Below, piece by piece: positions 1-64,000 of a stretch of DNA of 64,000 bases (position 1 is its first letter; the number at the start of each line of letters is the position of its first letter). Location of the stretch: IMG/VR virus record IMGVR_UViG_3300002895_000002, positions 128,001 through 192,000 of that record; one strand, 5' to 3'. The stretch is from a virus. Lineage: Duplodnaviria; Caudoviricetes. The position numbers were made by a program, and so were the translations under genes. The notes beneath the pieces are model-generated. The model worked only from the letters and a program-made list of their open reading frames with translations, had not been told where the DNA came from and searched no databases.

Positions 1-1
1 G

Positions 2-577
2 ATCGCAGAGTTCAAAGAGAGCCTCATCGACCAGATCGATGAATATCTCGGATACTTCGTTGAAGAGTTCACTAAGGAGAATGAGGCCCAAGTCAATGAA
101 GGCGTTCTGACCTCAGTTTCCAAGCGTGTTCTTGAGAACTTCAGCAGCATGGTTGAAGAATTCAACATGCAGCTCGCAGACCAAACCCTGGAAGAAGACA
201 AGAAGATACCCGAGCTTACCAAGCGGCTCAACGATGCAGTAACCAAGCTTGGTGAGAAGAATGCGGAGCTGCAGGAATCCCTCCGTGAACTGGCAATTCG
301 TGATCGTATGGATCTTGTCCCTGGTGTCATTGCCAAAGAAAAGTTCCGCAAACTGGCTGAGGGCCTTTCCTACACGCTGGGCGAGGAAGAGGAGTTTGTT
401 AGCAAGCTCAACTTCTTTGTTGAGAGCGTGAGGAGTGAAGTTACTTCTTCCGCCGAGAAGCTCGAAGAGCCCCAGGAAGTCGTTGAAGAAGGCACTAAAG
501 ACGAGAAGACCGTCATTACCGAATCTACGGAAGAGAAGCCGGCAAGTCGGATCACCGACTATCTGTCTCGGCTGTAA
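2..577 (+). CDS. gp22: Prohead core scaffolding protein, 5'-partial
   Basis: Frame open from nt 2 (IAEFKESLIDQIDEYLGYFVEEFTKENE..., like the gp22 'VDxYLxYVVEEW' motif); acidic coiled coil; directly upstream of the major capsid gene. Confidence 0.8.
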   Translation: MAEFKESLIDQIDEYLGYFVEEFTKENEAQVNEGVLTSVSKRVLENFSSMVEEFNMQLADQTLEEDKKIPELTKRLNDAVTKLGEKNAELQESLRELAIRDRMDLVPGVIAKEKFRKLAEGLSYTLGEEEEFVSKLNFFVESVRSEVTSSAEKLEEPQEVVEEGTKDEKTVITESTEEKPASRITDYLSRL

Positions 578-609
578 TTCCCATACAACACAAAGGAGAC
601 ATATCAGTC

Positions 610-2058
610 ATGACTAACAAAGAACAGTCCAAGATGCTCGTTGAGAAGTGGGACCAACTCATCGAGTCGCCGAAAGCGAAAGTTGTCGGCAACAAAGAGG
701 CAATGGCCCAGCTGCTCGAGAACCAGGAGAAGTACGTTCTTGAAGAAGCTCAGAACGTTGCTGGTGACGTTGCTCAGTACACCCCGATCCTCGTTCCTGC
801 TGTCCGTCGTATTTTCCCGAACCTGCTCGCCAATGAGATTGTCGGTGTTCAACCGCTGTCCATGCCGACTGGCTATGCATACGCTCTGCGTTACAGCTAT
901 GCTAAAGGTACTGGCGTTGCCAACCCGCAACTCGATCGTGGCATGACCAACCGCTTCAACCTCAATGCTAACAAGCCGCTGTTTGGTTCTGTTGCATTTA
1001 TCGTCGACGGTAACATTGTTGCCAACGAAGGCGACGCGGTAACTGATGCTGCTGCTGTTGCAATTGGTACCGTTGCTTACGTTGAAGACAACAAGGTCCT
1101 GGTACAACTGACCGCTCCGGGTGCCATTGCTGCTGGTGCAACTTCCATCGTTATTGGTGCGTCCACTTACCCGGTCACGTTTGTAATGGACAACGAAGCT
1201 GGTTTCAACCTCATCTTCAAGAACTATGCCCAAGTGCTTTCCACGGCACAAGGCGAGCAGCTCGGCAAGCCGGGTACTGACTTCCGTTCCATGAGGATGA
1301 GCCTGGAGCGTACGTCCGTCGAAGCAATGACCCGTAAGCTCAAGGCTGAGTACACCATCGAACTTGCTCAGGATCTCAAGGCCGTTCACGGTCTGGACGC
1401 TGAGCAGGAACTGATCAACATCCTCGAGTACGAAATCTCCGCAGAGATCGATCGTGAGCTTGTTGACCAGATCAACAGTATCGCTACTCCGGCTGCAGCT
1501 TGGTCCTACGGCTCCACCGGTCAATGGGCTGCTCCGGCTGCTCCGGCTGCTGATGGTCGTTGGGAGCAAGAGAAGTTCCGCACCCTGTACACCAAGATCG
1601 TCAAAGAAGCAAACGCGATCGCACTGACCAGCCGCCGTGGTGCAGGTAACTTCATCATCGCCTCCACCAACGTTTGCACCGCCCTTGAAGGCCTCAGCTC
1701 CTTCATGTACTCCGCAGTTCCGGGTCAAGTTCAGGCTACCCTCGGCGTTGCGAAGGTTGGTGTTCTCGACGGTCGATTCACTGTTTACCTCGACACGTTC
1801 GCAATGACTGACTACGTGACCGTTGGTTACAAAGGACCGGGCCAGTTCGATACCGGCGTCATCTACTGCCCGTATGTACCGCTTCAGCTGATGAAGGTAA
1901 CCGATCCGGAAACCTTCCAACCGAAGATCGCGTTCATGACCAGGGATGCCATCACGTCCAACCTGTTTGGTGCTCAAAATTATTATCGCACTTTTGCAGT
2001 CGACTTTACTGGCAGTTCGTTGGCCGGTGTTCAATTCTATTCCAGCCATAACTGGTAA
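610..2058 (+). CDS. gp23: Major capsid protein
   Basis: VRRIFPNLLANEIVGVQP, RKLKAEYTIELAQDLKAVHGLDAEQEL, GVIYCPYVPL are hallmark T4 gp23 motifs. Confidence 0.97.
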   Translation: MTNKEQSKMLVEKWDQLIESPKAKVVGNKEAMAQLLENQEKYVLEEAQNVAGDVAQYTPILVPAVRRIFPNLLANEIVGVQPLSMPTGYAYALRYSYAKGTGVANPQLDRGMTNRFNLNANKPLFGSVAFIVDGNIVANEGDAVTDAAAVAIGTVAYVEDNKVLVQLTAPGAIAAGATSIVIGASTYPVTFVMDNEAGFNLIFKNYAQVLSTAQGEQLGKPGTDFRSMRMSLERTSVEAMTRKLKAEYTIELAQDLKAVHGLDAEQELINILEYEISAEIDRELVDQINSIATPAAAWSYGSTGQWAAPAAPAADGRWEQEKFRTLYTKIVKEANAIALTSRRGAGNFIIASTNVCTALEGLSSFMYSAVPGQVQATLGVAKVGVLDGRFTVYLDTFAMTDYVTVGYKGPGQFDTGVIYCPYVPLQLMKVTDPETFQPKIAFMTRDAITSNLFGAQNYYRTFAVDFTGSSLAGVQFYSSHNW

Positions 2059-2075
2059 AAAGTAACACATATATG

Positions 2076-2113
2076 AGAAAAAAGGAAGCAACGAAACTTG
2101 CTTCCTTTTTTCT
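2076..2113 (+). terminator. Intrinsic terminator after gp23
   Basis: Perfect 16-bp stem AGAAAAAAGGAAGCAA/TTGCTTCCTTTTTTCT, 6-nt loop, T tract. Confidence 0.85.
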
Positions 2114-2148
2114 TGATTTTTTATATAAACTTAGTAAAATTATAAGTA

Positions 2149-3669
2149 ATGAAGACAAATACTGAACTTAAACAATTTATCAACGAAAAAATGAGAAGAT
2201 CTAATGGTCATCTCAACCCATATAAGTCCGAAAAATGGTTAAAAGAATTCCACCCAGATATTTTAGATGAAATTCTAAGATTGTCATCATTTCTTCCCAA
2301 AGATACACCATTTTCTCTAAGAATATATTGTATAGTTAATGATTTATATGAAATTCCAAAATGTGAATGTGGAAAAGATGTAAAATTATATCATTCTGGA
2401 TTTGCAAAATATTGTTCAAACCAATGTCATATGTCAAGCAAAGACAGAATAAACAAAATTAAAAAAACATGTATTGAAAAATATGGCACAGATAATGTAA
2501 GTAAAACTATCCATGTTAAGGAAAAAATAAAGCAGTCAAATTTAAAAACAAATGAATCTAGAAGTAAAAAAATAAGGGAATATCTAAGTAAAAAATACAA
2601 AGATCATAATATCTATTCATATCAAGAAGCAAATTTAGAACCACTAAATGATATATTTCAAAGTAGAAAATATCAACAATTCAGATGTATAAATTGTAAT
2701 CACCAATTTTCTTATATTCCTTTCATGCAGAATGGATTAAGATGTCCAAAATGCTTTCCCAAAAAAGAAAACAAAATTGAAATTTTACTCGAACAACATT
2801 TAAATAAACTAGGATTATCATTTATTCGAAATGACAGAACTCAAATAAACAAAGAACTTGATTTATTTTGTTCCGAACATAATTTTGCTATCGAAATAAA
2901 TGGAATGTTGTGGCATTCGTATGGGATATCAAAATATTCTTATCTAGATAATCTAATAAATGAAGATAAAAATAAACACATTAAAAAACTTAATCTTTGT
3001 AAAGAAAAAAATATTAGGCTATTTCAATTTACTGACATCGATATCTATAACCCTAAAAAATTAGAAATTATTTCATCAATAATAAATGTTTATTGTAATC
3101 AAGCCCAAAAGATTTATGCTAGAAAATGTGTTATAAAAGAATTATCACAGAAGGAACACGATGATTTTTTAGATGAGAATCATCTGATGGGAAGATGTAA
3201 TGCGAAGATTAGATTTGGTTTATTTTATGAAGATAAACTTGTTTTTGTGATGTCATTTTCAAAACCAAGATTCAAATCAAAAAATGAAAAATATGATTTT
3301 GAATTAATTAGGCTCTGTTCTATTAAGAATACAGTTGTGATTGGTGGATTTTCTAAAATTTTAAAATATTTAATTAAAAATAAAATAATTTTTGGAAATA
3401 TCATTAGTTATGTAGATGCATCATTCTCAGACGGAAAAGGATTTAAAACAAACGGATTCAAATTAATCAGACATTCAAATCCTAACTATGTCTACTATCA
3501 TCCATCTGGAAAAATTATAAAAAGATATGAAGCACAAAAACATAAATTATTAAAAATTTTAAATGATAAATTCGATCCTAATTTATCAGAAAAAGAAAAT
3601 ATGATCAATGCTGGTTATCGAATTTTTTATGATGCAGGAAATTATGTAATGACACTAAAACTTCAATAA
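2149..3669 (+). mobile_element. Free-standing homing endonuclease (Cys-rich Zn modules plus PD-(D/E)XK/Vsr-like domain and Hef-like C-terminus)
   Basis: Very AT-rich relative to its flanks; CECG..YCSNQC and CINC..CPKC; ELDLFCSEHNFAIEINGMLWHS; KIYARKC and ELIRLCS..VIGGFSK motifs typical of phage Hef-like HEGs. Confidence 0.75.
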
Positions 3670-3680
3670 CAAATATTACA

Positions 3681-3714
3681 GAAGGGAGGCTAAACAAATT
3701 GCTTCCCTTTTCTT
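3681..3714 (+). terminator. Imperfect intrinsic terminator after the HEG
   Basis: GAAGGGAGGC...GCTTCCCTTT followed by TCTT. Confidence 0.55.
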
Positions 3715-3780
3715 ATGACTTTTATATCAGATCCGAACCTGAGACCCGTTGATGGGGTGATAAATATGTTCTGACCAGGG

Positions 3781-3809
3781 TTGACAACGAAAAGGAAAGA
3801 AGGTATACT
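3781..3809 (+). promoter_or_regulatory. Sigma70-type promoter for uvsY
   Basis: TTGACA-17 nt-TATACT, 6 nt before the ATG at 3816. Confidence 0.85.
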
Positions 3810-3815
3810 CGAGAC

Positions 3816-4256
3816 ATGGAAAATAAAGACGAAACTACCTTGCTCGAAAAGGTCTATGCGAAGTTGAACGAGCTCCGGAAGGAAGCTGCGGAAGACATCA
3901 AAATAGACAAGGGGTCAATTGAAACCCAGTTCAACAGCCAGCAGAAGGTTGTGAAGTGGTTGAACAAGCGGATCGACTGGTATCGGTCTTATACGTCAAT
4001 CGAAGCCAAGCGAAAGGAAGCTTGGAAGAAGGCGTATGAATATTACCGGACTGATTACCCCATGAAGCTCAACAACGCTGAGGAATACCGGATGATGATC
4101 GAGTCAGATCCGACATATTCGGTGATTATGAACGAGGCGATTGCTATACAGGAAACCCTCTCATATATCGATTCGGTGATTGATGCTTTGAAAGGGCGAG
4201 CATTTGATGTATCCAATCTTTCAAAGTGGCTCATGTGGACCAATGGTAACAGGTAA
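3816..4256 (+). CDS. uvsY: Recombination mediator protein UvsY
   Basis: 146-aa helical protein (EDIKID..., YIESDP..., IDALKGRAFDVSN) next to uvsW as in T4-like phages. Confidence 0.75.
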   Translation: MENKDETTLLEKVYAKLNELRKEAAEDIKIDKGSIETQFNSQQKVVKWLNKRIDWYRSYTSIEAKRKEAWKKAYEYYRTDYPMKLNNAEEYRMMIESDPTYSVIMNEAIAIQETLSYIDSVIDALKGRAFDVSNLSKWLMWTNGNR

Positions 4257-4266
4257 GGAGAAACAA

Positions 4267-4737
4267 ATGAAGCTTGATTCGAGATTTGAAGCTCATTCAT
4301 TAACAAAAGCAATTCTGCCCTCAGTACTCAAAGGTCTTGGATATCTTTCCAGCGATGATTCAGAAAATGCCCGTCAGATGTACGGACCTCAGCAATTCAT
4401 CAGGGAAAGAGGAATAATTGGTTTGGTCCTTCCAAGACAAACCGGAAAGACCACTGCTCTCATTGATCTTTATGCTTTAATAAAGACTGCTGGGATGAAT
4501 GTTATCATTACCAGTAAATTCATAAGAATGAATGATAACATTCGGGCCAGAGTAATTGAGCGTTACGGTGTTGACCCAAGGGAGGATATGATTGAATACA
4601 CGAGACTCCCTGCTATCCTCATGGACGACAGAAAGGTGATTGACGTTGTTCTATGTGATGAGCACGACCCAGGGTCCCAGATCAATAATTTTCCTTCCCG
4701 AGCAACCAATACTCTCTTTGTGTTTTTCAAGACTTAG
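4267..4737 (+). CDS. Small hypothetical P-loop protein
   Basis: AAGGAG RBS before ATG 4267; LVLPRQTGKTT Walker-A-like motif and VVLCDE Walker-B-like motif. Confidence 0.55.
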   Translation: MKLDSRFEAHSLTKAILPSVLKGLGYLSSDDSENARQMYGPQQFIRERGIIGLVLPRQTGKTTALIDLYALIKTAGMNVIITSKFIRMNDNIRARVIERYGVDPREDMIEYTRLPAILMDDRKVIDVVLCDEHDPGSQINNFPSRATNTLFVFFKT

Positions 4738-4764
4738 CCAGCATTAAATAAAAATAATGATGAT

Positions 4765-4796
4765 ATGGGCGTAGAGAAATCTACGCCCATTCTTTT
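4765..4796 (+). terminator. Intrinsic terminator
   Basis: ATGGGCGTAGA-GAAA-TCTACGCCCAT then TCTTTT. Confidence 0.85.
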
Positions 4797-4857
4797 GACT
4801 GATACAAAATTCCCTTTATTTGCTTGGAAAAATCTTGATAAATATAAGTTTTAGCCA

Positions 4858-4923
4858 AATTTGACAGGTCCCGGATTTTCGTGTTATCCTTAAACCGTAG
4901 GTTGGGGCGGGGGTTCAATAGTC
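4858..4923 (+). repeat. G-rich promoter-containing repeat, copy 1 (inverted copy at 59044-59109)
   Basis: AATTTGACAGGTC (13 bp) and TGTTATCCTTAAACCGTAGGTTGGGGCGGGGGTTCAATAGTC (42 bp) are identical to the reverse complement of 59097-59109 and 59044-59085. Confidence 0.95.
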
Positions 4924-5010
4924 TTTATCCCTTATTATATCTGAGTCCTTTAGTTCCTCTCGAGATCCTCTAAGTCGCTTTAGATCCCATCTGTCTTGTC
5001 AAAAATCCCA

Positions 5011-5018
5011 TATAAATA
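5011..5018 (+). promoter_or_regulatory. T4-type late promoter for uvsW
   Basis: TATAAATA; (T/G)ATAAATA also occurs before many structural genes, e.g. near 22295, 31914, 36697, 47265 and 49069. Confidence 0.8.
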
Positions 5019-5039
5019 AAAGAAAACTCAGGGATTGTT

Positions 5040-6584
5040 ATGACAGACAGAAATCAAGTAACCATAACCAAGATAGATGAAGCAACGGTAGCTATTGACG
5101 CAAACCCCATCATCACTCAGGAGCTCATAAACTTCTTCTCGGTTTATGCTCCGAACTATCGTTGGGCCCCAGCATATAAGCAAGGTCACTGGGACGGAAA
5201 GATCCGGTTCTTCAACTACAGTAATCAGCTGCCCATTGGCCTTGTGAGTAAAGTAGCAGAATTCTGCCGCATGGGCCGGTATCCTCTCAAGATGGATTTC
5301 CAGACAGAGATCAAGCTGGACCAGACGGAGTTTACTCGGTTCGTTCATTCTCTTCATATCGTCGATGGAGATGGAAATCCGATGGAGCCGAGGGACTACC
5401 AGTTTATGTCTGCATTCGAGGCATGTTTCCGCCGACACATCTGCATGGAAGTTCCTACTGCTGGTGGTAAGACTCTGATCGCCTATATCATCGCTCGTTT
5501 CTTTGAGAAGATCGGGAAGAAGTTGCTTATCTGTGTCCCGAACGTATCTCTGGTCGAGCAGACCTACTCGGATTTCTTCTCGTATGGATGGGAAGACCTG
5601 TCTCAGTTTGTTCACATGATTTATTCTGGGAAAAAGAAAGATAGCTACTGCCCTGTGATTATCTCAACTTGGCAATCACTGCAACCAAAGCTGAAGGAGA
5701 ATCCTGAATATTTTGAACAATTTGATGGTTTGCTCATCGACGAAGCTCACGGAGCAAAAGCTACTGTCTTGAAAGACCTGACTGCTAAGTGTGTCAACGC
5801 TCAATGGCGTATGGGACTTTCCGGAACCTATCCAGACAGTAAATCTGCGGACTGGTACACAATCGTTGGTGGTCTCGGTCCGATCAAGAAATTCACTACC
5901 TACAAGGAACTCCAAGACAAGGGTCATATTGCAGGTCTGAAGATCTTTACTATCATTCTCAAGTATCCACTCTCAGTAAAAAGAGATTGCTACGAAAAAT
6001 GTGGGGATGATTATCACGTTCAGAACGATTATATCTACGGTCTTGAGTCAAGGAATGACTTCATAAAGAAGATGGTTTCTCAGCTCGACAAGAACGCTCT
6101 TGTTTTGTTCACAAAGATAGAAAAACATGGTGAGCCACTCAAGAAAATCTTGTCAACAATTCCCAAGAAGAGACTCATCTATATCGTAGGTGGAACTGAG
6201 GTCTCAGAACGGGAAATGAGTCGAGCTGTTGCTGAAAAAAGGGACGATGTAATTATTCTGGCCAGCTATGGCGTATTCTCTACCGGAGTGAACGTGAAAA
6301 ACATTCACTTCATTCTCTTTGCTTCTGGGTACAAGTCTCGGATCAAGGTACTCCAGTCTATTGGTCGGGGTCTCAGAAAGCACAAGGATAAGGTTGACCT
6401 TGTTCTCTACGATATTGTTGATGACATGAGCTTTACCAGCAAGAAGGACGAAATCCGGTTCATCAACCATTCCGTAAAGCATTTCAAGGAGCGGACGAAG
6501 ATCTATGATGAGCAGGGATTTACTCACAAGTATATCACCTACGAGATCAAAGACGAGAGCAAAACCGACCTAACAACTCTCTGA
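5040..6584 (+). CDS. uvsW: UvsW SF2 DNA helicase
   Basis: WDGKIRFF, PRDYQ, PTAGGKT, IDEAH, GLSGT, LQSIGRGLR motifs. Confidence 0.95.
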   Translation: MTDRNQVTITKIDEATVAIDANPIITQELINFFSVYAPNYRWAPAYKQGHWDGKIRFFNYSNQLPIGLVSKVAEFCRMGRYPLKMDFQTEIKLDQTEFTRFVHSLHIVDGDGNPMEPRDYQFMSAFEACFRRHICMEVPTAGGKTLIAYIIARFFEKIGKKLLICVPNVSLVEQTYSDFFSYGWEDLSQFVHMIYSGKKKDSYCPVIISTWQSLQPKLKENPEYFEQFDGLLIDEAHGAKATVLKDLTAKCVNAQWRMGLSGTYPDSKSADWYTIVGGLGPIKKFTTYKELQDKGHIAGLKIFTIILKYPLSVKRDCYEKCGDDYHVQNDYIYGLESRNDFIKKMVSQLDKNALVLFTKIEKHGEPLKKILSTIPKKRLIYIVGGTEVSEREMSRAVAEKRDDVIILASYGVFSTGVNVKNIHFILFASGYKSRIKVLQSIGRGLRKHKDKVDLVLYDIVDDMSFTSKKDEIRFINHSVKHFKERTKIYDEQGFTHKYITYEIKDESKTDLTTL

Positions 6585-6596
6585 TGTCAACCGAAT

Positions 6597-6625
6597 TTGA
6601 CATTCTAATGAAGTTCATGTATTAT
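6597..6625 (+). promoter_or_regulatory. Sigma70-type promoter for gp55
   Basis: TTGACA-17-TATTAT. Confidence 0.8.
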
Positions 6626-6668
6626 GGAATTACGATATAAGAACGCGATGTAACAAGGGAGTAACATC

Positions 6669-7130
6669 ATGGCGAAGCGGGAAAAGAATCACTTCATCTC
6701 CAACGCGAGACTCACGGAAATACTTGGAGCTTGGGCAGATGAATGTCGAAAGAAGAAGGAAAAGGATGAACCCCATCCCCCTATGCCAGACGAGGTTGCA
6801 ATAGCGATTCTCCGGATGGTTGAGAAGTATGGCAGGATGTCGAACTTCTCGGGATATACCTATCTTGATGAGATGCAGTCCGAAGCAATCCTTACCTGCG
6901 TTCGCTATGCTCACAACTTTGACAGAAACAAGTCGAACAATGCTTTTGCCTGGATCACTCAAATCATCCATAACTCATTCGTTGCTGTGATCAATGATGA
7001 AAAGAAGGAAGCCCAGAAAAAGTTTGAACTCACCAAAGAACTCAACCCAAAGCTTGGAAAGTCAGACTTCCACGATATCAAACTCGACGATTCAAATTCC
7101 ATCTCAATCCCGGAAGGATTTTTGAACTAA
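6669..7130 (+). CDS. gp55: Late-transcription sigma factor
   Basis: NFSGYTYLDEMQSEAILTCVRYAHNFD..NAFAWITQIIHNSF matches gp55; synteny with gp47/gp46. Confidence 0.93.
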   Translation: MAKREKNHFISNARLTEILGAWADECRKKKEKDEPHPPMPDEVAIAILRMVEKYGRMSNFSGYTYLDEMQSEAILTCVRYAHNFDRNKSNNAFAWITQIIHNSFVAVINDEKKEAQKKFELTKELNPKLGKSDFHDIKLDDSNSISIPEGFLN

Positions 7131-7131
7131 C

Positions 7132-8286
7132 ATGACAGAGTCTATAAACATTCCGATTCTATCGGATATACATTTCGGACAGAAAGCATTCAATAAATCT
7201 GTCTTTGAAATGCAGATGTACTTTTTTGAGAAGCAGTTTTTCCCTTGGTGTTTGAAGCACGGGGTCAAGTATGTCCTTCACGGTGGTGACTTGTTCCATA
7301 ATAGGAACATCATCGACTGGTACATCATGACCGAGGTGAAGAAGCGTTTCTTTCAGTGGTTTGATGATAATGGGATCGAATTCCATACTATAGTTGGAAA
7401 CCACGACAGCTATTACAAGTCCACGATTGAGACCAACTCCCCTTGTGCAACAACTGCAGAATTTAAGAACGTTCACATATATTCCAAGCAAACAGTCATT
7501 CAGCTCGGAAAATATACGTTCGGGATGGTTCCGTGGATCATCGACGAGCACAATGCTGTTCTTCCGAAAGATGTTGATGTTATCCTCGGTCACTTTGAAG
7601 CCAAAGATTTCCAGCTAATGAAGGGGATATATTCTACTGATGGTTTTGACCTAACCTTCTTCAAGCCATACAAGCTAGTCTTGTCTGGTCATTATCACAT
7701 CAAATCACATAAACAGAACTTCTACATGGTTGGCACCCAGTATCAAACGTCCTGGGGTGACCACGGTATTGAGAAGGGATTCTACGTCCTTCAAGATAAC
7801 TTCAAGATGAAGTATATCGACAACACCGTTTCCCCTCGGTTTGTTAAACTCTTCTATAGAGAGATTGACGGTGTAAAGCAAATTCGCACTGTGGGTGAAA
7901 AGGGTGAAAAGACCAGAGAAGTAGATGCCAGTGAAGCCATTCAGGTTGTAAAGAAGAATTACTGTAAACTGATTGTGGAAAAATCCACAGACCAAGCGGC
8001 ACTGGATTCATTCTTTACTTCCCTCCAAGCTCGGTCGAGGGATGGTTACAAAATTGAACTCATTGATGCAAACGAAGTTATAGAATCGTTTGACTTTGAT
8101 GAGATCGAACAAAAAATCGTTGAAGAATCTGATGTTTTTGATACGATACATACATTCGTGGGTGGAATGACATTTGATAGTGATATTGACAAAGATGTGA
8201 TCTTTGATGTGTTCCGTGTTTTGTACCGTGAAGCAGAGGAACAACATACTGAGATCCAACAACAAAGAAACGGGAGTAACGAATGA
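7132..8286 (+). CDS. gp47: Mre11/SbcD-like recombination nuclease
   Basis: SDIHFG, GGDLFHNR, VGNHD, SGHYH metallophosphoesterase motifs. Confidence 0.93.
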   Translation: MTESINIPILSDIHFGQKAFNKSVFEMQMYFFEKQFFPWCLKHGVKYVLHGGDLFHNRNIIDWYIMTEVKKRFFQWFDDNGIEFHTIVGNHDSYYKSTIETNSPCATTAEFKNVHIYSKQTVIQLGKYTFGMVPWIIDEHNAVLPKDVDVILGHFEAKDFQLMKGIYSTDGFDLTFFKPYKLVLSGHYHIKSHKQNFYMVGTQYQTSWGDHGIEKGFYVLQDNFKMKYIDNTVSPRFVKLFYREIDGVKQIRTVGEKGEKTREVDASEAIQVVKKNYCKLIVEKSTDQAALDSFFTSLQARSRDGYKIELIDANEVIESFDFDEIEQKIVEESDVFDTIHTFVGGMTFDSDIDKDVIFDVFRVLYREAEEQHTEIQQQRNGSNE

Positions 8287-8732
8287 ATATCAACAGAATC
8301 CTTCATCAAAAAGGCCTTTCCAAGTTTGATCTCTGCTACAAACGCTCCAGCACCGGGTTTCCTCTTCCAAAGCAAACAGTAATAACGGTGGTATGGTCCG
8401 CTGGTGTGTTTGAACCCCCACATGAAGATGAGTACGGAATAACCTACGGTATTTCCGTCAAGTGTGCTGCTGATGAGATCTACATCCCAAAGATCGGATT
8501 GACCCTGGCTGTTCGTCGTTATGATCAGTCCCCGGTTCGGTTCAAAGGAAAAATCGAGACCCTCAAAACGGAAGGGCAGTTTGACTCCAACAAGGTGCAT
8601 GGAGCAATCTGTCATTCCATTTTCAGTGAGATTTCTGAAGGCAATCTCAATCTCTTTAGTGAGAACAGCAAAACCAAGGATGATGTCCTTGCTATGTGCT
8701 TTGAGTTTTTTGACAACTCCGGTCTTCGATAG
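8283..8732 (+). CDS. Hypothetical protein
   Basis: 149-aa ORF overlapping the gp47 stop; no motif recognised. Confidence 0.6.
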   Translation: MNINRILHQKGLSKFDLCYKRSSTGFPLPKQTVITVVWSAGVFEPPHEDEYGITYGISVKCAADEIYIPKIGLTLAVRRYDQSPVRFKGKIETLKTEGQFDSNKVHGAICHSIFSEISEGNLNLFSENSKTKDDVLAMCFEFFDNSGLR

Positions 8733-8767
8733 TAAACTATAAACATCACTGGAAGTTAGGGGCAACG

Positions 8768-10480
8768 ATGCTTGAGTTTGAAAGTCTTGAATGGTCGAAC
8801 TTCCTCAGCTATGGGAATCGGCCAACAAAATACGACTTCAAGAAGGGCGTGTCGAGAATAGCAGGAGAGAACGGTACTGGCAAGTCCACTATCGTTGATG
8901 CTCTCTGGTTTGCTCTTTTCGGGAAGACCTACAGGAAGATCAATCTTGGGATGTTGGTTAACTCAATCAATAAGAGAGACCTTCTGGTTATTTTGCGTTT
9001 TCGGGTTGACAACATTAAATATCGGATTGAACGTGGGCTCAAGCCGAACATTTTTCGTATCTACCAAGATGATGAGCTTGTTCCGCAAGAGGCAAAGAAC
9101 AAGTCATATCAGGAGATGCTCGAGCAGGAGATTCTTCAGTTCAACGAGAATCTTGCGGATCAAATCCTCGTAAAATCCCTCACTAAGAACATCTCTTTTC
9201 TTACCCTGGGAAAGGGCCCGAAGCGAGAGATTGTTGAAGGGATCTTTGACATTGAGATCTTCTCTACCATGAACAAGCTATGCAAGAGCAAGCTCGATCA
9301 GATTGAAACAAAGATTCTTGAGGCCAGGAAAGACATTGATGCAGCTAAAATGCTCCTGGATAACGAGTTTGCAAACGTCCAGCAGTTGATCAAACTCAAA
9401 CAGCAAATCGAAGATGATGCAAGGAAAAAAGTAGAAGCAACTGAAGAAAAGGTCCAGGAGCAACGCGATATTATTGAGAAGTGTCAGGTCGGACTTCAAA
9501 AAATAGCATCGTTCAAAACCAGGAGAAGTGACGCTAACGTTGAAAAGAGTAACGTCCTTGCCGATCTAAAGGAACTTAGGGATCAACATGCCAACCTGAA
9601 AGCAAAACATCAGTTTGCTCTAAACAAGATGAAGGTGTTTAACAGCACCTGTCCTGGCTGCCCTAAGCTCAAAGAGATTGAAGATAATACCGGAGCAGAG
9701 GACATTCTTCAGGCGATATTATCCAACGAAGCAAAACAGGAAGAGCTTGAGACTGTCAAGGCAGCACTGAATGAGAAGATCAAAAAACTTGACGAACTGA
9801 TATATAACGAGAACTTCCTTCATTCAAAAATTAAGACTGCCCAGCAATCAATCAATGATATGATAGAATCTGTTGCCACAACCGCCTCTGAGTCTATCGT
9901 CATTGATGAATCAAAGATGAAAGAATTTGAGAAGCAGAAAACTGAATGTGAATCAAAATACAATGCTCTTGTGTATCAGAAGAAGCACCTGGCTGTCGTT
10001 CGGATGCTCCTCTCGGATGAAGGAATCAAGACATATATCATCAAGCGTCATTTGCCAAGTATCAACAAGCTCCTGAATACATACCTTCAGAAGTTTCATA
10101 CAGACATCCTGTTCCACTTTGACAGTGAGTTCAATGAAGTGGTTCTCACAAGACACAAGGAGAACTTCAACTATTACAGCTTCTCAGAAGGACAGAAGAG
10201 AAGAATGGACTTGGCTGTTATGTTTGCCTTTATGGAATTTGCTAAGTTCAAAGCCAAGAAGAGCAACAACAACCTTCTCATCCTGGACGAGATAACTGCT
10301 GGGTGTGATGCCATCGCTGAAAACGCTCTTTACGACATCCTCAAGGAAGTGGTAAATAGAGAGGGTAAAGAAATCATAACTGTCAGCCACAGTATGGCTA
10401 TCGATCCTGAAAAGGTCGACCGACTTTTTCAAGTAACGATGGAACGTGGATTTAGTGTCCAAACGTCAGTAGAGGCATAA
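8768..10480 (+). CDS. gp46: Rad50/SbcC-like recombination ATPase
   Basis: GENGTGKST Walker A, CPGC zinc hook, FSEGQKRR signature, LILDE Walker B. Confidence 0.95.
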   Translation: MLEFESLEWSNFLSYGNRPTKYDFKKGVSRIAGENGTGKSTIVDALWFALFGKTYRKINLGMLVNSINKRDLLVILRFRVDNIKYRIERGLKPNIFRIYQDDELVPQEAKNKSYQEMLEQEILQFNENLADQILVKSLTKNISFLTLGKGPKREIVEGIFDIEIFSTMNKLCKSKLDQIETKILEARKDIDAAKMLLDNEFANVQQLIKLKQQIEDDARKKVEATEEKVQEQRDIIEKCQVGLQKIASFKTRRSDANVEKSNVLADLKELRDQHANLKAKHQFALNKMKVFNSTCPGCPKLKEIEDNTGAEDILQAILSNEAKQEELETVKAALNEKIKKLDELIYNENFLHSKIKTAQQSINDMIESVATTASESIVIDESKMKEFEKQKTECESKYNALVYQKKHLAVVRMLLSDEGIKTYIIKRHLPSINKLLNTYLQKFHTDILFHFDSEFNEVVLTRHKENFNYYSFSEGQKRRMDLAVMFAFMEFAKFKAKKSNNNLLILDEITAGCDAIAENALYDILKEVVNREGKEIITVSHSMAIDPEKVDRLFQVTMERGFSVQTSVEA

Positions 10481-10483
10481 TAT

Positions 10484-10978
10484 ATGCAGTCAGCAACTCC
10501 GGAACAACTGTCACAGCTCCTCAGACTGGCTTCTATATTGAGGGAAGGATTGAGTATAGTATGTGATACTACCAACTACCCAATCAATGTATACACTTCC
10601 GAAGATAGAACAAGTCTTGTTCTGGATGGGCCGCAGTTTGTATTCTTGATGCTACACCCGACTCGAAACAGTAAAGACATGATGACTCTTCATTTAGAAG
10701 TAGACATGAAATCAGCCCGAGCGGCTGCTATCGTAAAGACCATCTCAAACTTTATTGAATCAAAACGATGGCGTCTAGGCGAAGAGTTTTACTTTGATGA
10801 ATCTGACAATACTGTTACCTATGGTGAAGAAGCCAGAATTAAAAAGAAAGAGAAATTTATAAATAACAATGGATTTGAAACATGTCTTTTCTGTGAAAGT
10901 GTCGTTCAACAAGGAGCAGTGACAGATACTGGTTGTCCGTTGTGTCAACATAAAGTAACATCAATGCTCTGGAGCTAA
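10484..10978 (+). CDS. Hypothetical protein with C-terminal Zn ribbon
   Basis: CLFC...CPLC near the C-terminus. Confidence 0.6.
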   Translation: MQSATPEQLSQLLRLASILREGLSIVCDTTNYPINVYTSEDRTSLVLDGPQFVFLMLHPTRNSKDMMTLHLEVDMKSARAAAIVKTISNFIESKRWRLGEEFYFDESDNTVTYGEEARIKKKEKFINNNGFETCLFCESVVQQGAVTDTGCPLCQHKVTSMLWS

Positions 10979-10980
10979 GA

Positions 10981-11220
10981 ATGCCAACCCCATTAATGAA
11001 ATCACTGGCAAAGAAGTCTGGAAAAACGTCTGCTCAGGTCGAAAAAATGTGGGATTCTGTCAAGAATTCCCTCAAAGAACAAGGCCATGACGAAAATGAC
11101 CAAAGCTTCTATCCAAGATTGGTTGGCATTCTCAAGAAGAATCTTGGTTTGACAGAGCAGTATACCATCAATGAAAAGTTCATCACTCTTCTGGAGAGAT
11201 CAATAAGCGACACGAAATAA
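10981..11220 (+). CDS. Small basic hypothetical protein
   Basis: 79 aa, MPTPLMKSLAKKSGKT...VEKMWD; coherent ORF in the operon. Confidence 0.6.
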   Translation: MPTPLMKSLAKKSGKTSAQVEKMWDSVKNSLKEQGHDENDQSFYPRLVGILKKNLGLTEQYTINEKFITLLERSISDTK

Positions 11221-11325
11221 TCTACATACCCTACCACATACATCTATTATCCATCGCTAATCAGGGCACAGACACCGTCGCTTGAGACAAAGTCACCGCC
11301 CACAACACGCAAAGGAGAAACACAG

Positions 11326-12435
11326 ATGGCCAAAGCACCAGCCAAAGCTGGCGGTCTCGCCCAGCGAATGAAAGCAGCAGCAGGAACAGAGTATGCAGTC
11401 CTCATGGGAGAGGACGACGATCGTTTTGAGATTAAGGAATGGTTTGACACCGGGAACCTCCTTCTCAACGCCCTCATCTCTGCGGATCCATACAAGGGTG
11501 TCCCGGGCGGAAAGATCATTCAGCTCGCCGGACCAAACTCCGTTGGTAAGACCTACTTCTGTCTGGAGCTGCTCAAAGCTACTCAGAAGGCTGGGTATTT
11601 CAACATCCTGTACGATTCCGAGTTTGCCAACAACAACAAGCAAGATCTCATCAAACGTGGTTTGGATCTTGATAACCTGCTTTGGGTAGGTGTTGACATC
11701 GTTGAACGCCTCAAGACCTCCGTTCTCAAACAGCTCGACGAGATCCAGGATGGTGAGAAGGTAGCCATGATGATTGACTCCATCGGCAACCTGTCCACCA
11801 TCAAGGAAGTCACGGACTCCACTGAAGGTAACGACAAGAAAGATATGACCCGAGCCCAGCAGCTCAAGGCTCTGTTCAGAACCTGCACCCTCAAAGCCGG
11901 CGTCAAGGGTGTTCCGATGTTTCTTGTCAACCACGTCTATGCTGTGGTCGGTTCCAACGTGCCAACCAACCAGGTCGGCGGTGGCTCTGGATCCCTCTAC
12001 ATGAGCTCCATCATCCTCGAGCTGTCCAAGGCCCAAGACAAGAACGCCGACGGTGAGATCGTTGGTACGTGGATCACGTGTAAATCAGTCAAGAACCGCT
12101 TTGCTCGGGAACGCCAGAAGATCAAGGTCAACATCAACTTCAAAGAAGGGCTCGGTCGCTATTCCGGTCTCTTCGAGTTCTTCTACGACGAGGAAGAGGT
12201 CTTTACTCGGTCCGGCAACTACTACAAGAACCCGTGGACCGATCATTCCCTGCTCAAGAAAGATTTCACCCCTGAGGTTTGGGAAGAGATCCTCAAGGCT
12301 GGTGGTGCTGATTACCTCCGCAACCGGTTTGCCTACCAGTCAGACGCTATTGACATTCCTGATGAGGAAGAGACCGAGCCGGAATTGCTCACTGAGACCA
12401 AAAAGAAAAAGGGTGGCACAATAGAGATTCTGTAA
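11326..12435 (+). CDS. uvsX: RecA-like recombinase UvsX
   Basis: AGPNSVGKT, YDSE, MIDSIGNL, KDMTRAQQLKALFR, GGGSG motifs. Confidence 0.95.
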   Translation: MAKAPAKAGGLAQRMKAAAGTEYAVLMGEDDDRFEIKEWFDTGNLLLNALISADPYKGVPGGKIIQLAGPNSVGKTYFCLELLKATQKAGYFNILYDSEFANNNKQDLIKRGLDLDNLLWVGVDIVERLKTSVLKQLDEIQDGEKVAMMIDSIGNLSTIKEVTDSTEGNDKKDMTRAQQLKALFRTCTLKAGVKGVPMFLVNHVYAVVGSNVPTNQVGGGSGSLYMSSIILELSKAQDKNADGEIVGTWITCKSVKNRFARERQKIKVNINFKEGLGRYSGLFEFFYDEEEVFTRSGNYYKNPWTDHSLLKKDFTPEVWEEILKAGGADYLRNRFAYQSDAIDIPDEEETEPELLTETKKKKGGTIEIL

Positions 12436-12459
12436 GGTTACGTGAAAAACGTACCAAAT

Positions 12460-12513
12460 TTGACAGAGAAGGGGTTTGGTTGTATCATGGAAACATGAAC
12501 ACCAAACCCCTTC
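12460..12513 (+). promoter_or_regulatory. Sigma70-type promoter embedded in a long inverted repeat
   Basis: TTGACA (12460)-17-TATCAT; arms GAAGGGGTTTGGT/ACCAAACCCCTTC plus inner TCATG-GAAA-CATGA. Confidence 0.8.
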
Positions 12514-12529
12514 ATTCGTAAGGAACGGC

Positions 12530-13945
12530 ATGCTTACCGAAAACCTGTTTTACCACCTTGTTGAAAGCGAAGATTTTTGGCGAATCGTATATCCCCACAT
12601 CAAGCTTGAGTACATCGTTGAAAACATCGATCGAATTCTGTTCCAAAAGATCAAGATGTATGAATCGATGTATACCAAACGTCCGAAGTGGGCGGACCTG
12701 AAATTACTGGTCGAATCTGATACAAAAATCTCAGAAAAAGACACCCAGGATGCGTTTGATCGGATAGAGGAATATCGTAACACCGACCAGGTAGGCGACC
12801 TCAAACTTTTGATTGATGAAACAGAGAAATGGGCTCAAACGCGAGCTCTAGAACTAGCCATTCTTGAGTCGGTGGATATCATCCAGGATCCCAAAAAAGC
12901 AAACAAGGGTCTGATCCAAGATCTCATCAAAGATGCTCTCTGTGTTCAGTTCCAAGTCTCGATTGGTCACGACTACTTCAAAGACGCACCAGCCCGGTTG
13001 GAAGCATACACCACAGACGACGAAGTAATTCCCTTCAAGTTTACCCAGACTCTGAACGAAATGATGAACGGCGGACTCCGGAAGTCTTCCATGTTCATCT
13101 ACTGTGCACCACCAAACAAGGGTAAGACTCTCATTCTCTGTGACAACGCATCCCAGCTCGTTGCTGCCGGGTTGAATGTTCTGTATGTTTCTGGTGAGAT
13201 GGCTGAGACAATGATATCAAAGCGAGTTGATGCTAACTTGCTTGATATCGACATGGACAATCTGTCATCTAAGGTTGACAAGAAGCAGTTCATGTCAGGA
13301 ATAAAAGATCTGTATGAGAAGTCATGTGGCCGGCTCATTGTCAAACAATATCCGGCAGGAACAGCCACAATCCACCATATTCGTGCTCTAATTCAAGAGA
13401 TCAAGCTCAAGAAGGGGATTGATATTGATGTCCTGGTTCTGGACTACCTGAACCTCTTTGCATCAACCAGACTTCCTTCTTCTGCAATGACCAATACCTA
13501 CCTATATGTCAAAGCAGTTGCAGAAGAGTTCCGAGGTCTATGTGTTGAGCTGAACATTCCGTGTATCACTGCAACCCAGATCAACCGAGGTGCAACAAAC
13601 GCTGCTCCGGACGCCGTTGACATGACGGGTATCTCTGATAGCTTTGGTATCGCAATGACAGCAGACTTTATGGCTGCAATCATTCAAACCCCAGAACTGT
13701 TCGAACAGAGTCTGTATCTACTGAAAGTAATCAAGTCTCGGTTCAAGGATAACATCAACGAGATCTACACCATTGGGGTTGATAGGCCAAAGATGAGACT
13801 AGAGGACGTTGATGATAGTAGGAAGCAAGTGCCAATCAATGTGAAAGACCAACTCGCAGCACAAGCTCGAGGAGTGGCTGATAAACAAAAAATAGCCGGG
13901 GTTGCGATGGTGAAGGAGCTGAAGGATGATGTGTTCGAGTTCTAG
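12530..13945 (+). CDS. gp41: Replicative DnaB-like helicase
   Basis: APPNKGKT, YVSGEM, VKQYPAG, VLDYLNL, TATQINR, DSFG motifs; AAGGA RBS before ATG 12530. Confidence 0.95.
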   Translation: MLTENLFYHLVESEDFWRIVYPHIKLEYIVENIDRILFQKIKMYESMYTKRPKWADLKLLVESDTKISEKDTQDAFDRIEEYRNTDQVGDLKLLIDETEKWAQTRALELAILESVDIIQDPKKANKGLIQDLIKDALCVQFQVSIGHDYFKDAPARLEAYTTDDEVIPFKFTQTLNEMMNGGLRKSSMFIYCAPPNKGKTLILCDNASQLVAAGLNVLYVSGEMAETMISKRVDANLLDIDMDNLSSKVDKKQFMSGIKDLYEKSCGRLIVKQYPAGTATIHHIRALIQEIKLKKGIDIDVLVLDYLNLFASTRLPSSAMTNTYLYVKAVAEEFRGLCVELNIPCITATQINRGATNAAPDAVDMTGISDSFGIAMTADFMAAIIQTPELFEQSLYLLKVIKSRFKDNINEIYTIGVDRPKMRLEDVDDSRKQVPINVKDQLAAQARGVADKQKIAGVAMVKELKDDVFEF

Positions 13946-13954
13946 TTTATTTCC

Positions 13955-13983
13955 TTGACACTTTCCTTTATTTTTGTTATCAT
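13955..13983 (+). promoter_or_regulatory. Sigma70-type promoter for rnh
   Basis: TTGACA-17-TATCAT. Confidence 0.8.
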
Positions 13984-14013
13984 TTGCATAGAATGAATTC
14001 CAAGGAGAACTGA

Positions 14014-14988
14014 ATGGCTATCATCATTGACAGCTCACACCTACTCGCCCGGTGCGTGCATGGCGGAAGAAAAGAGATTCTTGAGCGACCGGAGTATGCA
14101 GCTCACATGCTCTTCAACTCCATTCTCATGAACTCCCGGAAATTTGGAGCGTCAAAAGAGAATCCGGTTATTATGGCCCTTGACACCAAGCCATACTGGC
14201 GGTCTAAGTATTATGTCGAAAATAAGGATCAGTTCGTTGAATACCGGACCAACCCTAAGTATCAAGCATACAAAGGTCAGCGGGAAAAGGACGATACCTT
14301 ACCATGGGAAAAAATCTACGAGGTGGCTAATGCCTGCTACGCTGCGATTGAACAATATTCCGATTTCCATGTTGTTGGAGTCATTGGAGCAGAGGCCGAC
14401 GATATTATCGCTGTCGGAGCAAATCACTTCTCAGAAAAAGGACAACCTGTCACTGTCGTATCTTCCGATAAGGACTTCCAACAACTCCACAGACCAGGAA
14501 GAGGAGTCCAAGTCTGGGATCCAATCAAAAAAACCTTCAGACCAGACATTGACCCGGAGTATTACAAAAAGTTACACGCGATCTCTGGAGATCCCGGAGA
14601 TAACATTCTCCCTATCAAAAGAGGAGCAGGTCCAAATACAAAAACAGCTGAACGATATGCTCGAGACCTCGATACTTACCTTGCTACAGACGCAGAGCTC
14701 AGAGATCGTTACAAATTCAACAGAACACTCACAGACTTCGATTATATTCCCGTTGAAGTATCCAGTCGCATAGTTGAGGCGATTGAGAACCATACCTACT
14801 CATTCTCTGCAATGGACTTGATGAAAGTTTTCATTAAATACAGGCTCAATGCAATTGGTGAGAGAGTTCAGGAGTTTCGCCTTCCTGAGAAGACACAAGT
14901 CAAAACCAGCACCAGTGCGAAGGTATACAAGGAAGCCGCAAAGCAACAGCAGGTACTCAACAACACATTGGAGGATTTTTTCGGCTAA
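14014..14988 (+). CDS. rnh: T4-type RNase H / 5'-3' exonuclease
   Basis: AEADDII, SSDKDFQQL, GDPGDNI FEN/5' nuclease motifs. Confidence 0.92.
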   Translation: MAIIIDSSHLLARCVHGGRKEILERPEYAAHMLFNSILMNSRKFGASKENPVIMALDTKPYWRSKYYVENKDQFVEYRTNPKYQAYKGQREKDDTLPWEKIYEVANACYAAIEQYSDFHVVGVIGAEADDIIAVGANHFSEKGQPVTVVSSDKDFQQLHRPGRGVQVWDPIKKTFRPDIDPEYYKKLHAISGDPGDNILPIKRGAGPNTKTAERYARDLDTYLATDAELRDRYKFNRTLTDFDYIPVEVSSRIVEAIENHTYSFSAMDLMKVFIKYRLNAIGERVQEFRLPEKTQVKTSTSAKVYKEAAKQQQVLNNTLEDFFG

Positions 14989-15167
14989 CAACGACCTAGA
15001 ATCCAACCTTCAGGTTGAGTGTTTTCATTATATAACCCACATTCTTTGTTATATGGATTATTATACCAACGTTTTCCTGAAGGTATTCCTTTGTTATGTG
15101 CTGGTCTTCCTTTTCGTGTATTTTGATTCTGTTCGATGATACGGTCGTAGATAGATTGATAATCCAT
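14985..15167 (-). pseudogene. Internally deleted HNH/NUMOD homing endonuclease (mini element)
   Basis: N-terminus MDYQSIYDRIIEQN nearly matches 53867 (MDYQAIYDRIIERN); keeps PAHNKG and KRWYNN..PEGWILGR motifs; no HNH domain. Confidence 0.7.
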
Positions 15168-15178
15168 GACAGTTCCCC

Positions 15179-15270
15179 TATAAATAGATGTGACAGGGAC
15201 AGCAGGGAAGTTCCCCTCTCCGTTGGTTGTGGTGGTCAGACCCAACCTTACCTGTTCCCTTTTATTTATC
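15179..15270 (+). ncRNA. Candidate structured RNA (three-way junction) between convergent late promoters, copy 1
   Basis: TATAAATA (+) at 15179 and TATTTATC (-) at 15263; P1 ACAGG/CCTGT, P2 CAGC/GTTG, P3 GTTG/CAAC; homologous to 53885-53970 with compensatory changes. Confidence 0.55.
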
Positions 15271-15297
15271 AAATCCCATGAAAGGTATAGAAATAAT

Positions 15298-15483
15298 ATG
15301 AATGTGATGTGTAACGCAGATCCCAAGACTAGACCTAGACATTGTTGTCAACGCACCAACCTTTGTTGTGTTTTCTGTCTCAAGATTAAAGACTGTTTTG
15401 CTGAAGCAGAAGCATGTAAGATTCAGAAACCATGTGACGCGGATTGTAACACTGTTGATGATCCGTGTCCGTTCGCAATCTGA
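15298..15483 (+). CDS. Cys-rich microprotein
   Basis: 61 aa with 11 Cys, downstream of a late promoter. Confidence 0.5.
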   Translation: MNVMCNADPKTRPRHCCQRTNLCCVFCLKIKDCFAEAEACKIQKPCDADCNTVDDPCPFAI

Positions 15484-15491
15484 GGTGAGCC

Positions 15492-15614
15492 ATGGAAGAT
15501 CTCAATAAATGTTGGTCCTGTGGACAGGAAAATCAGTCTGGGGATTCTGTTTGTGTCCGGTGCGGTAAGATCACTAAAGAACCTGGGATATTTGACAACC
15601 CTGTGAATGGGTAG
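15492..15614 (+). CDS. Zn-ribbon microprotein
   Basis: GAGGTG RBS; MEDLNKCWSCGQEN..VCVRCG (40 aa). Confidence 0.6.
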   Translation: MEDLNKCWSCGQENQSGDSVCVRCGKITKEPGIFDNPVNG

Positions 15615-15620
15615 TAAACT
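15592..15620 (+). promoter_or_regulatory. Sigma70-type promoter for primase
   Basis: TTGACA-17-TAAACT, 6 nt before ATG 15627. Confidence 0.75.
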
Positions 15621-15626
15621 GTATTC

Positions 15627-16652
15627 ATGGCACTCGACCCGTATGATGAAATGCAGTTGGTATATCGGATAAACCTCCGGAACTTGAGAAAAGTCCCAAA
15701 CGGTTACATCTTCTCATGTCCTATCTGCAACGAGGGTACGCACCCCAATAGAAAGAGGGGTGCTATCCTCGGTCCCGTTGCAAACAAGCCCTACACAACC
15801 GTTCTTTGCCATAACTGCAATCCAGATGGGATGTCTTTTCGTCGGTTTGTAGAGACAGTCGACCCAATTCTCTTCCTCGAATACCAACGTCTTGAGAAAG
15901 AGCAGTTCATTAAGGATCTCAAAGAAGGAAAGATCAATAAGAAGCAAAAGATCATTGACAATGTAGCTCCAGTTTATGATGAGGTTAGCTTCTACAAGCT
16001 CAACCCCGATACCTTCGTTCAATGCACGGATAATCCGGCAGCATTCCAGTATGCTCACTACCAACGGAAGATCCCAAGAAATATCATCAGTGAGTTGATG
16101 TATTGCCCTAAGAAGACTATCAACGGAAGGCCCAATCCTTTCTATGACATGCTGATCTTCCCTCTGTATAGTGAACAGATCAAAGGCTACCCGATTGATG
16201 CACATGTTCATGGGTTTCAGGGTCGAAGCATTAGGGGTGAGAAACGGTTCTATACATTCAGTAAGAACGAAGCATTCAAAGTGTACAACCTTTTTCGGGT
16301 AGATCGTCGGAAGGATGTTTACATTTTTGAAGCAATCATAGACTCCCTTGGCATTCCCAACTCGGTTGCTGCTCTGGGATCGTCCATGAGTGATCGGGTC
16401 AAGGACATGCTCCCTAAGCGGGTGTGGTGTTTGGATAATGACGACACTGGATATAAGAAATCTCTAAAGCTCGTTGAACAAGGCGAGCGGGTCCTTATCT
16501 GGCCTGAGGAGATCAAAGCTAAGGACTTCAACAAACTGGTAGAAAAGGGTGTATCCCACCAGCAGTTGACACGTCTGATAGAAGAATATACAATGGAAGG
16601 GATCAAAGCAAAAGTTCATCTTGAACTGAAACTATCAAAAAAGAAGAGGTGA
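15627..16652 (+). CDS. gp61: DNA primase
   Basis: FSCPICNE..CHNC Zn-binding domain, FQGRS, IFEAIIDS and LDNDDTG Toprim motifs, KDFN. Confidence 0.93.
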   Translation: MALDPYDEMQLVYRINLRNLRKVPNGYIFSCPICNEGTHPNRKRGAILGPVANKPYTTVLCHNCNPDGMSFRRFVETVDPILFLEYQRLEKEQFIKDLKEGKINKKQKIIDNVAPVYDEVSFYKLNPDTFVQCTDNPAAFQYAHYQRKIPRNIISELMYCPKKTINGRPNPFYDMLIFPLYSEQIKGYPIDAHVHGFQGRSIRGEKRFYTFSKNEAFKVYNLFRVDRRKDVYIFEAIIDSLGIPNSVAALGSSMSDRVKDMLPKRVWCLDNDDTGYKKSLKLVEQGERVLIWPEEIKAKDFNKLVEKGVSHQQLTRLIEEYTMEGIKAKVHLELKLSKKKR

Positions 16653-16951
16653 TGAAGATGCCAGCGTATGATTTTTACTGCTCGCAGTGCAACAAAACGT
16701 ATGAAATCAAGATGACCATGTCCGAACACTCCGAACAGAAGGACAAAATGACCTGTCAGGAATGCCACCAACCCCTCAGTCAAACCGTATCTCCACTCCG
16801 GTTTACTCTCAAGGGCTCTGGTTGGTATGCTGATGGGCCTGGAAACAACTCGAACGGTTCTGGATATGGTGTAACTCAACGTGAGATGGACAAGAATGGG
16901 GATCTCACGAAAGGGATGGAAGACGCTATGATGAATGCTCCTCCCGAGTGA
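16649..16951 (+). CDS. FmdB-family Zn-ribbon protein
   Basis: MPAYDFYCSQC...CQEC..., FTLKGSGWY signature. Confidence 0.85.
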   Translation: MMKMPAYDFYCSQCNKTYEIKMTMSEHSEQKDKMTCQECHQPLSQTVSPLRFTLKGSGWYADGPGNNSNGSGYGVTQREMDKNGDLTKGMEDAMMNAPPE

Positions 16952-16998
16952 TAAATATCCAGCCCCAAGAAACGAACCAATCGAAAGGAATACCTTCC

Positions 16999-17862
16999 AT
17001 GTCTCAATTTTCCACCACTGATTTCTTTCTAACAGATTTTCAACGGCTCATTTGGGCCGATAACTATCGGGATCCCCAACATGATCCGACGGTGGAAGCA
17101 ACATTTCGACGAATGGCTGCAACAATCTTCGCCAATGAATCTGAGGAGCTCCAGCAGGAACTCTTTGATCAACAACTCATGGCCAAGATCTTCTTCGGTG
17201 GTCGCGTGTATAACCTCGGTCGTGGCCTGAAGAACGTCAATGCTTTCAACTGCTATGCGGCTCAGCGGTCCACCATGCCAGTTGACTCCATCTCCAACAT
17301 CTTCGCTGATATCACCAATGCAGCGGAGATCCTGAAGACCGAGGGCGGCATTGGGTTCAACTTTAACCACATCAGACCGAAGGGTACTCTCATCAAGGGC
17401 GTCGGTGTTGGTACTCCGGGTGTCCTGGCTTTCATGGAGATTCAGGACAAGACCGCCGATGTCATCACCCGTGGTTCTACCGGTGACATTATCCAGGCCG
17501 ACGAGAATACTCCGACCAAGAAGAAGATCCGCAAGGGCGCTCAGATATCCCTGTTGGACTGCCGCCATCCGGAAATCTTCGCCTACATCGATGCCAAGAA
17601 GATCCCCAACCGGTTTGTTTGGTTCAACATGTCGGTAATTATTACGGACCGGTTTATGGAAAGATGTTTAGAAAATATAAATAAAATAGTTATTGAACTA
17701 AATGATGGAACAAAACATGAACTAGACCCCAATGAAGAAATAGAAATAGATGGGGTTATAATGACAGCGAAGGAATATAAAGATGGGTGTGAAAATAATG
17801 CCACCAAAAGACGAATTTATCAAGATGATAAAACAATCAGTTCTTCTGAAAGATGTAGCTGA
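16999..17862 (+). CDS. nrdJ: Class II ribonucleotide reductase, fragment a, with a 65-aa foreign C-terminal extension from 17665
   Basis: FFGGR, AFNCY, GGIGFNF..IRPKG, RKGAQ, HPEI, FNMSV; the RNR sequence stops at TDRFMER (17664). Confidence 0.88.
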   Translation: MSQFSTTDFFLTDFQRLIWADNYRDPQHDPTVEATFRRMAATIFANESEELQQELFDQQLMAKIFFGGRVYNLGRGLKNVNAFNCYAAQRSTMPVDSISNIFADITNAAEILKTEGGIGFNFNHIRPKGTLIKGVGVGTPGVLAFMEIQDKTADVITRGSTGDIIQADENTPTKKKIRKGAQISLLDCRHPEIFAYIDAKKIPNRFVWFNMSVIITDRFMERCLENINKIVIELNDGTKHELDPNEEIEIDGVIMTAKEYKDGCENNATKRRIYQDDKTISSSERCS

Positions 17863-18695
17863 ATATTATAAAGTAAGCCAACAATCAATAATTAAATGGA
17901 TGAAAAAATATAACATCTATGATGAATTTAATTTTAAGCGTAATGTTGGTAAAGGAAATCTTGGAAAAACAATAATTTGTTCCGAAGAACTAATAATTCG
18001 ATTAAGAAAAATGGCAGATAATCGGAAAGGACAACCCGGCCATAAAAGAATACAAAGAATAAAGGAAAGGTGTTATATATGTGAACACGAATTTATAAAA
18101 AAAGAATCTGACGAAAAAAAAGTATGTTCTAAAAAATGTGCAATAGTTCTTCGAAGTATTGAAAATATAAAATCTATAAATGTGGTGTGCACATATTGCG
18201 GTACATTTATTGAAAAACCACTGTCTCTCATCAAAGAACATAATTTTTGTGATTATAATTGTTGTAATGCATGGCGAAAAGGAAAAACATATGAAGAACT
18301 ATATGGTGAAGATAAAGCAAATATTATTAAACAAAAAATAATGGCAAATAGATCAGAAAATACTATTATGGTTCTTACTCGTCCACATATCAAACTCAAA
18401 AAATGAAATGATTTCTAATGGGTTATATGATGGATTCCAAACTTCAAAGAAAATGTATCAATTTGAAATAGATGAATATAATCATGATTTACAATTATGT
18501 TTAGAAATTGACGGCGATTATTGGCATAATTATCCTTATGGAACACAACAAGATAAAAGGAAAAATACATTTCTTGCTAATAAGGGATTTACTGTATTAA
18601 GAATATGGGAACATGATATAAACACTAATTTGGGTGGTTGTATTGAAAAAATTAAGGAGACTATTGAATGCTTAAGCTCTCAAGCAAAGAAATAA
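17783..18695 (+). mobile_element. Vsr/DUF559-like homing endonuclease between nrdJ a and b (one +1 frameshift at the A6 run 18398-18403)
   Basis: AT-rich; HTH-like start, Cys fingers, GKTYEELYGE repeat, LEIDGDYWH...VLRIWEHD; AAGGA RBS. Confidence 0.8.
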
Positions 18696-20209
18696 AGAAC
18701 GTAAGAAATGGTGGTGACTGGGACCTGTGGTTCCCTGACATCAAGCATCCCGAGTACGACAAGCTCTGGAAGGGTGACTTCGATGCATGGGAAGCTGCCG
18801 GTCTTCCCAAGGTCATCTATCAGACCATCAAGGCACGGGAGCTCTGGGATAAGCTCATCCAAAACACCTACACCAGGAACGAGCCAGGCATTCTCTTCAT
18901 CGACAATGCCGAGAAGAATAACAACCTCACCAGGTACATGAAAGTGACGGGTGTGAACCCCTGCGGCGAGATCCTGATGTGTGCTGATCCTGGCATCGTG
19001 GAGATCGACGGTGTTATCTATGAGTACCTCGGTGACATCTGTAACCTCGGTGCTATCAACCTCACCCAGTTCTTCACCATCGAGAACGGCTTTGCCTGGG
19101 ATGCTTTCAAAGAGTCCGTAGCAGTGCTCGTCCGTGCTCTGGATAACGTCATCGACATCTCTGGGTATCCGCTGGAGAAGATCAAGAACGCCGCCATGCT
19201 TCGCCGTAAAATCGGCTGTGGTGTCATGGGATACGGCTCGTTGCTCTTCATGATGGGCTTCAAGTACGGCTCCCAGAAGGCCAACGAGTTCACCGAAGTG
19301 CTAATGAAAGAGTACGCCAATGCTGCATATCAGGCATCGGCCATGCTCGCCAAGGAGAAGGGTGCATTCCCGCTCTGGAAACCCGAGATGATCAACGATG
19401 GGTACATCGGCAACTCCGGGATGCTCACCGATGAAACACTGGACCTCATAGCAGCACACGGTCTCCGTAATGCTCAGCTGATGACCATCGCCCCGACAGG
19501 CACCACATCCATCTTTGCCGGTCTCGTCAGCGGCGGTGTTGAGCCGGTCTTCGAGAAGGAGTACACCCGGTGGGTCATCTCCAACCACAGAGCAGAGGAG
19601 CTTCTGGAAGGGCTCGATGCTCCTGACTACCGCAACGGTCAGTTCGTTGAGACGAAGGACTTCAAGTTCTCTATGGCTGGGGATGAGAAGGTCCTAGTGT
19701 CTCTGGATGGCACCCTGATGATCGACCAGAATCATGGCCTTCGCAAGAAAGAGATCTGCGAGGATTACGGTTGGTACTGGGCGAAGAAGCACCGCGATCC
19801 GGATGCCGTGACCTTTGCCAAACGCCTCGGCATCTACAAGACTGCCATGGAGTTGTCAGTCAAGGAGCACATGGATGCATTTAAAGTTATGTCTAAAGCA
19901 GTTGATATGTCAATTAGTAAATGTGTTGATGTTGAAACCACTATGGTCGAAATAGATGGGAAGATTGTTTATCTTGATGAACTGGAATATGGGGAGGAAG
20001 ATTCCTTTGTCCAAATGTCCGGCATGATAAAAAATCATAATCACATTGATGTTCCGATTAAAGCAACATATAATAATGGAATCACCGATGTGGTAGAAAT
20101 AACTTTTTCTGATCGGTCCTCAATCATATGTACACCCAACCACCGGTTATATACCGAAAATGGGTTTGAGCCGGCTATTGAAATTTTGGTAGGAACAAAA
20201 ATTGTGTAA
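18668..20209 (+). CDS. nrdJ: Class II ribonucleotide reductase, fragment b (catalytic NPCGE) ending in an N-intein
   Basis: AAGGAG RBS; EPGILFID, GVNPCGEI, ICNLGAINL, RRKIGCGVMG, TIAPTGT, DMSISK. Confidence 0.92.
   Translation: MLKLSSKEIKNVRNGGDWDLWFPDIKHPEYDKLWKGDFDAWEAAGLPKVIYQTIKARELWDKLIQNTYTRNEPGILFIDNAEKNNNLTRYMKVTGVNPCGEILMCADPGIVEIDGVIYEYLGDICNLGAINLTQFFTIENGFAWDAFKESVAVLVRALDNVIDISGYPLEKIKNAAMLRRKIGCGVMGYGSLLFMMGFKYGSQKANEFTEVLMKEYANAAYQASAMLAKEKGAFPLWKPEMINDGYIGNSGMLTDETLDLIAAHGLRNAQLMTIAPTGTTSIFAGLVSGGVEPVFEKEYTRWVISNHRAEELLEGLDAPDYRNGQFVETKDFKFSMAGDEKVLVSLDGTLMIDQNHGLRKKEICEDYGWYWAKKHRDPDAVTFAKRLGIYKTAMELSVKEHMDAFKVMSKAVDMSISKCVDVETTMVEIDGKIVYLDELEYGEEDSFVQMSGMIKNHNHIDVPIKATYNNGITDVVEITFSDRSSIICTPNHRLYTENGFEPAIEILVGTKIV
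19922..20209 (+). mobile_element. Split intein, N-terminal half (95 aa)
   Basis: Begins with Cys (CVDVETT) after SISK; block B CTPNH; ends AIEILVGTKIV-stop; AT-rich. Confidence 0.9.
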
Positions 20210-20223
20210 ACATAACCATCTTA

Positions 20224-20265
20224 TATAAATAGATATACTCATATTGACAAAGAGGATCTATTTAT
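20224..20265 (+). promoter_or_regulatory. Late promoter within a hairpin covering the HEG start codon
   Basis: TATAAATA at 20224; perfect 10-bp IR ATAAATAGAT (20225)/ATCTATTTAT (20256) overlapping ATG 20264; AGAGGA RBS inside. Confidence 0.7.
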
Positions 20266-21346
20266 GCGAAATGTTGTTAAAAACACAATTCATCGATGGA
20301 ATAAGACGATGGATTTATCGCAGTATTCCATCGATGAATTGGAGGAATTCTTACAAAAAAAATTATATTGACTTTCCGAGAAATGTTAGGTATAATATAG
20401 GAAAGTGGATTGGTTCAGGGAAACCATTATCTGATTATTCTATTGCCGCAGCAGCACAACATCGGTCTGTCTTTTCTACTACCTATATTGCAGAGAAAAA
20501 TAAAAGGTATATAGAAAGTCTTCCGGAAAATGAAAAAAAGATACGGTATAAAAAATCATGTGAGAAGGGGCAAATAACACGAAAAGAGAGACACGGTTCT
20601 ATTTCCGAATCTTATCGTAAAGGGTTAATCCTAAAGGGCCAACGAACCGCATTACTATTAGGAATAACCGACACATTGTCTGATACTGAATTATTGTCTT
20701 TATCCGGTTACCAAAAGAAAAATAATTACCAGTTATTAACGGAAAGTGAAAAAGAGAAAAAAAGAATAGCCTGGAAAAAACAAATCTTAAAAATACCAAT
20801 GTGTTTGAAATCATCATTTCAGAATATCCCATTTTTTCAACCGTCGATGTGAACCAGTTGTCGGATGAAGAAATAGAAACCTGGTATAGATGTTACCGAT
20901 CAATAATGTCTATTAGAAGAATGAACAATAAACATCATTCTTATGGGAGATCAGGTCATTATTATTCTAGTAAAACACGAAAGAAACATTATTACAGATC
21001 ATCATATGAATTGAAGTTACTACAAATTCTAGATGAATTTGAATTTGTGATCGATTATATGACAGAACCGTACCACATTACATTAGACATAGGAAAAAGA
21101 TATGTTCCCGATTTTGTGATTGAAACTAAAAATGGTCGAATAGTAGTTGAAGTAAAACCAACGTTTAAACTAAAAGAATTTCTCGAATCTAAAGGTTATC
21201 AATTATTTTCTCAGCTATCCAATTTCGTTATTATGACCACCGAAGAAATAGACCAAGGAGAAGAAAATGTCAGATCCCAGATTGTTGAATATACAAAAAA
21301 CGTCAGATCGCATACCAGCGAGCTACAGATCAGAAAAAACGATTGA
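20264..21346 (+). mobile_element. TnsA-like PD-(D/E)XK homing endonuclease between the intein halves (two frameshifts at A runs)
   Basis: YRSSYE...YVPDF...VVEVKP; frames switch at A8 (20355-20362) and A7 (20757-20763). Confidence 0.72.
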
Positions 21347-22268
21347 AGATATAAAAAATGACCTTAATTCACTAAATTGGGATGATGTAACCAACCAACA
21401 TTTATTTAACCTGCGGGCTGTTATTTTTCCTCAACCGAAAACTGTAACTGGAATTCGTATGGTTGGAAAAAAACAAACCGGGGACCTAGAAATAGATCAT
21501 CCATCACATTCTTATTATGCAAATGGTGTACCTACTCATAATACAGTGAACCTCCCAGCTGATTATCCATATGACGATTTTGACAAACTCTTCAGGGATG
21601 CATGGAAGAGCGGTGTACGGGGTATCACTACCTACCGTGAAGGCACCATGACAGCGGTCCTCGAGACCAACAAGAAGAAGGACAAAGAGACCAAGAAGGC
21701 CAAGGAAGAGCTGAAGGACTTCTACGAGGAATGGGAAGGGCATGAGGACGGCCGTGTTCGCATAGACGATGTCCAACTTCCGTCCGAGTACCCCATGACC
21801 GGTTTCAAGATCGTCTCTGAAGGCCGCAAGTGGTACATCTCCGTTGCGTTCAAAGACAAAAAGATGACCAAGCCGTTTGGCATCTTCGTCACGACGAATC
21901 ACCGTGAAAATGACGTGAAAACGTACTCTGCTCTTTCGGCCATGGAGCAGTTGGCTACTGAAGCAGGCATCCTTGAGCGGATTATCGAGGACAATCGTAA
22001 GAAGTATGCTGGCCAGACCAATATCAATAAGCTGGCTCGGACTATCAGCCTTCTGTTGCGACACAACGTGGACATCGCTCTCATCGTAAAGACCCTCGAT
22101 GCTCTCGATGACATCCCGGTGTTCTCATTCATCTACCGCATCAAGAAGTTCCTCACCAAGTACATCACCGAGATGGAGAACGGAATGAGTTGTCCTGAGT
22201 GTGGTGAAACGTTGATCTACACCGAGGGATGCATCAAATGCTCTCAGTGTGCATACAGTAAATGCTAA
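21267..22268 (+). CDS. nrdJ: C-intein (ends at 21542) plus class II RNR fragment c (TSCPD-like domain and Zn ribbon)
   Basis: AAGGAG RBS; DLEIDHPSHSYYANGVPTHN then TVNLP; GVRGITTYREG; C-terminal CPECG..EGCIKCSQCAYSKC. Confidence 0.9.
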   Translation: MSDPRLLNIQKTSDRIPASYRSEKTIEDIKNDLNSLNWDDVTNQHLFNLRAVIFPQPKTVTGIRMVGKKQTGDLEIDHPSHSYYANGVPTHNTVNLPADYPYDDFDKLFRDAWKSGVRGITTYREGTMTAVLETNKKKDKETKKAKEELKDFYEEWEGHEDGRVRIDDVQLPSEYPMTGFKIVSEGRKWYISVAFKDKKMTKPFGIFVTTNHRENDVKTYSALSAMEQLATEAGILERIIEDNRKKYAGQTNINKLARTISLLLRHNVDIALIVKTLDALDDIPVFSFIYRIKKFLTKYITEMENGMSCPECGETLIYTEGCIKCSQCAYSKC

Positions 22269-22278
22269 GACGAAAAAG

Positions 22279-22322
22279 AGAAAATGGCGGGTTCTATAAA
22301 TAAGTAGAATCCGCCATTTTCT
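22279..22322 (+). terminator. Terminator hairpin with a late promoter across its loop
   Basis: 18-bp stem AGAAAATGGCGGGTTCTA/TAGAATCCGCCATTTTCT; TATAAATA at 22295-22302. Confidence 0.75.
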
Positions 22323-22339
22323 ATTTTTTGGAGAATATA

Positions 22340-22624
22340 ATGAGCAAGTTTGTCGTACTGTTGGAGCAGGTTCTCAATGAATCCCCAACCACCTATGAGC
22401 GACTGGTATCAAATGCCATCGAGAGCAAGAAGAGTAATCCTTCTGCTCCTGACTCTGAGCATATGAAGCATGTTGCTGGTGCAGACAAGGATCACAAAGA
22501 TCTTGTTGCTGCCCATCTCAAAGGTGATAAGGCCGTTGTGAAGGGTAAGATCAACATGATTTCAGGCAAAGGCCGAGTATGGAGCGACCACGCAGAAAAG
22601 CTCCGTGGAATTCTGGGGGTGTAA
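22340..22624 (+). CDS. Small late protein, candidate internal head protein
   Basis: Late promoter upstream; N-terminus MSKFVVLLEQVLNES. Confidence 0.6.
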   Translation: MSKFVVLLEQVLNESPTTYERLVSNAIESKKSNPSAPDSEHMKHVAGADKDHKDLVAAHLKGDKAVVKGKINMISGKGRVWSDHAEKLRGILGV

Positions 22625-22625
22625 C

Positions 22626-23042
22626 ATGAATAACTTCACTCGTCTTCTCGAAACCATCAACGAATCATGTCAGGGGCCAAGTCAGCTCCCTCTTAACAGT
22701 GAAGGGAAGCTGGAACTGTACAACCCGGATTTCTATCGCCGCCATGGTCTTGATCAACATGCTGAACTGATCACTAAAGCCAAGGAATATCAGGGTAAGA
22801 AGAAAAACCTGGAACAGAGGAAGCAGGCCCATAACGAGTTGGTTCTTCTTTATCGGAATGTTGGAAAGGCAGGGGGAGATCATCACGCTCTAGCCAAAGC
22901 AGTGCTCCATTACGCTGGACACACCGACATCCATGACAATCCGTCCACGATGACCAATCAACACCTCGAAGACCTCAAGAAGGATCCAAGCAAGTATGGT
23001 ATGGATCATCGGGTTGCTATAACCCACGCGAGGTTCAAATAA
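22626..23042 (+). CDS. Small late protein, candidate internal head protein
   Basis: N-terminus MNNFTRLLETINES; His/Lys-rich. Confidence 0.6.
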   Translation: MNNFTRLLETINESCQGPSQLPLNSEGKLELYNPDFYRRHGLDQHAELITKAKEYQGKKKNLEQRKQAHNELVLLYRNVGKAGGDHHALAKAVLHYAGHTDIHDNPSTMTNQHLEDLKKDPSKYGMDHRVAITHARFK

Positions 23043-23078
23043 TCTCGCAAAAGATTGCGAAGCATATAATAAAGAAAT

Positions 23079-23132
23079 TTGACATTCCGAAGGGTTGTAT
23101 GTATACTGGAAACAGTAAGTACAACCCTTTCG
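23079..23132 (+). promoter_or_regulatory. Sigma70-type promoter embedded in an inverted repeat
   Basis: TTGACA-17-TATACT; arms AAGGGTTGTA/TACAACCCTT plus inner TACTG-GAAA-CAGTA. Confidence 0.8.
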
Positions 23133-23149
23133 TGTGAAAAGGAACGAAC

Positions 23150-23185
23150 GTGCCAAACTTTCTACCATTCTTCCAGAAAAAATAA
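23150..23185 (+). pseudogene. Relic 5' end of the DinG-like helicase gene
   Basis: AAGGA RBS, then GTG-PNFLPFFQKK-stop versus the functional start MPNFLDFFEK at 24131. Confidence 0.7.
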
Positions 23186-23237
23186 TTTCGACTCAAATAG
23201 GCCCATCTATTATAAATAAAGTTGGAGGATAATCAAC

Positions 23238-24144
23238 ATGTTTATAATAGAACCAAAAAAGACTAAGTCGAATAAAAAAGTAGCAGATTATACTAGGTGT
23301 GAGGTTTCCTGTGACAAATGTGGTAAAGAATATAATAGTAGCTATAAACAGGTTACTGATGGTAGACTAAAATATCAGGTTGATTTATGTCGAAGTTGTA
23401 GACAGATTTATCAATATGAAAATGGAATTAGAGATAATCAAAGAGCTTCAATTAGTAAAAATGGAAAGGTAAGACGTATGAAGAAGTATTAGGGATTGAA
23501 GGTGCAAAAAAGCGAAAGAGAAATTGAAATCTTATACTGGCGAAAAATCATCAAATTGGGGTGGAACATGGCATGGCAGTAGAGAGAAAGCGGATCAACG
23601 AAATGCTAGTATAAAAGGTAAGACTATTATAGAGATATACGGTGAAGAGAAAGCAGAAACAATACGAAAAAAATTAGGTGTACCTGGCTCTCGAAATGGA
23701 CAATTTGGAAAACCGGCACCTACAGGATCCGGGAATGGGTGGTCTGGATGGTATAAAGGGTTCTTTTTTCGGTCATTATTGGAATTATCTTTTTTGGTAT
23801 CAATGATGAAACAAGGAAAACACATCATATCCGCAGAGAGTAAAGAATTTAGAACAGAATATACAGATTGGGAGGGAAAAAGAAGAAATTATTTTCCAGA
23901 TTATGTAATTGACGGAATTGTTTATGAAATCAAACCTAGTGGATTAGTGAATACTAAAACTAATAACCTAAAATTCAATGCTGCTAGAGAAAAATTTGGT
24001 ACGGAAAGATTTATCATTCTCACAGAAAATGATGTTGATAAAATATCCGATTCTACAATAAAATTCTTGTATGATAATAACGAAATAAAGTTTATTCAAC
24101 GATATGAAGAAAAGTATAAGGAGCGTTATGCCGAACTTTCTTGA
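23238..24144 (+). mobile_element. TnsA-like homing endonuclease (two frameshifts at A runs 23457-23461 and 23506-23511)
   Basis: Late promoter at 23211; CDKCG..CRSC; GWSGWYKG..FRSLLEL..YFPDY..YEIKP; AT-rich. Confidence 0.75.
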
Positions 24145-25768
24145 TTTTTTTGAAAAGAACAAGATAAGTCCTAGAAGTCAGCAGTGTGAAGTATTATCCA
24201 AACTTGAATCAAATTGGGATAGATATGATAATTTCGTTATATCAGCCCCAACCGGTGTAGGGAAAAGCTTCATTGCTCTCGCCATTGCTATGGGCACCAC
24301 AAACTCATTCCTTCTCACCGGAACCAAATCCCTCCAAAGTCAGTACATCGAGACGTCGGATCAGCTCTACAACATCAAAGGACGGGCAAACTATCCCTGT
24401 GGTCTTAACCGGACCGTTCGTGCTGACATGGGGCCATGTTCCATCATGCCTCAGATCAAGCGAAAATGTTATGGGAATGGGTCCTGCATCTACCACAACG
24501 CAAAGCTTGGTGCGAAGAAGGCCAAGACTATGCTGACCAATTATGCTTACTTCCTGACAGCTCTCAATTCCGGGTCTTTTGGTGAGCCATATGAGTGTAA
24601 GCGAGCGGTGGTTCTATGTGACGAAGCACATGACCTTGAGAAGTGTCTAATCAACTTCGCTGAATGTGTCATTTCACCATCTGATATCAATAAGAAGTTC
24701 CATATCCAAGATCCCGCGTGGAAGTTTGGAAACAGTGAGAAGAAAAATCTCGAGATCCTGTTTGATATCAAGGCTGAGATTGGGAAGGAGATGAACAAGT
24801 GTACCTCCCAAATCGATCTTATCTACGCCAAGTATGGCATCACTTCGGAAGATACTTCCGGGATGTTCAAGATGAACGGAGCAGACACCGATAAGATTGC
24901 TAAGCTAGGCCTTAAGTTAGCTCAGCTTGATCGAACAATCAAACCCATCGACATCTATGAGGCAAACCAGTCGTTTCGGTGGATTATTGATGCAAACACT
25001 GATGACAATACCTTGAAAATATCTCCCATATCTGCCTCTGGTATTTTCTCTGAATACATGCAGCACTTTGGTGGAAAATTTGTATTCATGTCAGCCACCA
25101 TTGGAGATCCGAATGTATTCTGTCGGGAGCTTGGTCTAGACCCGGAGCGTACTGCCTTCATTCGAACCGGAACTGATTTCCCTGCGGAGAATGCTCCCAT
25201 TGTTTTTTGTCCTGTTGGGAAAATGAATTACAAGGATCTTCCTGCTACCATGCCGAAGATTGTGGCAGGTGTGATTGAGATTCTCAAAGGTCATGCTGAA
25301 GATAAAGGGATCATACATACCGGGAATTACAAGATCTCTCAAGCCATCATTGACGGACTTCCAAGAGAGCTTAAATCCAGACTGATCCATCGAGACATGA
25401 AGTACGGACAGAAGATCAGTAACGAGGACCTAGTCCGGATGCACACCCACGATAAAGGTCCGACTGTTCTCATCTCCCCATCGTTGGGAACTGGAACCTC
25501 CCTTGATGATGACCTTTCTCGGTTCCAGATCATTGTCAAGCTGCCATTTCCTTCACTGTTGGACGCAAGGGTAAAGATAAAAGCGGATGAGGATCCCGAC
25601 TGGTACCTGGACACCATGTGGCGTGAAGTTCAACAATCTTCGGGGCGATCCATTCGAAGCATGGAAGATCATGCTGTTACTTACGTTCTGGACAGTTCTA
25701 CTGATTGGTTCTTCAAGAAAGCAGAAAAAGTTCTGCCTCCTCATTTCAAGGAAAGGTGGCACTGGTGA
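24131..25768 (+). CDS. DinG/Rad3-like SF2 helicase
   Basis: APTGVGKS, KGRANYPC with Cys cluster, CDEAH, MSAT, QIIVKLPFPS, QSSGRSIR. Confidence 0.88.
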   Translation, partial: PNFLDFFEKNKISPRSQQCEVLSKLESNWDRYDNFVISAPTGVGKSFIALAIAMGTTNSFLLTGTKSLQSQYIETSDQLYNIKGRANYPCGLNRTVRADMGPCSIMPQIKRKCYGNGSCIYHNAKLGAKKAKTMLTNYAYFLTALNSGSFGEPYECKRAVVLCDEAHDLEKCLINFAECVISPSDINKKFHIQDPAWKFGNSEKKNLEILFDIKAEIGKEMNKCTSQIDLIYAKYGITSEDTSGMFKMNGADTDKIAKLGLKLAQLDRTIKPIDIYEANQSFRWIIDANTDDNTLKISPISASGIFSEYMQHFGGKFVFMSATIGDPNVFCRELGLDPERTAFIRTGTDFPAENAPIVFCPVGKMNYKDLPATMPKIVAGVIEILKGHAEDKGIIHTGNYKISQAIIDGLPRELKSRLIHRDMKYGQKISNEDLVRMHTHDKGPTVLISPSLGTGTSLDDDLSRFQIIVKLPFPSLLDARVKIKADEDPDWYLDTMWREVQQSSGRSIRSMEDHAVTYVLDSSTDWFFKKAEKVLPPHFKERWHW

Positions 25769-26055
25769 TGAAACAAACATGTGGCGGGTGTTATAAATTT
25801 AGTAGGGACTCATTAATATTTCATTGGGGATTGTGTTCCGTCAACAAAACCAAAAGACGGGACAACTGGACATGTGACGTCCAAAGAACAGGAGAAAGTG
25901 TTATGACAATCAAAGTGAAACATGTGGAAGGTGTGGTGGTTTGCCCGAAGTGTAGAGGGATCGGTGCAGAGATCCAGCATGATGGCAGTAAGCACTGGTG
26001 CAGGATGTGCGGAGGCGGCGGCCAACTCCTGGAGAATGATAACGTTTCCGAATAA
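25768..26055 (+). CDS. Cys-rich protein with DnaJ-like CxxCxGxG motifs
   Basis: CPKCRGIG..CRMCGGGG; an internal AGGAGA plus ATG at 25903 may be a second start. Confidence 0.55.
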   Translation: MKQTCGGCYKFSRDSLIFHWGLCSVNKTKRRDNWTCDVQRTGESVMTIKVKHVEGVVVCPKCRGIGAEIQHDGSKHWCRMCGGGGQLLENDNVSE

Positions 26056-26058
26056 TTC

Positions 26059-26114
26059 TTGACAAATCCTCCCGAATCTGTTATTATTGAATAAAATGGA
26101 TTCGGGAGGATTGT
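26059..26114 (+). promoter_or_regulatory. Sigma70-type promoter whose spacer pairs with the downstream RBS
   Basis: TTGACA-17-TATTAT; AATCCTCCCGAATC/GATTCGGGAGGATT. Confidence 0.8.
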
Positions 26115-26312
26115 GTGAGCTTCAATAAAGCTATCAAGTCCGGCAAGGAAAAACGAAAACCATATCGAGGAGCAAAGAGTTACGATGTGTCCTGTCGTAA
26201 TCATGGATCCTGTGATTACTGCAAAAGCAACCGGATCCACTTTGATGAAGTAAAACGAAAGGCAGCAGATGCTGACCTTAACGAATTCAAAAAGAAGGAC
26301 AACAACGAATGA
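26115..26312 (+). CDS. Small hypothetical protein (CRNHGSCDYC)
   Basis: GTG start after GGGAGG. Confidence 0.7.
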   Translation: MSFNKAIKSGKEKRKPYRGAKSYDVSCRNHGSCDYCKSNRIHFDEVKRKAADADLNEFKKKDNNE

Positions 26313-26875
26313 TTCTCATCTTCGAAGGTCCTGAGCGTTCTGGCAAAGGAACCCAGTCAATGATTTTCCGTGATATGTTCGCTATCCGGAGAATGCCAGT
26401 CCACTATCTCTATTACCCAAAATTCAACATCGCCGCGGAAAACTATAGCGGATATGCTTCAAATGAATTTAGGAGCATGTTCCGACTAATGACCATGGCG
26501 GTTGAGAACAAAATGAACCTCATTTTGGACCGGGCTCACCTTAGTGAATGGGTCTACGGCCAGATCTATCGTAAGTATATTCCTGATTTTATATGGGACC
26601 ATGAACAGCAGTATCTCGAGAACGATCTGGCAATGAAGAACACATACCTTGTGACCTTCTACGCGGCACCGGAAACGTTAATCAACCGGGACGACGGCCT
26701 TAGCTTTACCACAAGCCTGGACAAAGAAACTGCTCTCACCAACAAGCAACTCGAGCTGGACCTGTATAGTGATTGCTTTGAGCGAACCAAGTTTCGCAAC
26801 AAAATCAGATTGAATAGCGACTGTAATACAATCAGTCTACTCACCGGAAGAATCAAAGAATTCGTAGGAATGTAA
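26309..26875 (+). CDS. Thymidylate/dNMP kinase-like protein
   Basis: IFEGPERSGKGT P-loop; LDRAHLSEWVYG. Confidence 0.8.
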   Translation: MILIFEGPERSGKGTQSMIFRDMFAIRRMPVHYLYYPKFNIAAENYSGYASNEFRSMFRLMTMAVENKMNLILDRAHLSEWVYGQIYRKYIPDFIWDHEQQYLENDLAMKNTYLVTFYAAPETLINRDDGLSFTTSLDKETALTNKQLELDLYSDCFERTKFRNKIRLNSDCNTISLLTGRIKEFVGM

Positions 26876-26884
26876 GGAGAACAA

Positions 26885-27276
26885 ATGAAGATCAGAGAGT
26901 TTTCCAAAACATCTTCGAAAAGAAACGTGAGCTTCGGAGAACCATTGCTTCCCTTGAGAGCATCATTGATTCCAAGGTAGAGATCATCGATGAGCTCAAG
27001 CGGCAGGTCAGTGAAGCACAGGAAGCCCTTTCCAAGAAGTACGAGGACTGGGCCGATGAAGCAGTGATCGACTTTGAAGGGCTGAAGGTCGTCAGTGTGG
27101 AACGGTTCTACCGTGAAAATGCTGACATGCCGAATACCACCATCGGTTATTGGGGTGTGGACGGTGACGGGAACCCCAAGATGAAGGAGTGGATCCTGTG
27201 GATCTCCCCTGAAGAGCACAAGAAGATCGCCGCTGATTTCAGAGCATATCTGGCTAAGAAAGGAGCAAACGAATGA
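26885..27276 (+). pseudogene. Hypothetical protein with a one-base frameshift (T4 run at 26900-26903)
   Basis: AAGGAG plus ATG 26885; adding one T gives MKIREFFQNIFEKKRELRR..., continuous to the stop at 27276. Confidence 0.6.
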
Positions 27277-27995
27277 AAGACGAAGCACTGTTCAAGGAGA
27301 AGGTTGACGAGTTTGCTGTTCTACGTATCGAGCGAGGTGAGCAATCGTCCCGACTGAGTAAGACCGCCAAGCTGGCAAAGAACCTGATTGGGATGAAGGG
27401 GTCCGACTACAAGAAGATCACCAACATCATCTATTCCACCACGCCGGCTGCAAAAGAGCGGGCTGACAAGAAGAACACCAGTAAGAAGAAGCCGCTCACC
27501 AAGCTGGAAAAAGCGGCTGAGCAATTTGCTGAGCTCTACTCCCAGCTCACTCTCCTAGGCGAGGGTAACCGACTTGAGCTGCTCATGGCCAACAAAGGTG
27601 TGAAGATCGAGGCCGCATTCGAAGGTGCTCTCACCGACAAGTATGAGCTCCGCAAACCCAGTGAGAAGACCGAGGAGCTCTGGGAAGAGCTGATGGGTGG
27701 TGAAGAGATCCCCGCAACAACCCAAGAAAGGGCCAAGTGTCTGATCAACGCCGGCCTGGTGTGTCTCAACGATGTTGCTGAGATCTCTGACAAGATGAAC
27801 AAGGAGATTCTTGAAGAAGCGGCTGAGGACTGTGGTGTGATCAAGAAGCACCTTGTCAAAGCAGTTGGTCTCCGGGTCAAAGCAATCAAGAAAGGGGAGG
27901 ATGTTATCCCTGAAGCAGTTGACGCAATCTCGTCGGACGCGGAACAACTCTGTGAAACCCTCTCGGCAATGATTCCGGGAGAGAAAGAAGAATAA
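27273..27995 (+). CDS. Putative dsDNA-binding protein with two DsbA-like helical repeats
   Basis: Two segments follow the T4 DsbA pattern (long helix, xAKxxxG, short helix); lies near gp33/gp32 as dsbA does in T4. Confidence 0.4.
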   Translation: MKDEALFKEKVDEFAVLRIERGEQSSRLSKTAKLAKNLIGMKGSDYKKITNIIYSTTPAAKERADKKNTSKKKPLTKLEKAAEQFAELYSQLTLLGEGNRLELLMANKGVKIEAAFEGALTDKYELRKPSEKTEELWEELMGGEEIPATTQERAKCLINAGLVCLNDVAEISDKMNKEILEEAAEDCGVIKKHLVKAVGLRVKAIKKGEDVIPEAVDAISSDAEQLCETLSAMIPGEKEE

Positions 27996-27998
27996 GCC

Positions 27999-28223
27999 AT
28001 GAACACCAAGGATGCAAAGCATCTGGACCTGCCGCAGCTCAAGTCACGTCTCCGCGGTACCGACTATGCACTCATCCGGTCAGTGGAAGACATCGTAGAT
28101 GCACTCGTGAAAGCAGGGATCCTCAAAAGATCCCTGCTGCCCGAGGATGTCTGGGATATCATCGAGGAGCGCAAGGAACTCCGCACAAAGATCAGGGAGA
28201 TTGTTGATGCCAAAAATCCATGA
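27999..28223 (+). CDS. Hypothetical protein
   Basis: 74-aa ORF in the operon. Confidence 0.6.
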   Translation: MNTKDAKHLDLPQLKSRLRGTDYALIRSVEDIVDALVKAGILKRSLLPEDVWDIIEERKELRTKIREIVDAKNP

Positions 28224-28244
28224 ATAAAAAATGACATATTTCTG

Positions 28245-28279
28245 TGTGTATCTCATAAATACCTATGGAGGGATACACA
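28245..28279 (+). promoter_or_regulatory. RBS-sequestering hairpin with a late promoter in the loop
   Basis: TGTGTATCTC/GGGATACACA stem; TAAATA at 28256-28261; covers the RBS and the A of ATG 28279. Confidence 0.75.
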
Positions 28280-28959
28280 TGAAAAATAAAACTCATAAAC
28301 ACCACATCATACCAAAGCATTCCGGTGGAGGGGATGAACCAGAAAACCTTATTGAACTAACAGTAGAACAACATGCACTGGCACATCTAAAATTATTTGA
28401 ACAGAATGGTAATCCTAAAGATTATTGTGCATATAAACTTCTTTCTGGCCAAGGAGACAAATTCTTTGAGACTGCATCGTTGGGTGGAAAAATACAAGGA
28501 GCAATAAACCGTGATTCTGGTCACATGAATAGAATTAGGTTATTGGTTGATGAAGAAAAAAGAATAGCCAATGCGAAAAAGACAATGTTTGAAAGAAGAA
28601 ATAATTGTTTTCTCGATCCAGAAAAAAGAAGAATATGTCAGTCAAAAGGTGGAACAATTGGTGGAAGAAAAAATGCTGCGAGCGGCCACCTAAAAAGAAT
28701 ATCCGTGGAATCAGCAAAAATAAGATCCGAAAAAATGAAAAATAGAATTCTGATCAACAATGGTAGTGAAACAAAAATGATACCTGAGAGTGATTTCGAT
28801 CTCTATCCTGGATGGAATAAAGGAAGACACACTGAAGGAAATAATAAGAATACAATATGGATCACAGACGGAAACAAAAGAAAAAGAATCAAAAAAGACA
28901 CTGATATTCCCGAAGGCTGGTCTGCGTGCAAAGTTGACATTATGCAGGTTTCGTGTTAG
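28279..28959 (+). mobile_element. Free-standing HNH homing endonuclease
   Basis: HKHHIIPKHSGGGDEPENLIELTVEQHALAH; repeated WIxxG..RI..PEGW NUMOD-like modules; AT-rich. Confidence 0.85.
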
Positions 28960-28962
28960 AAT
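28934..28962 (+). promoter_or_regulatory. Sigma70-type promoter
   Basis: TTGACA-17-TAGAAT inside the 3' end of the HEG. Confidence 0.7.
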
Positions 28963-28985
28963 GAAGTATTAGAAGGGAGATAGCA

Positions 28986-29204
28986 ATGAATGAATTAAAC
29001 GATAACCAAATGGTTTTGTATCTCAAGAAGACTGGAATACCAGTCATTGTCGATCTAGGCGAGATTTCTGAGGACGGTGAGATACCCATCGAGATTCAAC
29101 TGGAAGACAAACACAAACACCTGCTGGATCAAGCCCTTACAGAAGTTCAGGAAGTAATTCAGCTGATGCTCAAAGAAATGGCGGAGGACCTTGAAAATGC
29201 TTGA
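28986..29204 (+). CDS. Hypothetical protein
   Basis: GGGAG RBS; 72 aa, acidic. Confidence 0.65.
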   Translation: MNELNDNQMVLYLKKTGIPVIVDLGEISEDGEIPIEIQLEDKHKHLLDQALTEVQEVIQLMLKEMAEDLENA

Positions 29205-29442
29205 CGGAATCTCCCTAAAGATCGAAGAGATGGCAAAAGAAAACGGTGGGAGTTACATGGAGGCAGTTCTGGATTTCCAGGAGCAACATGAGATTCCTGA
29301 CGTGGAGGACATCACAGAAAACCTTCATAAGAACATCATCGAGAAGCTCAAGGAAGAGATCATCAGAAAGAACTTCCTGGGCAAAGACAGCAAGTTCTAT
29401 CAGGAATCGAAAGCAATCCCTTCCGAGTTTTTCGAGGACTAA
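29197..29442 (+). CDS. gp33: Late-promoter co-activator
   Basis: SLKIEEMAKENGGSYMEAVLDF..IIEKLKEE matches the gp33 pattern; upstream of gp32. Confidence 0.8.
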   Translation: MLDGISLKIEEMAKENGGSYMEAVLDFQEQHEIPDVEDITENLHKNIIEKLKEEIIRKNFLGKDSKFYQESKAIPSEFFED

Positions 29443-29445
29443 TCC

Positions 29446-29691
29446 ATGCACATCAAACCAAACTCCGAACTGGCTATGAAGTGGGCTCACTTTGGTGGCT
29501 CCTTGGGTGGTAAGATCATGGAGCTCAGACAAATGAACTACATCCTGTCGGGTGGAGTAGAAATCACTCCAGAAGGTCTTGAGAAACTCAAGAATCGGTT
29601 GGACCGGCTCAATCGAGAGCTCGTTATGCTCTGCAAAACCACCCCAGAAAAACTCAATGATCTAGTTGAACAAACGAAGGAGCACCTGTGA
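29446..29691 (+). CDS. Hypothetical protein
   Basis: 81-aa ORF in the operon. Confidence 0.6.
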   Translation: MHIKPNSELAMKWAHFGGSLGGKIMELRQMNYILSGGVEITPEGLEKLKNRLDRLNRELVMLCKTTPEKLNDLVEQTKEHL

Positions 29692-30659
29692 TCCATAATC
29701 CCCTCATTATCAGTCACTACGACCTTGATGGTGTTGTCTCTGCCATCTGTATGAAGAATGCTCTAAGAAAACTGGGACACGACGCTCCAGTGACTTACCA
29801 GAGCTACAAGAAAGACGACCAGCTCGTTGATAATCTCATCACTGAGTTTACTGGTCAGAAAAAGACCATCTTCTTCCTTGACTATAGGCTTGGTCTTCCT
29901 TACATCAAACAGTTACTCACTGAGCCTGAGTTCGTTGTGATTGTTGTTGATCATCACGAGTGGGAAGATCATGAGGTCACAGAGTGTCGTGATCTGGAGA
30001 AGACCGGCAGATTCCGTTTCCGGTGGGATAAGAGCAAATGTGGTGCTGAGCTAACTCAAGAAATGACCCGAGCAATGGGCCAGTATGACCCAGATCTTGA
30101 TTTCCTGGTCTACTGTACTCGGGTTTATGATCTGTGGCTGACTGATGAGCCCGAGTTCAAAGACCATTCCTTGGCCCTAAATGAGATGTTCTGGGAGCTC
30201 AAACCAGAAGGGTTTATTCATCAGTTCGATTGTGGATACTTTGGTCACCTCTCACCAATCTGTGCTGAGATCTGGCGGAAGTTTGATGATACCCGGGAAG
30301 AATACATGGCCAAAGCAATGGAAGGGTCAATGCAGTATACTTTCCCTACCGAGAAGAAGGTTCTCATCATTGGAACCCCTGAACCAAAATTCACCAACCT
30401 CTTTACTATCTACCACCCAGAGTTTCATTATTTCTTTGTGGTGAAGAGCTACAATAAAGACAACACCGTGTCTGTCTCTATTCGTATTCGTGAAGGAAAC
30501 ATGACTGTCCAAGACATTGTTGATCTGGCCAGGAAACACGTTCCGGAGATGATTGGTGGTGGACACAAGAATGCTGGTGGAGTTACTATTCCTGCTTCCA
30601 TCGAACCGGGGGATTTCTTTGAGATGATAATCGACGAGATGGAGCAGGATGGAGCGTAG
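29688..30659 (+). CDS. DHH/DHHA1-family phosphoesterase or exonuclease
   Basis: SHYDLDG, VDHH, GGGHKNAGG motifs. Confidence 0.85.
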   Translation: MIHNPLIISHYDLDGVVSAICMKNALRKLGHDAPVTYQSYKKDDQLVDNLITEFTGQKKTIFFLDYRLGLPYIKQLLTEPEFVVIVVDHHEWEDHEVTECRDLEKTGRFRFRWDKSKCGAELTQEMTRAMGQYDPDLDFLVYCTRVYDLWLTDEPEFKDHSLALNEMFWELKPEGFIHQFDCGYFGHLSPICAEIWRKFDDTREEYMAKAMEGSMQYTFPTEKKVLIIGTPEPKFTNLFTIYHPEFHYFFVVKSYNKDNTVSVSIRIREGNMTVQDIVDLARKHVPEMIGGGHKNAGGVTIPASIEPGDFFEMIIDEMEQDGA

Positions 30660-30723
30660 TTATCTTGAAGAAAATCTCAAGATTTGATAAATAATAGTAC
30701 AAAATTAAACAGTTTAACAAAAT

Positions 30724-30752
30724 TTGACAAAATAATCAAGACATAATAATAT
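30724..30752 (+). promoter_or_regulatory. Sigma70-type promoter for gp32 (late promoter GATAAATA also at about 30686)
   Basis: TTGACA-17-TAATAT. Confidence 0.65.
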
Positions 30753-30828
30753 ACTTTTATCAACCCGAGACAAAACCTCGGTAAACCCCAGAACCCTGCG
30801 AAGAGCAGAGGAGAAAGAGAGCAAAACA

Positions 30829-31857
30829 ATGGCCGCACCACGTAAGTTCGCATTCGACTTCAACGCAGTAAAGGACCGCATCCAGAAGGACGACGCCAAG
30901 AAAGGCTACCAAAAGGATGAGCGGTTCTGGACACCCACCAAGGACGCTGAAGGTAACGCGTTCGCTGTAATCCGTTTCCTCCCTGACATGAACGGCAACC
31001 CCTTCATCAAGTATTACGCTCACTCGTTTGACTATCTGAAGAACGGCGAGAAGAAATACTGGATCAAGAACTGCATTAACACCTTCGGGTATGAGGAAGA
31101 ATGCCCCATCTGCAAAAAGAACATGACCCTTTGGGACTCCGCCTTTGAATCCGACAAGAAACTCGCCGGCAAGCAGGGCCGCAAGCTCCACTACGTCTCG
31201 AACATCCTGATTGTCAACGACACCAACAACCCGGAGAACAACGGTAAGGTCATGTTGTTCCGGTACGGTAGGAAGATCTACGAGAAGATCAAGAAGCTCA
31301 TGTTCCCTACGGAGCAGGACCTGGCAGATCCGGATTTCGTATCCTACGTTCCTTTCGACTTGTACGAAGGGGCTGACTTCAAGCTCAAAGTCAAGAAGCA
31401 GGGTGACTTCCCGAACTACGACGACTCCTCTTTCGCTCAGCGTCAGACCCCGGTAGCAAAGGGTGACGACGACGCCATCGCCGCCATCATGGAGAAGACA
31501 GTCGTTCTGGACGAGTTTCTGGATCGCAAGCTGTATCCGGAGAATGATGAGACCATCAAAGTTCTCGGTGAGTATCTGAATATGGTCGTTCCCGAAGTGG
31601 CCGACAAGAACGACGAGCCGGCTGCTGGTGAGGAACCGGCGTTCGGTTTCCAGGACAATGAGCCTGAGCCTGCCAAGCCGGCTGAGAAGAAGAAAGAGCC
31701 GCCTGTCAAGGTCAAGATCGATCCGGCTGCTGGGGAAGATGACGACGTCCCGTTTGACGGCGGGAAGAAGATTGAACCCGCTGTTGAATCTGCTCCGGCT
31801 GCATCCAACGACGACGATCTCGACTCCGACGCTGAGTTCTTCAAGACCCTCCGATAA
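30829..31857 (+). CDS. gp32: Single-stranded DNA-binding protein
   Basis: DERFW, AVIRFLP, NNGKVMLFRYGRKIYEKI, PFDLYEGADFKLK, PNYDDS; acidic tail ending FFKTL. Confidence 0.95.
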   Translation: MAAPRKFAFDFNAVKDRIQKDDAKKGYQKDERFWTPTKDAEGNAFAVIRFLPDMNGNPFIKYYAHSFDYLKNGEKKYWIKNCINTFGYEEECPICKKNMTLWDSAFESDKKLAGKQGRKLHYVSNILIVNDTNNPENNGKVMLFRYGRKIYEKIKKLMFPTEQDLADPDFVSYVPFDLYEGADFKLKVKKQGDFPNYDDSSFAQRQTPVAKGDDDAIAAIMEKTVVLDEFLDRKLYPENDETIKVLGEYLNMVVPEVADKNDEPAAGEEPAFGFQDNEPEPAKPAEKKKEPPVKVKIDPAAGEDDDVPFDGGKKIEPAVESAPAASNDDDLDSDAEFFKTLR

Positions 31858-31876
31858 CATCAGCTCGGAATAAAAC

Positions 31877-31910
31877 AGAAAAGGGAACTGGGAAACCAGT
31901 TCCCTTTTCT
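31877..31910 (+). terminator. Intrinsic terminator after gp32
   Basis: AGAAAAGGGAACTGG-GAAA-CCAGTTCCCTTTTCT. Confidence 0.9.
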
Positions 31911-31938
31911 TGTGATAAATATCGAAGAGGAATTCGAC

Positions 31939-32331
31939 ATGGCTAATAATGATCTATACTTCTTTGATTTGATGAAGACAGGACGTAGCTATTCTGGGTC
32001 TAAGGACGTTGCTATCATCGCTAATACCAATGCTGTGATTGAATCCATTCATAATATTCTGTTGACAGAGCCAGGCGACCGGCCAATGAACCCAGAGTTT
32101 GGCATTGCTCTGTCTCGGTACCTGTTCGAGCCGATCGTTGATTATGTTGCGAAGTTTATGGCAGATGACATTACCAAAGCTCTAACAAGGTTTGAGCCAA
32201 GAATCAAAGACATCAACGTAACAGTGGATGCTCTACCCGACTTAAATACGTTCGACATCACCGTTTCGTTCTCAATCGCATACTCAGCAGAAACACTTAC
32301 TGCTGAGGTCCGCCTCAATAAAATCAGGTAA
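31939..32331 (+). CDS. gp25: Baseplate wedge / sheath initiator
   Basis: SIHNILLTEPGDRPMNPEFG..YLFEP..FEPRI. Confidence 0.92.
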   Translation: MANNDLYFFDLMKTGRSYSGSKDVAIIANTNAVIESIHNILLTEPGDRPMNPEFGIALSRYLFEPIVDYVAKFMADDITKALTRFEPRIKDINVTVDALPDLNTFDITVSFSIAYSAETLTAEVRLNKIR

Positions 32332-32343
32332 GATAGGTGAAAC

Positions 32344-35300
32344 ATGATTTTCGCTCTTAACTCTCTCCGCTATGAAGATGTTCGTCAACAGGTTGTAGAC
32401 TTCCTGAAAGATCGGGGTGAATACAACGCAGAGTTTGACTATGAAGGGTCGAACTTGGCGTATGTTATTGACACCATGGCCTACGTGACCATGCTGATGT
32501 CGTACATGCTGAGCCAGGATGCAAACAACCGCTTCCTTGATACAACTGAGATCAGAAAGAATGCGGTGTCCATTGCAAAGACCCTTGGATACCGGCCGCT
32601 CAGAAAGAAGGTTGCACGGTTCATCGGCACCTTTGTGTACCAAGGGAATGGGTTTGATTCCACTTCCCAAGTCACGATCGCACCAAAGAGCATTTTCAAG
32701 GCTGGATCAAATCAGTACGTCAACCTCGATCCTGTTGTTTGTTCATACTCTTCTGCCACCGAGTTGAAAGGCGACTTCGCTCTGCTCCAAGGTGAGTTCA
32801 GAGAGATAAGGGTTTTTGGTAATGGTGAAGCTCTTCAGTCAATCGTTGTTCCTTCCCTCAACGTTGCTGAAGACTATCTCAAGGTCTACATCAAGAACAC
32901 AGTTGACGGCGATGATACAAAGGTAGAGTGGACCTACGCCAAGACCTTCTTTGACAGTACCCAGGAAAACATCTTCTTCGTTGAGGAAGACAGGGTCAAC
33001 GAAGGCATGCCGAAGATTGTTTTCGGTAACGGTATCGTTGGCAGGATCCCGTCCCAGACAGAGACCATCATTATCGAGTGGCTCGAAACCAAAGGTGCTT
33101 CTGCCAACGGGGACAAGACCTTCGTACTGCCGATTGAAGACGTCCCTGGGTCCATCTACACCGCAGTCAACGCAGGCATCTTTAGCAAGAATAATTTCCG
33201 GACCCCGTATATCCCACCGTCTTCCTCTTCATATGGTGGAACGGACCTCGAGACCCTGGAAAGTATCAAATCAAACGCTCCGATGTACTACGCAGCGGCC
33301 GGCCGAGGTGTTACAGCGAACGATTACAGGACCCTTGGCAAGGAATTCACAACCATCGAGCATTTCAACGTTATCGGTGGTGATGAGCTCTTCCCGGGTG
33401 ATATTACTAAACTCGGAAATACCTACTTCACTGGCATTCCGAAGTTGACCGATCCGTTCCTGAATAATGATCGGCTTTACTTGACTGAGATGGAGGAGCT
33501 TGAGGTTCTGGCTAGAGCCAAGGACGTTGGTATCATAGCAACCCAGAAATTCTTTACCAAGCCGAGCTATGTTTTCCTTGATGTGACACCGTATGTTGAA
33601 CTCAAGCAAAACATCTCTGCGAATGACAGCATTGTGATCAAGTCCAACGTTGTTGACAACCTGAACAGCCATTTTAGCACTCGGTATGCTGCTCCTGGTG
33701 TTCCATTCCGTGAGTCCAAGCTCAATGCAGCCATAGACAATACGGAAGGGGTCATTTCGTCATACAGCACGATCAGCTACTCCATGGTGCTCAATTACGA
33801 CTCGTTCTACCTGACCAAGGAGAACAGACTCTACTTCCCGGTTATTGCTGTTCGTGAGCCGTCCGGGCGGATTGTTCCTGGTGAGTTCACAAACTTCGTG
33901 AAGATGAACTCCCAGATCGTTGAAGAGTCAAATGGCCAGTACACGATCTTTGATCTTCCTCCGGCTCAGTGTTCTGTGTACGGACCGATTGAAGAGATTG
34001 ATGGTACTCCATATCAAAAGGTTCGTTATCTCTACAATAACGATGCGGTTGAAACAGAAATCTTCCAGGTTCGGGAGCTGTCAAACAACACGTTGTCTAT
34101 CGTTCCTAAGCAGTTCCGGAGCCAGACTGGCGACTATGTTATGCCGATGATGACTCCAGGTGGGTCTGGGTGGAATATATCTTTTGATAATGATCCAAAC
34201 AACTTTGTTGCAACCATCGACTTCACTGTTAATCCGCCACTCATTCAGGAGCTAACCATTGACGGTCATGTTCAGGTTCTGGATGACTTTGGTGTCATCA
34301 CTGTTGATGGTAACTACCTTGCAGTCACTCAGGTTGCGAGTGGTTCTTCATACTACTGGTCCATCCACTTTGTGATCGCCAGTGATATTACCAACATCAA
34401 GGTAAGCTCTGAGATACCAGCATTTACCTTTACCAATTCGAGCACGGTTACTGGACAATATATCCCAGCTGATAAGGTTGCAAACAACACAGATCCAATC
34501 AACGACCAACAAGCAGCCATCTACATTAACACCGGGTCTGCGTTCATGTGGGATGTTGATGCAACCAATGATAGCACCCTGCCAGATCCAGTTGCTAACG
34601 CGAGCAAGATCTGTAGGGTTGTGGTCCCAGGTAACTTCCCGAACAGCTTGATTGCGGATACCACAATCGACTATCGCAAAGGGGATTGGCTCTACGTTAA
34701 TGCTGGAAAGTGGACTAAGGCCAAATTCCAAGGAACCCTCGACGCTTCTGTGGACCCGCTCCCGCTCCATGTTGAGCACGGAGATGTTGCGAACGACAGT
34801 GGGTCGTATGTCGTATATGATACCTCTGATCCGTCAAGCCCATGGAAGCCGGTTGTTCTCAATGCAACCCAGCTCTCAGGTCTGTACGATTTCCCGAAAC
34901 AGAGGGAAGATTGGACCTATCAGCTCTGCATCACGGAAGAAGAGGTTGGGCAAACCGCACAGAGCGTTGCTGACATAACTGGTCTGACTCTTACGGTAGG
35001 GGATGTGATCTACTTTGAGCCGGCCCCGACTAGCGCATGGGTCAAAGCAGATGCCAACCCCACATATACCATCGACCCGAACAGTGTTGGTCTGCTTCCT
35101 AACCCAGCACTGGTAACGGGTAAGGTCTACACCTGCACCGACCGTGGAGCGTTCACCGCATACAACGCAGCATGGTTCAAGGACGGCGTGAGACCGACCG
35201 TTGACTTGGACGATAAGATCATCTCTCTGGATGGTGTTTGGGTCTGGCTGGATCCGGCAGATATGAGCTACAACCTGGATGCACGGTATGCTCAAAACCT

Positions 35301-35964
35301 ACCGATCCCGTATACGTTCGGATCGCTGTTTGATGTATCAGAAACCGGCGACTTCAACGGGTATTTCTCTGAGGATATCCAAGACACAGACCAGCTCATC
35401 TTCACAGGTGTATGGGAAGTTTTTGCTGAGACTTTTCCATCAATCCCAACCATTCCGAACGGGCAGATCTACCAGATAGTGAAGACAGGCGATCTTGGAA
35501 CAGCAACCACCTACTATGCTGGGGACCATATCGTATCATACAACGCATCGTGGGTCAAGGTCGAACCGTTCAGCGTTGTTATTACCAACACCGGTTTGGT
35601 GGACATTAACAGCGACCCGGTTCTTGACTGGTCGATGGCAGCAGACAAGACCTTTACCTATACTGTAAAGATTAAGGATATCTTTGATGGTGCTGTTGTT
35701 GGTCAACTCAACTATCTGACCGGTGAGTGTCTGTTCAACCAAACGATCACGGGTCATACCTCAATGAACACGACAGTGACAACACAAACCAACGATCTGT
35801 TCTCTCTGTTCAATACAAACACCAGCGACTATAAGATGGCTCTGTTCCGTCTCATCCCAGTTGACAAAAACAACGGAGACCCAGAGACTGATTTTGATAC
35901 TGGGTACAACCAGGTTGTGAAGGCAAGAGTGAACCCAACAAGAAACAAGAGTGAGCTACAATGA
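32344..35964 (+). CDS. gp6: Baseplate wedge subunit, extended (1206 aa)
   Basis: FDYEGSNL..., KNAVSIAKTLGYRP, IVFGNGIVG, RGVTANDY; long beta-rich C-terminal extension. Confidence 0.85.
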   Translation: MIFALNSLRYEDVRQQVVDFLKDRGEYNAEFDYEGSNLAYVIDTMAYVTMLMSYMLSQDANNRFLDTTEIRKNAVSIAKTLGYRPLRKKVARFIGTFVYQGNGFDSTSQVTIAPKSIFKAGSNQYVNLDPVVCSYSSATELKGDFALLQGEFREIRVFGNGEALQSIVVPSLNVAEDYLKVYIKNTVDGDDTKVEWTYAKTFFDSTQENIFFVEEDRVNEGMPKIVFGNGIVGRIPSQTETIIIEWLETKGASANGDKTFVLPIEDVPGSIYTAVNAGIFSKNNFRTPYIPPSSSSYGGTDLETLESIKSNAPMYYAAAGRGVTANDYRTLGKEFTTIEHFNVIGGDELFPGDITKLGNTYFTGIPKLTDPFLNNDRLYLTEMEELEVLARAKDVGIIATQKFFTKPSYVFLDVTPYVELKQNISANDSIVIKSNVVDNLNSHFSTRYAAPGVPFRESKLNAAIDNTEGVISSYSTISYSMVLNYDSFYLTKENRLYFPVIAVREPSGRIVPGEFTNFVKMNSQIVEESNGQYTIFDLPPAQCSVYGPIEEIDGTPYQKVRYLYNNDAVETEIFQVRELSNNTLSIVPKQFRSQTGDYVMPMMTPGGSGWNISFDNDPNNFVATIDFTVNPPLIQELTIDGHVQVLDDFGVITVDGNYLAVTQVASGSSYYWSIHFVIASDITNIKVSSEIPAFTFTNSSTVTGQYIPADKVANNTDPINDQQAAIYINTGSAFMWDVDATNDSTLPDPVANASKICRVVVPGNFPNSLIADTTIDYRKGDWLYVNAGKWTKAKFQGTLDASVDPLPLHVEHGDVANDSGSYVVYDTSDPSSPWKPVVLNATQLSGLYDFPKQREDWTYQLCITEEEVGQTAQSVADITGLTLTVGDVIYFEPAPTSAWVKADANPTYTIDPNSVGLLPNPALVTGKVYTCTDRGAFTAYNAAWFKDGVRPTVDLDDKIISLDGVWVWLDPADMSYNLDARYAQNLPIPYTFGSLFDVSETGDFNGYFSEDIQDTDQLIFTGVWEVFAETFPSIPTIPNGQIYQIVKTGDLGTATTYYAGDHIVSYNASWVKVEPFSVVITNTGLVDINSDPVLDWSMAADKTFTYTVKIKDIFDGAVVGQLNYLTGECLFNQTITGHTSMNTTVTTQTNDLFSLFNTNTSDYKMALFRLIPVDKNNGDPETDFDTGYNQVVKARVNPTRNKSELQ

Positions 35965-36695
35965 TCTTTGATGCAATAAAAAATCAAAAATGCCTGGTCA
36001 CTGTATCTGGAGCCCAATCGGATACAGTGGCTTCTCTTATTGATCCATCATGGACCGAACGTCCGGTAGTTGACCTCATTCTTAATGACGGTGGGTGGAT
36101 CACATTCAACTTCATCAATCCTGTTGACTTTCAGAATGCGACGATTCAATATACTGGAGCACCCAATCAGATCATTCTGCAAGGGTCTTTTGATGGGTTT
36201 GCGTGGTACGAGTTAGGTATCCGTCAGGGTCAGTGGTACACTTTTGATGATGACAACGGACCTATTCATGATGGAAATACTGCCTATCCTATGTTCCGTC
36301 TTTCTGTTGACACCCCAGCAGCGGTAAGAATCACCGAGCTGACCTTGAATGGGAACCACGAGCTATCTGATGTTGTTGAACGATTCGTTACTCCTTCAAC
36401 AGCGACGTTGTGGCCCCAGAAATATTTTGAGACCTACCCATTCTTTCCGTCAACTCTGAAGACCTTCGTTAAGATGCTCGAAGGGGATGTCTCACAACTG
36501 ACATGGCCTTATGGGACACCAAGTATCCAGAGCAATACATTCGTTTGTGATGGACTTACAGGCCCGGGTATATCATACACTTGGGAATCTGCTTCTCAAG
36601 TATACTCATCAAACGACCCAACTTCCCTGATTCCAGACCCAATCAGATGCGTGGTCCGTGATAAAGCAGGTCGAATCTTCGAGGCTGTTGTCTAG
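35961..36695 (+). CDS. Putative baseplate structural protein
   Basis: Beta-rich 244 aa between the gp6-like and gp7-like genes. Confidence 0.55.
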   Translation: MIFDAIKNQKCLVTVSGAQSDTVASLIDPSWTERPVVDLILNDGGWITFNFINPVDFQNATIQYTGAPNQIILQGSFDGFAWYELGIRQGQWYTFDDDNGPIHDGNTAYPMFRLSVDTPAAVRITELTLNGNHELSDVVERFVTPSTATLWPQKYFETYPFFPSTLKTFVKMLEGDVSQLTWPYGTPSIQSNTFVCDGLTGPGISYTWESASQVYSSNDPTSLIPDPIRCVVRDKAGRIFEAVV

Positions 36696-36709
36696 GGATA
36701 AATATCGAC

Positions 36710-39700
36710 ATGAGCGACGAAAAGATACCAGCATTCCGTGAATTTTGCAACGATATCTACAGCAAGATTATCGAGTCGTCTGACCTTCTGGATGCGGACG
36801 AGATCTTTCTAAATGGTGATCGATTCAACTATTCGATCCGGCCAACAGATTACGATCCTGCAACAAACACTTATGCAACCAGAACGTATGTCCCACAAGA
36901 CGATCCGTATGCTGTTCATCGGTATGTGATTGACTTTGACATATCATCCATTCTTCAGGAAGAATTAATCAAACAATTCCTGCCTGAATATACAGAATAT
37001 TTCTACGACATTAACCGGTATAGCACAGTCACCGCAACAGAGCTCAACCAGCTCAAAGACTTGCTTGTCAAGCGTTCATCCTTTACCAATCAGTTCAAAG
37101 GGACCAAGACGGCCATTGAGTTTGTCCTGTCCATCTTTGCGAACGCGATGGGTAATTATCTCATCTCAGCTGACCCAGATCCTTACCACAACTTCATCTA
37201 CCGGGTCAGTACAGATCTAGATCGTAGCCTTTGGTTGAAGGATGTCAAGCCAGTCATTCATCCAAACGGATGGGGTGACAAGTATATCCTCATCGTCCCT
37301 GACCATCCTGATTATGTTCAGCTTAGAGGTGAGGCAGAGATTGCAGCAGACATTACATCAAAGCCGCCTTGCTATGCATATCTCGATGCTGCTACTGATT
37401 GGAAACGTCTCATCCAGCCTGACGGTCTGGCGAAGGTTGATGACTACCACACCCACTACCGCTTCCCGTTCACGATCGGTTGGTATCATGAGACTCTGAA
37501 TTACATCGACAGCGTTCGGGTCGAGCTTATGCGGCCTGGCTCGTTCAACGTTGAGATCGACCGGACAGGTCTTGGAACAACATTCAACCTTGAATACCAG
37601 AATGGTGGTGTTGCTCTCGAGTATATCTGGGACGTCTACAGCCATGGAGTCCTGGTAAAAACTGATCACACCTTTGGCCCAAGCTGGTCGTTCTCTGTTA
37701 GTGATGATACACCATACTCAGTTGAGCTGACCCTGGTCCGTGGATCATGGAGAATGACAGTCGGTCCGGTGATCCTTGGAGCTCTCGGCAAATCTGGAAT
37801 GAGCACACCCAGACCAGCTGCGGATTCCTTTGCAACCCTGCAAGTAGAGGAGACCAGAAACACCCCGTTCGAGATGGTGAGCGTTGATAATGGTGATGAT
37901 CACCACCGGCTCCCGTTCAAGGATGCGATGTATGAAGGAACAGTGAGCTCAGATTGGATGAACGAGCTTATGAACGTTTATTACGATCTGGACTTGGCTG
38001 AAGAAACTACTTGGAAAATCAACCGAGTTTATTTTGAAGGGCCGGAGTTGGCTGATCGGTATGAGTGGACTGTGAGTAAAAATAACAGTTTGCTGATGGT
38101 AAAAGATACTACCGGACCAGAACTCATAATCAATACGCTTGAAAATGAAACTAATCCTGCTTGGACTGGATATACTAGCGGATGGGAAGTTCATCTTACT
38201 ATCTGGTATGGCAATCAATCCAAGCATGTTGGATTTGTGACATTCGGAATCCTGCCGGATATTGTTCCCCCGGCGTCCTTCATTTTCAGCGGTAAACCAA
38301 CAGCCCTCACCAACAGCACCACCGCAACGTTCACTCCTGGAGAAAACGATGACACCTTCGAGTACAAGTGGAAACTGGATAATGGAGTGTGGTCTGCTCC
38401 GATAGAGCGAGTTGGTGGTGTTTTCCCGGTGCTTACTTTTGCTGGGTTAAGTGAGGGATCACATACACTCTACTATCAGGCATCAGATGAGGCTGGTAAC
38501 TGGAGCGAAACCTGGTCATACACTTGGACAATAGACATCACCGCTCCTGTGGTTACACTAGTCACTGACTTTGGTGATTATGCCAACCACACCACCGCAA
38601 CGATAGATGTGAACGGTGCAGTGGATGCGGTAGATTATGACTACCGTGTGGATGGTGGAGCATGGTCGGCACGTAGATCGTTCGCTCTTGACATCGTCAT
38701 CAACAGCATCACGGAAGGCTCTCATACGGTCGATGTCAGGGGCTACGATGCTGCGGGTAACACCGCTACGGTATCGAAAACATGGACCGTTGACAGAACC
38801 GCTCCGGTCGTTGACGTGACATCTGGATTCCCTGCGGTTTCGCCGACCAACCAACAGGACTACACTTTCACTGTTGGTGGCGGTGGAGCTACTCAGTATC
38901 AATACAAGTTCGACTCTGACCCGTGGTCTGGATGGATTGATGTTGCTACGCCGATCGTTCTTACCAACCTCTACGATGGTACCCATACACTTCTGTTGAA
39001 GGGCAAGGATGCTGCAGGGAACGAACAGGGTACTGCTACTACCAGAACATGGGTGATGGAATCAAGCCGGTTGGAATCGGACAGAGTAATTACTAACACG
39101 TCTAACAATTCTGAGATGCTAATATCGGGTGACTTTTTCGTTCAAGCACTGCAAAATGGCGCCGGAATAATGTTCACTGATAAAAACGATGTAACCGCTC
39201 CAGTCCAATATAAAGGACTTACTCCATCTCTTTACTTCAACATGACCAACGGTTATCGTTATGATGCGGATGGTAATCATCTTTATGTTCTTGGATATGG
39301 GCAAAACTATTTTGCAACGATAAAAGAACTGCATCTGCATAAGTTGGATGGAAGCAACCTGAACACTGTTCTTTCTACTCTTACGTTACCATACCCAGCG
39401 ACCGGGACGGGCTTAGCAGTGTCATCATTGAACGCAGTGTTCATAAATGGAAACTTCATTTACGTGTTCGCTACGTCGGATACGGTTTATAAGATAAACA
39501 AGACAACGTTCACTATAGATTCAACTATTACTTTAGCTTCCCCGATAAATCAAACACATCTCTATGCATGTAATGTTGGAAACATAATGTATACCGTACG
39601 TCAAGGAGCTCAACAGCAAATAAACCGTTGGGACTTGGATACTGGTGCATTTCTCGGAACTACCGGATCATATGGCCGTAACATAAGTCATATGACATAC

Positions 39701-40006
39701 GATGCTGCAAATGGAAAAATAGTAACCAACACATCAATCATAGACCCATCAACGATGGTTGGTGTTTACATTGTTCCGAATGTTCGTTATGTCGTTCTTG
39801 TTCCTACATATTATTTTGCGGTTACGTCTGAAGCTTTTACCACGCCGTTGTTTATTGAGAAACGACTTCAGACTGGACCACAAACATTAGTCCAAACCAT
39901 CACCATAAATACACAAAATGCTATAAGCTCGGGTGTATATGATCCGAGCACCAATAGGTTCTGGACTATCAACCAAACTCAGCATCTTCTGGTAATCAAT
40001 TCGTAA
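36710..40006 (+). CDS. gp7-like baseplate protein with three Ig-like repeats and a propeller-like C-terminus
   Basis: KGTKTAIEFVL motif; three repeats of Y..DxGxWS...L.EGSHT..V...DxAGN...TWT.D.TAP. Confidence 0.65.
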   Translation: MSDEKIPAFREFCNDIYSKIIESSDLLDADEIFLNGDRFNYSIRPTDYDPATNTYATRTYVPQDDPYAVHRYVIDFDISSILQEELIKQFLPEYTEYFYDINRYSTVTATELNQLKDLLVKRSSFTNQFKGTKTAIEFVLSIFANAMGNYLISADPDPYHNFIYRVSTDLDRSLWLKDVKPVIHPNGWGDKYILIVPDHPDYVQLRGEAEIAADITSKPPCYAYLDAATDWKRLIQPDGLAKVDDYHTHYRFPFTIGWYHETLNYIDSVRVELMRPGSFNVEIDRTGLGTTFNLEYQNGGVALEYIWDVYSHGVLVKTDHTFGPSWSFSVSDDTPYSVELTLVRGSWRMTVGPVILGALGKSGMSTPRPAADSFATLQVEETRNTPFEMVSVDNGDDHHRLPFKDAMYEGTVSSDWMNELMNVYYDLDLAEETTWKINRVYFEGPELADRYEWTVSKNNSLLMVKDTTGPELIINTLENETNPAWTGYTSGWEVHLTIWYGNQSKHVGFVTFGILPDIVPPASFIFSGKPTALTNSTTATFTPGENDDTFEYKWKLDNGVWSAPIERVGGVFPVLTFAGLSEGSHTLYYQASDEAGNWSETWSYTWTIDITAPVVTLVTDFGDYANHTTATIDVNGAVDAVDYDYRVDGGAWSARRSFALDIVINSITEGSHTVDVRGYDAAGNTATVSKTWTVDRTAPVVDVTSGFPAVSPTNQQDYTFTVGGGGATQYQYKFDSDPWSGWIDVATPIVLTNLYDGTHTLLLKGKDAAGNEQGTATTRTWVMESSRLESDRVITNTSNNSEMLISGDFFVQALQNGAGIMFTDKNDVTAPVQYKGLTPSLYFNMTNGYRYDADGNHLYVLGYGQNYFATIKELHLHKLDGSNLNTVLSTLTLPYPATGTGLAVSSLNAVFINGNFIYVFATSDTVYKINKTTFTIDSTITLASPINQTHLYACNVGNIMYTVRQGAQQQINRWDLDTGAFLGTTGSYGRNISHMTYDAANGKIVTNTSIIDPSTMVGVYIVPNVRYVVLVPTYYFAVTSEAFTTPLFIEKRLQTGPQTLVQTITINTQNAISSGVYDPSTNRFWTINQTQHLLVINS

Positions 40007-40018
40007 CGGAGCAATCAC

Positions 40019-41668
40019 ATGCCTTACACTTTTCTTTCTGGCGCAACTATTGATGCCAACCTGTTCTTTGAGATTATGTCGTCCGGCGACTGTTATCTCG
40101 GGTTTGCAAGATCGGCTCCTGTCTGGGGCAACTCTGCTCTTGTTCGGGTTCAACACAACCCGGCAAAAACATGGCCAACACAGATCATGGGCCAAGCAGA
40201 CCCAGGTCCGGGTGGAGCTGCTCTGTTCTTTGATAAGAACGGGTATGCCGGTGTGACTAACGATCAGCGAGCGGTGTTTCTGTATAAAACTCCAGTAGCA
40301 AATGCCGACTTTGATTTGACTGGCGGGTCTTATGTTCAAGACAACCAAGCCGGGGGAATTTATGTTGGTCAGATGGTGATTGACTATATGAGTCGAAATT
40401 GGGCTCGAATCCAAGGAATGCATCCGAGGATCACGGAAAACTTCGACACTGACAATTACAAATATTATCTTGCGTCTGTGACTGTTCCTGGCGTCGGATT
40501 GATTGTTGCAAAAATTCTTCCTCGGTCGGTTGTTGAAGTTGCTTCATATAGCCAGAAGTGCATCCTTACATACCATGATGGTGTGTCATACCAGAACATG
40601 GATGATCTGTATCCGTTCTCTGTCAACGGTCTTACTCTTACCCGAAATGTTTTGGGTGAGCAGGTTGTGACTGGGTTTAACAGCAATGTAGCATTTCCGT
40701 CAAACCTACTCACATCAACGTTCTATATCCGAAACGAGTCAAACACCGCTACGTTGATTGGCCCAATGACGCTAATTCCGGGTCAAACGGAAACTGCTAT
40801 CGAGAACGGCATTGAGACCTATCTCAAGTTTGAATATGAAGAATCTAATGGAGCCCAGGTTTACCTGAAGGTCACTGACGGTGCATCTGATCTTTCCCAG
40901 CTGGCTGTCTACCACGAGTCACATTTCCGGGAAACATCAGTTCCGGTTGCTGATAACAACCCGCCGGCTCTGGATATCACATATCTCAAGAGCCCGTCGA
41001 TCGACCTCAGCATCAGCAACGTGGTTGGAATGAACAACATTGTTGCATCTGATGTTTGGTTTGTGAAAGAGATTGAAGAAGCAGATGTACCGACATACCA
41101 GGCAATGGTTGATGTGTCTGTCGAGACCTTCGCATACCTTACTGGTGATGAGAAGGTGGCAGTGCTTCGTGTCGCTGCTCTCGCAACTGATACTGTCCTT
41201 CAAGTGGAAGATGGATTTACGATCGGTGTGGGTGATGTGATCTGGTTCGACGGTGGTCCAGTCAACGTTCAGAGCGTTGATACTACTCTTGGTGCTGGGA
41301 CGATCACGCTGGATGCACCCACCAACGAGGCACTTTCGATCGATACAGTGATCCGAGCGTCCTCTGCTTCTGGATGGACCCTGAGCTACTACGCTAAGAC
41401 CCAAGACATCGACAAGGCTCGGGAAGTGGGGATGAATCTTGTCATGCTTGACAAAAACGTGTCTTGTGCTGTTCCGACATACCAAGGTATATATCGTCAA
41501 CTCTTTGTGTCGTACAAGCCTGGTGCTACCTTCACCCCAACTAGCACCACTTGGGATCAAACTAAATACAAGTACGACATCGGAACCCTTCTGTATCTCT
41601 CTAACAAACTACCAGTATATCGTAGGTATGTTGCAGACGGGGTTGAGAACTTCAAACTCATCATCTAA
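40019..41668 (+). CDS. gp8-like baseplate wedge protein
   Basis: YLGFARSAPVW N-terminus; YRQL..GTLLYLSN..YR..E.FKLII C-terminus. Confidence 0.6.
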   Translation: MPYTFLSGATIDANLFFEIMSSGDCYLGFARSAPVWGNSALVRVQHNPAKTWPTQIMGQADPGPGGAALFFDKNGYAGVTNDQRAVFLYKTPVANADFDLTGGSYVQDNQAGGIYVGQMVIDYMSRNWARIQGMHPRITENFDTDNYKYYLASVTVPGVGLIVAKILPRSVVEVASYSQKCILTYHDGVSYQNMDDLYPFSVNGLTLTRNVLGEQVVTGFNSNVAFPSNLLTSTFYIRNESNTATLIGPMTLIPGQTETAIENGIETYLKFEYEESNGAQVYLKVTDGASDLSQLAVYHESHFRETSVPVADNNPPALDITYLKSPSIDLSISNVVGMNNIVASDVWFVKEIEEADVPTYQAMVDVSVETFAYLTGDEKVAVLRVAALATDTVLQVEDGFTIGVGDVIWFDGGPVNVQSVDTTLGAGTITLDAPTNEALSIDTVIRASSASGWTLSYYAKTQDIDKAREVGMNLVMLDKNVSCAVPTYQGIYRQLFVSYKPGATFTPTSTTWDQTKYKYDIGTLLYLSNKLPVYRRYVADGVENFKLII

Positions 41669-41677
41669 GGGTAGGAC

Positions 41678-43663
41678 ATGGCATACACAAACAATCTCTT
41701 CAAGATTCCGGAGAACGCCTCGGTCTTCGCTGTAAAGCAGGCTTTCAACCATCTGCTCGGAATGATGGCTCAGGTGGAACCGGCCAATGTCATCATCAAC
41801 GGCAAGCTTCAGCACGTGGTTCGTGATGGGTTGCTGACCAAGGCCGATGGGTGGGACGGTGATGCCATTGCTCCGGGTATCATGTCTAACCACTTCTCCC
41901 AGTCCATCTCGGCTAGGCTGAAGCCAGGCACCCGCTACGTCCTCGCTGCATCCTACTTCAGTGATGCCGATTCGACTTTCGGTGTACCCCAGGTTACTGC
42001 TGGATTGGTGGATGCTCTCGCGGTTGTCGGAACACCCGTAGCAACTCCTGCAGGACAGCAAGCTGATGTGGTGGTAGAGTTTGTCACTTCTCTGTCATTT
42101 GACCCAAACATCCATGACGTGAAGGTGGAGTTCGGCGGCACACTTCCGGCTCAGACAACCATCACTGACATCAACTGCGTGGAAGCCGGGTTGCTCATTG
42201 GTAGTATTGACAAAGAGATGCTCAATGTCGACACACGGTACAACCTGACATCCGGTGAGTGGGAGCTGACGAACGACGGTGGTACCACGTGGTCATCCAT
42301 CATCAATCGATCAAATCTGGCTCAGCACATAGTAGATACAATCATCGACCCTGCCGTCGACTATTCCAACGTTGGTGGGGCATTACAAGCTTCACATAAA
42401 CCGATCGTCCTTGATATGGTCGGCGATGTTCGTGTTCATGGTGGTGGTGATCTCATTCTCCCCATCAATGGAGGCCCAGCGTTTGCAGTTGAATTGGATG
42501 TCCGCCGTGTGCATGGTGATCTCCAGGTAGACGGTAACTTCACTGTCCTCGGAACGAACACCACGATCAACTCCGAGACCATCACAACTACCGACCCGTT
42601 CATCAGAGTCAATGCTGACGATGCCCTTGCTCTTCAGAACTATGCGGGTGTCGAGGTAGCTCCGAGAGCAGGATATGCAACCGCTCCGCAGATCCGCTGG
42701 AACTATGGCACCCAGCAATGGGAAATGTCTGACGAGAATGGTAATAGCGGCGTTGTGCTGATGGGTGGCGGAAGTGTTACTGCATCAGACATCATCGGAG
42801 CATTCTCTGGCAAGAAAGGCATCACCGTCACCAACAATGCCGGTGATATCGACCTGGAGCTGAAGGTAAACTCTAGCGGCACTGTCACCGCAGCATATGA
42901 TGCCCTGAATAACTGGTACACCTTCGCGATTGCTAACAGTGGCGTAACTCCTGCTACCTACCAAGGGCTGACGATCGGATTGGACGGCCGGGTTACTGCT
43001 GCTACCAACAACCTCACCGTATCGTTCCTCATCCCTGACTATGACGAGTTCGGCCCTCTTACTGATAACGGTCTTCAGGTTGTCAACAAGAACTATGTGG
43101 ATGCAGTTGCTGGTGCCGGTGTTGCATCTCCATCCGACTTGTTTGATGTGAACAACAACTTCGACATATCCGGTGCCGGTCTTTATTGGGGTGGAACTGG
43201 CGATTACGGTAAGATCAAGTTTGATACTTCCGGTGTTCATGGTAAGATGGTCTTTGAGACCGGTAACCATGCTCTGGAATCATTTGACTTCGTTCAGTAC
43301 GACTCTGTTACCAGTACATACACTACGGTAGCCACTATCGGTTCGACTGGCATCACGTCCATTGGCTTCAACGTAGCATCATCGAGAACACTCAAGACGA
43401 ACATCGAGAAGATCAGTGGTGCACTCGAGCTCGTGGATAAACTCGAGGGTGTCCGGTATAACTGGAAGAGCAACCCTGACAGCAAAACCCAGATCGGTAT
43501 GATCGCTGAGGATGTGGAAGAGGTTCTCCCAGAGTTGGTAACGGACGGCTCGGTGCTTGCTCCAAAAGCCGTCAACTATGCCCAGATGGTTGCTGTTCTG
43601 GTCGAAGCAGTCAAGGAACTAAAAGCTGAAGTGAAGGAACTGAAGGAGAAACTCAATGCCTGA
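41678..43663 (+). CDS. Tail fibre/spike with a C-terminal intramolecular chaperone (peptidase S74-like)
   Basis: SSRTLKTNI..LEGVRYNW..IGMIAEDVEEVLPELV..VNYAQMVAVLVEAVKEL. Confidence 0.88.
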   Translation: MAYTNNLFKIPENASVFAVKQAFNHLLGMMAQVEPANVIINGKLQHVVRDGLLTKADGWDGDAIAPGIMSNHFSQSISARLKPGTRYVLAASYFSDADSTFGVPQVTAGLVDALAVVGTPVATPAGQQADVVVEFVTSLSFDPNIHDVKVEFGGTLPAQTTITDINCVEAGLLIGSIDKEMLNVDTRYNLTSGEWELTNDGGTTWSSIINRSNLAQHIVDTIIDPAVDYSNVGGALQASHKPIVLDMVGDVRVHGGGDLILPINGGPAFAVELDVRRVHGDLQVDGNFTVLGTNTTINSETITTTDPFIRVNADDALALQNYAGVEVAPRAGYATAPQIRWNYGTQQWEMSDENGNSGVVLMGGGSVTASDIIGAFSGKKGITVTNNAGDIDLELKVNSSGTVTAAYDALNNWYTFAIANSGVTPATYQGLTIGLDGRVTAATNNLTVSFLIPDYDEFGPLTDNGLQVVNKNYVDAVAGAGVASPSDLFDVNNNFDISGAGLYWGGTGDYGKIKFDTSGVHGKMVFETGNHALESFDFVQYDSVTSTYTTVATIGSTGITSIGFNVASSRTLKTNIEKISGALELVDKLEGVRYNWKSNPDSKTQIGMIAEDVEEVLPELVTDGSVLAPKAVNYAQMVAVLVEAVKELKAEVKELKEKLNA

Positions 43664-44264
43664 GTATGATATCCATGCGGAATACCTGATAGGACCAAAC
43701 CTTATCGCTGCTGTGCATCGGATGGACAGCGAAGGTGTTTATCAGAGCACTGACTTTGTTCGACGCGACGATAACGGTATGCTCTTTGTGAACTACCGGT
43801 GCACCACGGTTACTCTGCCGTTTTTCGATGAAGCCACTGAGCAAGCCAGGTTTGAACACGGCCTGGGCTGGGTGATCGAACCTAAGGGTGTCGAGGTAGC
43901 AGAACCACCGGTTACTCTCAGTGCTGCTAAGAAAAAGAAGCTGGCCGACCTGGCTGCATATCGCTACCAAAGAGAGACTGGTGGTCTTTCAGTCAAGGGA
44001 ATGTCAATCCTGACTGACAGGGAATCCCAGGCACAACTCACCAGTGCCTATGTCAGCCTCAAGTTCGGTCTCAAGTCTTCCATAGACTGGAAGGGAACGA
44101 ACGGTTGGACTTCCCTGACACTTGCAGAGATCGAGCCTATCGCCCAGTTAGTTCTGCATCATGTTCAGAACAGTTTCACCATGGAGAAGATACATTCAGA
44201 GGCGATAAATAACTTGACTACCGTCGAGGAAGTCAATGCTTACGATATCACCGTTGGTTTCTAA
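43656..44264 (+). CDS. Tail fibre assembly chaperone (DUF4376-like)
   Basis: LAAYRYQRETGG..TDRESQ..IDWK..NGW..HVQNSF. Confidence 0.8.
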   Translation: MPEYDIHAEYLIGPNLIAAVHRMDSEGVYQSTDFVRRDDNGMLFVNYRCTTVTLPFFDEATEQARFEHGLGWVIEPKGVEVAEPPVTLSAAKKKKLADLAAYRYQRETGGLSVKGMSILTDRESQAQLTSAYVSLKFGLKSSIDWKGTNGWTSLTLAEIEPIAQLVLHHVQNSFTMEKIHSEAINNLTTVEEVNAYDITVGF

Positions 44265-44276
44265 TAAGAGGACACG

Positions 44277-46334
44277 ATGAACGAGTATTTCAAGACACAA
44301 CCTGAGTCTTCTCTCAATCACCTCAAAGATCTACACAATGACACTGTTGATGCTGTTGGTGGTGAGACCTTCCGTAACCTCATCGTGAACCCGCGATTCA
44401 ACATCGAGTTCGATGGGTCATACGCAGGGTGGGTAGAACTTCCGGGTTCCATGACTCAATATCTACCTGATTGTCTCGAGCCGAATACTACATACACTCT
44501 GATAGCAGATGTTGAGTTTATGAATGACGTTCCAACAGATGACACTATCTCTATCACAGTAGACGGTAGAGTTCTGGTCATTCCGGACAATAACTCCCGG
44601 GCTAAAGGTGCTCTGATCTTTACCACGAATACCGTCATTGGTGACTACTCGGTAGTACTCAACAAGAACATTAGGAACGGTCGTCATACGATACATCAGC
44701 TCACATTAGTCAAGGGTGAGCTCGAGATCGGCCCTGAGCCGAAAGAAGTAGAGCTCAGTCATCTCCTGTCCCGGATGATCCGCCATGACGGTTCAACCTG
44801 GACTATCAGTCACGACGGTGTATCGTTCAGCAAGCTGATGAGCCAAGACTCCGTGGAGGGTACCAACGGTATAGTGGTGAGTACGGTCGGTGAGAAGGTG
44901 AGAATCTCCCAGCAGAATGTGGTGATTACCGGTGATGCATCCGGTACATCCGTGGCTGGGGCGACTGACACCACGATCAACCTCGTCATCAGCACCATTG
45001 CCGGTTCTTTGAACATTGGACAGAACCTCCGGGTTCAGGGTGATCTCCAGGTTGACGGCACTGTGTACTCCATGAACACCCTTGAGGTTGACAACCCGCT
45101 TCTCATCATCAACAAGGACGGCACTGACCTTACCGGTATCCCTGCAGGCATCTCCGTGAACCGTGGCGGCACTCTTACAAATGCTCTTCTGATATGGGAT
45201 GAAGCATCCACTACTTGGAAAGTCAGCGACGATGTTGGTAACCTCCACACCATCCTGACGGACTTCGACATCTGGAATGAACTGGCAGACATGTTCGGTG
45301 CAGGAGTTGCCGGTGCACATCAGGGCCTGACGGTAACTTACGACTCCACCACGAAAAACATTGCCTTCAGGGTCAACACCTTCACCGTAAATCTGCAGGG
45401 TGATGTCAACGGCACATCCGGTCTGGTTCAGCTGGAGAACGACGGACAGACCATCACCATTGTCACCACGATGAGCCCAGTAGCCAACGTGGACAAAGTG
45501 GACGGCCGTGATGTTGATCCGACAGGAACGGTCGAAACCACCAACGTGCTCTGGCCTGCTGATGTTATCAAGGCGAAGATCGAAGCTGCTCTTGCCACCG
45601 TTCTCAATCCGATATCCAACTATTCTCGGATGTATGAGGAGAAAGTGGTTACTGGCATCTCTGTTCCTACAGCAGGGTTGACCTTTACTCTCACTAACCC
45701 AAATGTTTACACTGTTGGTACCAACACACTCGAAGTTTATCGAAACGGTCAGAGACTTCCAAATGCTGACTATATTGAGGTAAACACTACACAGATCCAG
45801 ATCCTTGTGCCGCTCAATCCGGGTGAAACTCTGATCTTCACTGAGGGTAGGACAAACGGTTCCGCTTTGTGGGACTCAATCATCGGCAAGCCAACGTTCG
45901 CTATGGATGTGCCAACTGGTACGGTGGTTCCGTATGCCGGGTCTGTTGCTCCGGGTGGTTGGTCAGAATGTGATGGCGGGGAACTCGATAGAACATTAGA
46001 TGCCAATTTGTTTGGTGTTATCGGTACAACTTTCGGTATAGGAAACGGAACCACCACATATAACAAACCGGATCTTCGCGGTGAATTCATTCGTGGGTGG
46101 GACCATGGACGGGGTGTTGACCTAAGCCGTCTTCAAAACAGTTGGCAAACAGATATGATTAAGGCACATAGTCACACATTTCACAGAACTATGCATAGAG
46201 CATCTATACATGATGTAATTACATATGATGTCGGCGGCGGTGAAGGTGTTATAAATGATGGAATTACTGATGTGTTTGGTGGTGTTGAGACCCGTCCACG
46301 CAACATTGCTATGATGTACATCATCAAACTCTAA
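44277..46334 (+). CDS. Tail fibre with phage tail collar domain
   Basis: PTGTVVPYAG..PGGWSECDG..LFGVIGTTFG.GNGTTT..PDLRGEFIRG; ETRPRNIAMMYIIK end. Confidence 0.88.
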   Translation: MNEYFKTQPESSLNHLKDLHNDTVDAVGGETFRNLIVNPRFNIEFDGSYAGWVELPGSMTQYLPDCLEPNTTYTLIADVEFMNDVPTDDTISITVDGRVLVIPDNNSRAKGALIFTTNTVIGDYSVVLNKNIRNGRHTIHQLTLVKGELEIGPEPKEVELSHLLSRMIRHDGSTWTISHDGVSFSKLMSQDSVEGTNGIVVSTVGEKVRISQQNVVITGDASGTSVAGATDTTINLVISTIAGSLNIGQNLRVQGDLQVDGTVYSMNTLEVDNPLLIINKDGTDLTGIPAGISVNRGGTLTNALLIWDEASTTWKVSDDVGNLHTILTDFDIWNELADMFGAGVAGAHQGLTVTYDSTTKNIAFRVNTFTVNLQGDVNGTSGLVQLENDGQTITIVTTMSPVANVDKVDGRDVDPTGTVETTNVLWPADVIKAKIEAALATVLNPISNYSRMYEEKVVTGISVPTAGLTFTLTNPNVYTVGTNTLEVYRNGQRLPNADYIEVNTTQIQILVPLNPGETLIFTEGRTNGSALWDSIIGKPTFAMDVPTGTVVPYAGSVAPGGWSECDGGELDRTLDANLFGVIGTTFGIGNGTTTYNKPDLRGEFIRGWDHGRGVDLSRLQNSWQTDMIKAHSHTFHRTMHRASIHDVITYDVGGGEGVINDGITDVFGGVETRPRNIAMMYIIKL

Positions 46335-46355
46335 CAATGACATACGGAGAATCAC

Positions 46356-47243
46356 ATGTCTAATCCGGCAAGCCCAATAAGACCAGATCAGTTGCTTCTT
46401 GATTCTGAACATCGGTTGGTTACTGATGCACAAATAACACAATGGAATGCTGGCGGTGGCGGCACTATTTTGGAACCTATTTTGCCAATTTCACTTTATT
46501 CTGGTGGCAATTTTGGTGGTAGTGATCCATATACTACTACACCGTTTACACTTTCATACCCGCCGATAATCCCATCATATGCAACAAGTGTGATTTTGGG
46601 CGTTGGACTTAAGACTAGTTCAAGTTCATCTGCTAACATGTATATTTCCAAAGCACCATCATTACCATCTAGGCTTGCTACAGTTTCATACAGTCCAAAC
46701 AACTCTGATGATGCATGTGGAAATTACAATGAAATAGAAATACCATATCATAGTGACAGAAATTTTTTAATCTCGCTTAGCCATTCTGGAAACGCTCCGT
46801 CGGGGTGGATAATTCAAGTTCTTGGTTATCGTCGTTCAACTGTTATCGATGCTCTTGCTCTTTCAAACACCAATCCGTTGGCCGATGGAACTGCATCGCC
46901 GGGCTCTTCTCTGTATGTTTCACGAGCCGATCACGTACACCCAGACAAATCATCTTCAAATGAACACGTTCGTTTGGGTGGTAACTTGATAATGCAGTGG
47001 GGTTCATTGACGAACATTCTTCTTGAACAATCTACCTGGTATTCTGTCACATTCCCATACCCATTGGATGCTGCACCATATAACATCGATACACAGCTGG
47101 TTTTTAATAGTTTAATGAACGGAACTATTTCTCTCAAAGTTCGTAATATTACCAATCTTGGTTTTGAGATAGGCGGTGAAAATTCCGAATATTCGTATTA
47201 TGGTGACATTATGTGGAAGGCTATCGGACCGAAAGCCGTGTAA
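46356..47243 (+). CDS. Tail-fibre-associated protein
   Basis: SRADHVHP and GNLIMQWG..VTFPYP..WKAIG fibre C-terminal motifs; AT-rich. Confidence 0.7.
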   Translation: MSNPASPIRPDQLLLDSEHRLVTDAQITQWNAGGGGTILEPILPISLYSGGNFGGSDPYTTTPFTLSYPPIIPSYATSVILGVGLKTSSSSSANMYISKAPSLPSRLATVSYSPNNSDDACGNYNEIEIPYHSDRNFLISLSHSGNAPSGWIIQVLGYRRSTVIDALALSNTNPLADGTASPGSSLYVSRADHVHPDKSSSNEHVRLGGNLIMQWGSLTNILLEQSTWYSVTFPYPLDAAPYNIDTQLVFNSLMNGTISLKVRNITNLGFEIGGENSEYSYYGDIMWKAIGPKAV

Positions 47244-47306
47244 ATCCTGACCACCAGATTGGATGATAAATAACCCTAGAGGACTCTTCCTCTGGGGTTT
47301 CTTATT

Positions 47307-47873
47307 ATGGCATTTGGAATTAGCATATCAGATTTTAGAACACAGATCAAGGACCTTGCTCGACCGAACAGGTTCAAGATTGAAATTAATCCCCCATCCG
47401 GAATCCCGACAGGTATGTTTGAGGATTTTCAGGACATAGCATTCTTTGCTAGGAATGCTTCCATACCCGAGAGAACAGTCAACGAACACACCATCAAAAA
47501 GTATGGTATGATGTATCATGTCGCTGCTGACATGGACTTCAGTGACCTTACCATTACCTTCCTAAATGACTACGAGTGGAAGTGTCGGACATTCTTTGAG
47601 GTCTGGATTGACAAGATTGCTAGGGCGAAGGATAACAAACGTCTTGAGCCTTCAGAATATCTGTACCAAAGCAGACTCAGAGTGTTTCAACTCGGCCGAA
47701 CCCAAAATGATATCCTCGCAAAATATGAATTCCATGATATCTACCCAAAGACGGTTGGGCGGATTGAACTCAGCATGGACAACCGAAGTGAGGTGGAAAC
47801 TTTTGATGTAACCTTCGTCTATACCTACTGGGTTCGAATAGATGATCAATGGAAAAAGTTTGGTGGTGAATAA
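47307..47873 (+). CDS. gp19: Tail tube protein paralogue 1
   Basis: ARPNRF, DLTITFLND, YEFHDIYPKTVG.IELS..VETFDVTF.Y. Confidence 0.8.
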   Translation: MAFGISISDFRTQIKDLARPNRFKIEINPPSGIPTGMFEDFQDIAFFARNASIPERTVNEHTIKKYGMMYHVAADMDFSDLTITFLNDYEWKCRTFFEVWIDKIARAKDNKRLEPSEYLYQSRLRVFQLGRTQNDILAKYEFHDIYPKTVGRIELSMDNRSEVETFDVTFVYTYWVRIDDQWKKFGGE

Positions 47874-48514
47874 TGAGCTTTCTTCAACACGTTGACAACC
47901 TAAAGATTCGGTTCTTGGACATTGCTCGTCCAAACATGTTTGAGATTCTGATTGATACTTCCCGCCTTGGGTTGACTCAGCCAGGTAATGAGATGATCCG
48001 TGCAGCTGTCAAAACTACTTCCTTTCCCTCTGTGACTGTTGGTGACCTTGGGTTGACTCGGATGGGCGTTAAATACCCATTACCGGGTGATGTGTCATGG
48101 GGTGAATCATCTGTTACATTCTTCAACGATGCTAACTTCAAGATATTTGACTTCTTCCAGGAATGGAGACGGATGTATCTTCGCCAAGGCATCAATAACC
48201 AAGGTGGTGTGCCAAAGAACGCTCTGGCTGCTGATGTCAAGATAGTTCAACTGTACGGTAACCACGAACAGGCCAAGATTTGTACCCTCAAACATGCCTG
48301 GCCATCTGTGATTGGAGATATCCAACTCGACCACGAATCTGAGAACGCTTCTGAATCGTTCCAGGTTACTTTCTCGTATGTCTATGCTAATTGGAGTAGA
48401 ACACTCACAGAGAACTCTTCTGGTATTTCTGAGGACTCCCAAGGTTCATCTGATTCAGAATTGAGTGACATCCAGGAAGTTCCTGTTTGGGTAGAAGATC
48501 GAATTACTTTTTAA
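47873..48514 (+). CDS. Tail tube protein paralogue 2 (gp19/gp54-like)
   Basis: ARPNMF, LPGD..W..TFFND, HAWPSVIGDIQLD, FQVTFSY. Confidence 0.75.
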   Translation: MSFLQHVDNLKIRFLDIARPNMFEILIDTSRLGLTQPGNEMIRAAVKTTSFPSVTVGDLGLTRMGVKYPLPGDVSWGESSVTFFNDANFKIFDFFQEWRRMYLRQGINNQGGVPKNALAADVKIVQLYGNHEQAKICTLKHAWPSVIGDIQLDHESENASESFQVTFSYVYANWSRTLTENSSGISEDSQGSSDSELSDIQEVPVWVEDRITF

Positions 48515-48524
48515 AGGTAATCTC

Positions 48525-49067
48525 ATGGCAAAAAATCCGTACCGTGCACAATCACATATGAACACCGAGGACTTCATCTCTAACAGTTTCCTGAATAGGA
48601 ATGCTGGTCTGTTGAGGAAGAACCGGTTTATCATCACTACGTCACTGAACGATGACCGTCTGCAATGGAATGCTGTTCAGGTCAACTGCCCGGGAGTTGA
48701 GATCGGGATGCAAGACGGTGAGTTCAACGGAGTTCCGAGATGGGCACCCAGGACCCGACAAGATAATGAGATGTCTATCACTTTTCTTGAGACTCCCATG
48801 CTTGAGATTAGAAGACTCTTTTCAAACCTCATTAGCGGTGGTGTTCAAGTTCACAATGAGTGGGCGGTAACTCGGAACTATCTCAAAAATCTGTACATGA
48901 CTATCAAGGTCATGCCACTCACCCCAAAAGGCAACGCATACAACGGTGATATATTCGAGCACTGCTTTCCTTACTCGGTTGGGGCGATGGATTATAACAC
49001 CGCCGAAGAGAATAGCATTGGCCTGACTGAGGTCAAATTCAAGTACGTCCTGCATCGTGTTTTTTAG
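48525..49067 (+). CDS. Tube-fold protein paralogue 3 (gp54-like)
   Basis: RKNRF, VNCPG, ITFLET, HCFP..VG.MDYN..EVKFKY. Confidence 0.6.
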   Translation: MAKNPYRAQSHMNTEDFISNSFLNRNAGLLRKNRFIITTSLNDDRLQWNAVQVNCPGVEIGMQDGEFNGVPRWAPRTRQDNEMSITFLETPMLEIRRLFSNLISGGVQVHNEWAVTRNYLKNLYMTIKVMPLTPKGNAYNGDIFEHCFPYSVGAMDYNTAEENSIGLTEVKFKYVLHRVF

Positions 49068-49134
49068 CGATAAATAATAAAGAACATCCATCAGAAAACA
49101 ACCATATGTCAATGAACAAAGGAGAACAAACAAC

Positions 49135-49854
49135 ATGGCATTACCCAAACTGAACGAAACCGTAAACTTCGCAAAAATTACCCTTCTTTCCGGAAAAAAG
49201 ATCGGTATCCGTCAGTGGCGGATCAAGGACGAAAAAGACCTGCTCTTCGTGACTGAAGGGGTTGATGATGAGGATGTGGTGACTGAGGCGATGGTCAACT
49301 TCCTTCGGAATTGTGTTGACGATCAGGAGCTGTTTGATACCTTGTCCGAAACCGACATCCTGGAAGTAGCTTCTCAGATGAGACAACTGTCCAAAGGTGG
49401 AACGGTCGAATTTACTTTCCGGTGCAGTAACCCTGAATGTAAGATTCCCAATGAAGGGGAAGTAAAGATTGATGAGATTGTTCGGAAGAAAGAATTCGAC
49501 GGTAAGCCATACGAAGTCATCCCAGGTGTGTTCGTCACATTCAAAGAGATCTCTCACAAACGTCGAGTTGAACTGGAAAAGGCGTCAGAGAAGCTGACGG
49601 AATACAACTTCAAATATCTGTGCAACTCCATCGAGACTGTCACAGTCAACGGAGTTACTTACACTGAGTTTACTCCAGAAGAAGTGGAACTGTTCCTGGG
49701 TGAGATCGACGACCTTACTGCCGGCGAGAAGCTTTACGAAGAGATGGACAAGAGAGTTGCAACATTTGACCTTGATATAAAAGGGGTCTGCTCCGCCTGT
49801 AAGACGGAAACGGAGGTTGTGTTCACAAACCCTTTAGCATTTTTCGTTTTCTAG
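49135..49854 (+). CDS. gp26: Baseplate hub assembly chaperone
   Basis: MALPKL..LLSGKKI.IR..KDEKDLL; CxxxxC and CxxC pairs; ends ...FF. Confidence 0.85.
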   Translation: MALPKLNETVNFAKITLLSGKKIGIRQWRIKDEKDLLFVTEGVDDEDVVTEAMVNFLRNCVDDQELFDTLSETDILEVASQMRQLSKGGTVEFTFRCSNPECKIPNEGEVKIDEIVRKKEFDGKPYEVIPGVFVTFKEISHKRRVELEKASEKLTEYNFKYLCNSIETVTVNGVTYTEFTPEEVELFLGEIDDLTAGEKLYEEMDKRVATFDLDIKGVCSACKTETEVVFTNPLAFFVF

Positions 49855-50027
49855 TCACTGATAACAGTCTAGGAAACATCTTTACAATCATTTTCTGGAT
49901 GAAGAAGAACTATAACTTCGGTATTCAGGAAATGGAGGACCTAAGTCCAGCAGAGTTTGAAATTTATTATTACATGGCCTTGGCTGATTGGAAACAAGAA
50001 CAAGAAGCAAAGGCGAACGCCCGATAA
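49842..50027 (+). CDS. gp51: gp51-like hub assembly catalyst; no start codon for its N-terminal part, -1 frame relative to gp26
   Basis: DNSLGNIFTIIFWMKKNYNFGIQEMEDLSPAEFEIYY follows the gp51 pattern; lies between gp26 and the tape measure. Confidence 0.7.
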   Translation, partial: FRFLVTDNSLGNIFTIIFWMKKNYNFGIQEMEDLSPAEFEIYYYMALADWKQEQEAKANAR

Positions 50028-50039
50028 AGCGAGTGTGAG

Positions 50040-53000
50040 ATGGCTAAAAATACCCTAAGAGCATCTGATCTTGATACTAGCAAGATGAACCAGACTGTTG
50101 CTCAACAACTCCTCAAAGCAATGCAGGATGTCGCAGCCGAAACCAAAGAGGTAAAGACTGCGATGCAGGACCAAGTGAAGATTGTTAATAAAAGCAACCA
50201 GGCTCTTGTAGCTTTGGGTGGAGCTTCCTCTGACGCAAAGGCTCACATCAGTGCTTTTGGTAAAAAATTCAAAGGAATGTTGGATAGGGGTGAAGAATCC
50301 TTCGGTGAAGCTCTGAACAGGATAAAGGATGATGCTACTCTTTCCAGTAAAGCAAAGAAAAAGCTACTGGATGAGGAACTGACATTTCAAAAGCAGTACA
50401 TCAAGTCCAGAGATAAAGTATTCAAGATTGAACTTGATCAATTCAAACAGAAACAAAAATACCATGAGTGGGAAAAAGCATGGAATAAGAAAGAGCTAAA
50501 AAGAAGGAAAGTTGAACGATTAATCGAAGAGAAAGAATGGAAGAGAAAGAAAAATCGTTGGCTGGAAGAAACAAGAAGACATAACCGTGACGAGGAGTAT
50601 TACCAGCAATACCAAAAAAGAGAAAATCAAAAAAAGAGAGATGAACTTGAAGGAAAGCAACACCTCTTTGGTAAATGGGGTAAGGCCCTTCTTCAAGGCC
50701 ATGGCCCTGATAAAAAGAAGGGCTTTGGTGGTATTGTATCTCAAGCAACCCAGGATTACGGTTCATATGGCAAATTGAAGCTTGCTTCCGTTCTTGGCAT
50801 GCACACCATGGCTCTGGTCTTTAAGACCCCTCTGTTTACTATGATGGCAACTGGGTGGGATCGCCACCTAAAAGAAAGAGAAGTTGCTGCCCGGGAACTT
50901 GATCAATATAATGAACAGTTGATGCGGGAAGAGTTTGATCGTAATGAGAGAAACCAAATTCGTGAAGATGAAATACAGAAGAGAGAACTTGAGAAAGGAG
51001 AATATGAACTAAAGGCTGCCAGAAAAAGAATTGACGAAGAAAATGAGTCTCTTGCATTCAAGAAAAAGATCCTAGAGCACGAATGGGAAAATGTCCTAGA
51101 GGAAAAGAAACTTACTCAATATAAGAAGATAAAAAGAAACCAAACATCCAGAACAGCAGAAAAAGAAGTTGAAAAGGTTGTATTGGAACTTCCAGCCCAC
51201 GCAGCTGGCGGAACGATGGCTGGTGGTCCTGCTATTGTTGGTGAGAAGGGTCCAGAGCTCGTAGAAGGTAAGAAGGGTGCCTTCGTCATGACGACAACTA
51301 ACCTTGTCCGGAACCTGACCAAACTCAACAATGGTTTCGGTGGGATCATGTCCACGGTTGGTAGGAAGCAGGAGCCAGGTAAGATCTTTGGGTCCCTTGC
51401 TGGTAGATTACTCGCCAAGCCGATGAGCCTTCTCAACACGCTGCCGGCTATCAAGAAGACTGAAGACCAGCAGCTGATCGTTCTCAAGGCCATCCAGAAA
51501 GGGATCGCTGATCTCAAACCGAAGGCTGCTGGTCCTGCTGCATGGGTTGACACTGATAAGAAGGCTGGTGGTGGAGCTATCAGTCTCATCAAGGATCTGA
51601 TCACCAACCCAGAGAAGGTCGCTGCTGGTATGTGGGCAGGGAGCAAGATCCTTGGGACCATCGGAGCAACTAAGCTCGGTGGAAAGGTACTGGGTAAGAT
51701 TGGCCTTGGTGGTTTTGGGGCAGGTGCTGGTGCGGCTGGTGGTGCAGCAGCGGGAGCAGCTACGGGGGTTGCTGGTAAGCTCGGTCTGAAGGCTGGTGCC
51801 CGGTTGATCCCTGGTGTTGGTATCATCGCATCAGGCCTGCTCTCTGGTGGTGCTGCCCTCAGCAAAGGTGAGGGATGGGGAGCTGCTCTCGGTAAGGGTG
51901 CTCTGTCTGCTGTGGGTACTGGTATTGGTCAACTCCTTACTGGTGGTATTGGTGGTGGGGTTGCTGGCGGTCTTGTCGGTGACTATCTCGGAGATATGAT
52001 CTTTGGTAAGAGTGCTGAAGCATCAGTAGAGCCAACCAAAGGTAATGAGCTACTTGACCAGAAGAAGAAAGGTAACCTCCAGGAAGAAGCGTACAAGGCA
52101 ATGATTGACCTTCGAGACATGGGATTGCCTGCATTGATGTCGATGGGTCAAAATGCAGATATTCAACAAAAAGAAGCACTGACTGTTGCAACGGGAATGA
52201 AGGGCTCCGGACCTACACCAACGGAACTTCATGCACCACCAGAAGAGAACATTGTTAGTCCTATTGTTGAAGATGAAAAGCTGTCAGTTTGGAAGAGGAT
52301 TGGAAGTTGGTTTGGTGGGGGTCAAGCAGCTTCTACTCAATTAACTCCAACTGTTGGTGGTACTGCTGGTGGGTCTAGATTTGTTGAAATTGGAGGCGAA
52401 CGCCGCATTGGCGGAACCAAGAACCTTCGTAACAACAACCCAGGTAACATCAGGATGTCTGACCATGCTAGGAAATATGGTGCAACAACTAAAGATGCTG
52501 ATGGATTTGCTATCTTCCCAACAATGAAGGCTGGTGAAGATGCCCAGAGGGATCTTTTGTTCAAGAGCAACCTTGGGACATCCTCACCGTATGGCAAGGG
52601 TAAAGCATACAAGGACAAGACCATCGAGGAAGCAATTTACACTTACGCACCACCTACAGAAAACAGATCCCGTCAATATGCGGATGCCATGATCCGTAAG
52701 ATGGGTGGCAATCGTAAGCTGTCTGATCTGTCTCCACAAGAGCAAGAGTATCTGCGTCAATCCATTGCTGACTATGAAGGCAAGGTAATGCCGAGGATTG
52801 AGAAAGCAACAGCAGCTGCTCCTCCTGGCAACAATACAGGAATGAACCTAACTACCAAAGCAGTCACAAAGAAAAAGATGATGGACGCTTCGAGAGTCAA
52901 GGAGCAAGCAAAAGCAGCATACAATAATGCAGACACAACGATCATGGCTGCGGTTGCTGCACAAAAGAAAGCCGCGGAAAAGAAACAACCAATCAACGTA

Positions 53001-53123
53001 GCAGTTCCTCCGCCTCAGGTTGTGGTTCAGGGTGGGTCCAGCAAGGACACCGGGCCTATAGTAATCAGCAGTGGGGATAATGAAACCAGTGTATCATCAT
53101 TATATCGATATATGCGTGGATAA
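50040..53123 (+). CDS. Tape measure protein with a putative muralytic domain
   Basis: 1027 aa; coiled coils, Gly/Ala-rich segment, NLRNNNPGNIR motif; follows gp26/gp51. Confidence 0.8.
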   Translation: MAKNTLRASDLDTSKMNQTVAQQLLKAMQDVAAETKEVKTAMQDQVKIVNKSNQALVALGGASSDAKAHISAFGKKFKGMLDRGEESFGEALNRIKDDATLSSKAKKKLLDEELTFQKQYIKSRDKVFKIELDQFKQKQKYHEWEKAWNKKELKRRKVERLIEEKEWKRKKNRWLEETRRHNRDEEYYQQYQKRENQKKRDELEGKQHLFGKWGKALLQGHGPDKKKGFGGIVSQATQDYGSYGKLKLASVLGMHTMALVFKTPLFTMMATGWDRHLKEREVAARELDQYNEQLMREEFDRNERNQIREDEIQKRELEKGEYELKAARKRIDEENESLAFKKKILEHEWENVLEEKKLTQYKKIKRNQTSRTAEKEVEKVVLELPAHAAGGTMAGGPAIVGEKGPELVEGKKGAFVMTTTNLVRNLTKLNNGFGGIMSTVGRKQEPGKIFGSLAGRLLAKPMSLLNTLPAIKKTEDQQLIVLKAIQKGIADLKPKAAGPAAWVDTDKKAGGGAISLIKDLITNPEKVAAGMWAGSKILGTIGATKLGGKVLGKIGLGGFGAGAGAAGGAAAGAATGVAGKLGLKAGARLIPGVGIIASGLLSGGAALSKGEGWGAALGKGALSAVGTGIGQLLTGGIGGGVAGGLVGDYLGDMIFGKSAEASVEPTKGNELLDQKKKGNLQEEAYKAMIDLRDMGLPALMSMGQNADIQQKEALTVATGMKGSGPTPTELHAPPEENIVSPIVEDEKLSVWKRIGSWFGGGQAASTQLTPTVGGTAGGSRFVEIGGERRIGGTKNLRNNNPGNIRMSDHARKYGATTKDADGFAIFPTMKAGEDAQRDLLFKSNLGTSSPYGKGKAYKDKTIEEAIYTYAPPTENRSRQYADAMIRKMGGNRKLSDLSPQEQEYLRQSIADYEGKVMPRIEKATAAAPPGNNTGMNLTTKAVTKKKMMDASRVKEQAKAAYNNADTTIMAAVAAQKKAAEKKQPINVAVPPPQVVVQGGSSKDTGPIVISSGDNETSVSSLYRYMRG

Positions 53124-53867
53124 TCTTCGTTTATGTGCTTCACTCATTTTACGGCGAGTTTCATCAGAAATTGGCTTTCGGTTTCTAGCTGATTCATTTA
53201 GTTTTTGTTGATGCTCAACAGAACGAGGTTTGATTGGTTTTCCTTTTTTTGATTCACTTAGTTTTCTTCTATGTTCATCTGTTCTGGGTTCAAGTTTTCT
53301 ACCTTTATTTGATTTTGATATTTTTCTTTTGGTTTCTTCAGAATGGGAAAATCCTTCTTTGGATTTTTTCATTCTTTCTAATGTTTCTTCAGACATTTTC
53401 TTACCTCTTCTAGCATTTCCTATCTTTGCTTTAGTTTCTTCTGTATGTTTATTGATTTTTCCTTCTTCTTTCCTTTTTACCCAAGCATCTTTTAGTTTTT
53501 GTTTATGGTTTTCTGATAATGGGCGTTTCATTTTATTTTTACTATCTTCTGTGTGATTATAATTCAGTCTCAACCAAGAGTAATCTTTAGAATTATATCT
53601 ACCATTTGATGACATCATTTTGAGTGCCATTGCTGTTTTATACCCCTTTTGTCCATTGTTTCTGTGTATTCTGGCTAAAAGCAGATGAGCAAGGAAGTGC
53701 TCACGTAAAGGAAGGTTGACTCTGTTCCATGAGCCATGTATATCTTCTATTCCATCAATTCTTGCGAACGACTTAGGAATAATATGATGATCTTCAGTTT
53801 GCTTCTTGATTTTGGGAGTGTTACGATTGCGTTCGATGATACGGTCGTAGATTGCTTGGTAGTCCAT
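53100..53867 (-). mobile_element. Free-standing HNH homing endonuclease with NUMOD3 repeats
   Basis: EDHHIIPKS..NRVNLPLREHFLAHLLL; repeated H(S/T)EETKxKI modules; AT-rich; antisense to the tail operon. Confidence 0.88.
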
Positions 53868-53884
53868 GACGGTTTCTCCTTACC

Positions 53885-53970
53885 GATAAATAGATGTGAA
53901 CGGGGACAGCAGTTTCTCCACTGTTGATCGTCTACGCCAATAGCGATCTAACCCGTCTCATATATTTATC
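53885..53970 (+). ncRNA. Candidate structured RNA (three-way junction) between convergent late promoters, copy 2
   Basis: GATAAATA (+) and TATTTATC (-); P1 ACGGG/CCCGT, P2 CAGC/GTTG, P3 ATCG/CGAT. Confidence 0.55.
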
Positions 53971-53994
53971 TAATCCAAGGTTTTTGGACAGAAT

Positions 53995-54117
53995 ATGGAA
54001 AATATAGATCCATTAGAAAATGTCAAGACAGAAATCAAACCGGACACTCCAGTCAAACCTAAAGAAAAGAAATCTTCTGGGTTGACTAGATTTAAGAAGT
54101 TTATCAAAAGAGGTTGA
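53995..54117 (+). CDS. 40-aa hypothetical microprotein
   Basis: MENIDPLENV...FKKFIKRG; abuts the gp48-like start. Confidence 0.45.
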   Translation: MENIDPLENVKTEIKPDTPVKPKEKKSSGLTRFKKFIKRG

Positions 54118-54119
54118 TA

Positions 54120-54965
54120 ATGGCAACAAAGAAAGGCACATTTGATTCTGCTGTTTTGGGAACTAGCACCCTCACAGCTACCCCAACCACAGATGCGTAT
54201 GTTGCTGGTGCTCTAAAAGATGCAAATAAATCAAAGATAGCCGCTTACCCTGCTGCCTCTGCTGGGGTTCCGATGGTGAATTTCCGAAAGAAGGGGTACA
54301 AGATGCCAACTCCTTTTGTGAAAGAAGCCAGAACAGAAGAATCGGCACCATCATCGGCTGGTCCGTCAAGTATCAGTCTATATATCCCGGGTGGCATGAA
54401 GGAATCCATTGGAGCTGAATGGGGTCCGGAAGATGTTCTCCGGACATTCTATACCAGCAAAGGTTGGATGTCTGGTGCAGGAGCTGATGTTATTGGTGCT
54501 GTGGTTGACAATGCAAAGCAGGGAGCATCAACTCCTGTTGCAACTGCTGGAGCAAAGACTGGGTCTGCACAATCACCAAACAGTCTATTCATCTTTCAGA
54601 AAGCAAAGGGATTTGCTCTTCAGTTTAACTATGAAATCATGATTATCGATCCAGCAGAAGGTAAGTATCTTCTGGAAGTAGCAAACTCGTTCAAAGCGTC
54701 TACTTTGCCTTCGATAGGAACTCTTCTTGAAGTTGCTTGTCTAAAATATCCAGACATCTGGGATATCTCATTTTCCGGCCTGAACGGAATTGGAAACCCA
54801 GTTATTGGTTCTGGTGGTAAATACAGAAACATGGCTCTTGTTCAATGTGATGTTGGGTATGGAGAAGGTGTTTCTGTTATGACCTATAAAGACGGGAACC
54901 CAATCAAACTATCCATTGGATTAACATTTCAAAGTATAGAACTTGCTTTCCAGCCTGGTAAATAA
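54120..54965 (+). CDS. gp48: Baseplate tail-tube cap
   Basis: ISLYIP..EW, F.F.Y.., KYPDIWDISF, L.Q.DV.Y, I.L.LTFQ.IE pattern. Confidence 0.75.
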   Translation: MATKKGTFDSAVLGTSTLTATPTTDAYVAGALKDANKSKIAAYPAASAGVPMVNFRKKGYKMPTPFVKEARTEESAPSSAGPSSISLYIPGGMKESIGAEWGPEDVLRTFYTSKGWMSGAGADVIGAVVDNAKQGASTPVATAGAKTGSAQSPNSLFIFQKAKGFALQFNYEIMIIDPAEGKYLLEVANSFKASTLPSIGTLLEVACLKYPDIWDISFSGLNGIGNPVIGSGGKYRNMALVQCDVGYGEGVSVMTYKDGNPIKLSIGLTFQSIELAFQPGK

Positions 54966-54974
54966 GGAATTCAA

Positions 54975-55502
54975 ATGGCTACACAATCATATCAGAACTA
55001 TAGCTTTTTTGATCAGTTCCCTGAGACGGAGATTGACCTCACTCAGTTTATCAAACGATTCTCAACTGAGACGCCATATGATTTCTCAAACATCCAGCCG
55101 GTTAAGACCACCCTCAAGAATCTGTTTGAACTGACTGAGGTTGTTGACAGTTTCAGGCGGAACGTTGCTACATTTGAACGGTATAACATTGTCGACGGTG
55201 AGCGGATTGAGAATGTGTCCTTCAAAAAGTACGGAACAGTCGACTGGTGGTGGATCATTGCTCTCTTCAATGAGATTAAGAATCCGTTTACCCAGTGGCC
55301 AATGAATGAGAACCAGATCGTTGAGCTTGTCGATCGCTTGGTGGAAAGTGAGAATAAATATTCCAGAGATGCTTACTACCAAATGGTCTTTGAACGAAAC
55401 GAGGAGAGACGGAGCATAACAATCCCATTGCAGCAGTATATTCCTGAAATCGTGTGGCTATACAGCACGAAGTCTGCTGCAAACATTGTAACTCCTTTAT
55501 AA
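54975..55502 (+). CDS. gp53: Baseplate wedge subunit (LysM-like)
   Basis: IVDGERIENVSFKKYGTVDWWWIIALFNEIKNPFTQWP. Confidence 0.88.
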   Translation: MATQSYQNYSFFDQFPETEIDLTQFIKRFSTETPYDFSNIQPVKTTLKNLFELTEVVDSFRRNVATFERYNIVDGERIENVSFKKYGTVDWWWIIALFNEIKNPFTQWPMNENQIVELVDRLVESENKYSRDAYYQMVFERNEERRSITIPLQQYIPEIVWLYSTKSAANIVTPL

Positions 55503-55505
55503 TAC

Positions 55506-56720
55506 ATGTCATCTGAACTTACCACATTATCCCTTCGGCTGAATAAGCTAGCGATAGCTGACATTCCGTTGGATTGCTCGTACGTCAACAAAATCTCAAT
55601 CTATGAGAGCCTTACTCAGCCAGGAATAACCGGCAGTATCGAGTTCAGAGACTGGCAAGGTTTAATGGAACTGGGCCAGCCGATTCTTGGTGATACTATC
55701 GATATCTCTTTTGGCTCTGAAGACAGAACTATTCATCCACTAAAGTTTACCCTTCTGTCTATTGATGGCATCCAAGAGTTTGAAGACACAACATTCAACG
55801 TCTACAAACTGACATTCTGTTCACCTTGGCTTGTTCCTGCCATGTCTAAACAGGTAAGTAAAGCGTTCAAAAACAAATATATCCACGAAATAATCCAAGA
55901 GTTACTTGTTGATATCAACGCTCCGGTTGGATTTATTGAGCCAACCAAACAGAAACTTGAACATTATTGTTCTCCGCTCTGGACTCCACTCAGATCAATA
56001 ACTCAACTCCTGTCTTATGCTGTCAACGAACAGAGGGTAGGTGGTTATGTTCTGTGGACCGACTTCGAGACTGGAAAGATCAACTGTGCAACGATAGATT
56101 GGATCCTGAAGAACATGGGGGAGACTGATCGCCCTATGTTTATGAAGGCAGGAAACTGGAAATATGAAGGCAGGGTTCATGCTGTTAGTGTTGAGCAAGA
56201 CTTTGACCTCATCAAGTTTCTAAACATGGGAATGGGTAAGACTCTTGTTGCTGCTCTAGATTATGACCGAGATGATTTCTATGTAACCAAAGAAAACATC
56301 AAGGAATATAAACACAAGCACCTCGCAAAGAAGTATCCTCTTCCAGCAAAATATCTGACAGATGAGTATCTAACTAGATCAAGCACAGAGCTTTACCCGT
56401 CAACTGAAAATATGGTTGAGGAGCAGGATTTCCACGACCAAGTAGATGGAAGTCTATTCACCAATTATACCATGTATTTCTCAGACATCAATAAAGTCAA
56501 TATCCTTGTCAACCCAAACTCAGACAGGCGGGTCGGTATGCTTCAACGTTTGGACTACCCATCTGTGAACGAAGCTAAGAAGGACTTTTCAAAACAGATG
56601 CAAGGAATGTATCTTATCCGTTCCATCCATCATATTATCAGCAAGAGTGACTATACCCAAGCAATCACCCTCGCATCTGATGGCTATCACAACCATGATA
56701 AATCATTAGTGGAGTGGTGA
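55506..56720 (+). CDS. Baseplate hub protein (gp27-like)
   Basis: ISIYESL..PGITGSI; G.YLIRSIHH.I C-terminus; precedes gp5. Confidence 0.65.
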   Translation: MSSELTTLSLRLNKLAIADIPLDCSYVNKISIYESLTQPGITGSIEFRDWQGLMELGQPILGDTIDISFGSEDRTIHPLKFTLLSIDGIQEFEDTTFNVYKLTFCSPWLVPAMSKQVSKAFKNKYIHEIIQELLVDINAPVGFIEPTKQKLEHYCSPLWTPLRSITQLLSYAVNEQRVGGYVLWTDFETGKINCATIDWILKNMGETDRPMFMKAGNWKYEGRVHAVSVEQDFDLIKFLNMGMGKTLVAALDYDRDDFYVTKENIKEYKHKHLAKKYPLPAKYLTDEYLTRSSTELYPSTENMVEEQDFHDQVDGSLFTNYTMYFSDINKVNILVNPNSDRRVGMLQRLDYPSVNEAKKDFSKQMQGMYLIRSIHHIISKSDYTQAITLASDGYHNHDKSLVEW

Positions 56721-56721
56721 T

Positions 56722-57021
56722 ATGTTTGGTAAGGAATTTACAGCACGTGGGTCTGATGTTGAGCTCACTGGGTTCTTTGTTGCGAAGGTCCTGAAGAACG
56801 CTGACCCAAAAGCTCAGGAGCGGGTGTTTGTCCGAATCCTTGGTGTCCACGATATGGAAGTTGAGGATGAAGAGTACGGCTGTTGGGCTCAACATTGTGC
56901 TCCAAGCAAAAACTCCGGAGGAGATATCCCGGACGTAGATGATTGGATCTACGTTTTCTTTATGAATTCTAACGATCCGATGTCATGTGTTTGGCTCGGT
57001 TGGGTCCGGACAACGAAATAA
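56722..57021 (+). CDS. gp5: Tail spike gp5, stand-alone N-terminal OB-fold
   Basis: FFVAKV...DP....RVFVRILGVH...W......P....W.YVFF. Confidence 0.8.
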   Translation: MFGKEFTARGSDVELTGFFVAKVLKNADPKAQERVFVRILGVHDMEVEDEEYGCWAQHCAPSKNSGGDIPDVDDWIYVFFMNSNDPMSCVWLGWVRTTK

Positions 57022-57029
57022 GGTAAGAT

Positions 57030-58136
57030 ATGGAATTTAACAGCAAGAAAAATAGCGGATTTACTCTCATTGATAAGGGAATGTCCCAGATGCCGCCAGC
57101 GGCACAGGTTAACATCCCAACTCCGGATGGATCCCCGAAGCTTGTATACAACAAGGAGCTAACTGTTGAGGGATCTGTCGTCGAACCTGCTCTCACCTCT
57201 GCTGTTGCTACGGTAAAAGAGCTCCCGAAAGCAACAGAGTCCGGGATTCGGGCAGGATCACAGTGGCTAAAGGAACAGGTTGCTGTCGTTACTGAATCCC
57301 AGATCGTCAAAGATGCAAAGACCCTAGGGGAAGATGGGCTCAAGAAGGCTCAGGAAGCAAAGCAGGAATCATTGAGCTGGTATGCTGCAAAGAAGAAAGC
57401 TCTTGGAACCTGGGTTCAAAAGATCAACTGTTCGTTCCTGTCTAAGAATGATGCTAAGCCGGAAGCTCAACCACCAGCAAAACCTGAGACCAAGGGTGGT
57501 GCTAGAAAGATTGAAGAACCGGCTCCGACTATTACTCAGAATGTTTACGGAGAGACACGAGTCCTTGCTCTTGACAAGGCAGGTAACTCCATCACAACCA
57601 CCTCGTCTGAAGGTAACAAAACGATATTATTTCAACATGGATCCGGCACCTATCTCAAGATGGAGGACGGTGGTGGAACCCTTGATAAAACCCGGGACAG
57701 AAAACTTACGATTATCGATAAAAACTGGGAGATTTCCATAGGCGAAGATGAGATTAAATTAGTCTCTGGTGATCAGGTCGTAAACATCAAAAAAACTGTT
57801 CTGACCAATATAGAAGAAGATGAGAACCATAACGTTGATGGTGAGCGGTCGATTAAGGTCGGTCAGAATCAACTTCACGATATAGGAAAGAATGATACTA
57901 CAACTGTTGGTGCTGACAGAACTCTGTCTGTTGCAGGTAAAGAAGAGATTAAGGTTGGAGGGGATTCAACAACGACAATCATGGGTGGTGAAACAAGGAC
58001 GATCAATACCCAATTGACTATCACTGTCAATGGTCCGATCTCTGTAAATTGCATGAGTGCAGACATTACTGCTCTCTCCATGGCTAAAGTCAAATCACCA
58101 ATCATTCGGTTACTTGGCCGCATAATGATGAACTGA
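57030..58136 (+). CDS. gp5: Tail spike gp5, C-terminal beta-helix part
   Basis: HGSGTYLKM followed by 8-residue V/I-x-G repeats. Confidence 0.8.
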   Translation: MEFNSKKNSGFTLIDKGMSQMPPAAQVNIPTPDGSPKLVYNKELTVEGSVVEPALTSAVATVKELPKATESGIRAGSQWLKEQVAVVTESQIVKDAKTLGEDGLKKAQEAKQESLSWYAAKKKALGTWVQKINCSFLSKNDAKPEAQPPAKPETKGGARKIEEPAPTITQNVYGETRVLALDKAGNSITTTSSEGNKTILFQHGSGTYLKMEDGGGTLDKTRDRKLTIIDKNWEISIGEDEIKLVSGDQVVNIKKTVLTNIEEDENHNVDGERSIKVGQNQLHDIGKNDTTTVGADRTLSVAGKEEIKVGGDSTTTIMGGETRTINTQLTITVNGPISVNCMSADITALSMAKVKSPIIRLLGRIMMN

Positions 58137-58155
58137 TCCGAGAATAAATACTAAC

Positions 58156-59016
58156 ATGCCAATTGATCCAAAATATATACCTGAGATACCGTCCAGCTTC
58201 CAAATCGGTAATAACGGAAACCAACTCAACAAAGAGTTGAAAGCTGATCTCCGCAAAGTTACCCAGTCCGGCCCTCAAGCTGTTATCTGTAATGCTATTC
58301 TTGCTGAATATAACATGGCTGTTAAGACTTTGGATACACTGACACTCAGCTACCGAGTCCTGCAGGAAGAATTGAAAGGTGCTCTTTCCGTCTATGACCC
58401 ATCTTGGTATGATGCAGCAAATAAGGGAATCAACCAAGTAGGTAATGGCGTTGAAAATATGAATCCCCAGACCACAATGACTGGGGCTCAGGCAGAACTG
58501 GCGAACGTGATGACCCAAGCATGCCCGGATATTGCAAACGTGATTCCGGATTCATTAAATAAAACAATCGCGGAATTCAAAGAGCTGGGTGGTATGGTAG
58601 GATCAGCCGCAGCAACATGTGCTAAACAGCTCGGAAAAGATGTTCTGACCTCTTTAAAGAATATGACTTCAGGAATGAAGATGGGGAAGATGGATGATTT
58701 ACTTGGAGCGGCAAAAGCAATCATAATTACTCCCATCAAAGCTATTGAAACTTTTCTCGAGGTTACTGGTGCTCTCGGATTCTTGAAGATTCTGAAAATG
58801 GCCGAGGCATGTTTGACGAAACAAGGCCTTTGTGGTTTTGACCGAAGAGTATTCGTTCGTCCGGGAACAAACCAGACTCAGTACGAATATTTTTCAAGAC
58901 TGCTTTGCGTGAACGAGAACGGGGAATTTGATCTGAAACTGCTCACTGACGTGGATCGCCAGAAGGCTGATCAAATCTCAACCCTCTACAAAAAATACAA
59001 AAAAGTTTCTGGATAA
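58156..59016 (+). CDS. Hypothetical late protein
   Basis: TAAATA upstream; 286 aa, helical. Confidence 0.65.
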   Translation: MPIDPKYIPEIPSSFQIGNNGNQLNKELKADLRKVTQSGPQAVICNAILAEYNMAVKTLDTLTLSYRVLQEELKGALSVYDPSWYDAANKGINQVGNGVENMNPQTTMTGAQAELANVMTQACPDIANVIPDSLNKTIAEFKELGGMVGSAAATCAKQLGKDVLTSLKNMTSGMKMGKMDDLLGAAKAIIITPIKAIETFLEVTGALGFLKILKMAEACLTKQGLCGFDRRVFVRPGTNQTQYEYFSRLLCVNENGEFDLKLLTDVDRQKADQISTLYKKYKKVSG

Positions 59017-59043
59017 TCTCAAGAGGAATCTAAACGACTAAAC

Positions 59044-59109
59044 GACTATTGAACCCCCGCCCCAACCTACGGTTTAAGGATAACATGAGATCGAGCGACC
59101 TGTCAAATT
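59044..59109 (-). repeat. G-rich promoter-containing repeat, copy 2
   Basis: Reverse complement of 4858-4923 (42-bp and 13-bp identical blocks). Confidence 0.95.
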
Positions 59110-59171
59110 CGCTCTGTATCCTCTTGAAATCACTTTCACACCCCATATAATCACTTCCCAACAAATATTTC

Positions 59172-59200
59172 TTGACATCCCTCCCTCATTCTGTTATCAT
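59172..59200 (+). promoter_or_regulatory. Sigma70-type promoter
   Basis: TTGACA-17-TATCAT, 6 nt before ATG 59207. Confidence 0.8.
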
Positions 59201-59206
59201 CAAAAC

Positions 59207-59614
59207 ATGATAATAACGGAACAGGTAAATGTAGGTATTGTAGGTTCCCGTCGAAGAGATTCAGATGAAGATCTGGTCCTGACGAGAGTGTCCCTCCAAA
59301 AGCTCATTGAGCAATACGGACAGGGAAACATTACTCTAGTCTCCGGGGGCTGTCCAAAGGGAGGTGATCGTTTTGCGGAAATTCTAGCTAAAGAGTTTAA
59401 CCTACCAATCATAATTCATTATCCAGACAAATCGAAGATGCCGGAAACCCCAAAGCGGTGGGATTACGCAGTTATAGCGTATGCAAGAAACACCTTAATC
59501 GCTCGGGACAGTGATATCCTCCTTGCCGTCGTATCGTCCGACAGGAAAGGCGGCACGGAGGATACTATCAAGAAGTACCTGAAGATGGGCAAGAAAAATC
59601 TCATATTAGTCTAG
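59207..59614 (+). CDS. SLOG / DprA-Smf-like Rossmann-fold protein
   Basis: VGIVGSR, VSGGCPKGGD, ARNTLI, GGTEDT motifs. Confidence 0.8.
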   Translation: MIITEQVNVGIVGSRRRDSDEDLVLTRVSLQKLIEQYGQGNITLVSGGCPKGGDRFAEILAKEFNLPIIIHYPDKSKMPETPKRWDYAVIAYARNTLIARDSDILLAVVSSDRKGGTEDTIKKYLKMGKKNLILV

Positions 59615-59623
59615 GAGGATACA

Positions 59624-60346
59624 ATGAATGTCCGCAAGCGACAAAGCTATAACACCAAGGGAATGACTGACAAAGCGGACTGTCAGAAGTGGCACTTCCT
59701 GAAGAGAATTCGTGAGCGGTATGGAATTTACTTTGGTGAAGAGCGGTATGTCCAGATTGTAAATTCTATTCGTTCCGAACGATGTGCTGAAGAAAAGGGA
59801 ATTGAAGTTCGCTTTGTTAAAAAGCAATCCTGGCGAGTTGACGAGTATGAAGTGATTCTTCCTGAGGTAAAGGAGCTCATCAATTTCTACAAAACACTGG
59901 CTCTTTTGAGCTTGTCACAGTGTGATATTTTGACCCTTTGCGTTGACTTGATTGAATCCCTTATCAAGAACGATGTTCAATCTGTGATATCCCAAGTTCC
60001 CGAACTTGAGCTACTCATGGAAATTGAAGAACTTCCCATTTCATTCACTGCATGTTACGATCACCAGAGAAGGCAAATTATCACTGCTTTGTTTCCTTTG
60101 GATGAAGGATTGTTTACTGTTCATCAGTTTATTGATTACTTCGGAAATACTGTCAGTACCCGGACAGAGTATGGAAAATACTTTGAAATCAATATAAATA
60201 CAAAGACTTTACAAATACCATCCACAGATACCGAGTTGGTTTCAGCTAACGAAGAAATAATCCAATGGAAATCGGAGGACAAGAAACTATGGACCTGGAA
60301 CCGACAAATGGAGCAGCTCTCGATGGAGCTGAATGTGGAATGGTAG
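59624..60346 (+). CDS. Hypothetical protein
   Basis: AGGAGG RBS; 240 aa. Confidence 0.65.
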   Translation: MNVRKRQSYNTKGMTDKADCQKWHFLKRIRERYGIYFGEERYVQIVNSIRSERCAEEKGIEVRFVKKQSWRVDEYEVILPEVKELINFYKTLALLSLSQCDILTLCVDLIESLIKNDVQSVISQVPELELLMEIEELPISFTACYDHQRRQIITALFPLDEGLFTVHQFIDYFGNTVSTRTEYGKYFEININTKTLQIPSTDTELVSANEEIIQWKSEDKKLWTWNRQMEQLSMELNVEW

Positions 60347-61029
60347 AGGAATCTTCACCATTCATTCAGGGTACTCCTGACATTCCCTGCGAGTTCAACC
60401 TCATCTGCAAGACCTTTGAGGTGGAGTTCGATAATGAGCTCTTGAAGGATGAGGTCACCTACACGGTTGACTATCATGATGACAGGATCATCATCGTCCC
60501 GCGGTCCGAATACTTCAACCGCTCCAAGGAAGACGAGTATATCTCCTTCATCGCCTCCATCGTCTGCTCGTTCTTCATGTTCTGTAAGGCAGACGATGTT
60601 CTCGAAGATGACAAGATGATCCGCCTCTTCGCCCAGACATTCCATCAGATCGTCTCCACCTCTGTCTATGATGAGAAACCCGAGAAGCCTATGGTGGGTA
60701 TCCCATCGTCCTTCCAACTCTTCGGCAAGACGATCAACATTCGCCCAGACTTCTCCATGTACAAAGCCAACGGTGCCATGGGTCTCGCCAAGCCGCATGA
60801 GTGTGAGATCCTCCTGCTTCCGGATAACGACCTCATCCCTCGGTCCTCAGCAGATCTCTTCGGCACATACCTGCATGAGGTAGTGCACTTGGTGTTCCAT
60901 GCAATCGGTGAGGACGGCTTGTCCGCGAATGAAACGACAGTCAACCTCTTGGGATGCGCATTAGCCCAAGTCTATATGTCGGCTGAGTATTATGATCCAG
61001 AAATTGATGTTGAAGAGGAGGGAGAATAA
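60340..61029 (+). CDS. Putative Zn-metallopeptidase-like protein (HEXXH), internally duplicated
   Basis: YLHEVVHL..NETTV; two repeats starting IPCEFNLICKTF and IPSSFQLFGKTI. Confidence 0.65.
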   Translation: MVEESSPFIQGTPDIPCEFNLICKTFEVEFDNELLKDEVTYTVDYHDDRIIIVPRSEYFNRSKEDEYISFIASIVCSFFMFCKADDVLEDDKMIRLFAQTFHQIVSTSVYDEKPEKPMVGIPSSFQLFGKTINIRPDFSMYKANGAMGLAKPHECEILLLPDNDLIPRSSADLFGTYLHEVVHLVFHAIGEDGLSANETTVNLLGCALAQVYMSAEYYDPEIDVEEEGE

Positions 61030-61763
61030 TGGCTGGTAAACTTTTTGTGACTGGAGATCTCCACGGTGAAATTGATGGAAGAATAATCAGTTCTAATAAA
61101 TGGCCGGAAGGAAAAACATTAGATAGGGAAGATGTTCTGCTAGTGACCGGCGACTTTGGATTCTGGTGGAATGAATCCAGAAATGATTATTACTGGCGGG
61201 ATCGGCTCGAATCTAAACCATTTACCATCGCCTTTTGTGAAGGAAATCACGACAATCAACCGCTGATGGAACGGAACCCTACAGTAGAAAAGTGGGGTGC
61301 TGATGTGAAGCAACTCCGGGACAATGTCTTCTGGCTCAGACGTGGCCGGGTGTACGACATCAACGGCGTGTCAGTGTTTGCTTTCGGTGGTGCCACATCA
61401 TCCGACAAGGAAAGCCGTAATGCTTATGTGACTTGGTGGCCTGAGGAGGTTCCTACCTACGGCGAGTGGATGATCGGTGAGACTAATTTGGATGTTCGTA
61501 ACTGGCAGGTGGACATCGTTATCAGCCATACTCTTCCGACGTGCATGAAGGATGAAGCATTCAAGCTCATCCAGGAAAAACGTGGGTTTATGCAGCCCAT
61601 TGAGGATCCGACCGAAGCCATGCTCCAATCCTACTATGAGAAGACCCACTTCCTCGCATGGTTCGCTGGACATTTCCACACCAACACCCTACTTTCAGAC
61701 GGGAAGACCCGTGTCATATACCAAAGAGTGCTCGATGTGAAGCAGTTGCTCATGCGAGACTAG
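61029..61763 (+). CDS. Calcineurin-like metallophosphoesterase
   Basis: GDLHG, GDFG, GNHD, SHT, GHFH motifs. Confidence 0.9.
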   Translation: MAGKLFVTGDLHGEIDGRIISSNKWPEGKTLDREDVLLVTGDFGFWWNESRNDYYWRDRLESKPFTIAFCEGNHDNQPLMERNPTVEKWGADVKQLRDNVFWLRRGRVYDINGVSVFAFGGATSSDKESRNAYVTWWPEEVPTYGEWMIGETNLDVRNWQVDIVISHTLPTCMKDEAFKLIQEKRGFMQPIEDPTEAMLQSYYEKTHFLAWFAGHFHTNTLLSDGKTRVIYQRVLDVKQLLMRD

Positions 61764-61772
61764 GAGAAACGA

Positions 61773-62213
61773 ATGGAACTGATGATTTTGATAGCCATTA
61801 TGGCTGGGTTGGCTTTCTTTATGTTCATCGTAGATCGGCTGATTCGAACATACAAGAGAAGGAAAGTTGCGGTTGAACAAGCTATGGTCCTTCCAGAGCC
61901 GTTCAAAGACCACCCTGCGTTTCATGAGACAGATCTTCAGGAGTTCAGATATTTCTGGAGTATGTATGTCTTTTGTCAAAAATATCCAGGAATTCGATTG
62001 ACTCTTCATTTTAACCATTACCCAACGCTTGACGATGTGTTCCGTCTAATCAACAAAAAATTCGGTGAGGGTGACGAGCGTTTGGATCATTTCCGAAAGG
62101 TGATCTGGAATCTTCCCTTCCCTGAGAAGCCTCAGCAAGCTGGAGGGAAGTCCGAAATATCCCTCTTCGGAAATTCAATCACCATCAGTCACGATATAAT
62201 GACCGAGAACTAA
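61773..62213 (+). CDS. Hypothetical protein with an N-terminal TM helix
   Basis: AGGAG RBS; hydrophobic N-terminus. Confidence 0.6.
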   Translation: MELMILIAIMAGLAFFMFIVDRLIRTYKRRKVAVEQAMVLPEPFKDHPAFHETDLQEFRYFWSMYVFCQKYPGIRLTLHFNHYPTLDDVFRLINKKFGEGDERLDHFRKVIWNLPFPEKPQQAGGKSEISLFGNSITISHDIMTEN

Positions 62214-62221
62214 AAAATCTG

Positions 62222-62272
62222 TTGACATCAAACCTCCCTCATGTTATTATTGATTTACGACATGAGGGAGGT
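62222..62272 (+). promoter_or_regulatory. Sigma70-type promoter whose spacer pairs with the downstream RBS
   Basis: TTGACA-17-TATTAT; perfect 13-bp IR ACCTCCCTCATGT/ACATGAGGGAGGT. Confidence 0.85.
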
Positions 62273-62276
62273 CACA

Positions 62277-62576
62277 ATGAAAATCACCAATAAGATCCGT
62301 AAACCACTTTCCAAAATTACCCACTCCGTTTCCACTGTCAGACATAATTCCCTCACTGACGCACTAAACATCATCGAGAAAGAAGGCCTCGAACCTCTGG
62401 GCCTGGAACTTCAGAACGAAGACGGCACCCCGTTTGGTGCGATCTTTTGTGGTGAAGAAGGTACTGCTTATATCAGGTTCGGAAACGCTGAAGAGATGGT
62501 TGATAACTCCCTCCTAGTATATTACTGGCACAAGCTGTCAAACAACCGTTGGGAAATCAACGCTTACTTTTCATAA
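62277..62576 (+). CDS. Hypothetical protein
   Basis: GGGAGG RBS; 99 aa. Confidence 0.7.
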   Translation: MKITNKIRKPLSKITHSVSTVRHNSLTDALNIIEKEGLEPLGLELQNEDGTPFGAIFCGEEGTAYIRFGNAEEMVDNSLLVYYWHKLSNNRWEINAYFS

Positions 62577-62587
62577 AGGAGACCGCC

Positions 62588-62770
62588 ATGCCGTTTGTCA
62601 CTTCTGAAGTATACGCTGGAATGCCCGAAGAAGACCTCAACCTTATCATGTATGGCATTGTTGCTGAGCATGAGGAAGACCTCCTCATGCAGTATGATTT
62701 GGGTCTGGAACCCAATGAAACCATTGAGTATATGGCCGATGTTTACGAGATCGCCTACGGAGAAAAGTAA
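62588..62770 (+). CDS. Small acidic hypothetical protein
   Basis: AAGGAG RBS; MPFVTSEVY... Confidence 0.65.
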   Translation: MPFVTSEVYAGMPEEDLNLIMYGIVAEHEEDLLMQYDLGLEPNETIEYMADVYEIAYGEK

Positions 62771-63063
62771 TGAAAATCGAATGTAACGACGTAATGACTC
62801 TTATCCGCGGTTCTCTTATGGAGAACTTCTATCGCGAGAAGGACCGCATCATCAAGGAACACCTCATCAAGATTCTCGGTGAAGACTTCCGACTTGAACT
62901 TCCAAAACATAAGCTGTCGGTCAACATCTATCCGGATGGTTCAGAGCTTTACATGATCGACGGTGAAGGTATCGTGAAGTTCCTTTCGCTAAAGTCAGGT
63001 GTCGACATGCAGAATGGGAAGGGCAATCTGAGTCTTACCCAAAATTATTACTCCTTCGTATAA
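62770..63063 (+). CDS. Hypothetical protein
   Basis: 97 aa; start overlaps the previous stop. Confidence 0.65.
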   Translation: MKIECNDVMTLIRGSLMENFYREKDRIIKEHLIKILGEDFRLELPKHKLSVNIYPDGSELYMIDGEGIVKFLSLKSGVDMQNGKGNLSLTQNYYSFV

Positions 63064-63069
63064 AAACTG

Positions 63070-63114
63070 TTGACACTAGGTTTCCGTTCTGTTACTATAA
63101 TATAGTAATGGAAA
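63070..63114 (+). promoter_or_regulatory. Sigma70-type promoter with a hairpin over the -10 box and RBS
   Basis: TTGACA-17-TACTAT; TTACTAT/ATAGTAA plus TTTCCG/TGGAAA. Confidence 0.7.
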
Positions 63115-63120
63115 GGGTAA

Positions 63121-64000
63121 ATGAAGATGAATTTTACACGAGATTATTTGAAGAATATCTTTTCGACTTCGATACCTGATGCATTACTTGAACATGTTGA
63201 TTCTTCTAAATGTTTCGTGGTTGGTGGTGCGGTACGTGATATCCTCTTAAATATTCCTTACAATGACATAGATATAACCGTTTCAATCAATGAACAGGAG
63301 TTTAATGAACTTCCTTTTGAAAAAGTTGGAAAAAAATTCCCGGTTTATATCGTCGATGATAAAGAAGTTGCGCTAACAAGAACTGAGCGTTCAATAGGTA
63401 ATGGTCATAATGCATTTGAAATTGTATCAACGGGTGTTTCCATCGAGTCTGACTTAGCCAGACGCGATTTCACGATTGGATCTTTAGCGATTGATTGTAA
63501 AGGTAACCTCATCGACCCATTCGGCGGTGTGGAAGACCTGAACAGCCGCAAGCTCCGCGCTGTGTTTCCGGCAGCATTCCAGGAAGACCCCATCAGGATC
63601 CTCCGTGGTTGCCGCCTTGCCGCAAAGCTTGACTTCACTTTCGAGAGCAGAACCGCCGAGTTGATGTACGAAGCTGCTCCGCTGCTTGAAGGTGAGCGGA
63701 AAGAGATGATCGTAGTTGAACTCGAGAAGATGTACAAGCAGTGTGAAAAGCCGTCCGAGTACTTCTACCATCTCGCGAAGGTAGGTGCACTCGAGTACGT
63801 CTGTAGACCGCTCTTTGCTCTTCTCGGTGTTATCGCCGGTCCTGTCCAGTTCCATCACGACGAGCATGGGAACGAGATTACCGCTTTCGACCACACGATG
63901 TACGTGATCGACCGCTGCAAGGCCAATGGGTACAGCTTCGAGGTGTTCATGGCTTGTGTTGCTCATGACTTCGGCAAGGCAACCACCCCGACAGAGATCC
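63121..64000 (+). CDS. cca: tRNA nucleotidyltransferase (CCA-adding, HD domain), 3'-partial
   Basis: Translated by hand: FVVGGAVRDILL..NDIDI, DLARRDFTI, DPFGGVEDL, FQEDPIRILR, AHDFGK; missing from the ORF track because it runs off the window. Confidence 0.92.
   Translation, partial: MKMNFTRDYLKNIFSTSIPDALLEHVDSSKCFVVGGAVRDILLNIPYNDIDITVSINEQEFNELPFEKVGKKFPVYIVDDKEVALTRTERSIGNGHNAFEIVSTGVSIESDLARRDFTIGSLAIDCKGNLIDPFGGVEDLNSRKLRAVFPAAFQEDPIRILRGCRLAAKLDFTFESRTAELMYEAAPLLEGERKEMIVVELEKMYKQCEKPSEYFYHLAKVGALEYVCRPLFALLGVIAGPVQFHHDEHGNEITAFDHTMYVIDRCKANGYSFEVFMACVAHDFGKATTPTEI

Follow-up and report, generated by a model that had tools for sequence, protein, structure and literature searches.

The genome of an uncultured T4-like phage contains four copies of a short cassette in which a strong early promoter is fused to a conserved, G/T-rich sequence at the start of the predicted transcript. 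Copies 1 and 2, both located in the 64,000-nucleotide stretch of DNA analyzed here (the window), lie at the sites of two mapped replication origins of phage T4 and have the same direction. As start sites for DNA copying, the cassettes are credible, as candidates only. The reading favored here, held tentatively, is that they are transcription-primed replication initiation sites, counterparts of T4 oriF and oriE. Nearly as likely is a role as a source of non-coding RNA or as a class of promoter under special regulation.

The window is part of a 213,116-bp IMG/VR virus record with homologues of uvsY, uvsW, gp55, and gp5. To our knowledge, replication origins have been mapped experimentally in T4 but hardly in its many distant relatives. 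No description of the cassette was found in the literature on T4 origins or on PeSL cassettes. It recurs at uvsY, at gene 5, and at two further, evenly spaced sites, and is kept there in relatives, which gives four precise origin candidates. If confirmed, they would indicate that a defined sequence can specify a promoter-primed origin, and would suggest that some factor reads the core. If the cassettes produce regulatory antisense RNAs instead, they would represent an unreported layer of control at the borders of late-gene blocks in a one-strand genome.

Sequence of Copies 1 and 2

A repeat scan places copies 1 and 2 in the arms of a 69-nucleotide inverted repeat, I1 (4858-4926, + strand, and 59041-59109, - strand), which is 88% complementary. 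The two copies share an identical 13-bp block, AATTTGACAGGTC, around the -35 hexamer, and an identical 42-bp block that begins at the TG of the extended -10 and ends in CAATAGTC. The spacer between these blocks matches at 4 of 11 bases. Chance sharing of an exact 42-mer within 64 kb is essentially impossible, and two identical blocks that flank a diverged spacer suggest selection, which fits better than a single conversion tract.

Both promoters are TTGACA-18-TATCCT with a TG upstream of the -10 and match the consensus at 10 of 12 positions in a consensus scan. A motif farther downstream, TCCTCT(C/T)GAGAT, is common to copy 1 (4954-4966) and copy 2 (59016-59028). The original prediction, made from the letters of the window, had described the 42-bp and 13-bp identity around a diverged spacer, the promoter, and a further shared downstream motif, and it is borne out on all of these. 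The features of the two copies are as follows:

4858-4890, + strand: copy 1 promoter, with the AATTTGACAGGTC block, the -35 at 4861-4866, an 18-nucleotide spacer, and the TG-extended -10 TATCCT at 4885-4890
4891-4923, + strand: copy 1 conserved core, 33 nucleotides, G/T-rich; initial transcribed sequence, with the start expected near G4897
4954-4966, + strand: copy 1 downstream pyrimidine-rich motif TTCCTCTCGAGAT, common to copies 2 and 3
59077-59109, - strand: copy 2 promoter, with the -35 hexamer at 59106-59101 and the TG-extended -10 TATCCT at 59082-59077
59044-59076, - strand: copy 2 conserved core, of the same sequence as the copy 1 core, with the start expected near 59070
59016-59028, - strand: copy 2 downstream motif TTCCTCTTGAGAT, which abuts the stop codon of the opposite-strand 286-aa ORF

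The transcribed part of copy 2 also contains an 8-nucleotide unit, CTAAACGA, repeated 2.4 times (59030-59048). Copies 1 and 3 have one unit each of an CTAAACGA-like stretch.

Gene Context of Copies 1 and 2

The genes and signals that surround the two copies in the window are as follows:

3816-4256, + strand: uvsY-like recombination mediator gene (phrog_231, E 3e-12)
4204-4737: 177-aa ORF between uvsY and copy 1
4765-4790, + strand: intrinsic-terminator-like hairpin of 11 pairs with a T-run, at the end of the unit formed by uvsY and the 177-aa ORF and immediately before copy 1
5010-5017, + strand: TATAAATA, the T4-type late-promoter consensus, 22 nucleotides before the uvsW ATG
5040-6584, + strand: uvsW-like helicase gene, served from upstream by copy 1 as its early promoter, through a leader of about 145 nucleotides
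6669-7130: gp55-like late sigma
57030-58136, + strand: gp5-like baseplate hub gene (Gp5_trimer_C), towards which the copy 2 transcript would run antisense
58156-59016, + strand: 286-aa ORF after gp5, without a family match; its 3' end is the first antisense stretch that copy 2 would transcribe
59172-59200, + strand: TTGACA-17-TATCAT, an early promoter of the ordinary type that faces right, divergent from copy 2, and serves a SLOG-like gene (59207-59614)

Copy 1 thus lies between uvsY and uvsW, and uvsW has its own late promoter at 5010-5017, both as had been predicted. Copy 2 had been described as firing antisense into the end of the structural operon with no gene to serve. Copy 2 does point that way, and the minus strand contains no plausible ORF downstream of it. 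The 286-aa ORF, searched as a single sequence and as an alignment, had no match in JGI metagenome contigs or IMG/VR. The genome contains 27 instances of TATAAATA on the + strand and 14 on the minus strand, where approximately 7 per strand are expected. This excess is consistent with putative T4-type late promoters read by the gp55-like sigma.

Just upstream of uvsY, a 506-aa HNH/homing-endonuclease-like ORF (2149-3669) lies in an island of 28% G+C (genome mean 45.6%). Other endonuclease genes, NUMOD3 ORFs, are present elsewhere in the uvsY block of two relatives (L009 and L010).

Four Copies in the Genome

The element had been predicted to be present twice. The genome has four copies. Copy 3 (genome 37664-37725, minus strand), found in a whole-genome scan, has the promoter, matches the core at 25 of 33 positions, and retains the TCCTCTTGAGAT motif downstream. 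Its promoter has TTGACA with a TG-extended -10 and 10 of 12 consensus matches. Copy 4 (genome 91331-91395, + strand), identified in a promoter census, is looser, with approximately 77% identity to copy 1 over the -10 and the core, as counted by hand. A profile built from all members found no further copies in the genome, and the core never occurs in the genome without the promoter.

Copies 2 and 3 each lie between two + strand genes and point against them, with a rightward early promoter directly behind. No ORF and no terminator-like site was found downstream of either copy. They are the only minus-strand promoters with TTGACA and a TG-extended -10 that lie outside + strand ORFs across the 213 kb. 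Copies 1 and 4 are the only copies with an upstream hairpin, each having a strong terminator hairpin just upstream; copy 1 leads into uvsW and copy 4 into a 218-aa ORF. No paralogy was found among the ORFs that adjoin the four copies.

The topoisomerase II large-subunit gene that adjoins copy 3 (genome 37922-39535) encodes 537 aa, compared with approximately 650 aa in relatives. Due to this shorter length, the gene appears to be split, as are T4 genes 39 and 60.

The copies lie at genome 37.7 kb (copy 3), 91.3 kb (copy 4), 132.9 kb (copy 1), and 187.1 kb (copy 2). On a circular map, the gaps between them are 53.6, 41.6, 54.2, and 63.7 kb. With four random points, a minimum gap this large has a P of approximately 0.01 in a test that was post hoc.

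One way to read copies 1 and 2 is as recombination sites for the inversion of the 54-kb segment between them. The inverted repeat with its 42-bp identity would be a suitable substrate, and the phage encodes UvsX, UvsY, and UvsW. This is the least probable of the readings considered, as copies 3 and 4 do not fit an inversion pair and relatives keep the cassettes despite their differing cores.

Cassettes in Relatives

Uncultured relatives were found by protein searches of ENA and Logan assemblies. The nearest uvsW proteins of cultured phages, from cyanophages and pelagiphages, are at most 38.7% identical, and the uvsW search in IMG/VR returned only relatives with at most 38% identity.

The closest relative (L009, uvsW 81% identical) has two tandem cassettes in the uvsY-uvsW gap. 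They are of the same build with a different core, GTCGGTCGGCCGTTAGAATAT. L014, from the same sample as L009, has the GTCGGTCGGCCGTTAGAATAT core on the minus strand, right after a homologue of the ORF that precedes copy 3 and ahead of the topoisomerase II gene. On its + strand, L014 has another cassette variant, which resembles the core of the studied phage. L016 and L017, with gp5 73% identical, have a minus-strand cassette right after the pair of gp5 and the 286-aa ORF, as in copy 2. The uvsW gap is gone in a 70% relative (L010), and the cassette is located between gp23 and uvsY, in the sense of uvsY. L015 has the L010 core type on the minus strand before the topoisomerase II gene.

An alignment of 11 members has in common AATTTGACA, a spacer of 17 to 18 nucleotides, a TG-extended -10, and then a G/T-rich stretch. 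This stretch is 16 to 20 nucleotides long, starts about 7 nucleotides after the -10, and ends in an AATA-N-AG-like motif. The cores can be sorted into three types, which grade into each other. In relatives, the types do not follow the loci; one type is common to L010 and L015, and L016 resembles L009 and L014. Sequence conservation ends about 30 to 60 nucleotides after the start, which places the function at or just after initiation. Worth noting is that the promoter-core unit has persisted at three junctions across three lineages, even in two copies that face the wrong way and have no gene to express; we therefore take it to be functional.

The uvsW and gp5 loci of relatives at 61%, 50%, 48%, and 41-43% identity have no recognizable cassette. 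One relative with at most 61% identity has a bidirectional terminator at the place equivalent to copy 2. Because the family is missing from the 61% relative (L012, L067), it is not an ancient fixed feature.

Core patterns, both exact and degenerate, returned either nothing from IMG/VR or chance 14-mer matches without promoters. A BLAST search of the copy 1 region against GenBank phages gave no match. A 20-mer of the core has six matches in bacterial genomes, five of which are in one conserved coding stretch of alphaproteobacterial MAGs whose translation looks like murB. All six matches were treated as a coincidence of codons and not as a host link.

In L014 (an 81% relative), a minus-strand DUF7487 ORF (4989-5924) is inserted between the cassette and the topoisomerase gene, and the second, rightward cassette variant (4890-4960) fires antisense into it. 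In L062 (a 50% relative; 3336-3440), uvsY lies at a strand-switch point, and ahead of it come an early-type promoter, its strongly hairpinned leader, and TATAAATA, in that order. No homology to the studied core was seen.

G Runs, Hybrid Stability, and Base Composition

The original prediction had proposed a G-tract or hybrid G-quadruplex, citing the G-tracts of ColE1 RNA II and mitochondrial CSB II, which stabilize primer RNA-DNA hybrids. In this mechanism, the nascent RNA and the non-template strand would lock the primer RNA on the template. The G runs of copies 1 and 2 (GG, GGGG, and GGGGG within 14 nucleotides) invite this reading. A G-rich stretch in a promoter-driven transcript could, in the studied phage only, stabilize an RNA-DNA hybrid as in those two systems. 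The energy of the RNA-DNA hybrid was compared with that of the DNA duplex from +1 to +30, using nearest-neighbor values (Sugimoto 1995; SantaLucia 1998). The predicted hybrid advantage of copies 1 to 3 is in the top 2-6% against 92 ordinary promoters.

The proposal does not hold across the family. A canonical G-quadruplex, defined as four runs of at least three G separated by 1 to 7 nucleotides, is absent from every member. A two-tetrad pattern is present only in copies 1 and 2 and the + strand cassette of L014, and is thus absent from copies 3 and 4 and from all but one relative copy. The cores of relatives have only GG or GGG runs and an average hybrid advantage. The long G run is not essential, because relatives lack it. 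The G-tract is a peculiarity of the studied genome and not a conserved property, the resemblance to ColE1 RNA II and CSB II is by analogy only, and a G-quadruplex lock is very improbable as the function of the cassettes.

The A+T content from +29 to +78 is 0.58-0.72 in copies 1 to 4, 0.44-0.70 in relatives, and 0.57 ± 0.07 after the 92 ordinary promoters. The 50 bp downstream are not distinguishably more AT-rich than those after ordinary promoters (0.60 vs. 0.57, P 0.12), and an unwinding element does not stand out. GC skew had been suggested as a check for origins. Cumulated along the genome, GC and AT skew both rise monotonically without turning points; GC skew is dominated by one-strand transcription and carries no signal for or against origins.

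Comparison with Mapped T4 Origins

The T4 RefSeq record places oriF at the start of uvsY and states that the "primer RNA is same as transcript for gene uvsY". It places oriE at 79355, in the 3' part of gene 5 and in the (-) strand direction, with a primer RNA that is the complement of the gene 5 transcript. A third origin, oriA, is in gene 56, 11 kb from gene 39. Copy 1 (with the L010 cassette) matches oriF and copy 2 matches oriE in both place and direction. Copies 3 and 4 have no counterpart among the annotated T4 origins.

The minimal T4 oriF and oriG are approximately 100 bp and consist of a promoter and an A+T-rich unwinding element (PMC3016281). T4 R-loop formation requires no specific sequence, and the T4 origins have no common motif (PMC3016281). 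With no recognizable motif, T4 origins are not predictable from sequence.

The cassette resembles oriF in several ways: the promoter lies at uvsY and would also drive a gene, the minimal unit is short (a promoter and about 50-60 bp downstream), and a uvsW helicase gene with a late promoter is adjacent. The L010 cassette is directly upstream of uvsY in the same sense, and copy 1 is one small ORF downstream of uvsY. The T4 promoter is a MotA-dependent middle promoter, whereas that of the cassette is a plain sigma70-type early promoter. The unwinding element of T4 is A+T-rich and may be of any sequence, whereas the block in the cassette is G/T-rich, conserved in sequence, and not unusually AT-rich. 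No sequence similarity to T4 oriF was seen.

T4 oriE has an early-mode promoter on the 3' side of gene 5 that opposes the late transcript of the baseplate genes (T4 record; PMC3016281). Copy 2 and its orthologues in L016 and L017 share this place and direction. The T4 transcript encodes RepEA and RepEB, whereas copy 2 has no ORF. T4 has an evenly spaced cluster of 12-nucleotide iterons; Tandem Repeats Finder found none at copy 2, only the 8-nucleotide unit repeated 2.4 times and a 9-nucleotide unit repeated twice. Copy 2 is also 0.9 kb beyond gp5, after the extra 286-aa ORF, and not inside gene 5.

Origins of the T4 type have a promoter that is active before or at the onset of replication, and the promoter sequences of copies 1 to 3 are predicted to be of this kind. 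The locations that mark oriF (uvsY) and oriE (the 3' end of gene 5, antisense) are both occupied by cassettes. Only this coincidence of place and direction helps to tell the proposed functions apart, and it favors origins. It is weakened by the fact that the borders of gene modules attract promoters anyway.

As replication initiation sites, the cassettes would work as follows. A strong host-sigma70-type early promoter (AATTTGACA, a spacer of 17-18 nucleotides, and a TG-extended -10) is fused to a conserved G/T-rich block that would form the first 30 or so nucleotides of the transcript. This block ends in the AATA-N-AG-like motif, which is followed by a pyrimidine-rich patch. Host RNA polymerase would fire from the cassettes right after infection. 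The promoter-proximal RNA would stay on the template, or be processed on it, and its 3' end would prime leading-strand synthesis. The leftward promoters of copies 2 and 3 are back to back with a rightward early promoter, so the DNA between should be underwound. In this scheme, the transcription, the R-loop, the priming, and any core-reading factor are inferred.

The conserved extent of about 30 to 60 nucleotides agrees with the approximately 100-bp minimal T4 origins (PMC3016281) and lends tentative support to replication initiation. Also in keeping with origins are the constant pairing of core and promoter, the ORF-less minus-strand copies 2 and 3, the homologous cassettes of relatives, the even spacing of the four copies, and the high predicted hybrid advantage in the studied phage. 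Because T4-type R-loops need no specific sequence, strict conservation of the core is not explained by priming alone. It suggests recognition or processing by a specific partner, and not mere hybrid stability. Against origins, copies 1 and 4 double as ordinary promoters that provide leaders to uvsW and the 218-aa ORF, the family is absent from the 61% relative, and the cores of relatives have an average hybrid advantage. By analogy with T4, where the oriE and oriF transcripts are both messages and primers, the two functions would not be mutually exclusive.

The original prediction had proposed a pair of convergent transcription-primed origins. Promoter-led sites at the place and in the direction of T4 oriF and oriE remain of this proposal; the pair does not, since there are four copies. 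As an origin, the cassette would belong with the promoter-primed origins of T4, but would be sequence-defined and common to all sites. A broader claim, that all origins in this T4-like clade share one sequence-defined cassette of an early promoter and an initial transcribed core of about 30 nucleotides, is unlikely. If true, it would mean that this lineage has its own dedicated core-reading factor, for example an initiator, a nuclease that processes primers, or a helicase loader, which co-evolves with the core.

Regulated Promoters or Non-Coding RNA as a Possible Alternative

The cassettes may instead be specially controlled early promoters or sources of non-coding transcripts, with the first 30 or so nucleotides acting as an operator, a pause site, or an RNA tag for a phage or host factor. 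This possibility ranks just after replication initiation. Copies 2 and 3 would yield RNAs complementary to the 3' ends of the genes upstream of them, or would stop read-through by head-on transcription. Copies 1 and 4 would provide a regulated leader for uvsW and the 218-aa ORF.

The conserved core sequence, always at a fixed distance from the -10, would be expected of such elements, as would the antisense direction of copies 2 and 3 without an ORF. Each core contains a -10-like hexamer with A2 and T6 (AATAGT, TAGAAT, or GAATAT) located 19-26 nucleotides after the true -10, which can be likened to a sigma-dependent pause site. A CCUCU-like patch follows the core in the studied phage and in L009. 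The expected start falls within a short palindrome, AACC-N3-GGTT, which takes the form GAACCGTGGTTC in L010 and L015. The positions of the palindrome and of the pause-like hexamer, however, vary across the three core types, and the coincidence with the T4 origin loci is left unexplained.

The RNA form of this reading has further points against it. Folding of single copies and of all 11 members gave z values of -1.2 to +1.7 relative to shuffled sequences, with no shared fold. This predicted lack of folding would argue against a structured RNA and would be compatible with an RNA that stays unpaired. No terminator-like 3' end was found for the predicted transcripts, and no Rfam match at the gathering score is present in the whole window. 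The window contains no tRNAs. Sites in the genome complementary to the core, with G-U pairs allowed, are within the range of those for shuffled cores.

Relation to PeSL Cassettes

Repeated cassettes of a terminator and an early promoter are present in T4-like phages, where they mediate shuffling (PMC2839356, PMC4122927). The cassettes described here could be mobile promoter cassettes of this PeSL type, spread and homogenized by phage recombination as recombination substrates, with a core that has no function of its own. This is improbable, though less so than a G-quadruplex lock. Like PeSLs (Arbiol 2010, Comeau 2014), they are repeated early promoters in a T4-like genome, and copies 1 and 4 follow strong terminator hairpins. 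The mixing of core types between loci in relatives, and the ordinary early promoters of this genome with spacers complementary to Shine-Dalgarno regions (described below), are also in keeping with this reading.

PeSLs are many, lie in hyperplastic regions, and consist of a stem-loop and a promoter. The cassette family differs in having only four copies, which lie at conserved core-gene junctions and not in variable regions. It is defined by sequence after the promoter, so that the conserved block is downstream and not in a stem-loop. Place and orientation are kept across lineages, and the identical blocks around the diverged spacer of copies 1 and 2 favor selection over a single conversion tract.

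Ordinary Early Promoters

The genome census counted approximately 60 ordinary early promoters, nearly all on the + strand, like the genes. Those at window positions 62222-62290, 26059-26125, 23079-23150, and 12460-12530, along with about 55 more genome-wide, have the form TTGACA-17-TGTTATTAT. The spacers of these approximately 60 promoters are pyrimidine-rich and complementary to the Shine-Dalgarno region about 20 nucleotides downstream. As a result of this complementarity, read-through RNA could fold so that the ribosome site is buried in a hairpin whose loop contains the -10. In this respect, the ordinary promoters resemble the PeSL cassettes of T4-like phages.

Follow-up and report, generated by a model that had tools for sequence, protein, structure and literature searches.

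A covarying three-way-junction element beside phage homing endonuclease genes carries a loop complementary to the adjacent Shine-Dalgarno sequence

Two copies of the element and their surroundings

The window analysed here, 64,000 nt in length, corresponds to positions 128001-192000 of a 213-kb virus record (labelled G000). It harbors two copies of a structured element of about 88 nt, at 15179-15270 and 53885-53970, where the first-pass annotation had located them and with the sequences that it had given. They share a 5' pattern of 26-27 nt, which occurred twice in the window and in none of 100 shuffles. As had also been proposed, two inward-facing motifs of the TATAAATA type, both carrying ATAAATA, flank a three-way junction composed of the helices P1, P2, and P3.

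Copy 1 (G000 143179-143270, + strand) consists of a left arm, the junction, and a right arm, and it scored 95.2 bits (E 2.9e-20) with a covariance model (R1) that we built from six copies. The left arm, TATAAATA at 15179-15186 (+), is an exact match to the consensus of the T4-type late-promoter motif and reads rightward; judging from the geometry of T4 late promoters, a + strand RNA is predicted to start about 6 nt past this arm, immediately 5' of P1. P1, identified by covariation, pairs ACAGG (15193-15197) with CCTGT (15251-15255) on the + strand. It encloses the P2 hairpin (CAGCAG...CCGTTG with its loop, 15200-15225, +), the P3 hairpin (GTTG + GGT / ACC + CAAC, 15226-15246, +), and the linker CTTA (15247-15250, +), which precedes the 3' strand of P1 and is invariant apart from the variants described below. 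The right arm, GATAAATA at 15263-15270 on the minus strand, is the late-promoter motif for the nuclease-gene transcript. The P2 loop at 15209-15217 (AGTTCCCCT) repeats 15171-15179 with 9/9 identity, and the latter stretch is the complement of the Shine-Dalgarno (SD) region of the adjacent nuclease gene (AGGGGAACU, minus strand).

This gene (14985-15167, minus strand) is a decayed HNH-type homing endonuclease gene of 60 aa. Comparison with full-length paralogues revealed that the N-terminal MDYQSIYDRII and the C-terminal tail are kept and that the HNH core is missing. The earlier description of an antisense HNH gene at both copies thus holds for copy 2, whose gene is full-length, but has to be amended for copy 1. 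The element of copy 1 is intact despite the decay of its gene, with a perfect inner (left) arm and a perfect match between loop and SD. Copy 1 is set off from the RNase H gene by a terminator-like hairpin with a T-run (15004-15017, +); this hairpin lies right after the RNase H stop codon, within the antisense nuclease remnant, and may end transcription from both directions. Immediately downstream of copy 1 is a 61-aa open reading frame with 11 cysteines (15298-15483, +), for which there was no Pfam match.

Copy 2 (G000 181885-181970, + strand; R1 89.5 bits, E 7.2e-19) has the same organization. Its left arm, GATAAATA at 53885-53892 (+), is late-promoter-like with the first base off the consensus, and its right arm, GATAAATA at 53963-53970 (minus strand), is the late-promoter motif of the nuclease gene. 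On the + strand, P1 pairs ACGGG (53900-53904) with CCCGT (53952-53956), the P2 hairpin CAGCAG / CTGTTG has an 8-nt loop (53907-53926), P3 is ATCG + CTA / TAG + CGAT (53927-53947), and the linker before the 3' strand of P1 is CTAA (53948-53951). The loop at 53912-53919 (GTTTCTCC) repeats 53872-53879, the complement of the SD region of the nuclease gene (GGAGAAAC, minus strand), with 8/8 identity. The gene itself (53100-53867, minus strand) encodes a full-length HNH-type homing endonuclease of 255 aa with NUMOD3 repeats (Pfam NUMOD3, E 3.1e-18), and it overlaps a converging 1027-aa glycine-rich gene by 24 nt at their 3' ends (53100-53123). Copy 2 is followed by a 40-aa lysine-rich open reading frame (53995-54117).

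Sixteen copies of the element were found in the 213-kb record, all on the + strand (covariance model search, E 1.6e-22 to 6e-8). Each lies 3-20 nt from the start of a minus-strand nuclease gene, ten of HNH type and six of GIY-YIG type. All 16 nuclease genes are antisense to their neighbors, the other genes being on the + strand. Besides the 60-aa remnant at copy 1, decayed nuclease genes of 14 and 29 aa accompany copies elsewhere in the genome; the elements at G000 61311 and 101143 stand before broken genes.

The window encodes a homologue of gp55, the T4 late sigma factor (6678-7031, +; 32% identity over 119 residues, E 8.8e-16). There are 27 occurrences of TATAAATA on the + strand, compared with about 7 expected, and they usually stand 10-25 nt before a ribosome site, while 11 of the 14 genome sites on the minus strand are outer (right) arms of these elements. 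In the nuclease sense, the sequence of the right arm is TATAAATA or GATAAATA in 16/16 copies of this genome. In the inner arm, the ATAAATA heptamer is preserved in 15/16, as it is in copies of other genomes that have no gene downstream in that direction. The two motifs face each other at a distance of about 75 bp, and by analogy with T4 both transcripts would start 1-2 nt before P1. Several ordinary late promoters on the + strand (G000 24487, 150295) are located in the loop of a hairpin with the SD of the gene in its 3' arm, which is the arrangement of the T4 soc/e type.

Most copies in this genome are followed by the start of a + strand gene 16-70 nt downstream. This proximity, together with the terminator-like hairpin at copy 1, makes it reasonable that the inner promoter feeds host genes in this genome, as the first-pass annotation had suggested. 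The suggestion does not hold generally: in about 12 of 31 copies of other genomes, the nuclease gene has the orientation of its neighbors and the inner motif points back into the upstream gene. For example, an 803-aa gene on contig L093 ends 6 nt from the element, and the inner motif that faces this gene is still intact. No intrinsic terminator was flagged after the element on the + strand, so that a discrete small RNA is not indicated.

Not every nuclease gene of this phage is preceded by a junction. A plain 10-bp hairpin (ATAAATAGAT ... ATCTATTTAT, 20222-20266, +) stands before a nuclease-like open reading frame between pieces of nrdJ. Its 5' arm carries the late promoter, its loop the SD, and its 3' arm the ATG, which is the classical T4/Aeh1 design; the hairpin is probably related to the three-way-junction element as a simpler form. 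At G000 98424-98480, an HNH paralogue on the minus strand, which shares 60% identity with that at G000 102658, is preceded by only a short ATAAATA...TATTTAT hairpin and by no junction. Plain late or late-like promoters and short leaders were seen at three + strand paralogues (G000 25563, 120107, and 211949).

Covariation and distribution of the family

The search with R1 beyond the two window copies, which the first-pass annotation had called for, revealed a family: the 16 copies of this genome and at least 37 further distinct copies on uncultured phage contigs. Scanning of IMG/VR contigs with a degenerate pattern and then with the model yielded 31 further distinct copies from many metagenomes, and a metagenome scan added at least five new ones. 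Four other phage records of about 200 kb and one 64-kb record have 2-5 copies each, on both strands. Among the 185,579 GTDB species genomes, 80 pattern matches were scored and only one passed the model, which indicates that the pattern alone is not what the model recognizes and that the family appears confined to phage sequence. The one passing copy (L170:7598-7687, +; 9-nt match between loop and SD) lies on a contig of 26.7 kb that was assigned to the bin of an uncultured Smithella MAG and is most likely a phage contig in that bin. Searches of the loci and the element against 50,697 phage records by megablast and blastn gave no match in cultured relatives. The phage has no close cultured relative; its RNase H shares no more than 28% identity with the proteins of cultured T4-like phages.

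The fold that had been drawn from the two window copies, with P1, P2, P3, a GA linker, and a CTTA or CTAA linker, was borne out in both, and P3 could be extended by its inner three base pairs. P1 is compensatory between the two copies (ACAGG/CCTGT versus ACGGG/CCCGT), as is P3 (GTTG/CAAC versus ATCG/CGAT). Single-sequence folding with ViennaRNA gave a clear three-way junction for copy 2 on both strands (z about -4.3) and a weaker signal for copy 1 (z about -1.7). In alignments fitted to the model, standard pairs occupied 96.8% of cells among 19 distinct homologues and 95.6% among 31, and 13 of 18 pairs showed changes on both sides in each set. Sliding of the 3' partners by 1-3 columns reduced pairing to 30-55%. 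Covariation was seen in 4/5 pairs of P1 and in 7/7 pairs of P3. Model-fitted alignments are biased towards the model; hence, we separately aligned 32 sequences with MAFFT and folded the alignment with RNAalifold. This run, which was not fitted to the proposed structure, recovered P1, P2, P3, and an outer stem, with 15/25 pairs compensatory. We conclude that the covarying three-way junction claimed in the first-pass annotation is real.

The strands of the junction are nearly invariant: GA between P1 and P2, none between P2 and P3, and CTTA before the 3' strand of P1. The last is rarely replaced by CTAA, and copies of other genomes have a few other variants. The third pair of P2 is almost never of Watson-Crick type, being G.U in 37, A.C in 5, and other in 5 of 47 distinct copies. 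A target-site duplication around the conserved 27-nt block was also considered and is excluded by the pairing and covariation of this block with distal strands.

Rfam 15 gave no match at the gathering threshold in the 64-kb window and none at E<=1 in four element loci, a check that the first-pass annotation had called for. The catalytic core of the hammerhead ribozyme has CUGANGA and GAAA in the junction. No self-cleaving ribozyme core was present in the element: on the + strand its junction consists of GA and CUUA, with no bases in the third connection, and on the minus strand of UAAG and UC. No ribozyme model matched. Nothing in the sequence suggests self-cleavage of the element.

As regards mobility, homologues of the genes flanking copy 2 abut in the two distant relatives G001 and G004, with neither nuclease gene nor element between them. 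The 40-aa open reading frame after copy 2 is also missing at these empty sites. The flanking proteins are 31-35% identical, and the comparison fits with the element travelling with the nuclease cassette. The mobile cassette of the first-pass annotation is supported insofar as the element is tied to homing endonuclease genes and is probably part of their cassette. The element is an abundant phage RNA or DNA-encoded structure that is absent from Rfam and tied to homing endonuclease cassettes.

The loop copy and the acting strand

The P2 loop contains a direct repeat of the stretch adjoining the inner arm on the outside, where the complement of the SD of the adjacent nuclease gene lies. The copy is 7-11 nt long and differs between elements (for example, AGTTCCCCT, GTTTCTCC, TTTCACCTC, GTGACTCC, and ATTCTCCC). 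About 50 of the 53 distinct copies obey this rule; the remainder are three low-scoring model hits that lack a nuclease gene. At G000 21279, the inner motif is lost and the match is kept, which counts against the antisense model given below. The match score was 7.55 for cognate and 4.96 for non-cognate combinations, and 0/10,000 permutations reached the observed total (p<1e-4). Close relatives track each other at single bases: the loop at G000 30347 ends in CCTGG with CCTG upstream, and that at 101143 in CCTAG with CCTA upstream. The calculated energy of the RNA duplex between loop and SD was -13.2 kcal/mol for cognate pairs, compared with -7.5 for non-cognate pairs and -9.1 for the generic 16S tail, and the loop:SD duplex exceeded the 16S tail in 41/44 cases.

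The match has been retained through the replacement of every P3 pair and most P1 pairs. Two separate 8-mers that stay identical to this extent, beyond linkage or common descent, imply selection for a shared complementary partner, and since the only available complementary sequence is in the transcript of the other strand, the partner should be there. These sequence comparisons suggest that the loop match serves antisense control of the nuclease genes. They lend strong, though indirect, support to the antisense idea of the first-pass annotation, in which the loop match had not been noticed. Pairing of the loop with the SD of the downstream + strand gene was also considered and is excluded, because the rule holds where no + gene follows. 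A leader peptide from CUG codons after the SD copy in the loop was rejected, as frames and stops differ between copies 1 and 2 by eye.

The element could instead be a bidirectional cassette of late promoters and stabilizers, which provides paired 5' ends for both transcripts and in which the identity of loop and SD has no function. Convergent firing would then cause transcriptional interference or give rise to RNase III-sensitive duplexes. Such a cassette fits the putative starts just before P1 on both sides, the short distance to the + gene after most copies of this genome, the separation of copy 1 from the RNase H gene by the terminator-like hairpin, and the intact elements at decayed nuclease genes. 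A functionless repeat, however, would diverge along with the stems, which is at odds with the permutation result, and the invariant GA and CTTA bases of the junction suggest more than a generic stem. We regard this explanation as distinctly improbable.

Still less probable, and in our estimation very far from likely, is a role at the level of DNA as a cruciform, a recombination site, or an operator bound by the nuclease. There is a precedent in I-TevI, which represses its own late promoter via an operator resembling its homing site (PMC2988022), and the pairing potential of the element is equal on both DNA strands. Against it, the variable parts conserve pairing and not sequence, and the sole variable part that is matched in sequence tracks the ribosome site and not the target gene. 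One conserved core serves unrelated enzymes of HNH and GIY-YIG type, and on this ground we set aside an operator for nuclease autorepression.

The strand on which the structure acts was addressed by several comparisons. The first-pass annotation had assigned the RNA to the + strand from the G.U pair in P2, which forms on this strand only. This pair is present in both window copies, but five of the 47 copies counted above have it on the other strand, and the assignment had one wobble site as its basis; minimum free energies showed the minus-strand core to be more stable in 31/43 copies (Wilcoxon p 0.005). On the other hand, differences between loop and SD copy are directional: the loop has T where the upstream copy has C in 8/14, and the reverse occurs in 0, an asymmetry that amounts to only about five independent events. 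T in the loop with C upstream keeps a G.U pair only in the duplex of a + strand loop with a minus-strand SD and thus counts for the + strand. At least three of these events either lie beyond the SD core or give the loop the stronger SD, and hence selection on SD strength does not explain them. The evidence on the acting strand is conflicting, with the G.U site and the direction of the T/C changes in favor of the + strand and the folding energies in favor of the minus strand.

The more stable minus-strand core speaks for the alternative that the nuclease-sense RNA alone matters. The junction would be a structured 5' leader that stabilizes the late mRNA, the second SD in the P2' loop a ribosome standby site or decoy that tunes translation in cis, and the inner ATAAATA merely the 3' arm of a hairpin, P0, in read-through transcripts, following the T4 paradigm. 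The inner arm could indeed be nothing but the strand with which the true promoter pairs in a hairpin. Elsewhere in this genome (20222-20266 and G000 about 98424), nuclease genes follow hairpins of the P0 type alone, whose 5' arm contains TATAAATA, and many copies of other genomes are in a read-through context. Conservation cannot separate the two readings of the inner arm, since an invariant promoter heptamer would make its hairpin partner invariant as well. The seg43(25) gene is likewise reported to have a stable hairpin just upstream of an unsequestered ribosome-binding site (RBS) (PMC2988022). A standby site or decoy, however, needs only SD-likeness, which leaves unexplained the base-for-base identity, including spacer bases, through the turnover of P3. 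The predicted unpaired probability of the SD was about 0.45 in late and about 0.35 in read-through RNA; comparison of the two nuclease-sense RNAs gave no consistent change in RBS sequestration, the SD lying 0-6 nt outside the outer stem. Moreover, this genome has no upstream nuclease-sense gene for read-through, yet the inner arm is kept in nearly all of its copies. We consider a leader acting in the nuclease sense alone unlikely, though the most credible of the alternatives weighed here.

Known systems and a putative antisense mechanism

The nearest described structures are the leader hairpins of T-even phages with an embedded late promoter, namely those of I-TevI, I-TevII, I-TevIII, and segB, and that of mobE in phage Aeh1 (PMC2988022). 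In these leaders as in the element, a homing endonuclease gene is immediately preceded by a structure with a TATAAATA late promoter in its 5' side. The late transcripts of the T-even leaders begin within the structure, and the same is predicted for the element. In the T-even leaders, the 3' arm sequesters the RBS, whereas the RBS of the element is outside the structure and not consistently paired. The T-even nuclease genes are part of longer early or middle transcripts of the same sense; in contrast, the 16 genes of this genome are antisense, with same-sense placement in about 12/31 copies of other genomes. The element further differs in its covarying three-way junction with invariant bases, its second inward motif, and its loop that copies the RBS region. 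The hairpin of seg43(25) in Aeromonas phage 25 is very stable and directly upstream of the nuclease RBS, which is unpaired (PMC2988022); it is set apart by its description, in which a three-way junction, a match between loop and RBS, and family-wide covariation are not reported.

Dassa et al. (2009) described hairpins in the 5' UTRs of free-standing endonuclease genes of marine fractured genes; these hairpins contain TATAAATA and a pair of conserved motifs complementary to each other, and they are found with various nuclease types and host genes (PMC2677866). This description, as distinct from the motif sequences themselves, fits P0/P1 of the element, and the hairpin may correspond to the outer portion of this element or to a sister element. 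The passages of that report dealing with the hairpin present it as a simple translational hairpin before co-oriented nuclease genes and mention neither a junction, covariation, an opposing promoter, nor a match between loop and SD.

In RNA-OUT/RNA-IN of IS10 and art200 of IS200, the enzyme of a mobile element is held in check by the element's own antisense RNA, transcribed from an opposing promoter, and the antisense stem-loop pairs with the 5' end or the RBS of the mRNA (PMC5006887, PMC4513863). A loop complementary to the RBS of the enzyme, as in the IS10 type, is what the loop rule describes for about 50/53 copies. The antisense RNAs of IS10 and IS200 overlap the RBS, whereas that of the element would start downstream of it, with the anti-RBS sequence as a displaced copy in the loop of a scaffold. 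Antisense RNA linked to a homing endonuclease has a precedent in a T4-like phage: CfrI of cyanophage S-PM2 overlaps and is co-expressed with such a gene (Millard et al., 2010, via PMC2984593). As described there, CfrI is about 225 nt long, antisense to both the nuclease gene and psbA, and found at a single locus, and that account reports no conserved fold or RBS-matched loop. The sequence comparisons suggest regulation of an antisense type, with the junction, its covariation, and the loop-SD rule setting the element apart from these nearest systems.

The following model would accommodate these features. The element would be a portable module that controls free-standing homing endonuclease genes, of both HNH and GIY-YIG type, in a clade of distant T4-like phages, built from two inward T4-type late-promoter motifs around a three-way junction of about 66 nt. 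From the outer motif, the nuclease mRNA would be made with the junction as its 5' leader. The inner motif, located between this leader and the nuclease SD, would direct a + RNA beginning at P1, the complement of the leader. As this antisense RNA presumably starts downstream of the ribosome site, it would be unable to cover the site directly; instead, it would display the copy of the anti-SD sequence in its P2 loop, which would pair in trans with the RBS of the cognate nuclease mRNA and hold its translation down. In this genome, where the nuclease genes are placed backward, the same + promoter may also restart late transcription of the next phage gene. We give about even credence to the central step, a + RNA from the gene-side late promoter whose P2 loop pairs in trans with the ribosome site of the nuclease mRNA. 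A little more tentatively, we propose that the element acts as a re-programmable riboregulator, a conserved scaffold shared by cassettes of unrelated nuclease families, in which the P2 loop is a guide of 8-11 nt that is rewritten for each nuclease RBS, such that 16 nucleases would each be throttled by a cognate trans-acting RNA.

To our knowledge, restraint of selfish homing endonucleases is described only for a few T-even genes, either by hairpins that sequester the RBS or by autorepression. The mechanism proposed here would be a third solution, portable across nuclease families, and its logic would be unusual in that an antisense RNA unable to overlap its target carries a matched copy in a loop. 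It would also represent a natural modular translational repressor composed of a scaffold and a guide, and the loop-SD rule offers a cheap and direct experimental handle by means of compensatory mutations. The element itself constitutes a new and abundant structured RNA family with clean covariation, fit for an Rfam entry, and it is a practical marker of nuclease cassettes and their remnants in phage metagenomes.

Follow-up and report, generated by a model that had tools for sequence, protein, structure and literature searches.

We consider it probable that two independent nuclease cassettes have cut the sole class II ribonucleotide reductase (RNR) gene, nrdJ, of a 213-kb phage, and that the enzyme is restored in two ways, by a split intein at one break and by non-covalent assembly of separate chains at the other. 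All features described lie on the + strand of the window, the 64,000-nt stretch of the phage's metagenomic record that was analysed. Mobile nuclease genes usually avoid destroying the gene they invade because they sit in an intron or intein. To our knowledge, the RNR of phage Aeh1, in which insert-derived tails let the fragments assemble, represents a third route and was until now a single case. The first-pass annotation of this locus had proposed two different nuclease cassettes and two different modes of restoration in one nrdJ, and the sequence features of the two sites support that proposal.

A class II reductase gene in three pieces

The nrdJ gene is spread over three open reading frames (ORFs), a (16999-17862; 287 aa), b (18668-20209; 513 aa) and c (21267-22268; 333 aa). 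Each has its own Shine–Dalgarno (SD) sequence (AAAGGA at 16984-16989, AAGGAG at 18654-18659 and AAGGAG at 21255-21260, respectively), in agreement with the earlier reading of three separately translated fragments. Pfam Ribonuc_red_lgC (PF02867) matches fragments a (E 7e-23) and b (E 1e-67), and the best solved relative of all three fragments, the top match each time, is the T. maritima B12-dependent RNR 1xje, whose residues are matched in order by a (137-233), b (253-524/567-621) and c (595-637). The active-site motifs are distributed as first described. The nrdJ-a extein (residues 1-222; 16999-17664), delimited by the PF02867 and 1xje matches and by alignment to the intact orthologues P0002 and P0003, contains the first redox Cys (AFNCY) and ends ...TDRFMER. 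The nrdJ-b extein (407 residues; 18701-19921) holds both NPCGE, with the thiyl radical Cys, and ICNLG, and ends ...SISK, while the nrdJ-c extein (241 residues plus stop; 21543-22268) begins TVNLP and closes with a CxxC...CxxC...C tail. These catalytic motifs and the Cys-rich tail are kept in 36 homologues. Neither NrdB (PF00268) nor NrdD (PF13597) was found in the 213-kb record, which is estimated to be 100% complete. The nrdJ gene is the sole RNR gene of this phage, and its motifs and profile matches are those of the class II (B12-dependent) type.

Both breakpoints are known to the codon because syntenic relatives have an uninterrupted 868-aa gene. The orthologues P0002 and P0003, together with contigs from four other runs, skip exactly 17659-18717 (site 1) and 19922-21542 (site 2). 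In the protein, the breaks fall at FMER|V and SISK|T. The joined exteins total 870 residues compared with 868 in the intact protein, with length kept at both sites. The GC content of the inserts is 28% (cassette 1) and 34% (cassette 2), compared with 50-53% in the nrdJ exteins. No indexed public run was found to hold the window's own nrdJ allele.

The split intein at site 2

Fragment b ends in an intein N-half of 95 residues plus TAA (19922-20209), with Cys1 and the block B motif TPNH, that is matched by PF14890 and aligns with TIGR01445 over the full length of that model, scoring just below its cut-off (E 1.8e-4; 22.4 bits, cut-off 24.5). Fragment c starts with a C-half of 92 residues ending ...THN (21267-21542), matched by TIGR01443 (19.1 bits, cut-off 15.6). 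The expected intein residues are all present (Cys1, TPNH, the terminal HN and a +1 Thr), and the +1 Thr is invariant among 36 homologues. The stop codon of the N-half (TAA, 20207-20209) is followed by a 54-nt spacer with a T4-type late-promoter consensus box, TATAAATA (20224-20231), and an SD (AGAGGA, 20251-20256), and then by the ATG of nuclease gene 2. The C-half ORF has its own SD and ATG (21255-21269). The window contains eight matches to the TATAAATA box, all on the + strand, compared with 1.5 expected. These features mark site 2 as a canonical split intein whose halves enclose a free-standing nuclease gene. Once translated, the two halves would come together and join b to c at SISK-TVNLP, for a predicted chain of 659 residues.

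Homologous N-intein halves occur at the identical site in P0026 and P0065, and contig L006 has a homologous split intein at site 2 that keeps the key residues and the layout of stop, spacer and restart. An exhaustive search recovered the C-half (residues 4-92) in ~12 sequence clusters of c-type fragments and found no contiguous form of the intein. The whole 92-residue C-half is conserved in L006 and in these ~12 clusters. The element represents a so far uncharacterised family of split inteins, with Thr at +1 and a long C-half.

Nuclease gene 2 (20264-21346) was delimited by three-frame translation against its L006 homologue and by Pfam and PHROG matches. It has two frameshifts, one at an A8 run (20355-20362) and one near 20757-20800, and the L006 homologue is also broken, at other positions. 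The earlier suggestion of a TnsA-like nuclease in this gap was sound as to a PD-(D/E)xK gene, which carries a PDF...EVK motif. Its likeness to TnsA comes from sub-threshold Pfam matches (TnsA-like PF08722, 25.0 bits with a cut-off of 26.5; DUF790, 26.0 bits) and from a best Foldseek match to TnsA (1t0f/1f1z; E 2.6e-3, TM 0.38) obtained with a low-confidence model (pLDDT 59). A free-standing paralogue lies downstream of nrdJ (23238-24144) and has the RSSxEL...PDF...E(V/I)KP motif in common with nuclease gene 2. It is in two frames here, compared with a single ORF in L003 and L006.

The arrangement at site 2 matches that of the fractured genes in which a free-standing homing endonuclease gene lies between the halves of a split intein, i.e. 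NrdJ-1/2, NrdA-1..7, gp41 and IMPDH (Dassa et al. 2009, PMC2677866). As in those loci, the extein and N-intein terminate at a stop codon, control elements lie in the short spacer that follows, and a nuclease gene on the same strand precedes the C-intein and its extein; site 2 is likewise phage-borne and in an RNR catalytic subunit. In contrast, it lies at SISK|T rather than in the region of the thiyl-radical Cys, its nuclease is a PD-(D/E)xK enzyme, putatively TnsA-like, rather than GIY-YIG or Vsr-like, its C-half is unusually long and conserved throughout its 92 residues, and its nuclease gene is decayed. Furthermore, those genes are broken in two, whereas the window's nrdJ has a second break of another kind.

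The cassette at site 1

Cassette 1 (17659-18718), delimited as foreign DNA by blastn breakpoints and contig joints, includes recoded flank codons, namely ER ahead of the insert and VRNGGD behind it, where the intact allele has HAVEADDT. It encodes a C-terminal tail of NrdJ-a with 65 codons plus stop (17665-17862; 28% GC) and a conserved core (17677-17781; INK...EYK), and an 11-residue leader of NrdJ-b, MLKLSSKEIKN (18668-18700), with homologous leaders in contigs L013 and L015. The tail is acidic (pI 4.6, net charge -6) and the leader basic (pI 9.7). Between them lies nuclease gene 1 (17783-18695), and the SD of nrdJ-b sits within its 3′ end. A Vsr-like nuclease had been proposed for this gap, and the matches to DUF559 (E 4e-10) and to I-Bth0305I (3r3p; E 0.002) and an EIDGDYWH...D motif are in line with this, with the gene frameshifted here. 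It is split into two ORFs (17783-18406 and 18408-18695) by an additional A within the A run 18398-18403, compared with a single 289-aa ORF in contig L005. In L005 the catalytic His is replaced by Tyr, and the L013 and L015 copies are intact. I-Bth0305I is an EDxHD (Vsr-like) homing endonuclease that is intron-encoded in recA (Taylor et al. 2011, PMC3239194; PDB 3r3p). The catalytic domain and motif of nuclease 1 resemble it, but nuclease 1 is free-standing inside nrdJ and is frameshifted in the window.

Site 1 was considered both as an intein and as a group I/II intron, and both were rejected. Position +1 is occupied by Val in the window and in L005, and by Ile in the L013 and L015 copies (V, L or M in 36/36 homologues). 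TxxH is absent from the tails, its position being occupied by DPNE, DFDE or DPSE; the C-terminal part has only 11 residues; and the tail matches no TIGR or Pfam intein HMM. The insert has no Rfam intron match at E up to 1. Outside the nuclease ORF, the insert has ~118 nt on the 5′ side and ~5 nt on the 3′ side, which is no room for a ribozyme core, and these flanks fold no better than shuffled sequences. The same observations make it very improbable that site 1 is also rejoined covalently, through an unusual minimal intein or RNA splicing. Two observations would fit such rejoining: in the window and in L005 the insert starts with Cys and ends with Asn (C...N), and hhalign weakly pairs residues 8-30 of the tail with N-inteins around block B (P ~1e-3). 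However, the first residue of the insert is V or Y-L in L013/L015 and the last is T in both, and since these relatives differ at both ends, the Cys...Asn pair is a coincidence. We conclude that NrdJ-a and NrdJ-b are probably never covalently rejoined at site 1. Without splicing at this site, which is what the sequence points to, no peptide FMERVRNGG would span the junction.

The site-1 cassette is known in four contigs (the window, L005, L013 and L015), and the comparisons made here rest on these four instances. The L005 cassette is 99.4% identical to that of the window in another nrdJ background, and the co-conversion tract between the two spans ~16 codons, limited to codons ~214-229. The nrdJ genes of L013 and L015 are only ~40% identical to the window's, yet they carry the same site-1 cassette. 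In L015, nrdJ is complete in two pieces, and none of its catalytic motifs is missing. Compared with L013 and L015, the tail core (35 codons) is 71-80% identical (dN/dS 0.09-0.14, dS above 1), whereas the nucleases (43-45%) and nrdJ exteins (40-42%) are both below it. The cassettes form a family, spread over four contigs and three nrdJ lineages that have diverged from one another, in which the tail is the best-conserved part; this provides comparative evidence for a selected function as opposed to read-through debris.

That function could in principle serve the cassette, e.g. by controlling nuclease expression, in chains that would associate without the tail. The tail-coding region does contain a TATAAATA box (17676-17683) upstream of nuclease gene 1 as well as the SD of that gene, and the gene's start codon comes immediately after the conserved EYK. 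In Aeh1, moreover, the a/b heterodimer itself can form without the tails (PMC3045599). We regard this explanation as quite unlikely, because synonymous sites in the core are saturated (pS 0.56-0.69) with its amino acids kept (dN/dS ~0.1) and the other two frames closed, which argues for constraint on the peptide fused to NrdJ-a. Structure prediction also places the core against chain b. In a complex model of a with b(1-418), ipSAE was 0.85, a mark reached by 51/78 solved complexes and 2/108 mismatched pairs, compared with 0.00 for the best control, although the chains are halves of one known fold and may pass for that reason alone. Contacts agree by at least 96% between runs, partner pLDDT is at least 79, and the modelled interface includes tail residues 225-264 and leader residues 1-11.

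Since the tail core is better conserved than the nuclease or the enzyme, we read site 1 as non-covalent assembly of the Aeh1 NrdA type. Cassette 1, without an intron or intein, would end NrdJ-a with an acidic tail and restart NrdJ-b with a basic leader and its own ribosome-binding site (RBS). A single barrel would then form by non-covalent pairing of NrdJ-a with the spliced b-c chain, and its active site would be a composite of both, like that of Aeh1 NrdA-a/NrdA-b; the conservation of the tail core suggests that it aids this assembly. The enzyme had been described as built from three polypeptides. There are indeed three translated pieces, but with b-c trans-spliced and site 1 apparently unspliced, the final enzyme would consist of two chains (a and the 659-aa b-c).

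A close parallel to site 1 is the Aeh1 nrdA-a/mobE/nrdA-b locus (Friedrich et al. 2007; Crona et al. 2011), whose tails are required for activity (PMC3045599). In both, a free-standing nuclease gene interrupts the gene for an RNR catalytic subunit without an intron or intein, the active-site Cys residues lie on different chains, the nuclease gene overlaps the downstream fragment, the C- and N-terminal tails derive from the insert and are oppositely charged, and the break lies between two adjacent barrel strands. Unlike Aeh1, which is class Ia with an HNH nuclease, the window's nrdJ is class II, its nuclease is of the Vsr/EDxHD type, the break is at another position in the fold, and the charges are the other way round, with an acidic tail and a basic leader. 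The evidence for the tails also differs, being conservation across diverged copies at site 1 and biochemistry in a single phage for Aeh1.

More tentatively, cassette 1 may be a distinct and heritable kind of self-neutralising mobile element, i.e. a homing endonuclease gene that, without an intron or intein, carries a peptide 'clasp' (the 35-residue tail core and the 11-residue leader), has moved among ~40%-identical nrdJ genes and is better conserved in its clasp than in its nuclease; it could derive from a split intein that lost splicing. The clasp would let an invaded NrdJ work as two chains, and the tail and leader together could offer a natural tag for the assembly of split proteins.

State of the gene and other divided reductases

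Site 1 falls within a well-ordered helix (215-222) between two strands and not in a loose loop, so the break could be harmful. It could have left nrdJ dead or dying, with exteins that look intact only because the insertion is recent. Indeed, the near-identity of cassette 1 in the window and L005 indicates recent arrival in at least one of them, and a recent insertion leaves extein rate tests with little power for the time since it occurred. Intact alleles are also commoner in public runs, being held in four studies, and each of the three nuclease genes in the vicinity is in decay. Because phages can often do without their RNR, an inactive copy might survive for some time. Nevertheless, we consider a dead gene unlikely. 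The same break and tail persist in ~40%-identical nrdJ genes, including the complete exteins and catalytic motifs of L015; the tail is under strong purifying selection; a strong SD and ATG are placed such that the join keeps length; and this is the only RNR in the genome. Furthermore, the split copy shows no excess of amino-acid change, with 17 changes in the window only and 16 in the intact L003 only (L004 as outgroup), and nrdJ dN/dS between the window and L003 is 0.064.

The breaks are extremely unlikely to be assembly or sequencing artefacts. All three nuclease genes near nrdJ are frameshifted at or near A runs, but independent assemblies repeat the stop, tail and restart of site 1 (L005, L013 and L015) and the stop, spacer and restart of site 2 (L006), and at all other A6-A8 runs of cassette 1 the window matches L005. 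Inserts of 1.0 and 1.6 kb with their own promoters and RBSs are also beyond the reach of single-base errors. Both cassette nuclease genes appear to have decayed since insertion in this genome, so the three-piece arrangement would now be inherited vertically.

The first-pass annotation had recognised no precedent for a double fracture with two different rejoining modes in one class II enzyme. In L006, nrdJ is in four pieces, so multiple fracture of nrdJ is not unique. Our literature search found no paper describing either the three-piece nrdJ of the window or the four-piece nrdJ of L006. Phage nrdJ can apparently gather several fractures under purifying selection.

Division of a class II RNR can also occur without a mobile element, as in the naturally split NrdJa/NrdJb of Pseudomonas aeruginosa. 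Thermus phage phiYS40 nrdJ-a/b is another such case (cited in PMC3653736). Like both of these, the window's B12-type RNR would consist of two separately translated chains. Both differ from it in being split elsewhere in the protein, with no known nuclease cassette or cassette-borne tails. Several mobile insertions in one RNR gene are found in Brochothrix phage A9, whose nrdE is in four ORFs through three introns and an intein (PMC3653736). Whereas A9 nrdE relies on RNA or cis protein splicing, the window's nrdJ combines one split intein with one break that has no splicing element. With two repair strategies side by side in one gene, this locus offers a natural test bed for covalent and non-covalent rescue.

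The nrdJ fragments and their intact counterparts

Three ORFs on the same strand, nrdJ-a (16999-17862), nrdJ-b (18668-20209) and nrdJ-c (21267-22268), each encode a fragment of a class II ribonucleotide reductase (RNR). The RNR barrel domain was matched by a (E 7e-23) and b (E 1e-67), and a, b and c matched successive parts of the B12-dependent T. maritima RNR (1xje). The first-pass annotation had described a gene in three separately translated pieces whose products must together form the enzyme. The fragmentation is real and this interpretation is supported; every RNR motif that it named was found at its place, and each fragment has a well-matched Shine-Dalgarno (SD) site 6-9 nt ahead of its ATG. 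The phage genome, of which the window covers bases 128001-192000, is a 213,116-bp record estimated to be complete; since neither NrdB nor NrdD was found in it, nrdJ is its sole RNR. The RNR-coding parts (exteins) have a GC content of 50-53%, against 28% and 34% for the inserts at the a-b (site 1) and b-c (site 2) breaks, and are under strong purifying selection (dN/dS 0.064 compared with the intact gene of contig L003). Amino-acid changes numbered 17 in the split copy and 16 in the intact one, i.e. there was no excess in the split gene, and such rate tests hold little information on the time since a recent insertion.

Uninterrupted 868-aa nrdJ genes are present in two syntenic relatives (P0002 on L003 and P0003 on L004). 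By blastn and codon alignment, insert 1 lies between ...TDRFM and WDLWFPD, where eight codons of the intact allele (HAVEADDT) are swapped for ER 5′ and VRNGGD 3′ of the insert, so that the join keeps its length. Insert 2 separates SISK from TVNLP, and its exact extent is 19922-21542 (1621 nt). Both inserts are precisely skipped by intact-allele contigs in four more public runs (sediment, biofilm, groundwater and sludge), which held the intact allele only. The window's own allele was not found in any indexed run, and we found no near-identical phage records. In some intact nrdJ lineages (L109, L066 and L019; match regions near 3001-3260), a native loop of ~20-25 residues lies exactly at site 1, between FME(K/R)V and WDLIFP. 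The codons flanking the site-1 cassette (FMER...) are similar to those of such lineages, which may point to the original host gene of this cassette.

The b-c break (site 2)

Site 2 is predicted to be a genuine split intein. Cys is the first residue of the b tail, which also has TPNH and can be aligned to TIGR01445 from end to end; the head of c passes TIGR01443 and ends in THN ahead of the invariant Thr. The N-half stops at a TAA and is followed by a 54-nt spacer, in which there are a TATAAATA box and an SD site; the nuclease gene then starts at 20264. A contiguous intein masked by A-run errors was rejected, given that the stop, spacer, promoter box, SD site and ATG are all present, that the layout on the related contig L006 matches and that representative proteins include no contiguous form. 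An exhaustive search with the C-half returned 16 proteins, none of them contiguous, and 12-13 of these have ~310-330 residues with the match at the extreme N-terminus, as in c-type fragments. On L006, a homologous split intein occupies the identical site, with the catalytic residues and the entire 92-residue C-half conserved. The site-2 split intein thus appears to be an established lineage that has outlived its nuclease, which argues for maintained splicing.

Relative to T. maritima, this nrdJ clade has an insertion of ~15 residues between NPCGE and CNLG (window 18977-19036; b residues ~104-123), of normal GC content. Its sequence (C-A-D-P-G-I-VEIDGVIYEY-LGD) resembles the start of the site-2 N-intein (C-V-D-V-E-T-T-M-VEIDGKIVYLDELEY), a likeness that may mark the scar of an old intein or be due to chance.

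The a-b break (site 1) and assembly of the enzyme

Judged by its sequence, site 1 is neither an intron nor an intein. A group I or II intron was rejected: a search of 16500-23000 against Rfam, with hits allowed up to E 1, gave no match; the cassette flanks are not better folded than shuffles (z -1.6 and -0.9); and the nuclease ORF takes up too much of the insert for a ribozyme core to fit. An intein was rejected on residues and HMMs. Although insert 1 has Cys first and Asn last, Val follows the Asn; TxxH is absent, intein models gave no match, and the stretch ahead of the extein in b is just 11 residues long. Across copies of site 1, the first residue of the cassette-encoded C-terminus of NrdJ-a (the tail) is C, V or Y-L, the last residue of the cassette-encoded N-terminus of NrdJ-b (the leader) is N, T or T, and the +1 residue is V, I or I. 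Therefore, the C...N pattern of insert 1 is accidental. By profile comparison, the tail weakly resembles the block-B region of N-inteins (score 21.0, P 9e-4, with one column shuffle in 40 reaching 19.3), which gives no more than a hint of intein ancestry.

The site-1 cassette belongs to a family with a conserved tail. Contig L005, from another run, carries the cassette at 99.4% identity within an L003-like nrdJ, with co-conversion limited to ~16 flanking codons; its site 2 is uninterrupted, and b and c form one 659-aa ORF. The high identity, short co-conversion and different nrdJ background indicate that the cassette moved recently between lineages. Two further contigs, L013 and L015, have an equivalent arrangement at site 1 with intact nucleases, in nrdJ genes only 40-42% identical to that of the window. 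Across lineages, a 35-codon tail core (window 17677-17781; a residues 227-261) shows 71-80% identity and the site-1 nucleases 43-45%. The core has a dN/dS of 0.09-0.14 at saturated synonymous sites, and the other two frames are closed. Tail and leader differ in charge, with a pI of 4.6 (acidic) and 9.7 (basic), respectively. No paralogues of the cassette were found elsewhere in the phage genome, and a language-model search for tail look-alikes was uninformative. We consider the conserved cassette-borne tail the most interesting and most directly testable part of the locus.

Most likely, b and c would be ligated through trans-splicing, and NrdJ-a would associate non-covalently with the b-c chain; this would restore the barrel, with an active site composed from both chains, and the tail and leader would form part of the a/(b-c) interface. 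When a was modelled in complex with b(1-418), the ipSAE was 0.85 (best control 0.00); 51 of 78 solved complexes and 2 of 108 mismatches attained that mark. Runs agreed in at least 96% of contacts, partner pLDDT was at least 79, and tail residues 225-264 and the leader lay within the modelled interface. The model may pass because each chain is half of a fold that is already known. When the intact protein was modelled (pLDDT 86.9), site 1 fell within helix 215-222, which has strands 207-213 and 226-232 on either side, rather than in a loose loop. That this break persists in L015, where the complete gene is in two pieces, is a stronger argument than the rate tests.

The locus combines two known kinds of break. 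In Aeh1, where mobE splits a phage RNR gene, non-covalent assembly of the two chains (NrdA-a/NrdA-b) was shown biochemically and the tails are essential (PMC3045599). Site 1 agrees with this genes-in-pieces model, to which it adds comparative evidence for the tail, but its RNR class, position and nuclease family are different. Site 2 agrees with the layout of the 'fractured genes' in Dassa et al. 2009 (PMC2677866), but is unlike those loci in insertion point, nuclease family and its long C-half. Phage RNR genes with multiple interruptions as such are already known (PMC3653736). The first-pass annotation recognised no precedent for a double fracture with two rejoining modes in one class II enzyme; in literature of incomplete coverage, we likewise found no paper on both modes in one gene, or on a conserved tail-bearing cassette family. 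However, multiple fracture is not confined to the window, because nrdJ is split into four on L006, a contig of a related phage in public data (4072-4920, 5953-6987, 8001-9356 and 10413-11408), with three nuclease cassettes between the pieces (L006:4072-11408). Its breaks 1 (…MLS/C … SN/CRHPD) and 3 (SISK/C … HN/T) look like canonical split inteins. At break 2 (TNP/C), the downstream fragment has …ILNVD, not …VHN, before CGE, and a block-F-like stretch is already in the upstream fragment, so the intein there may no longer splice.

Nuclease genes and late-promoter boxes

Nuclease 1 is Vsr-like/EDxHD (DUF559, E 4e-10; I-Bth0305I, E 0.002), with no close relatives in IMG/VR and just two relatives, both distant, in a large protein set. 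It is a single 289-aa ORF in L005, with the catalytic His changed to Tyr, and is frameshifted by one extra A in the window, i.e. it has been inactivated twice independently. Nuclease 2 has a PD-(D/E)xK motif and TnsA-like Pfam matches below threshold; TnsA was also the best fold match, which is weak and only supportive because the model is of low confidence. Compared with its L006 homologue, the window copy has two frameshifts, and the L006 copy is broken too, at other positions. All three nuclease genes within a 7-kb stretch have frameshifts at or near A runs (18398-18403, 20355-20362, ~20757-20800 and ~23470-23510); elsewhere, their homologues consist of one ORF (L005, L003, L006) or are broken, but not at these positions (L006). 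These frameshifts may reflect independent decay after fixation, with slippage-dependent low expression a possible alternative.

In the window, L003 and L006, the site-2 nuclease has a free-standing paralogue a short way downstream of nrdJ (window 23238-24144; L003:8673-9365; L006:11475-12215), which shares the motif GxGxxG(W/Y)...RSSxEL...PDF...E(V/I)KP and an N-terminal Zn-finger part. This would fit a free-standing nuclease moving into an intein. The window has eight TATAAATA boxes (T4-type late-promoter consensus; 1.5 expected), all on the + strand (5011, 10858, 15179, 17676, 20224, 22295, 23211 and 60193), and three of these boxes closely precede the three nuclease genes. Along with the gene order uvsX-gp41-rnh-primase-like, the boxes suggest a T4-like phage with late expression of the nuclease genes.

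Between a Zn-ribbon gene and nrdJ-a, L005 carries a GIY-YIG (LEM-3-like) nuclease gene (2919-3695, - strand). Its absence from the window, L003 and L004 marks the nrdJ neighbourhood as a nuclease-gene hot spot. A low-GC ORF (window 14985-15326, - strand), located upstream of the primase-like gene and containing NUMOD3-like GxPxxxKG repeats, is probably another homing-endonuclease remnant.
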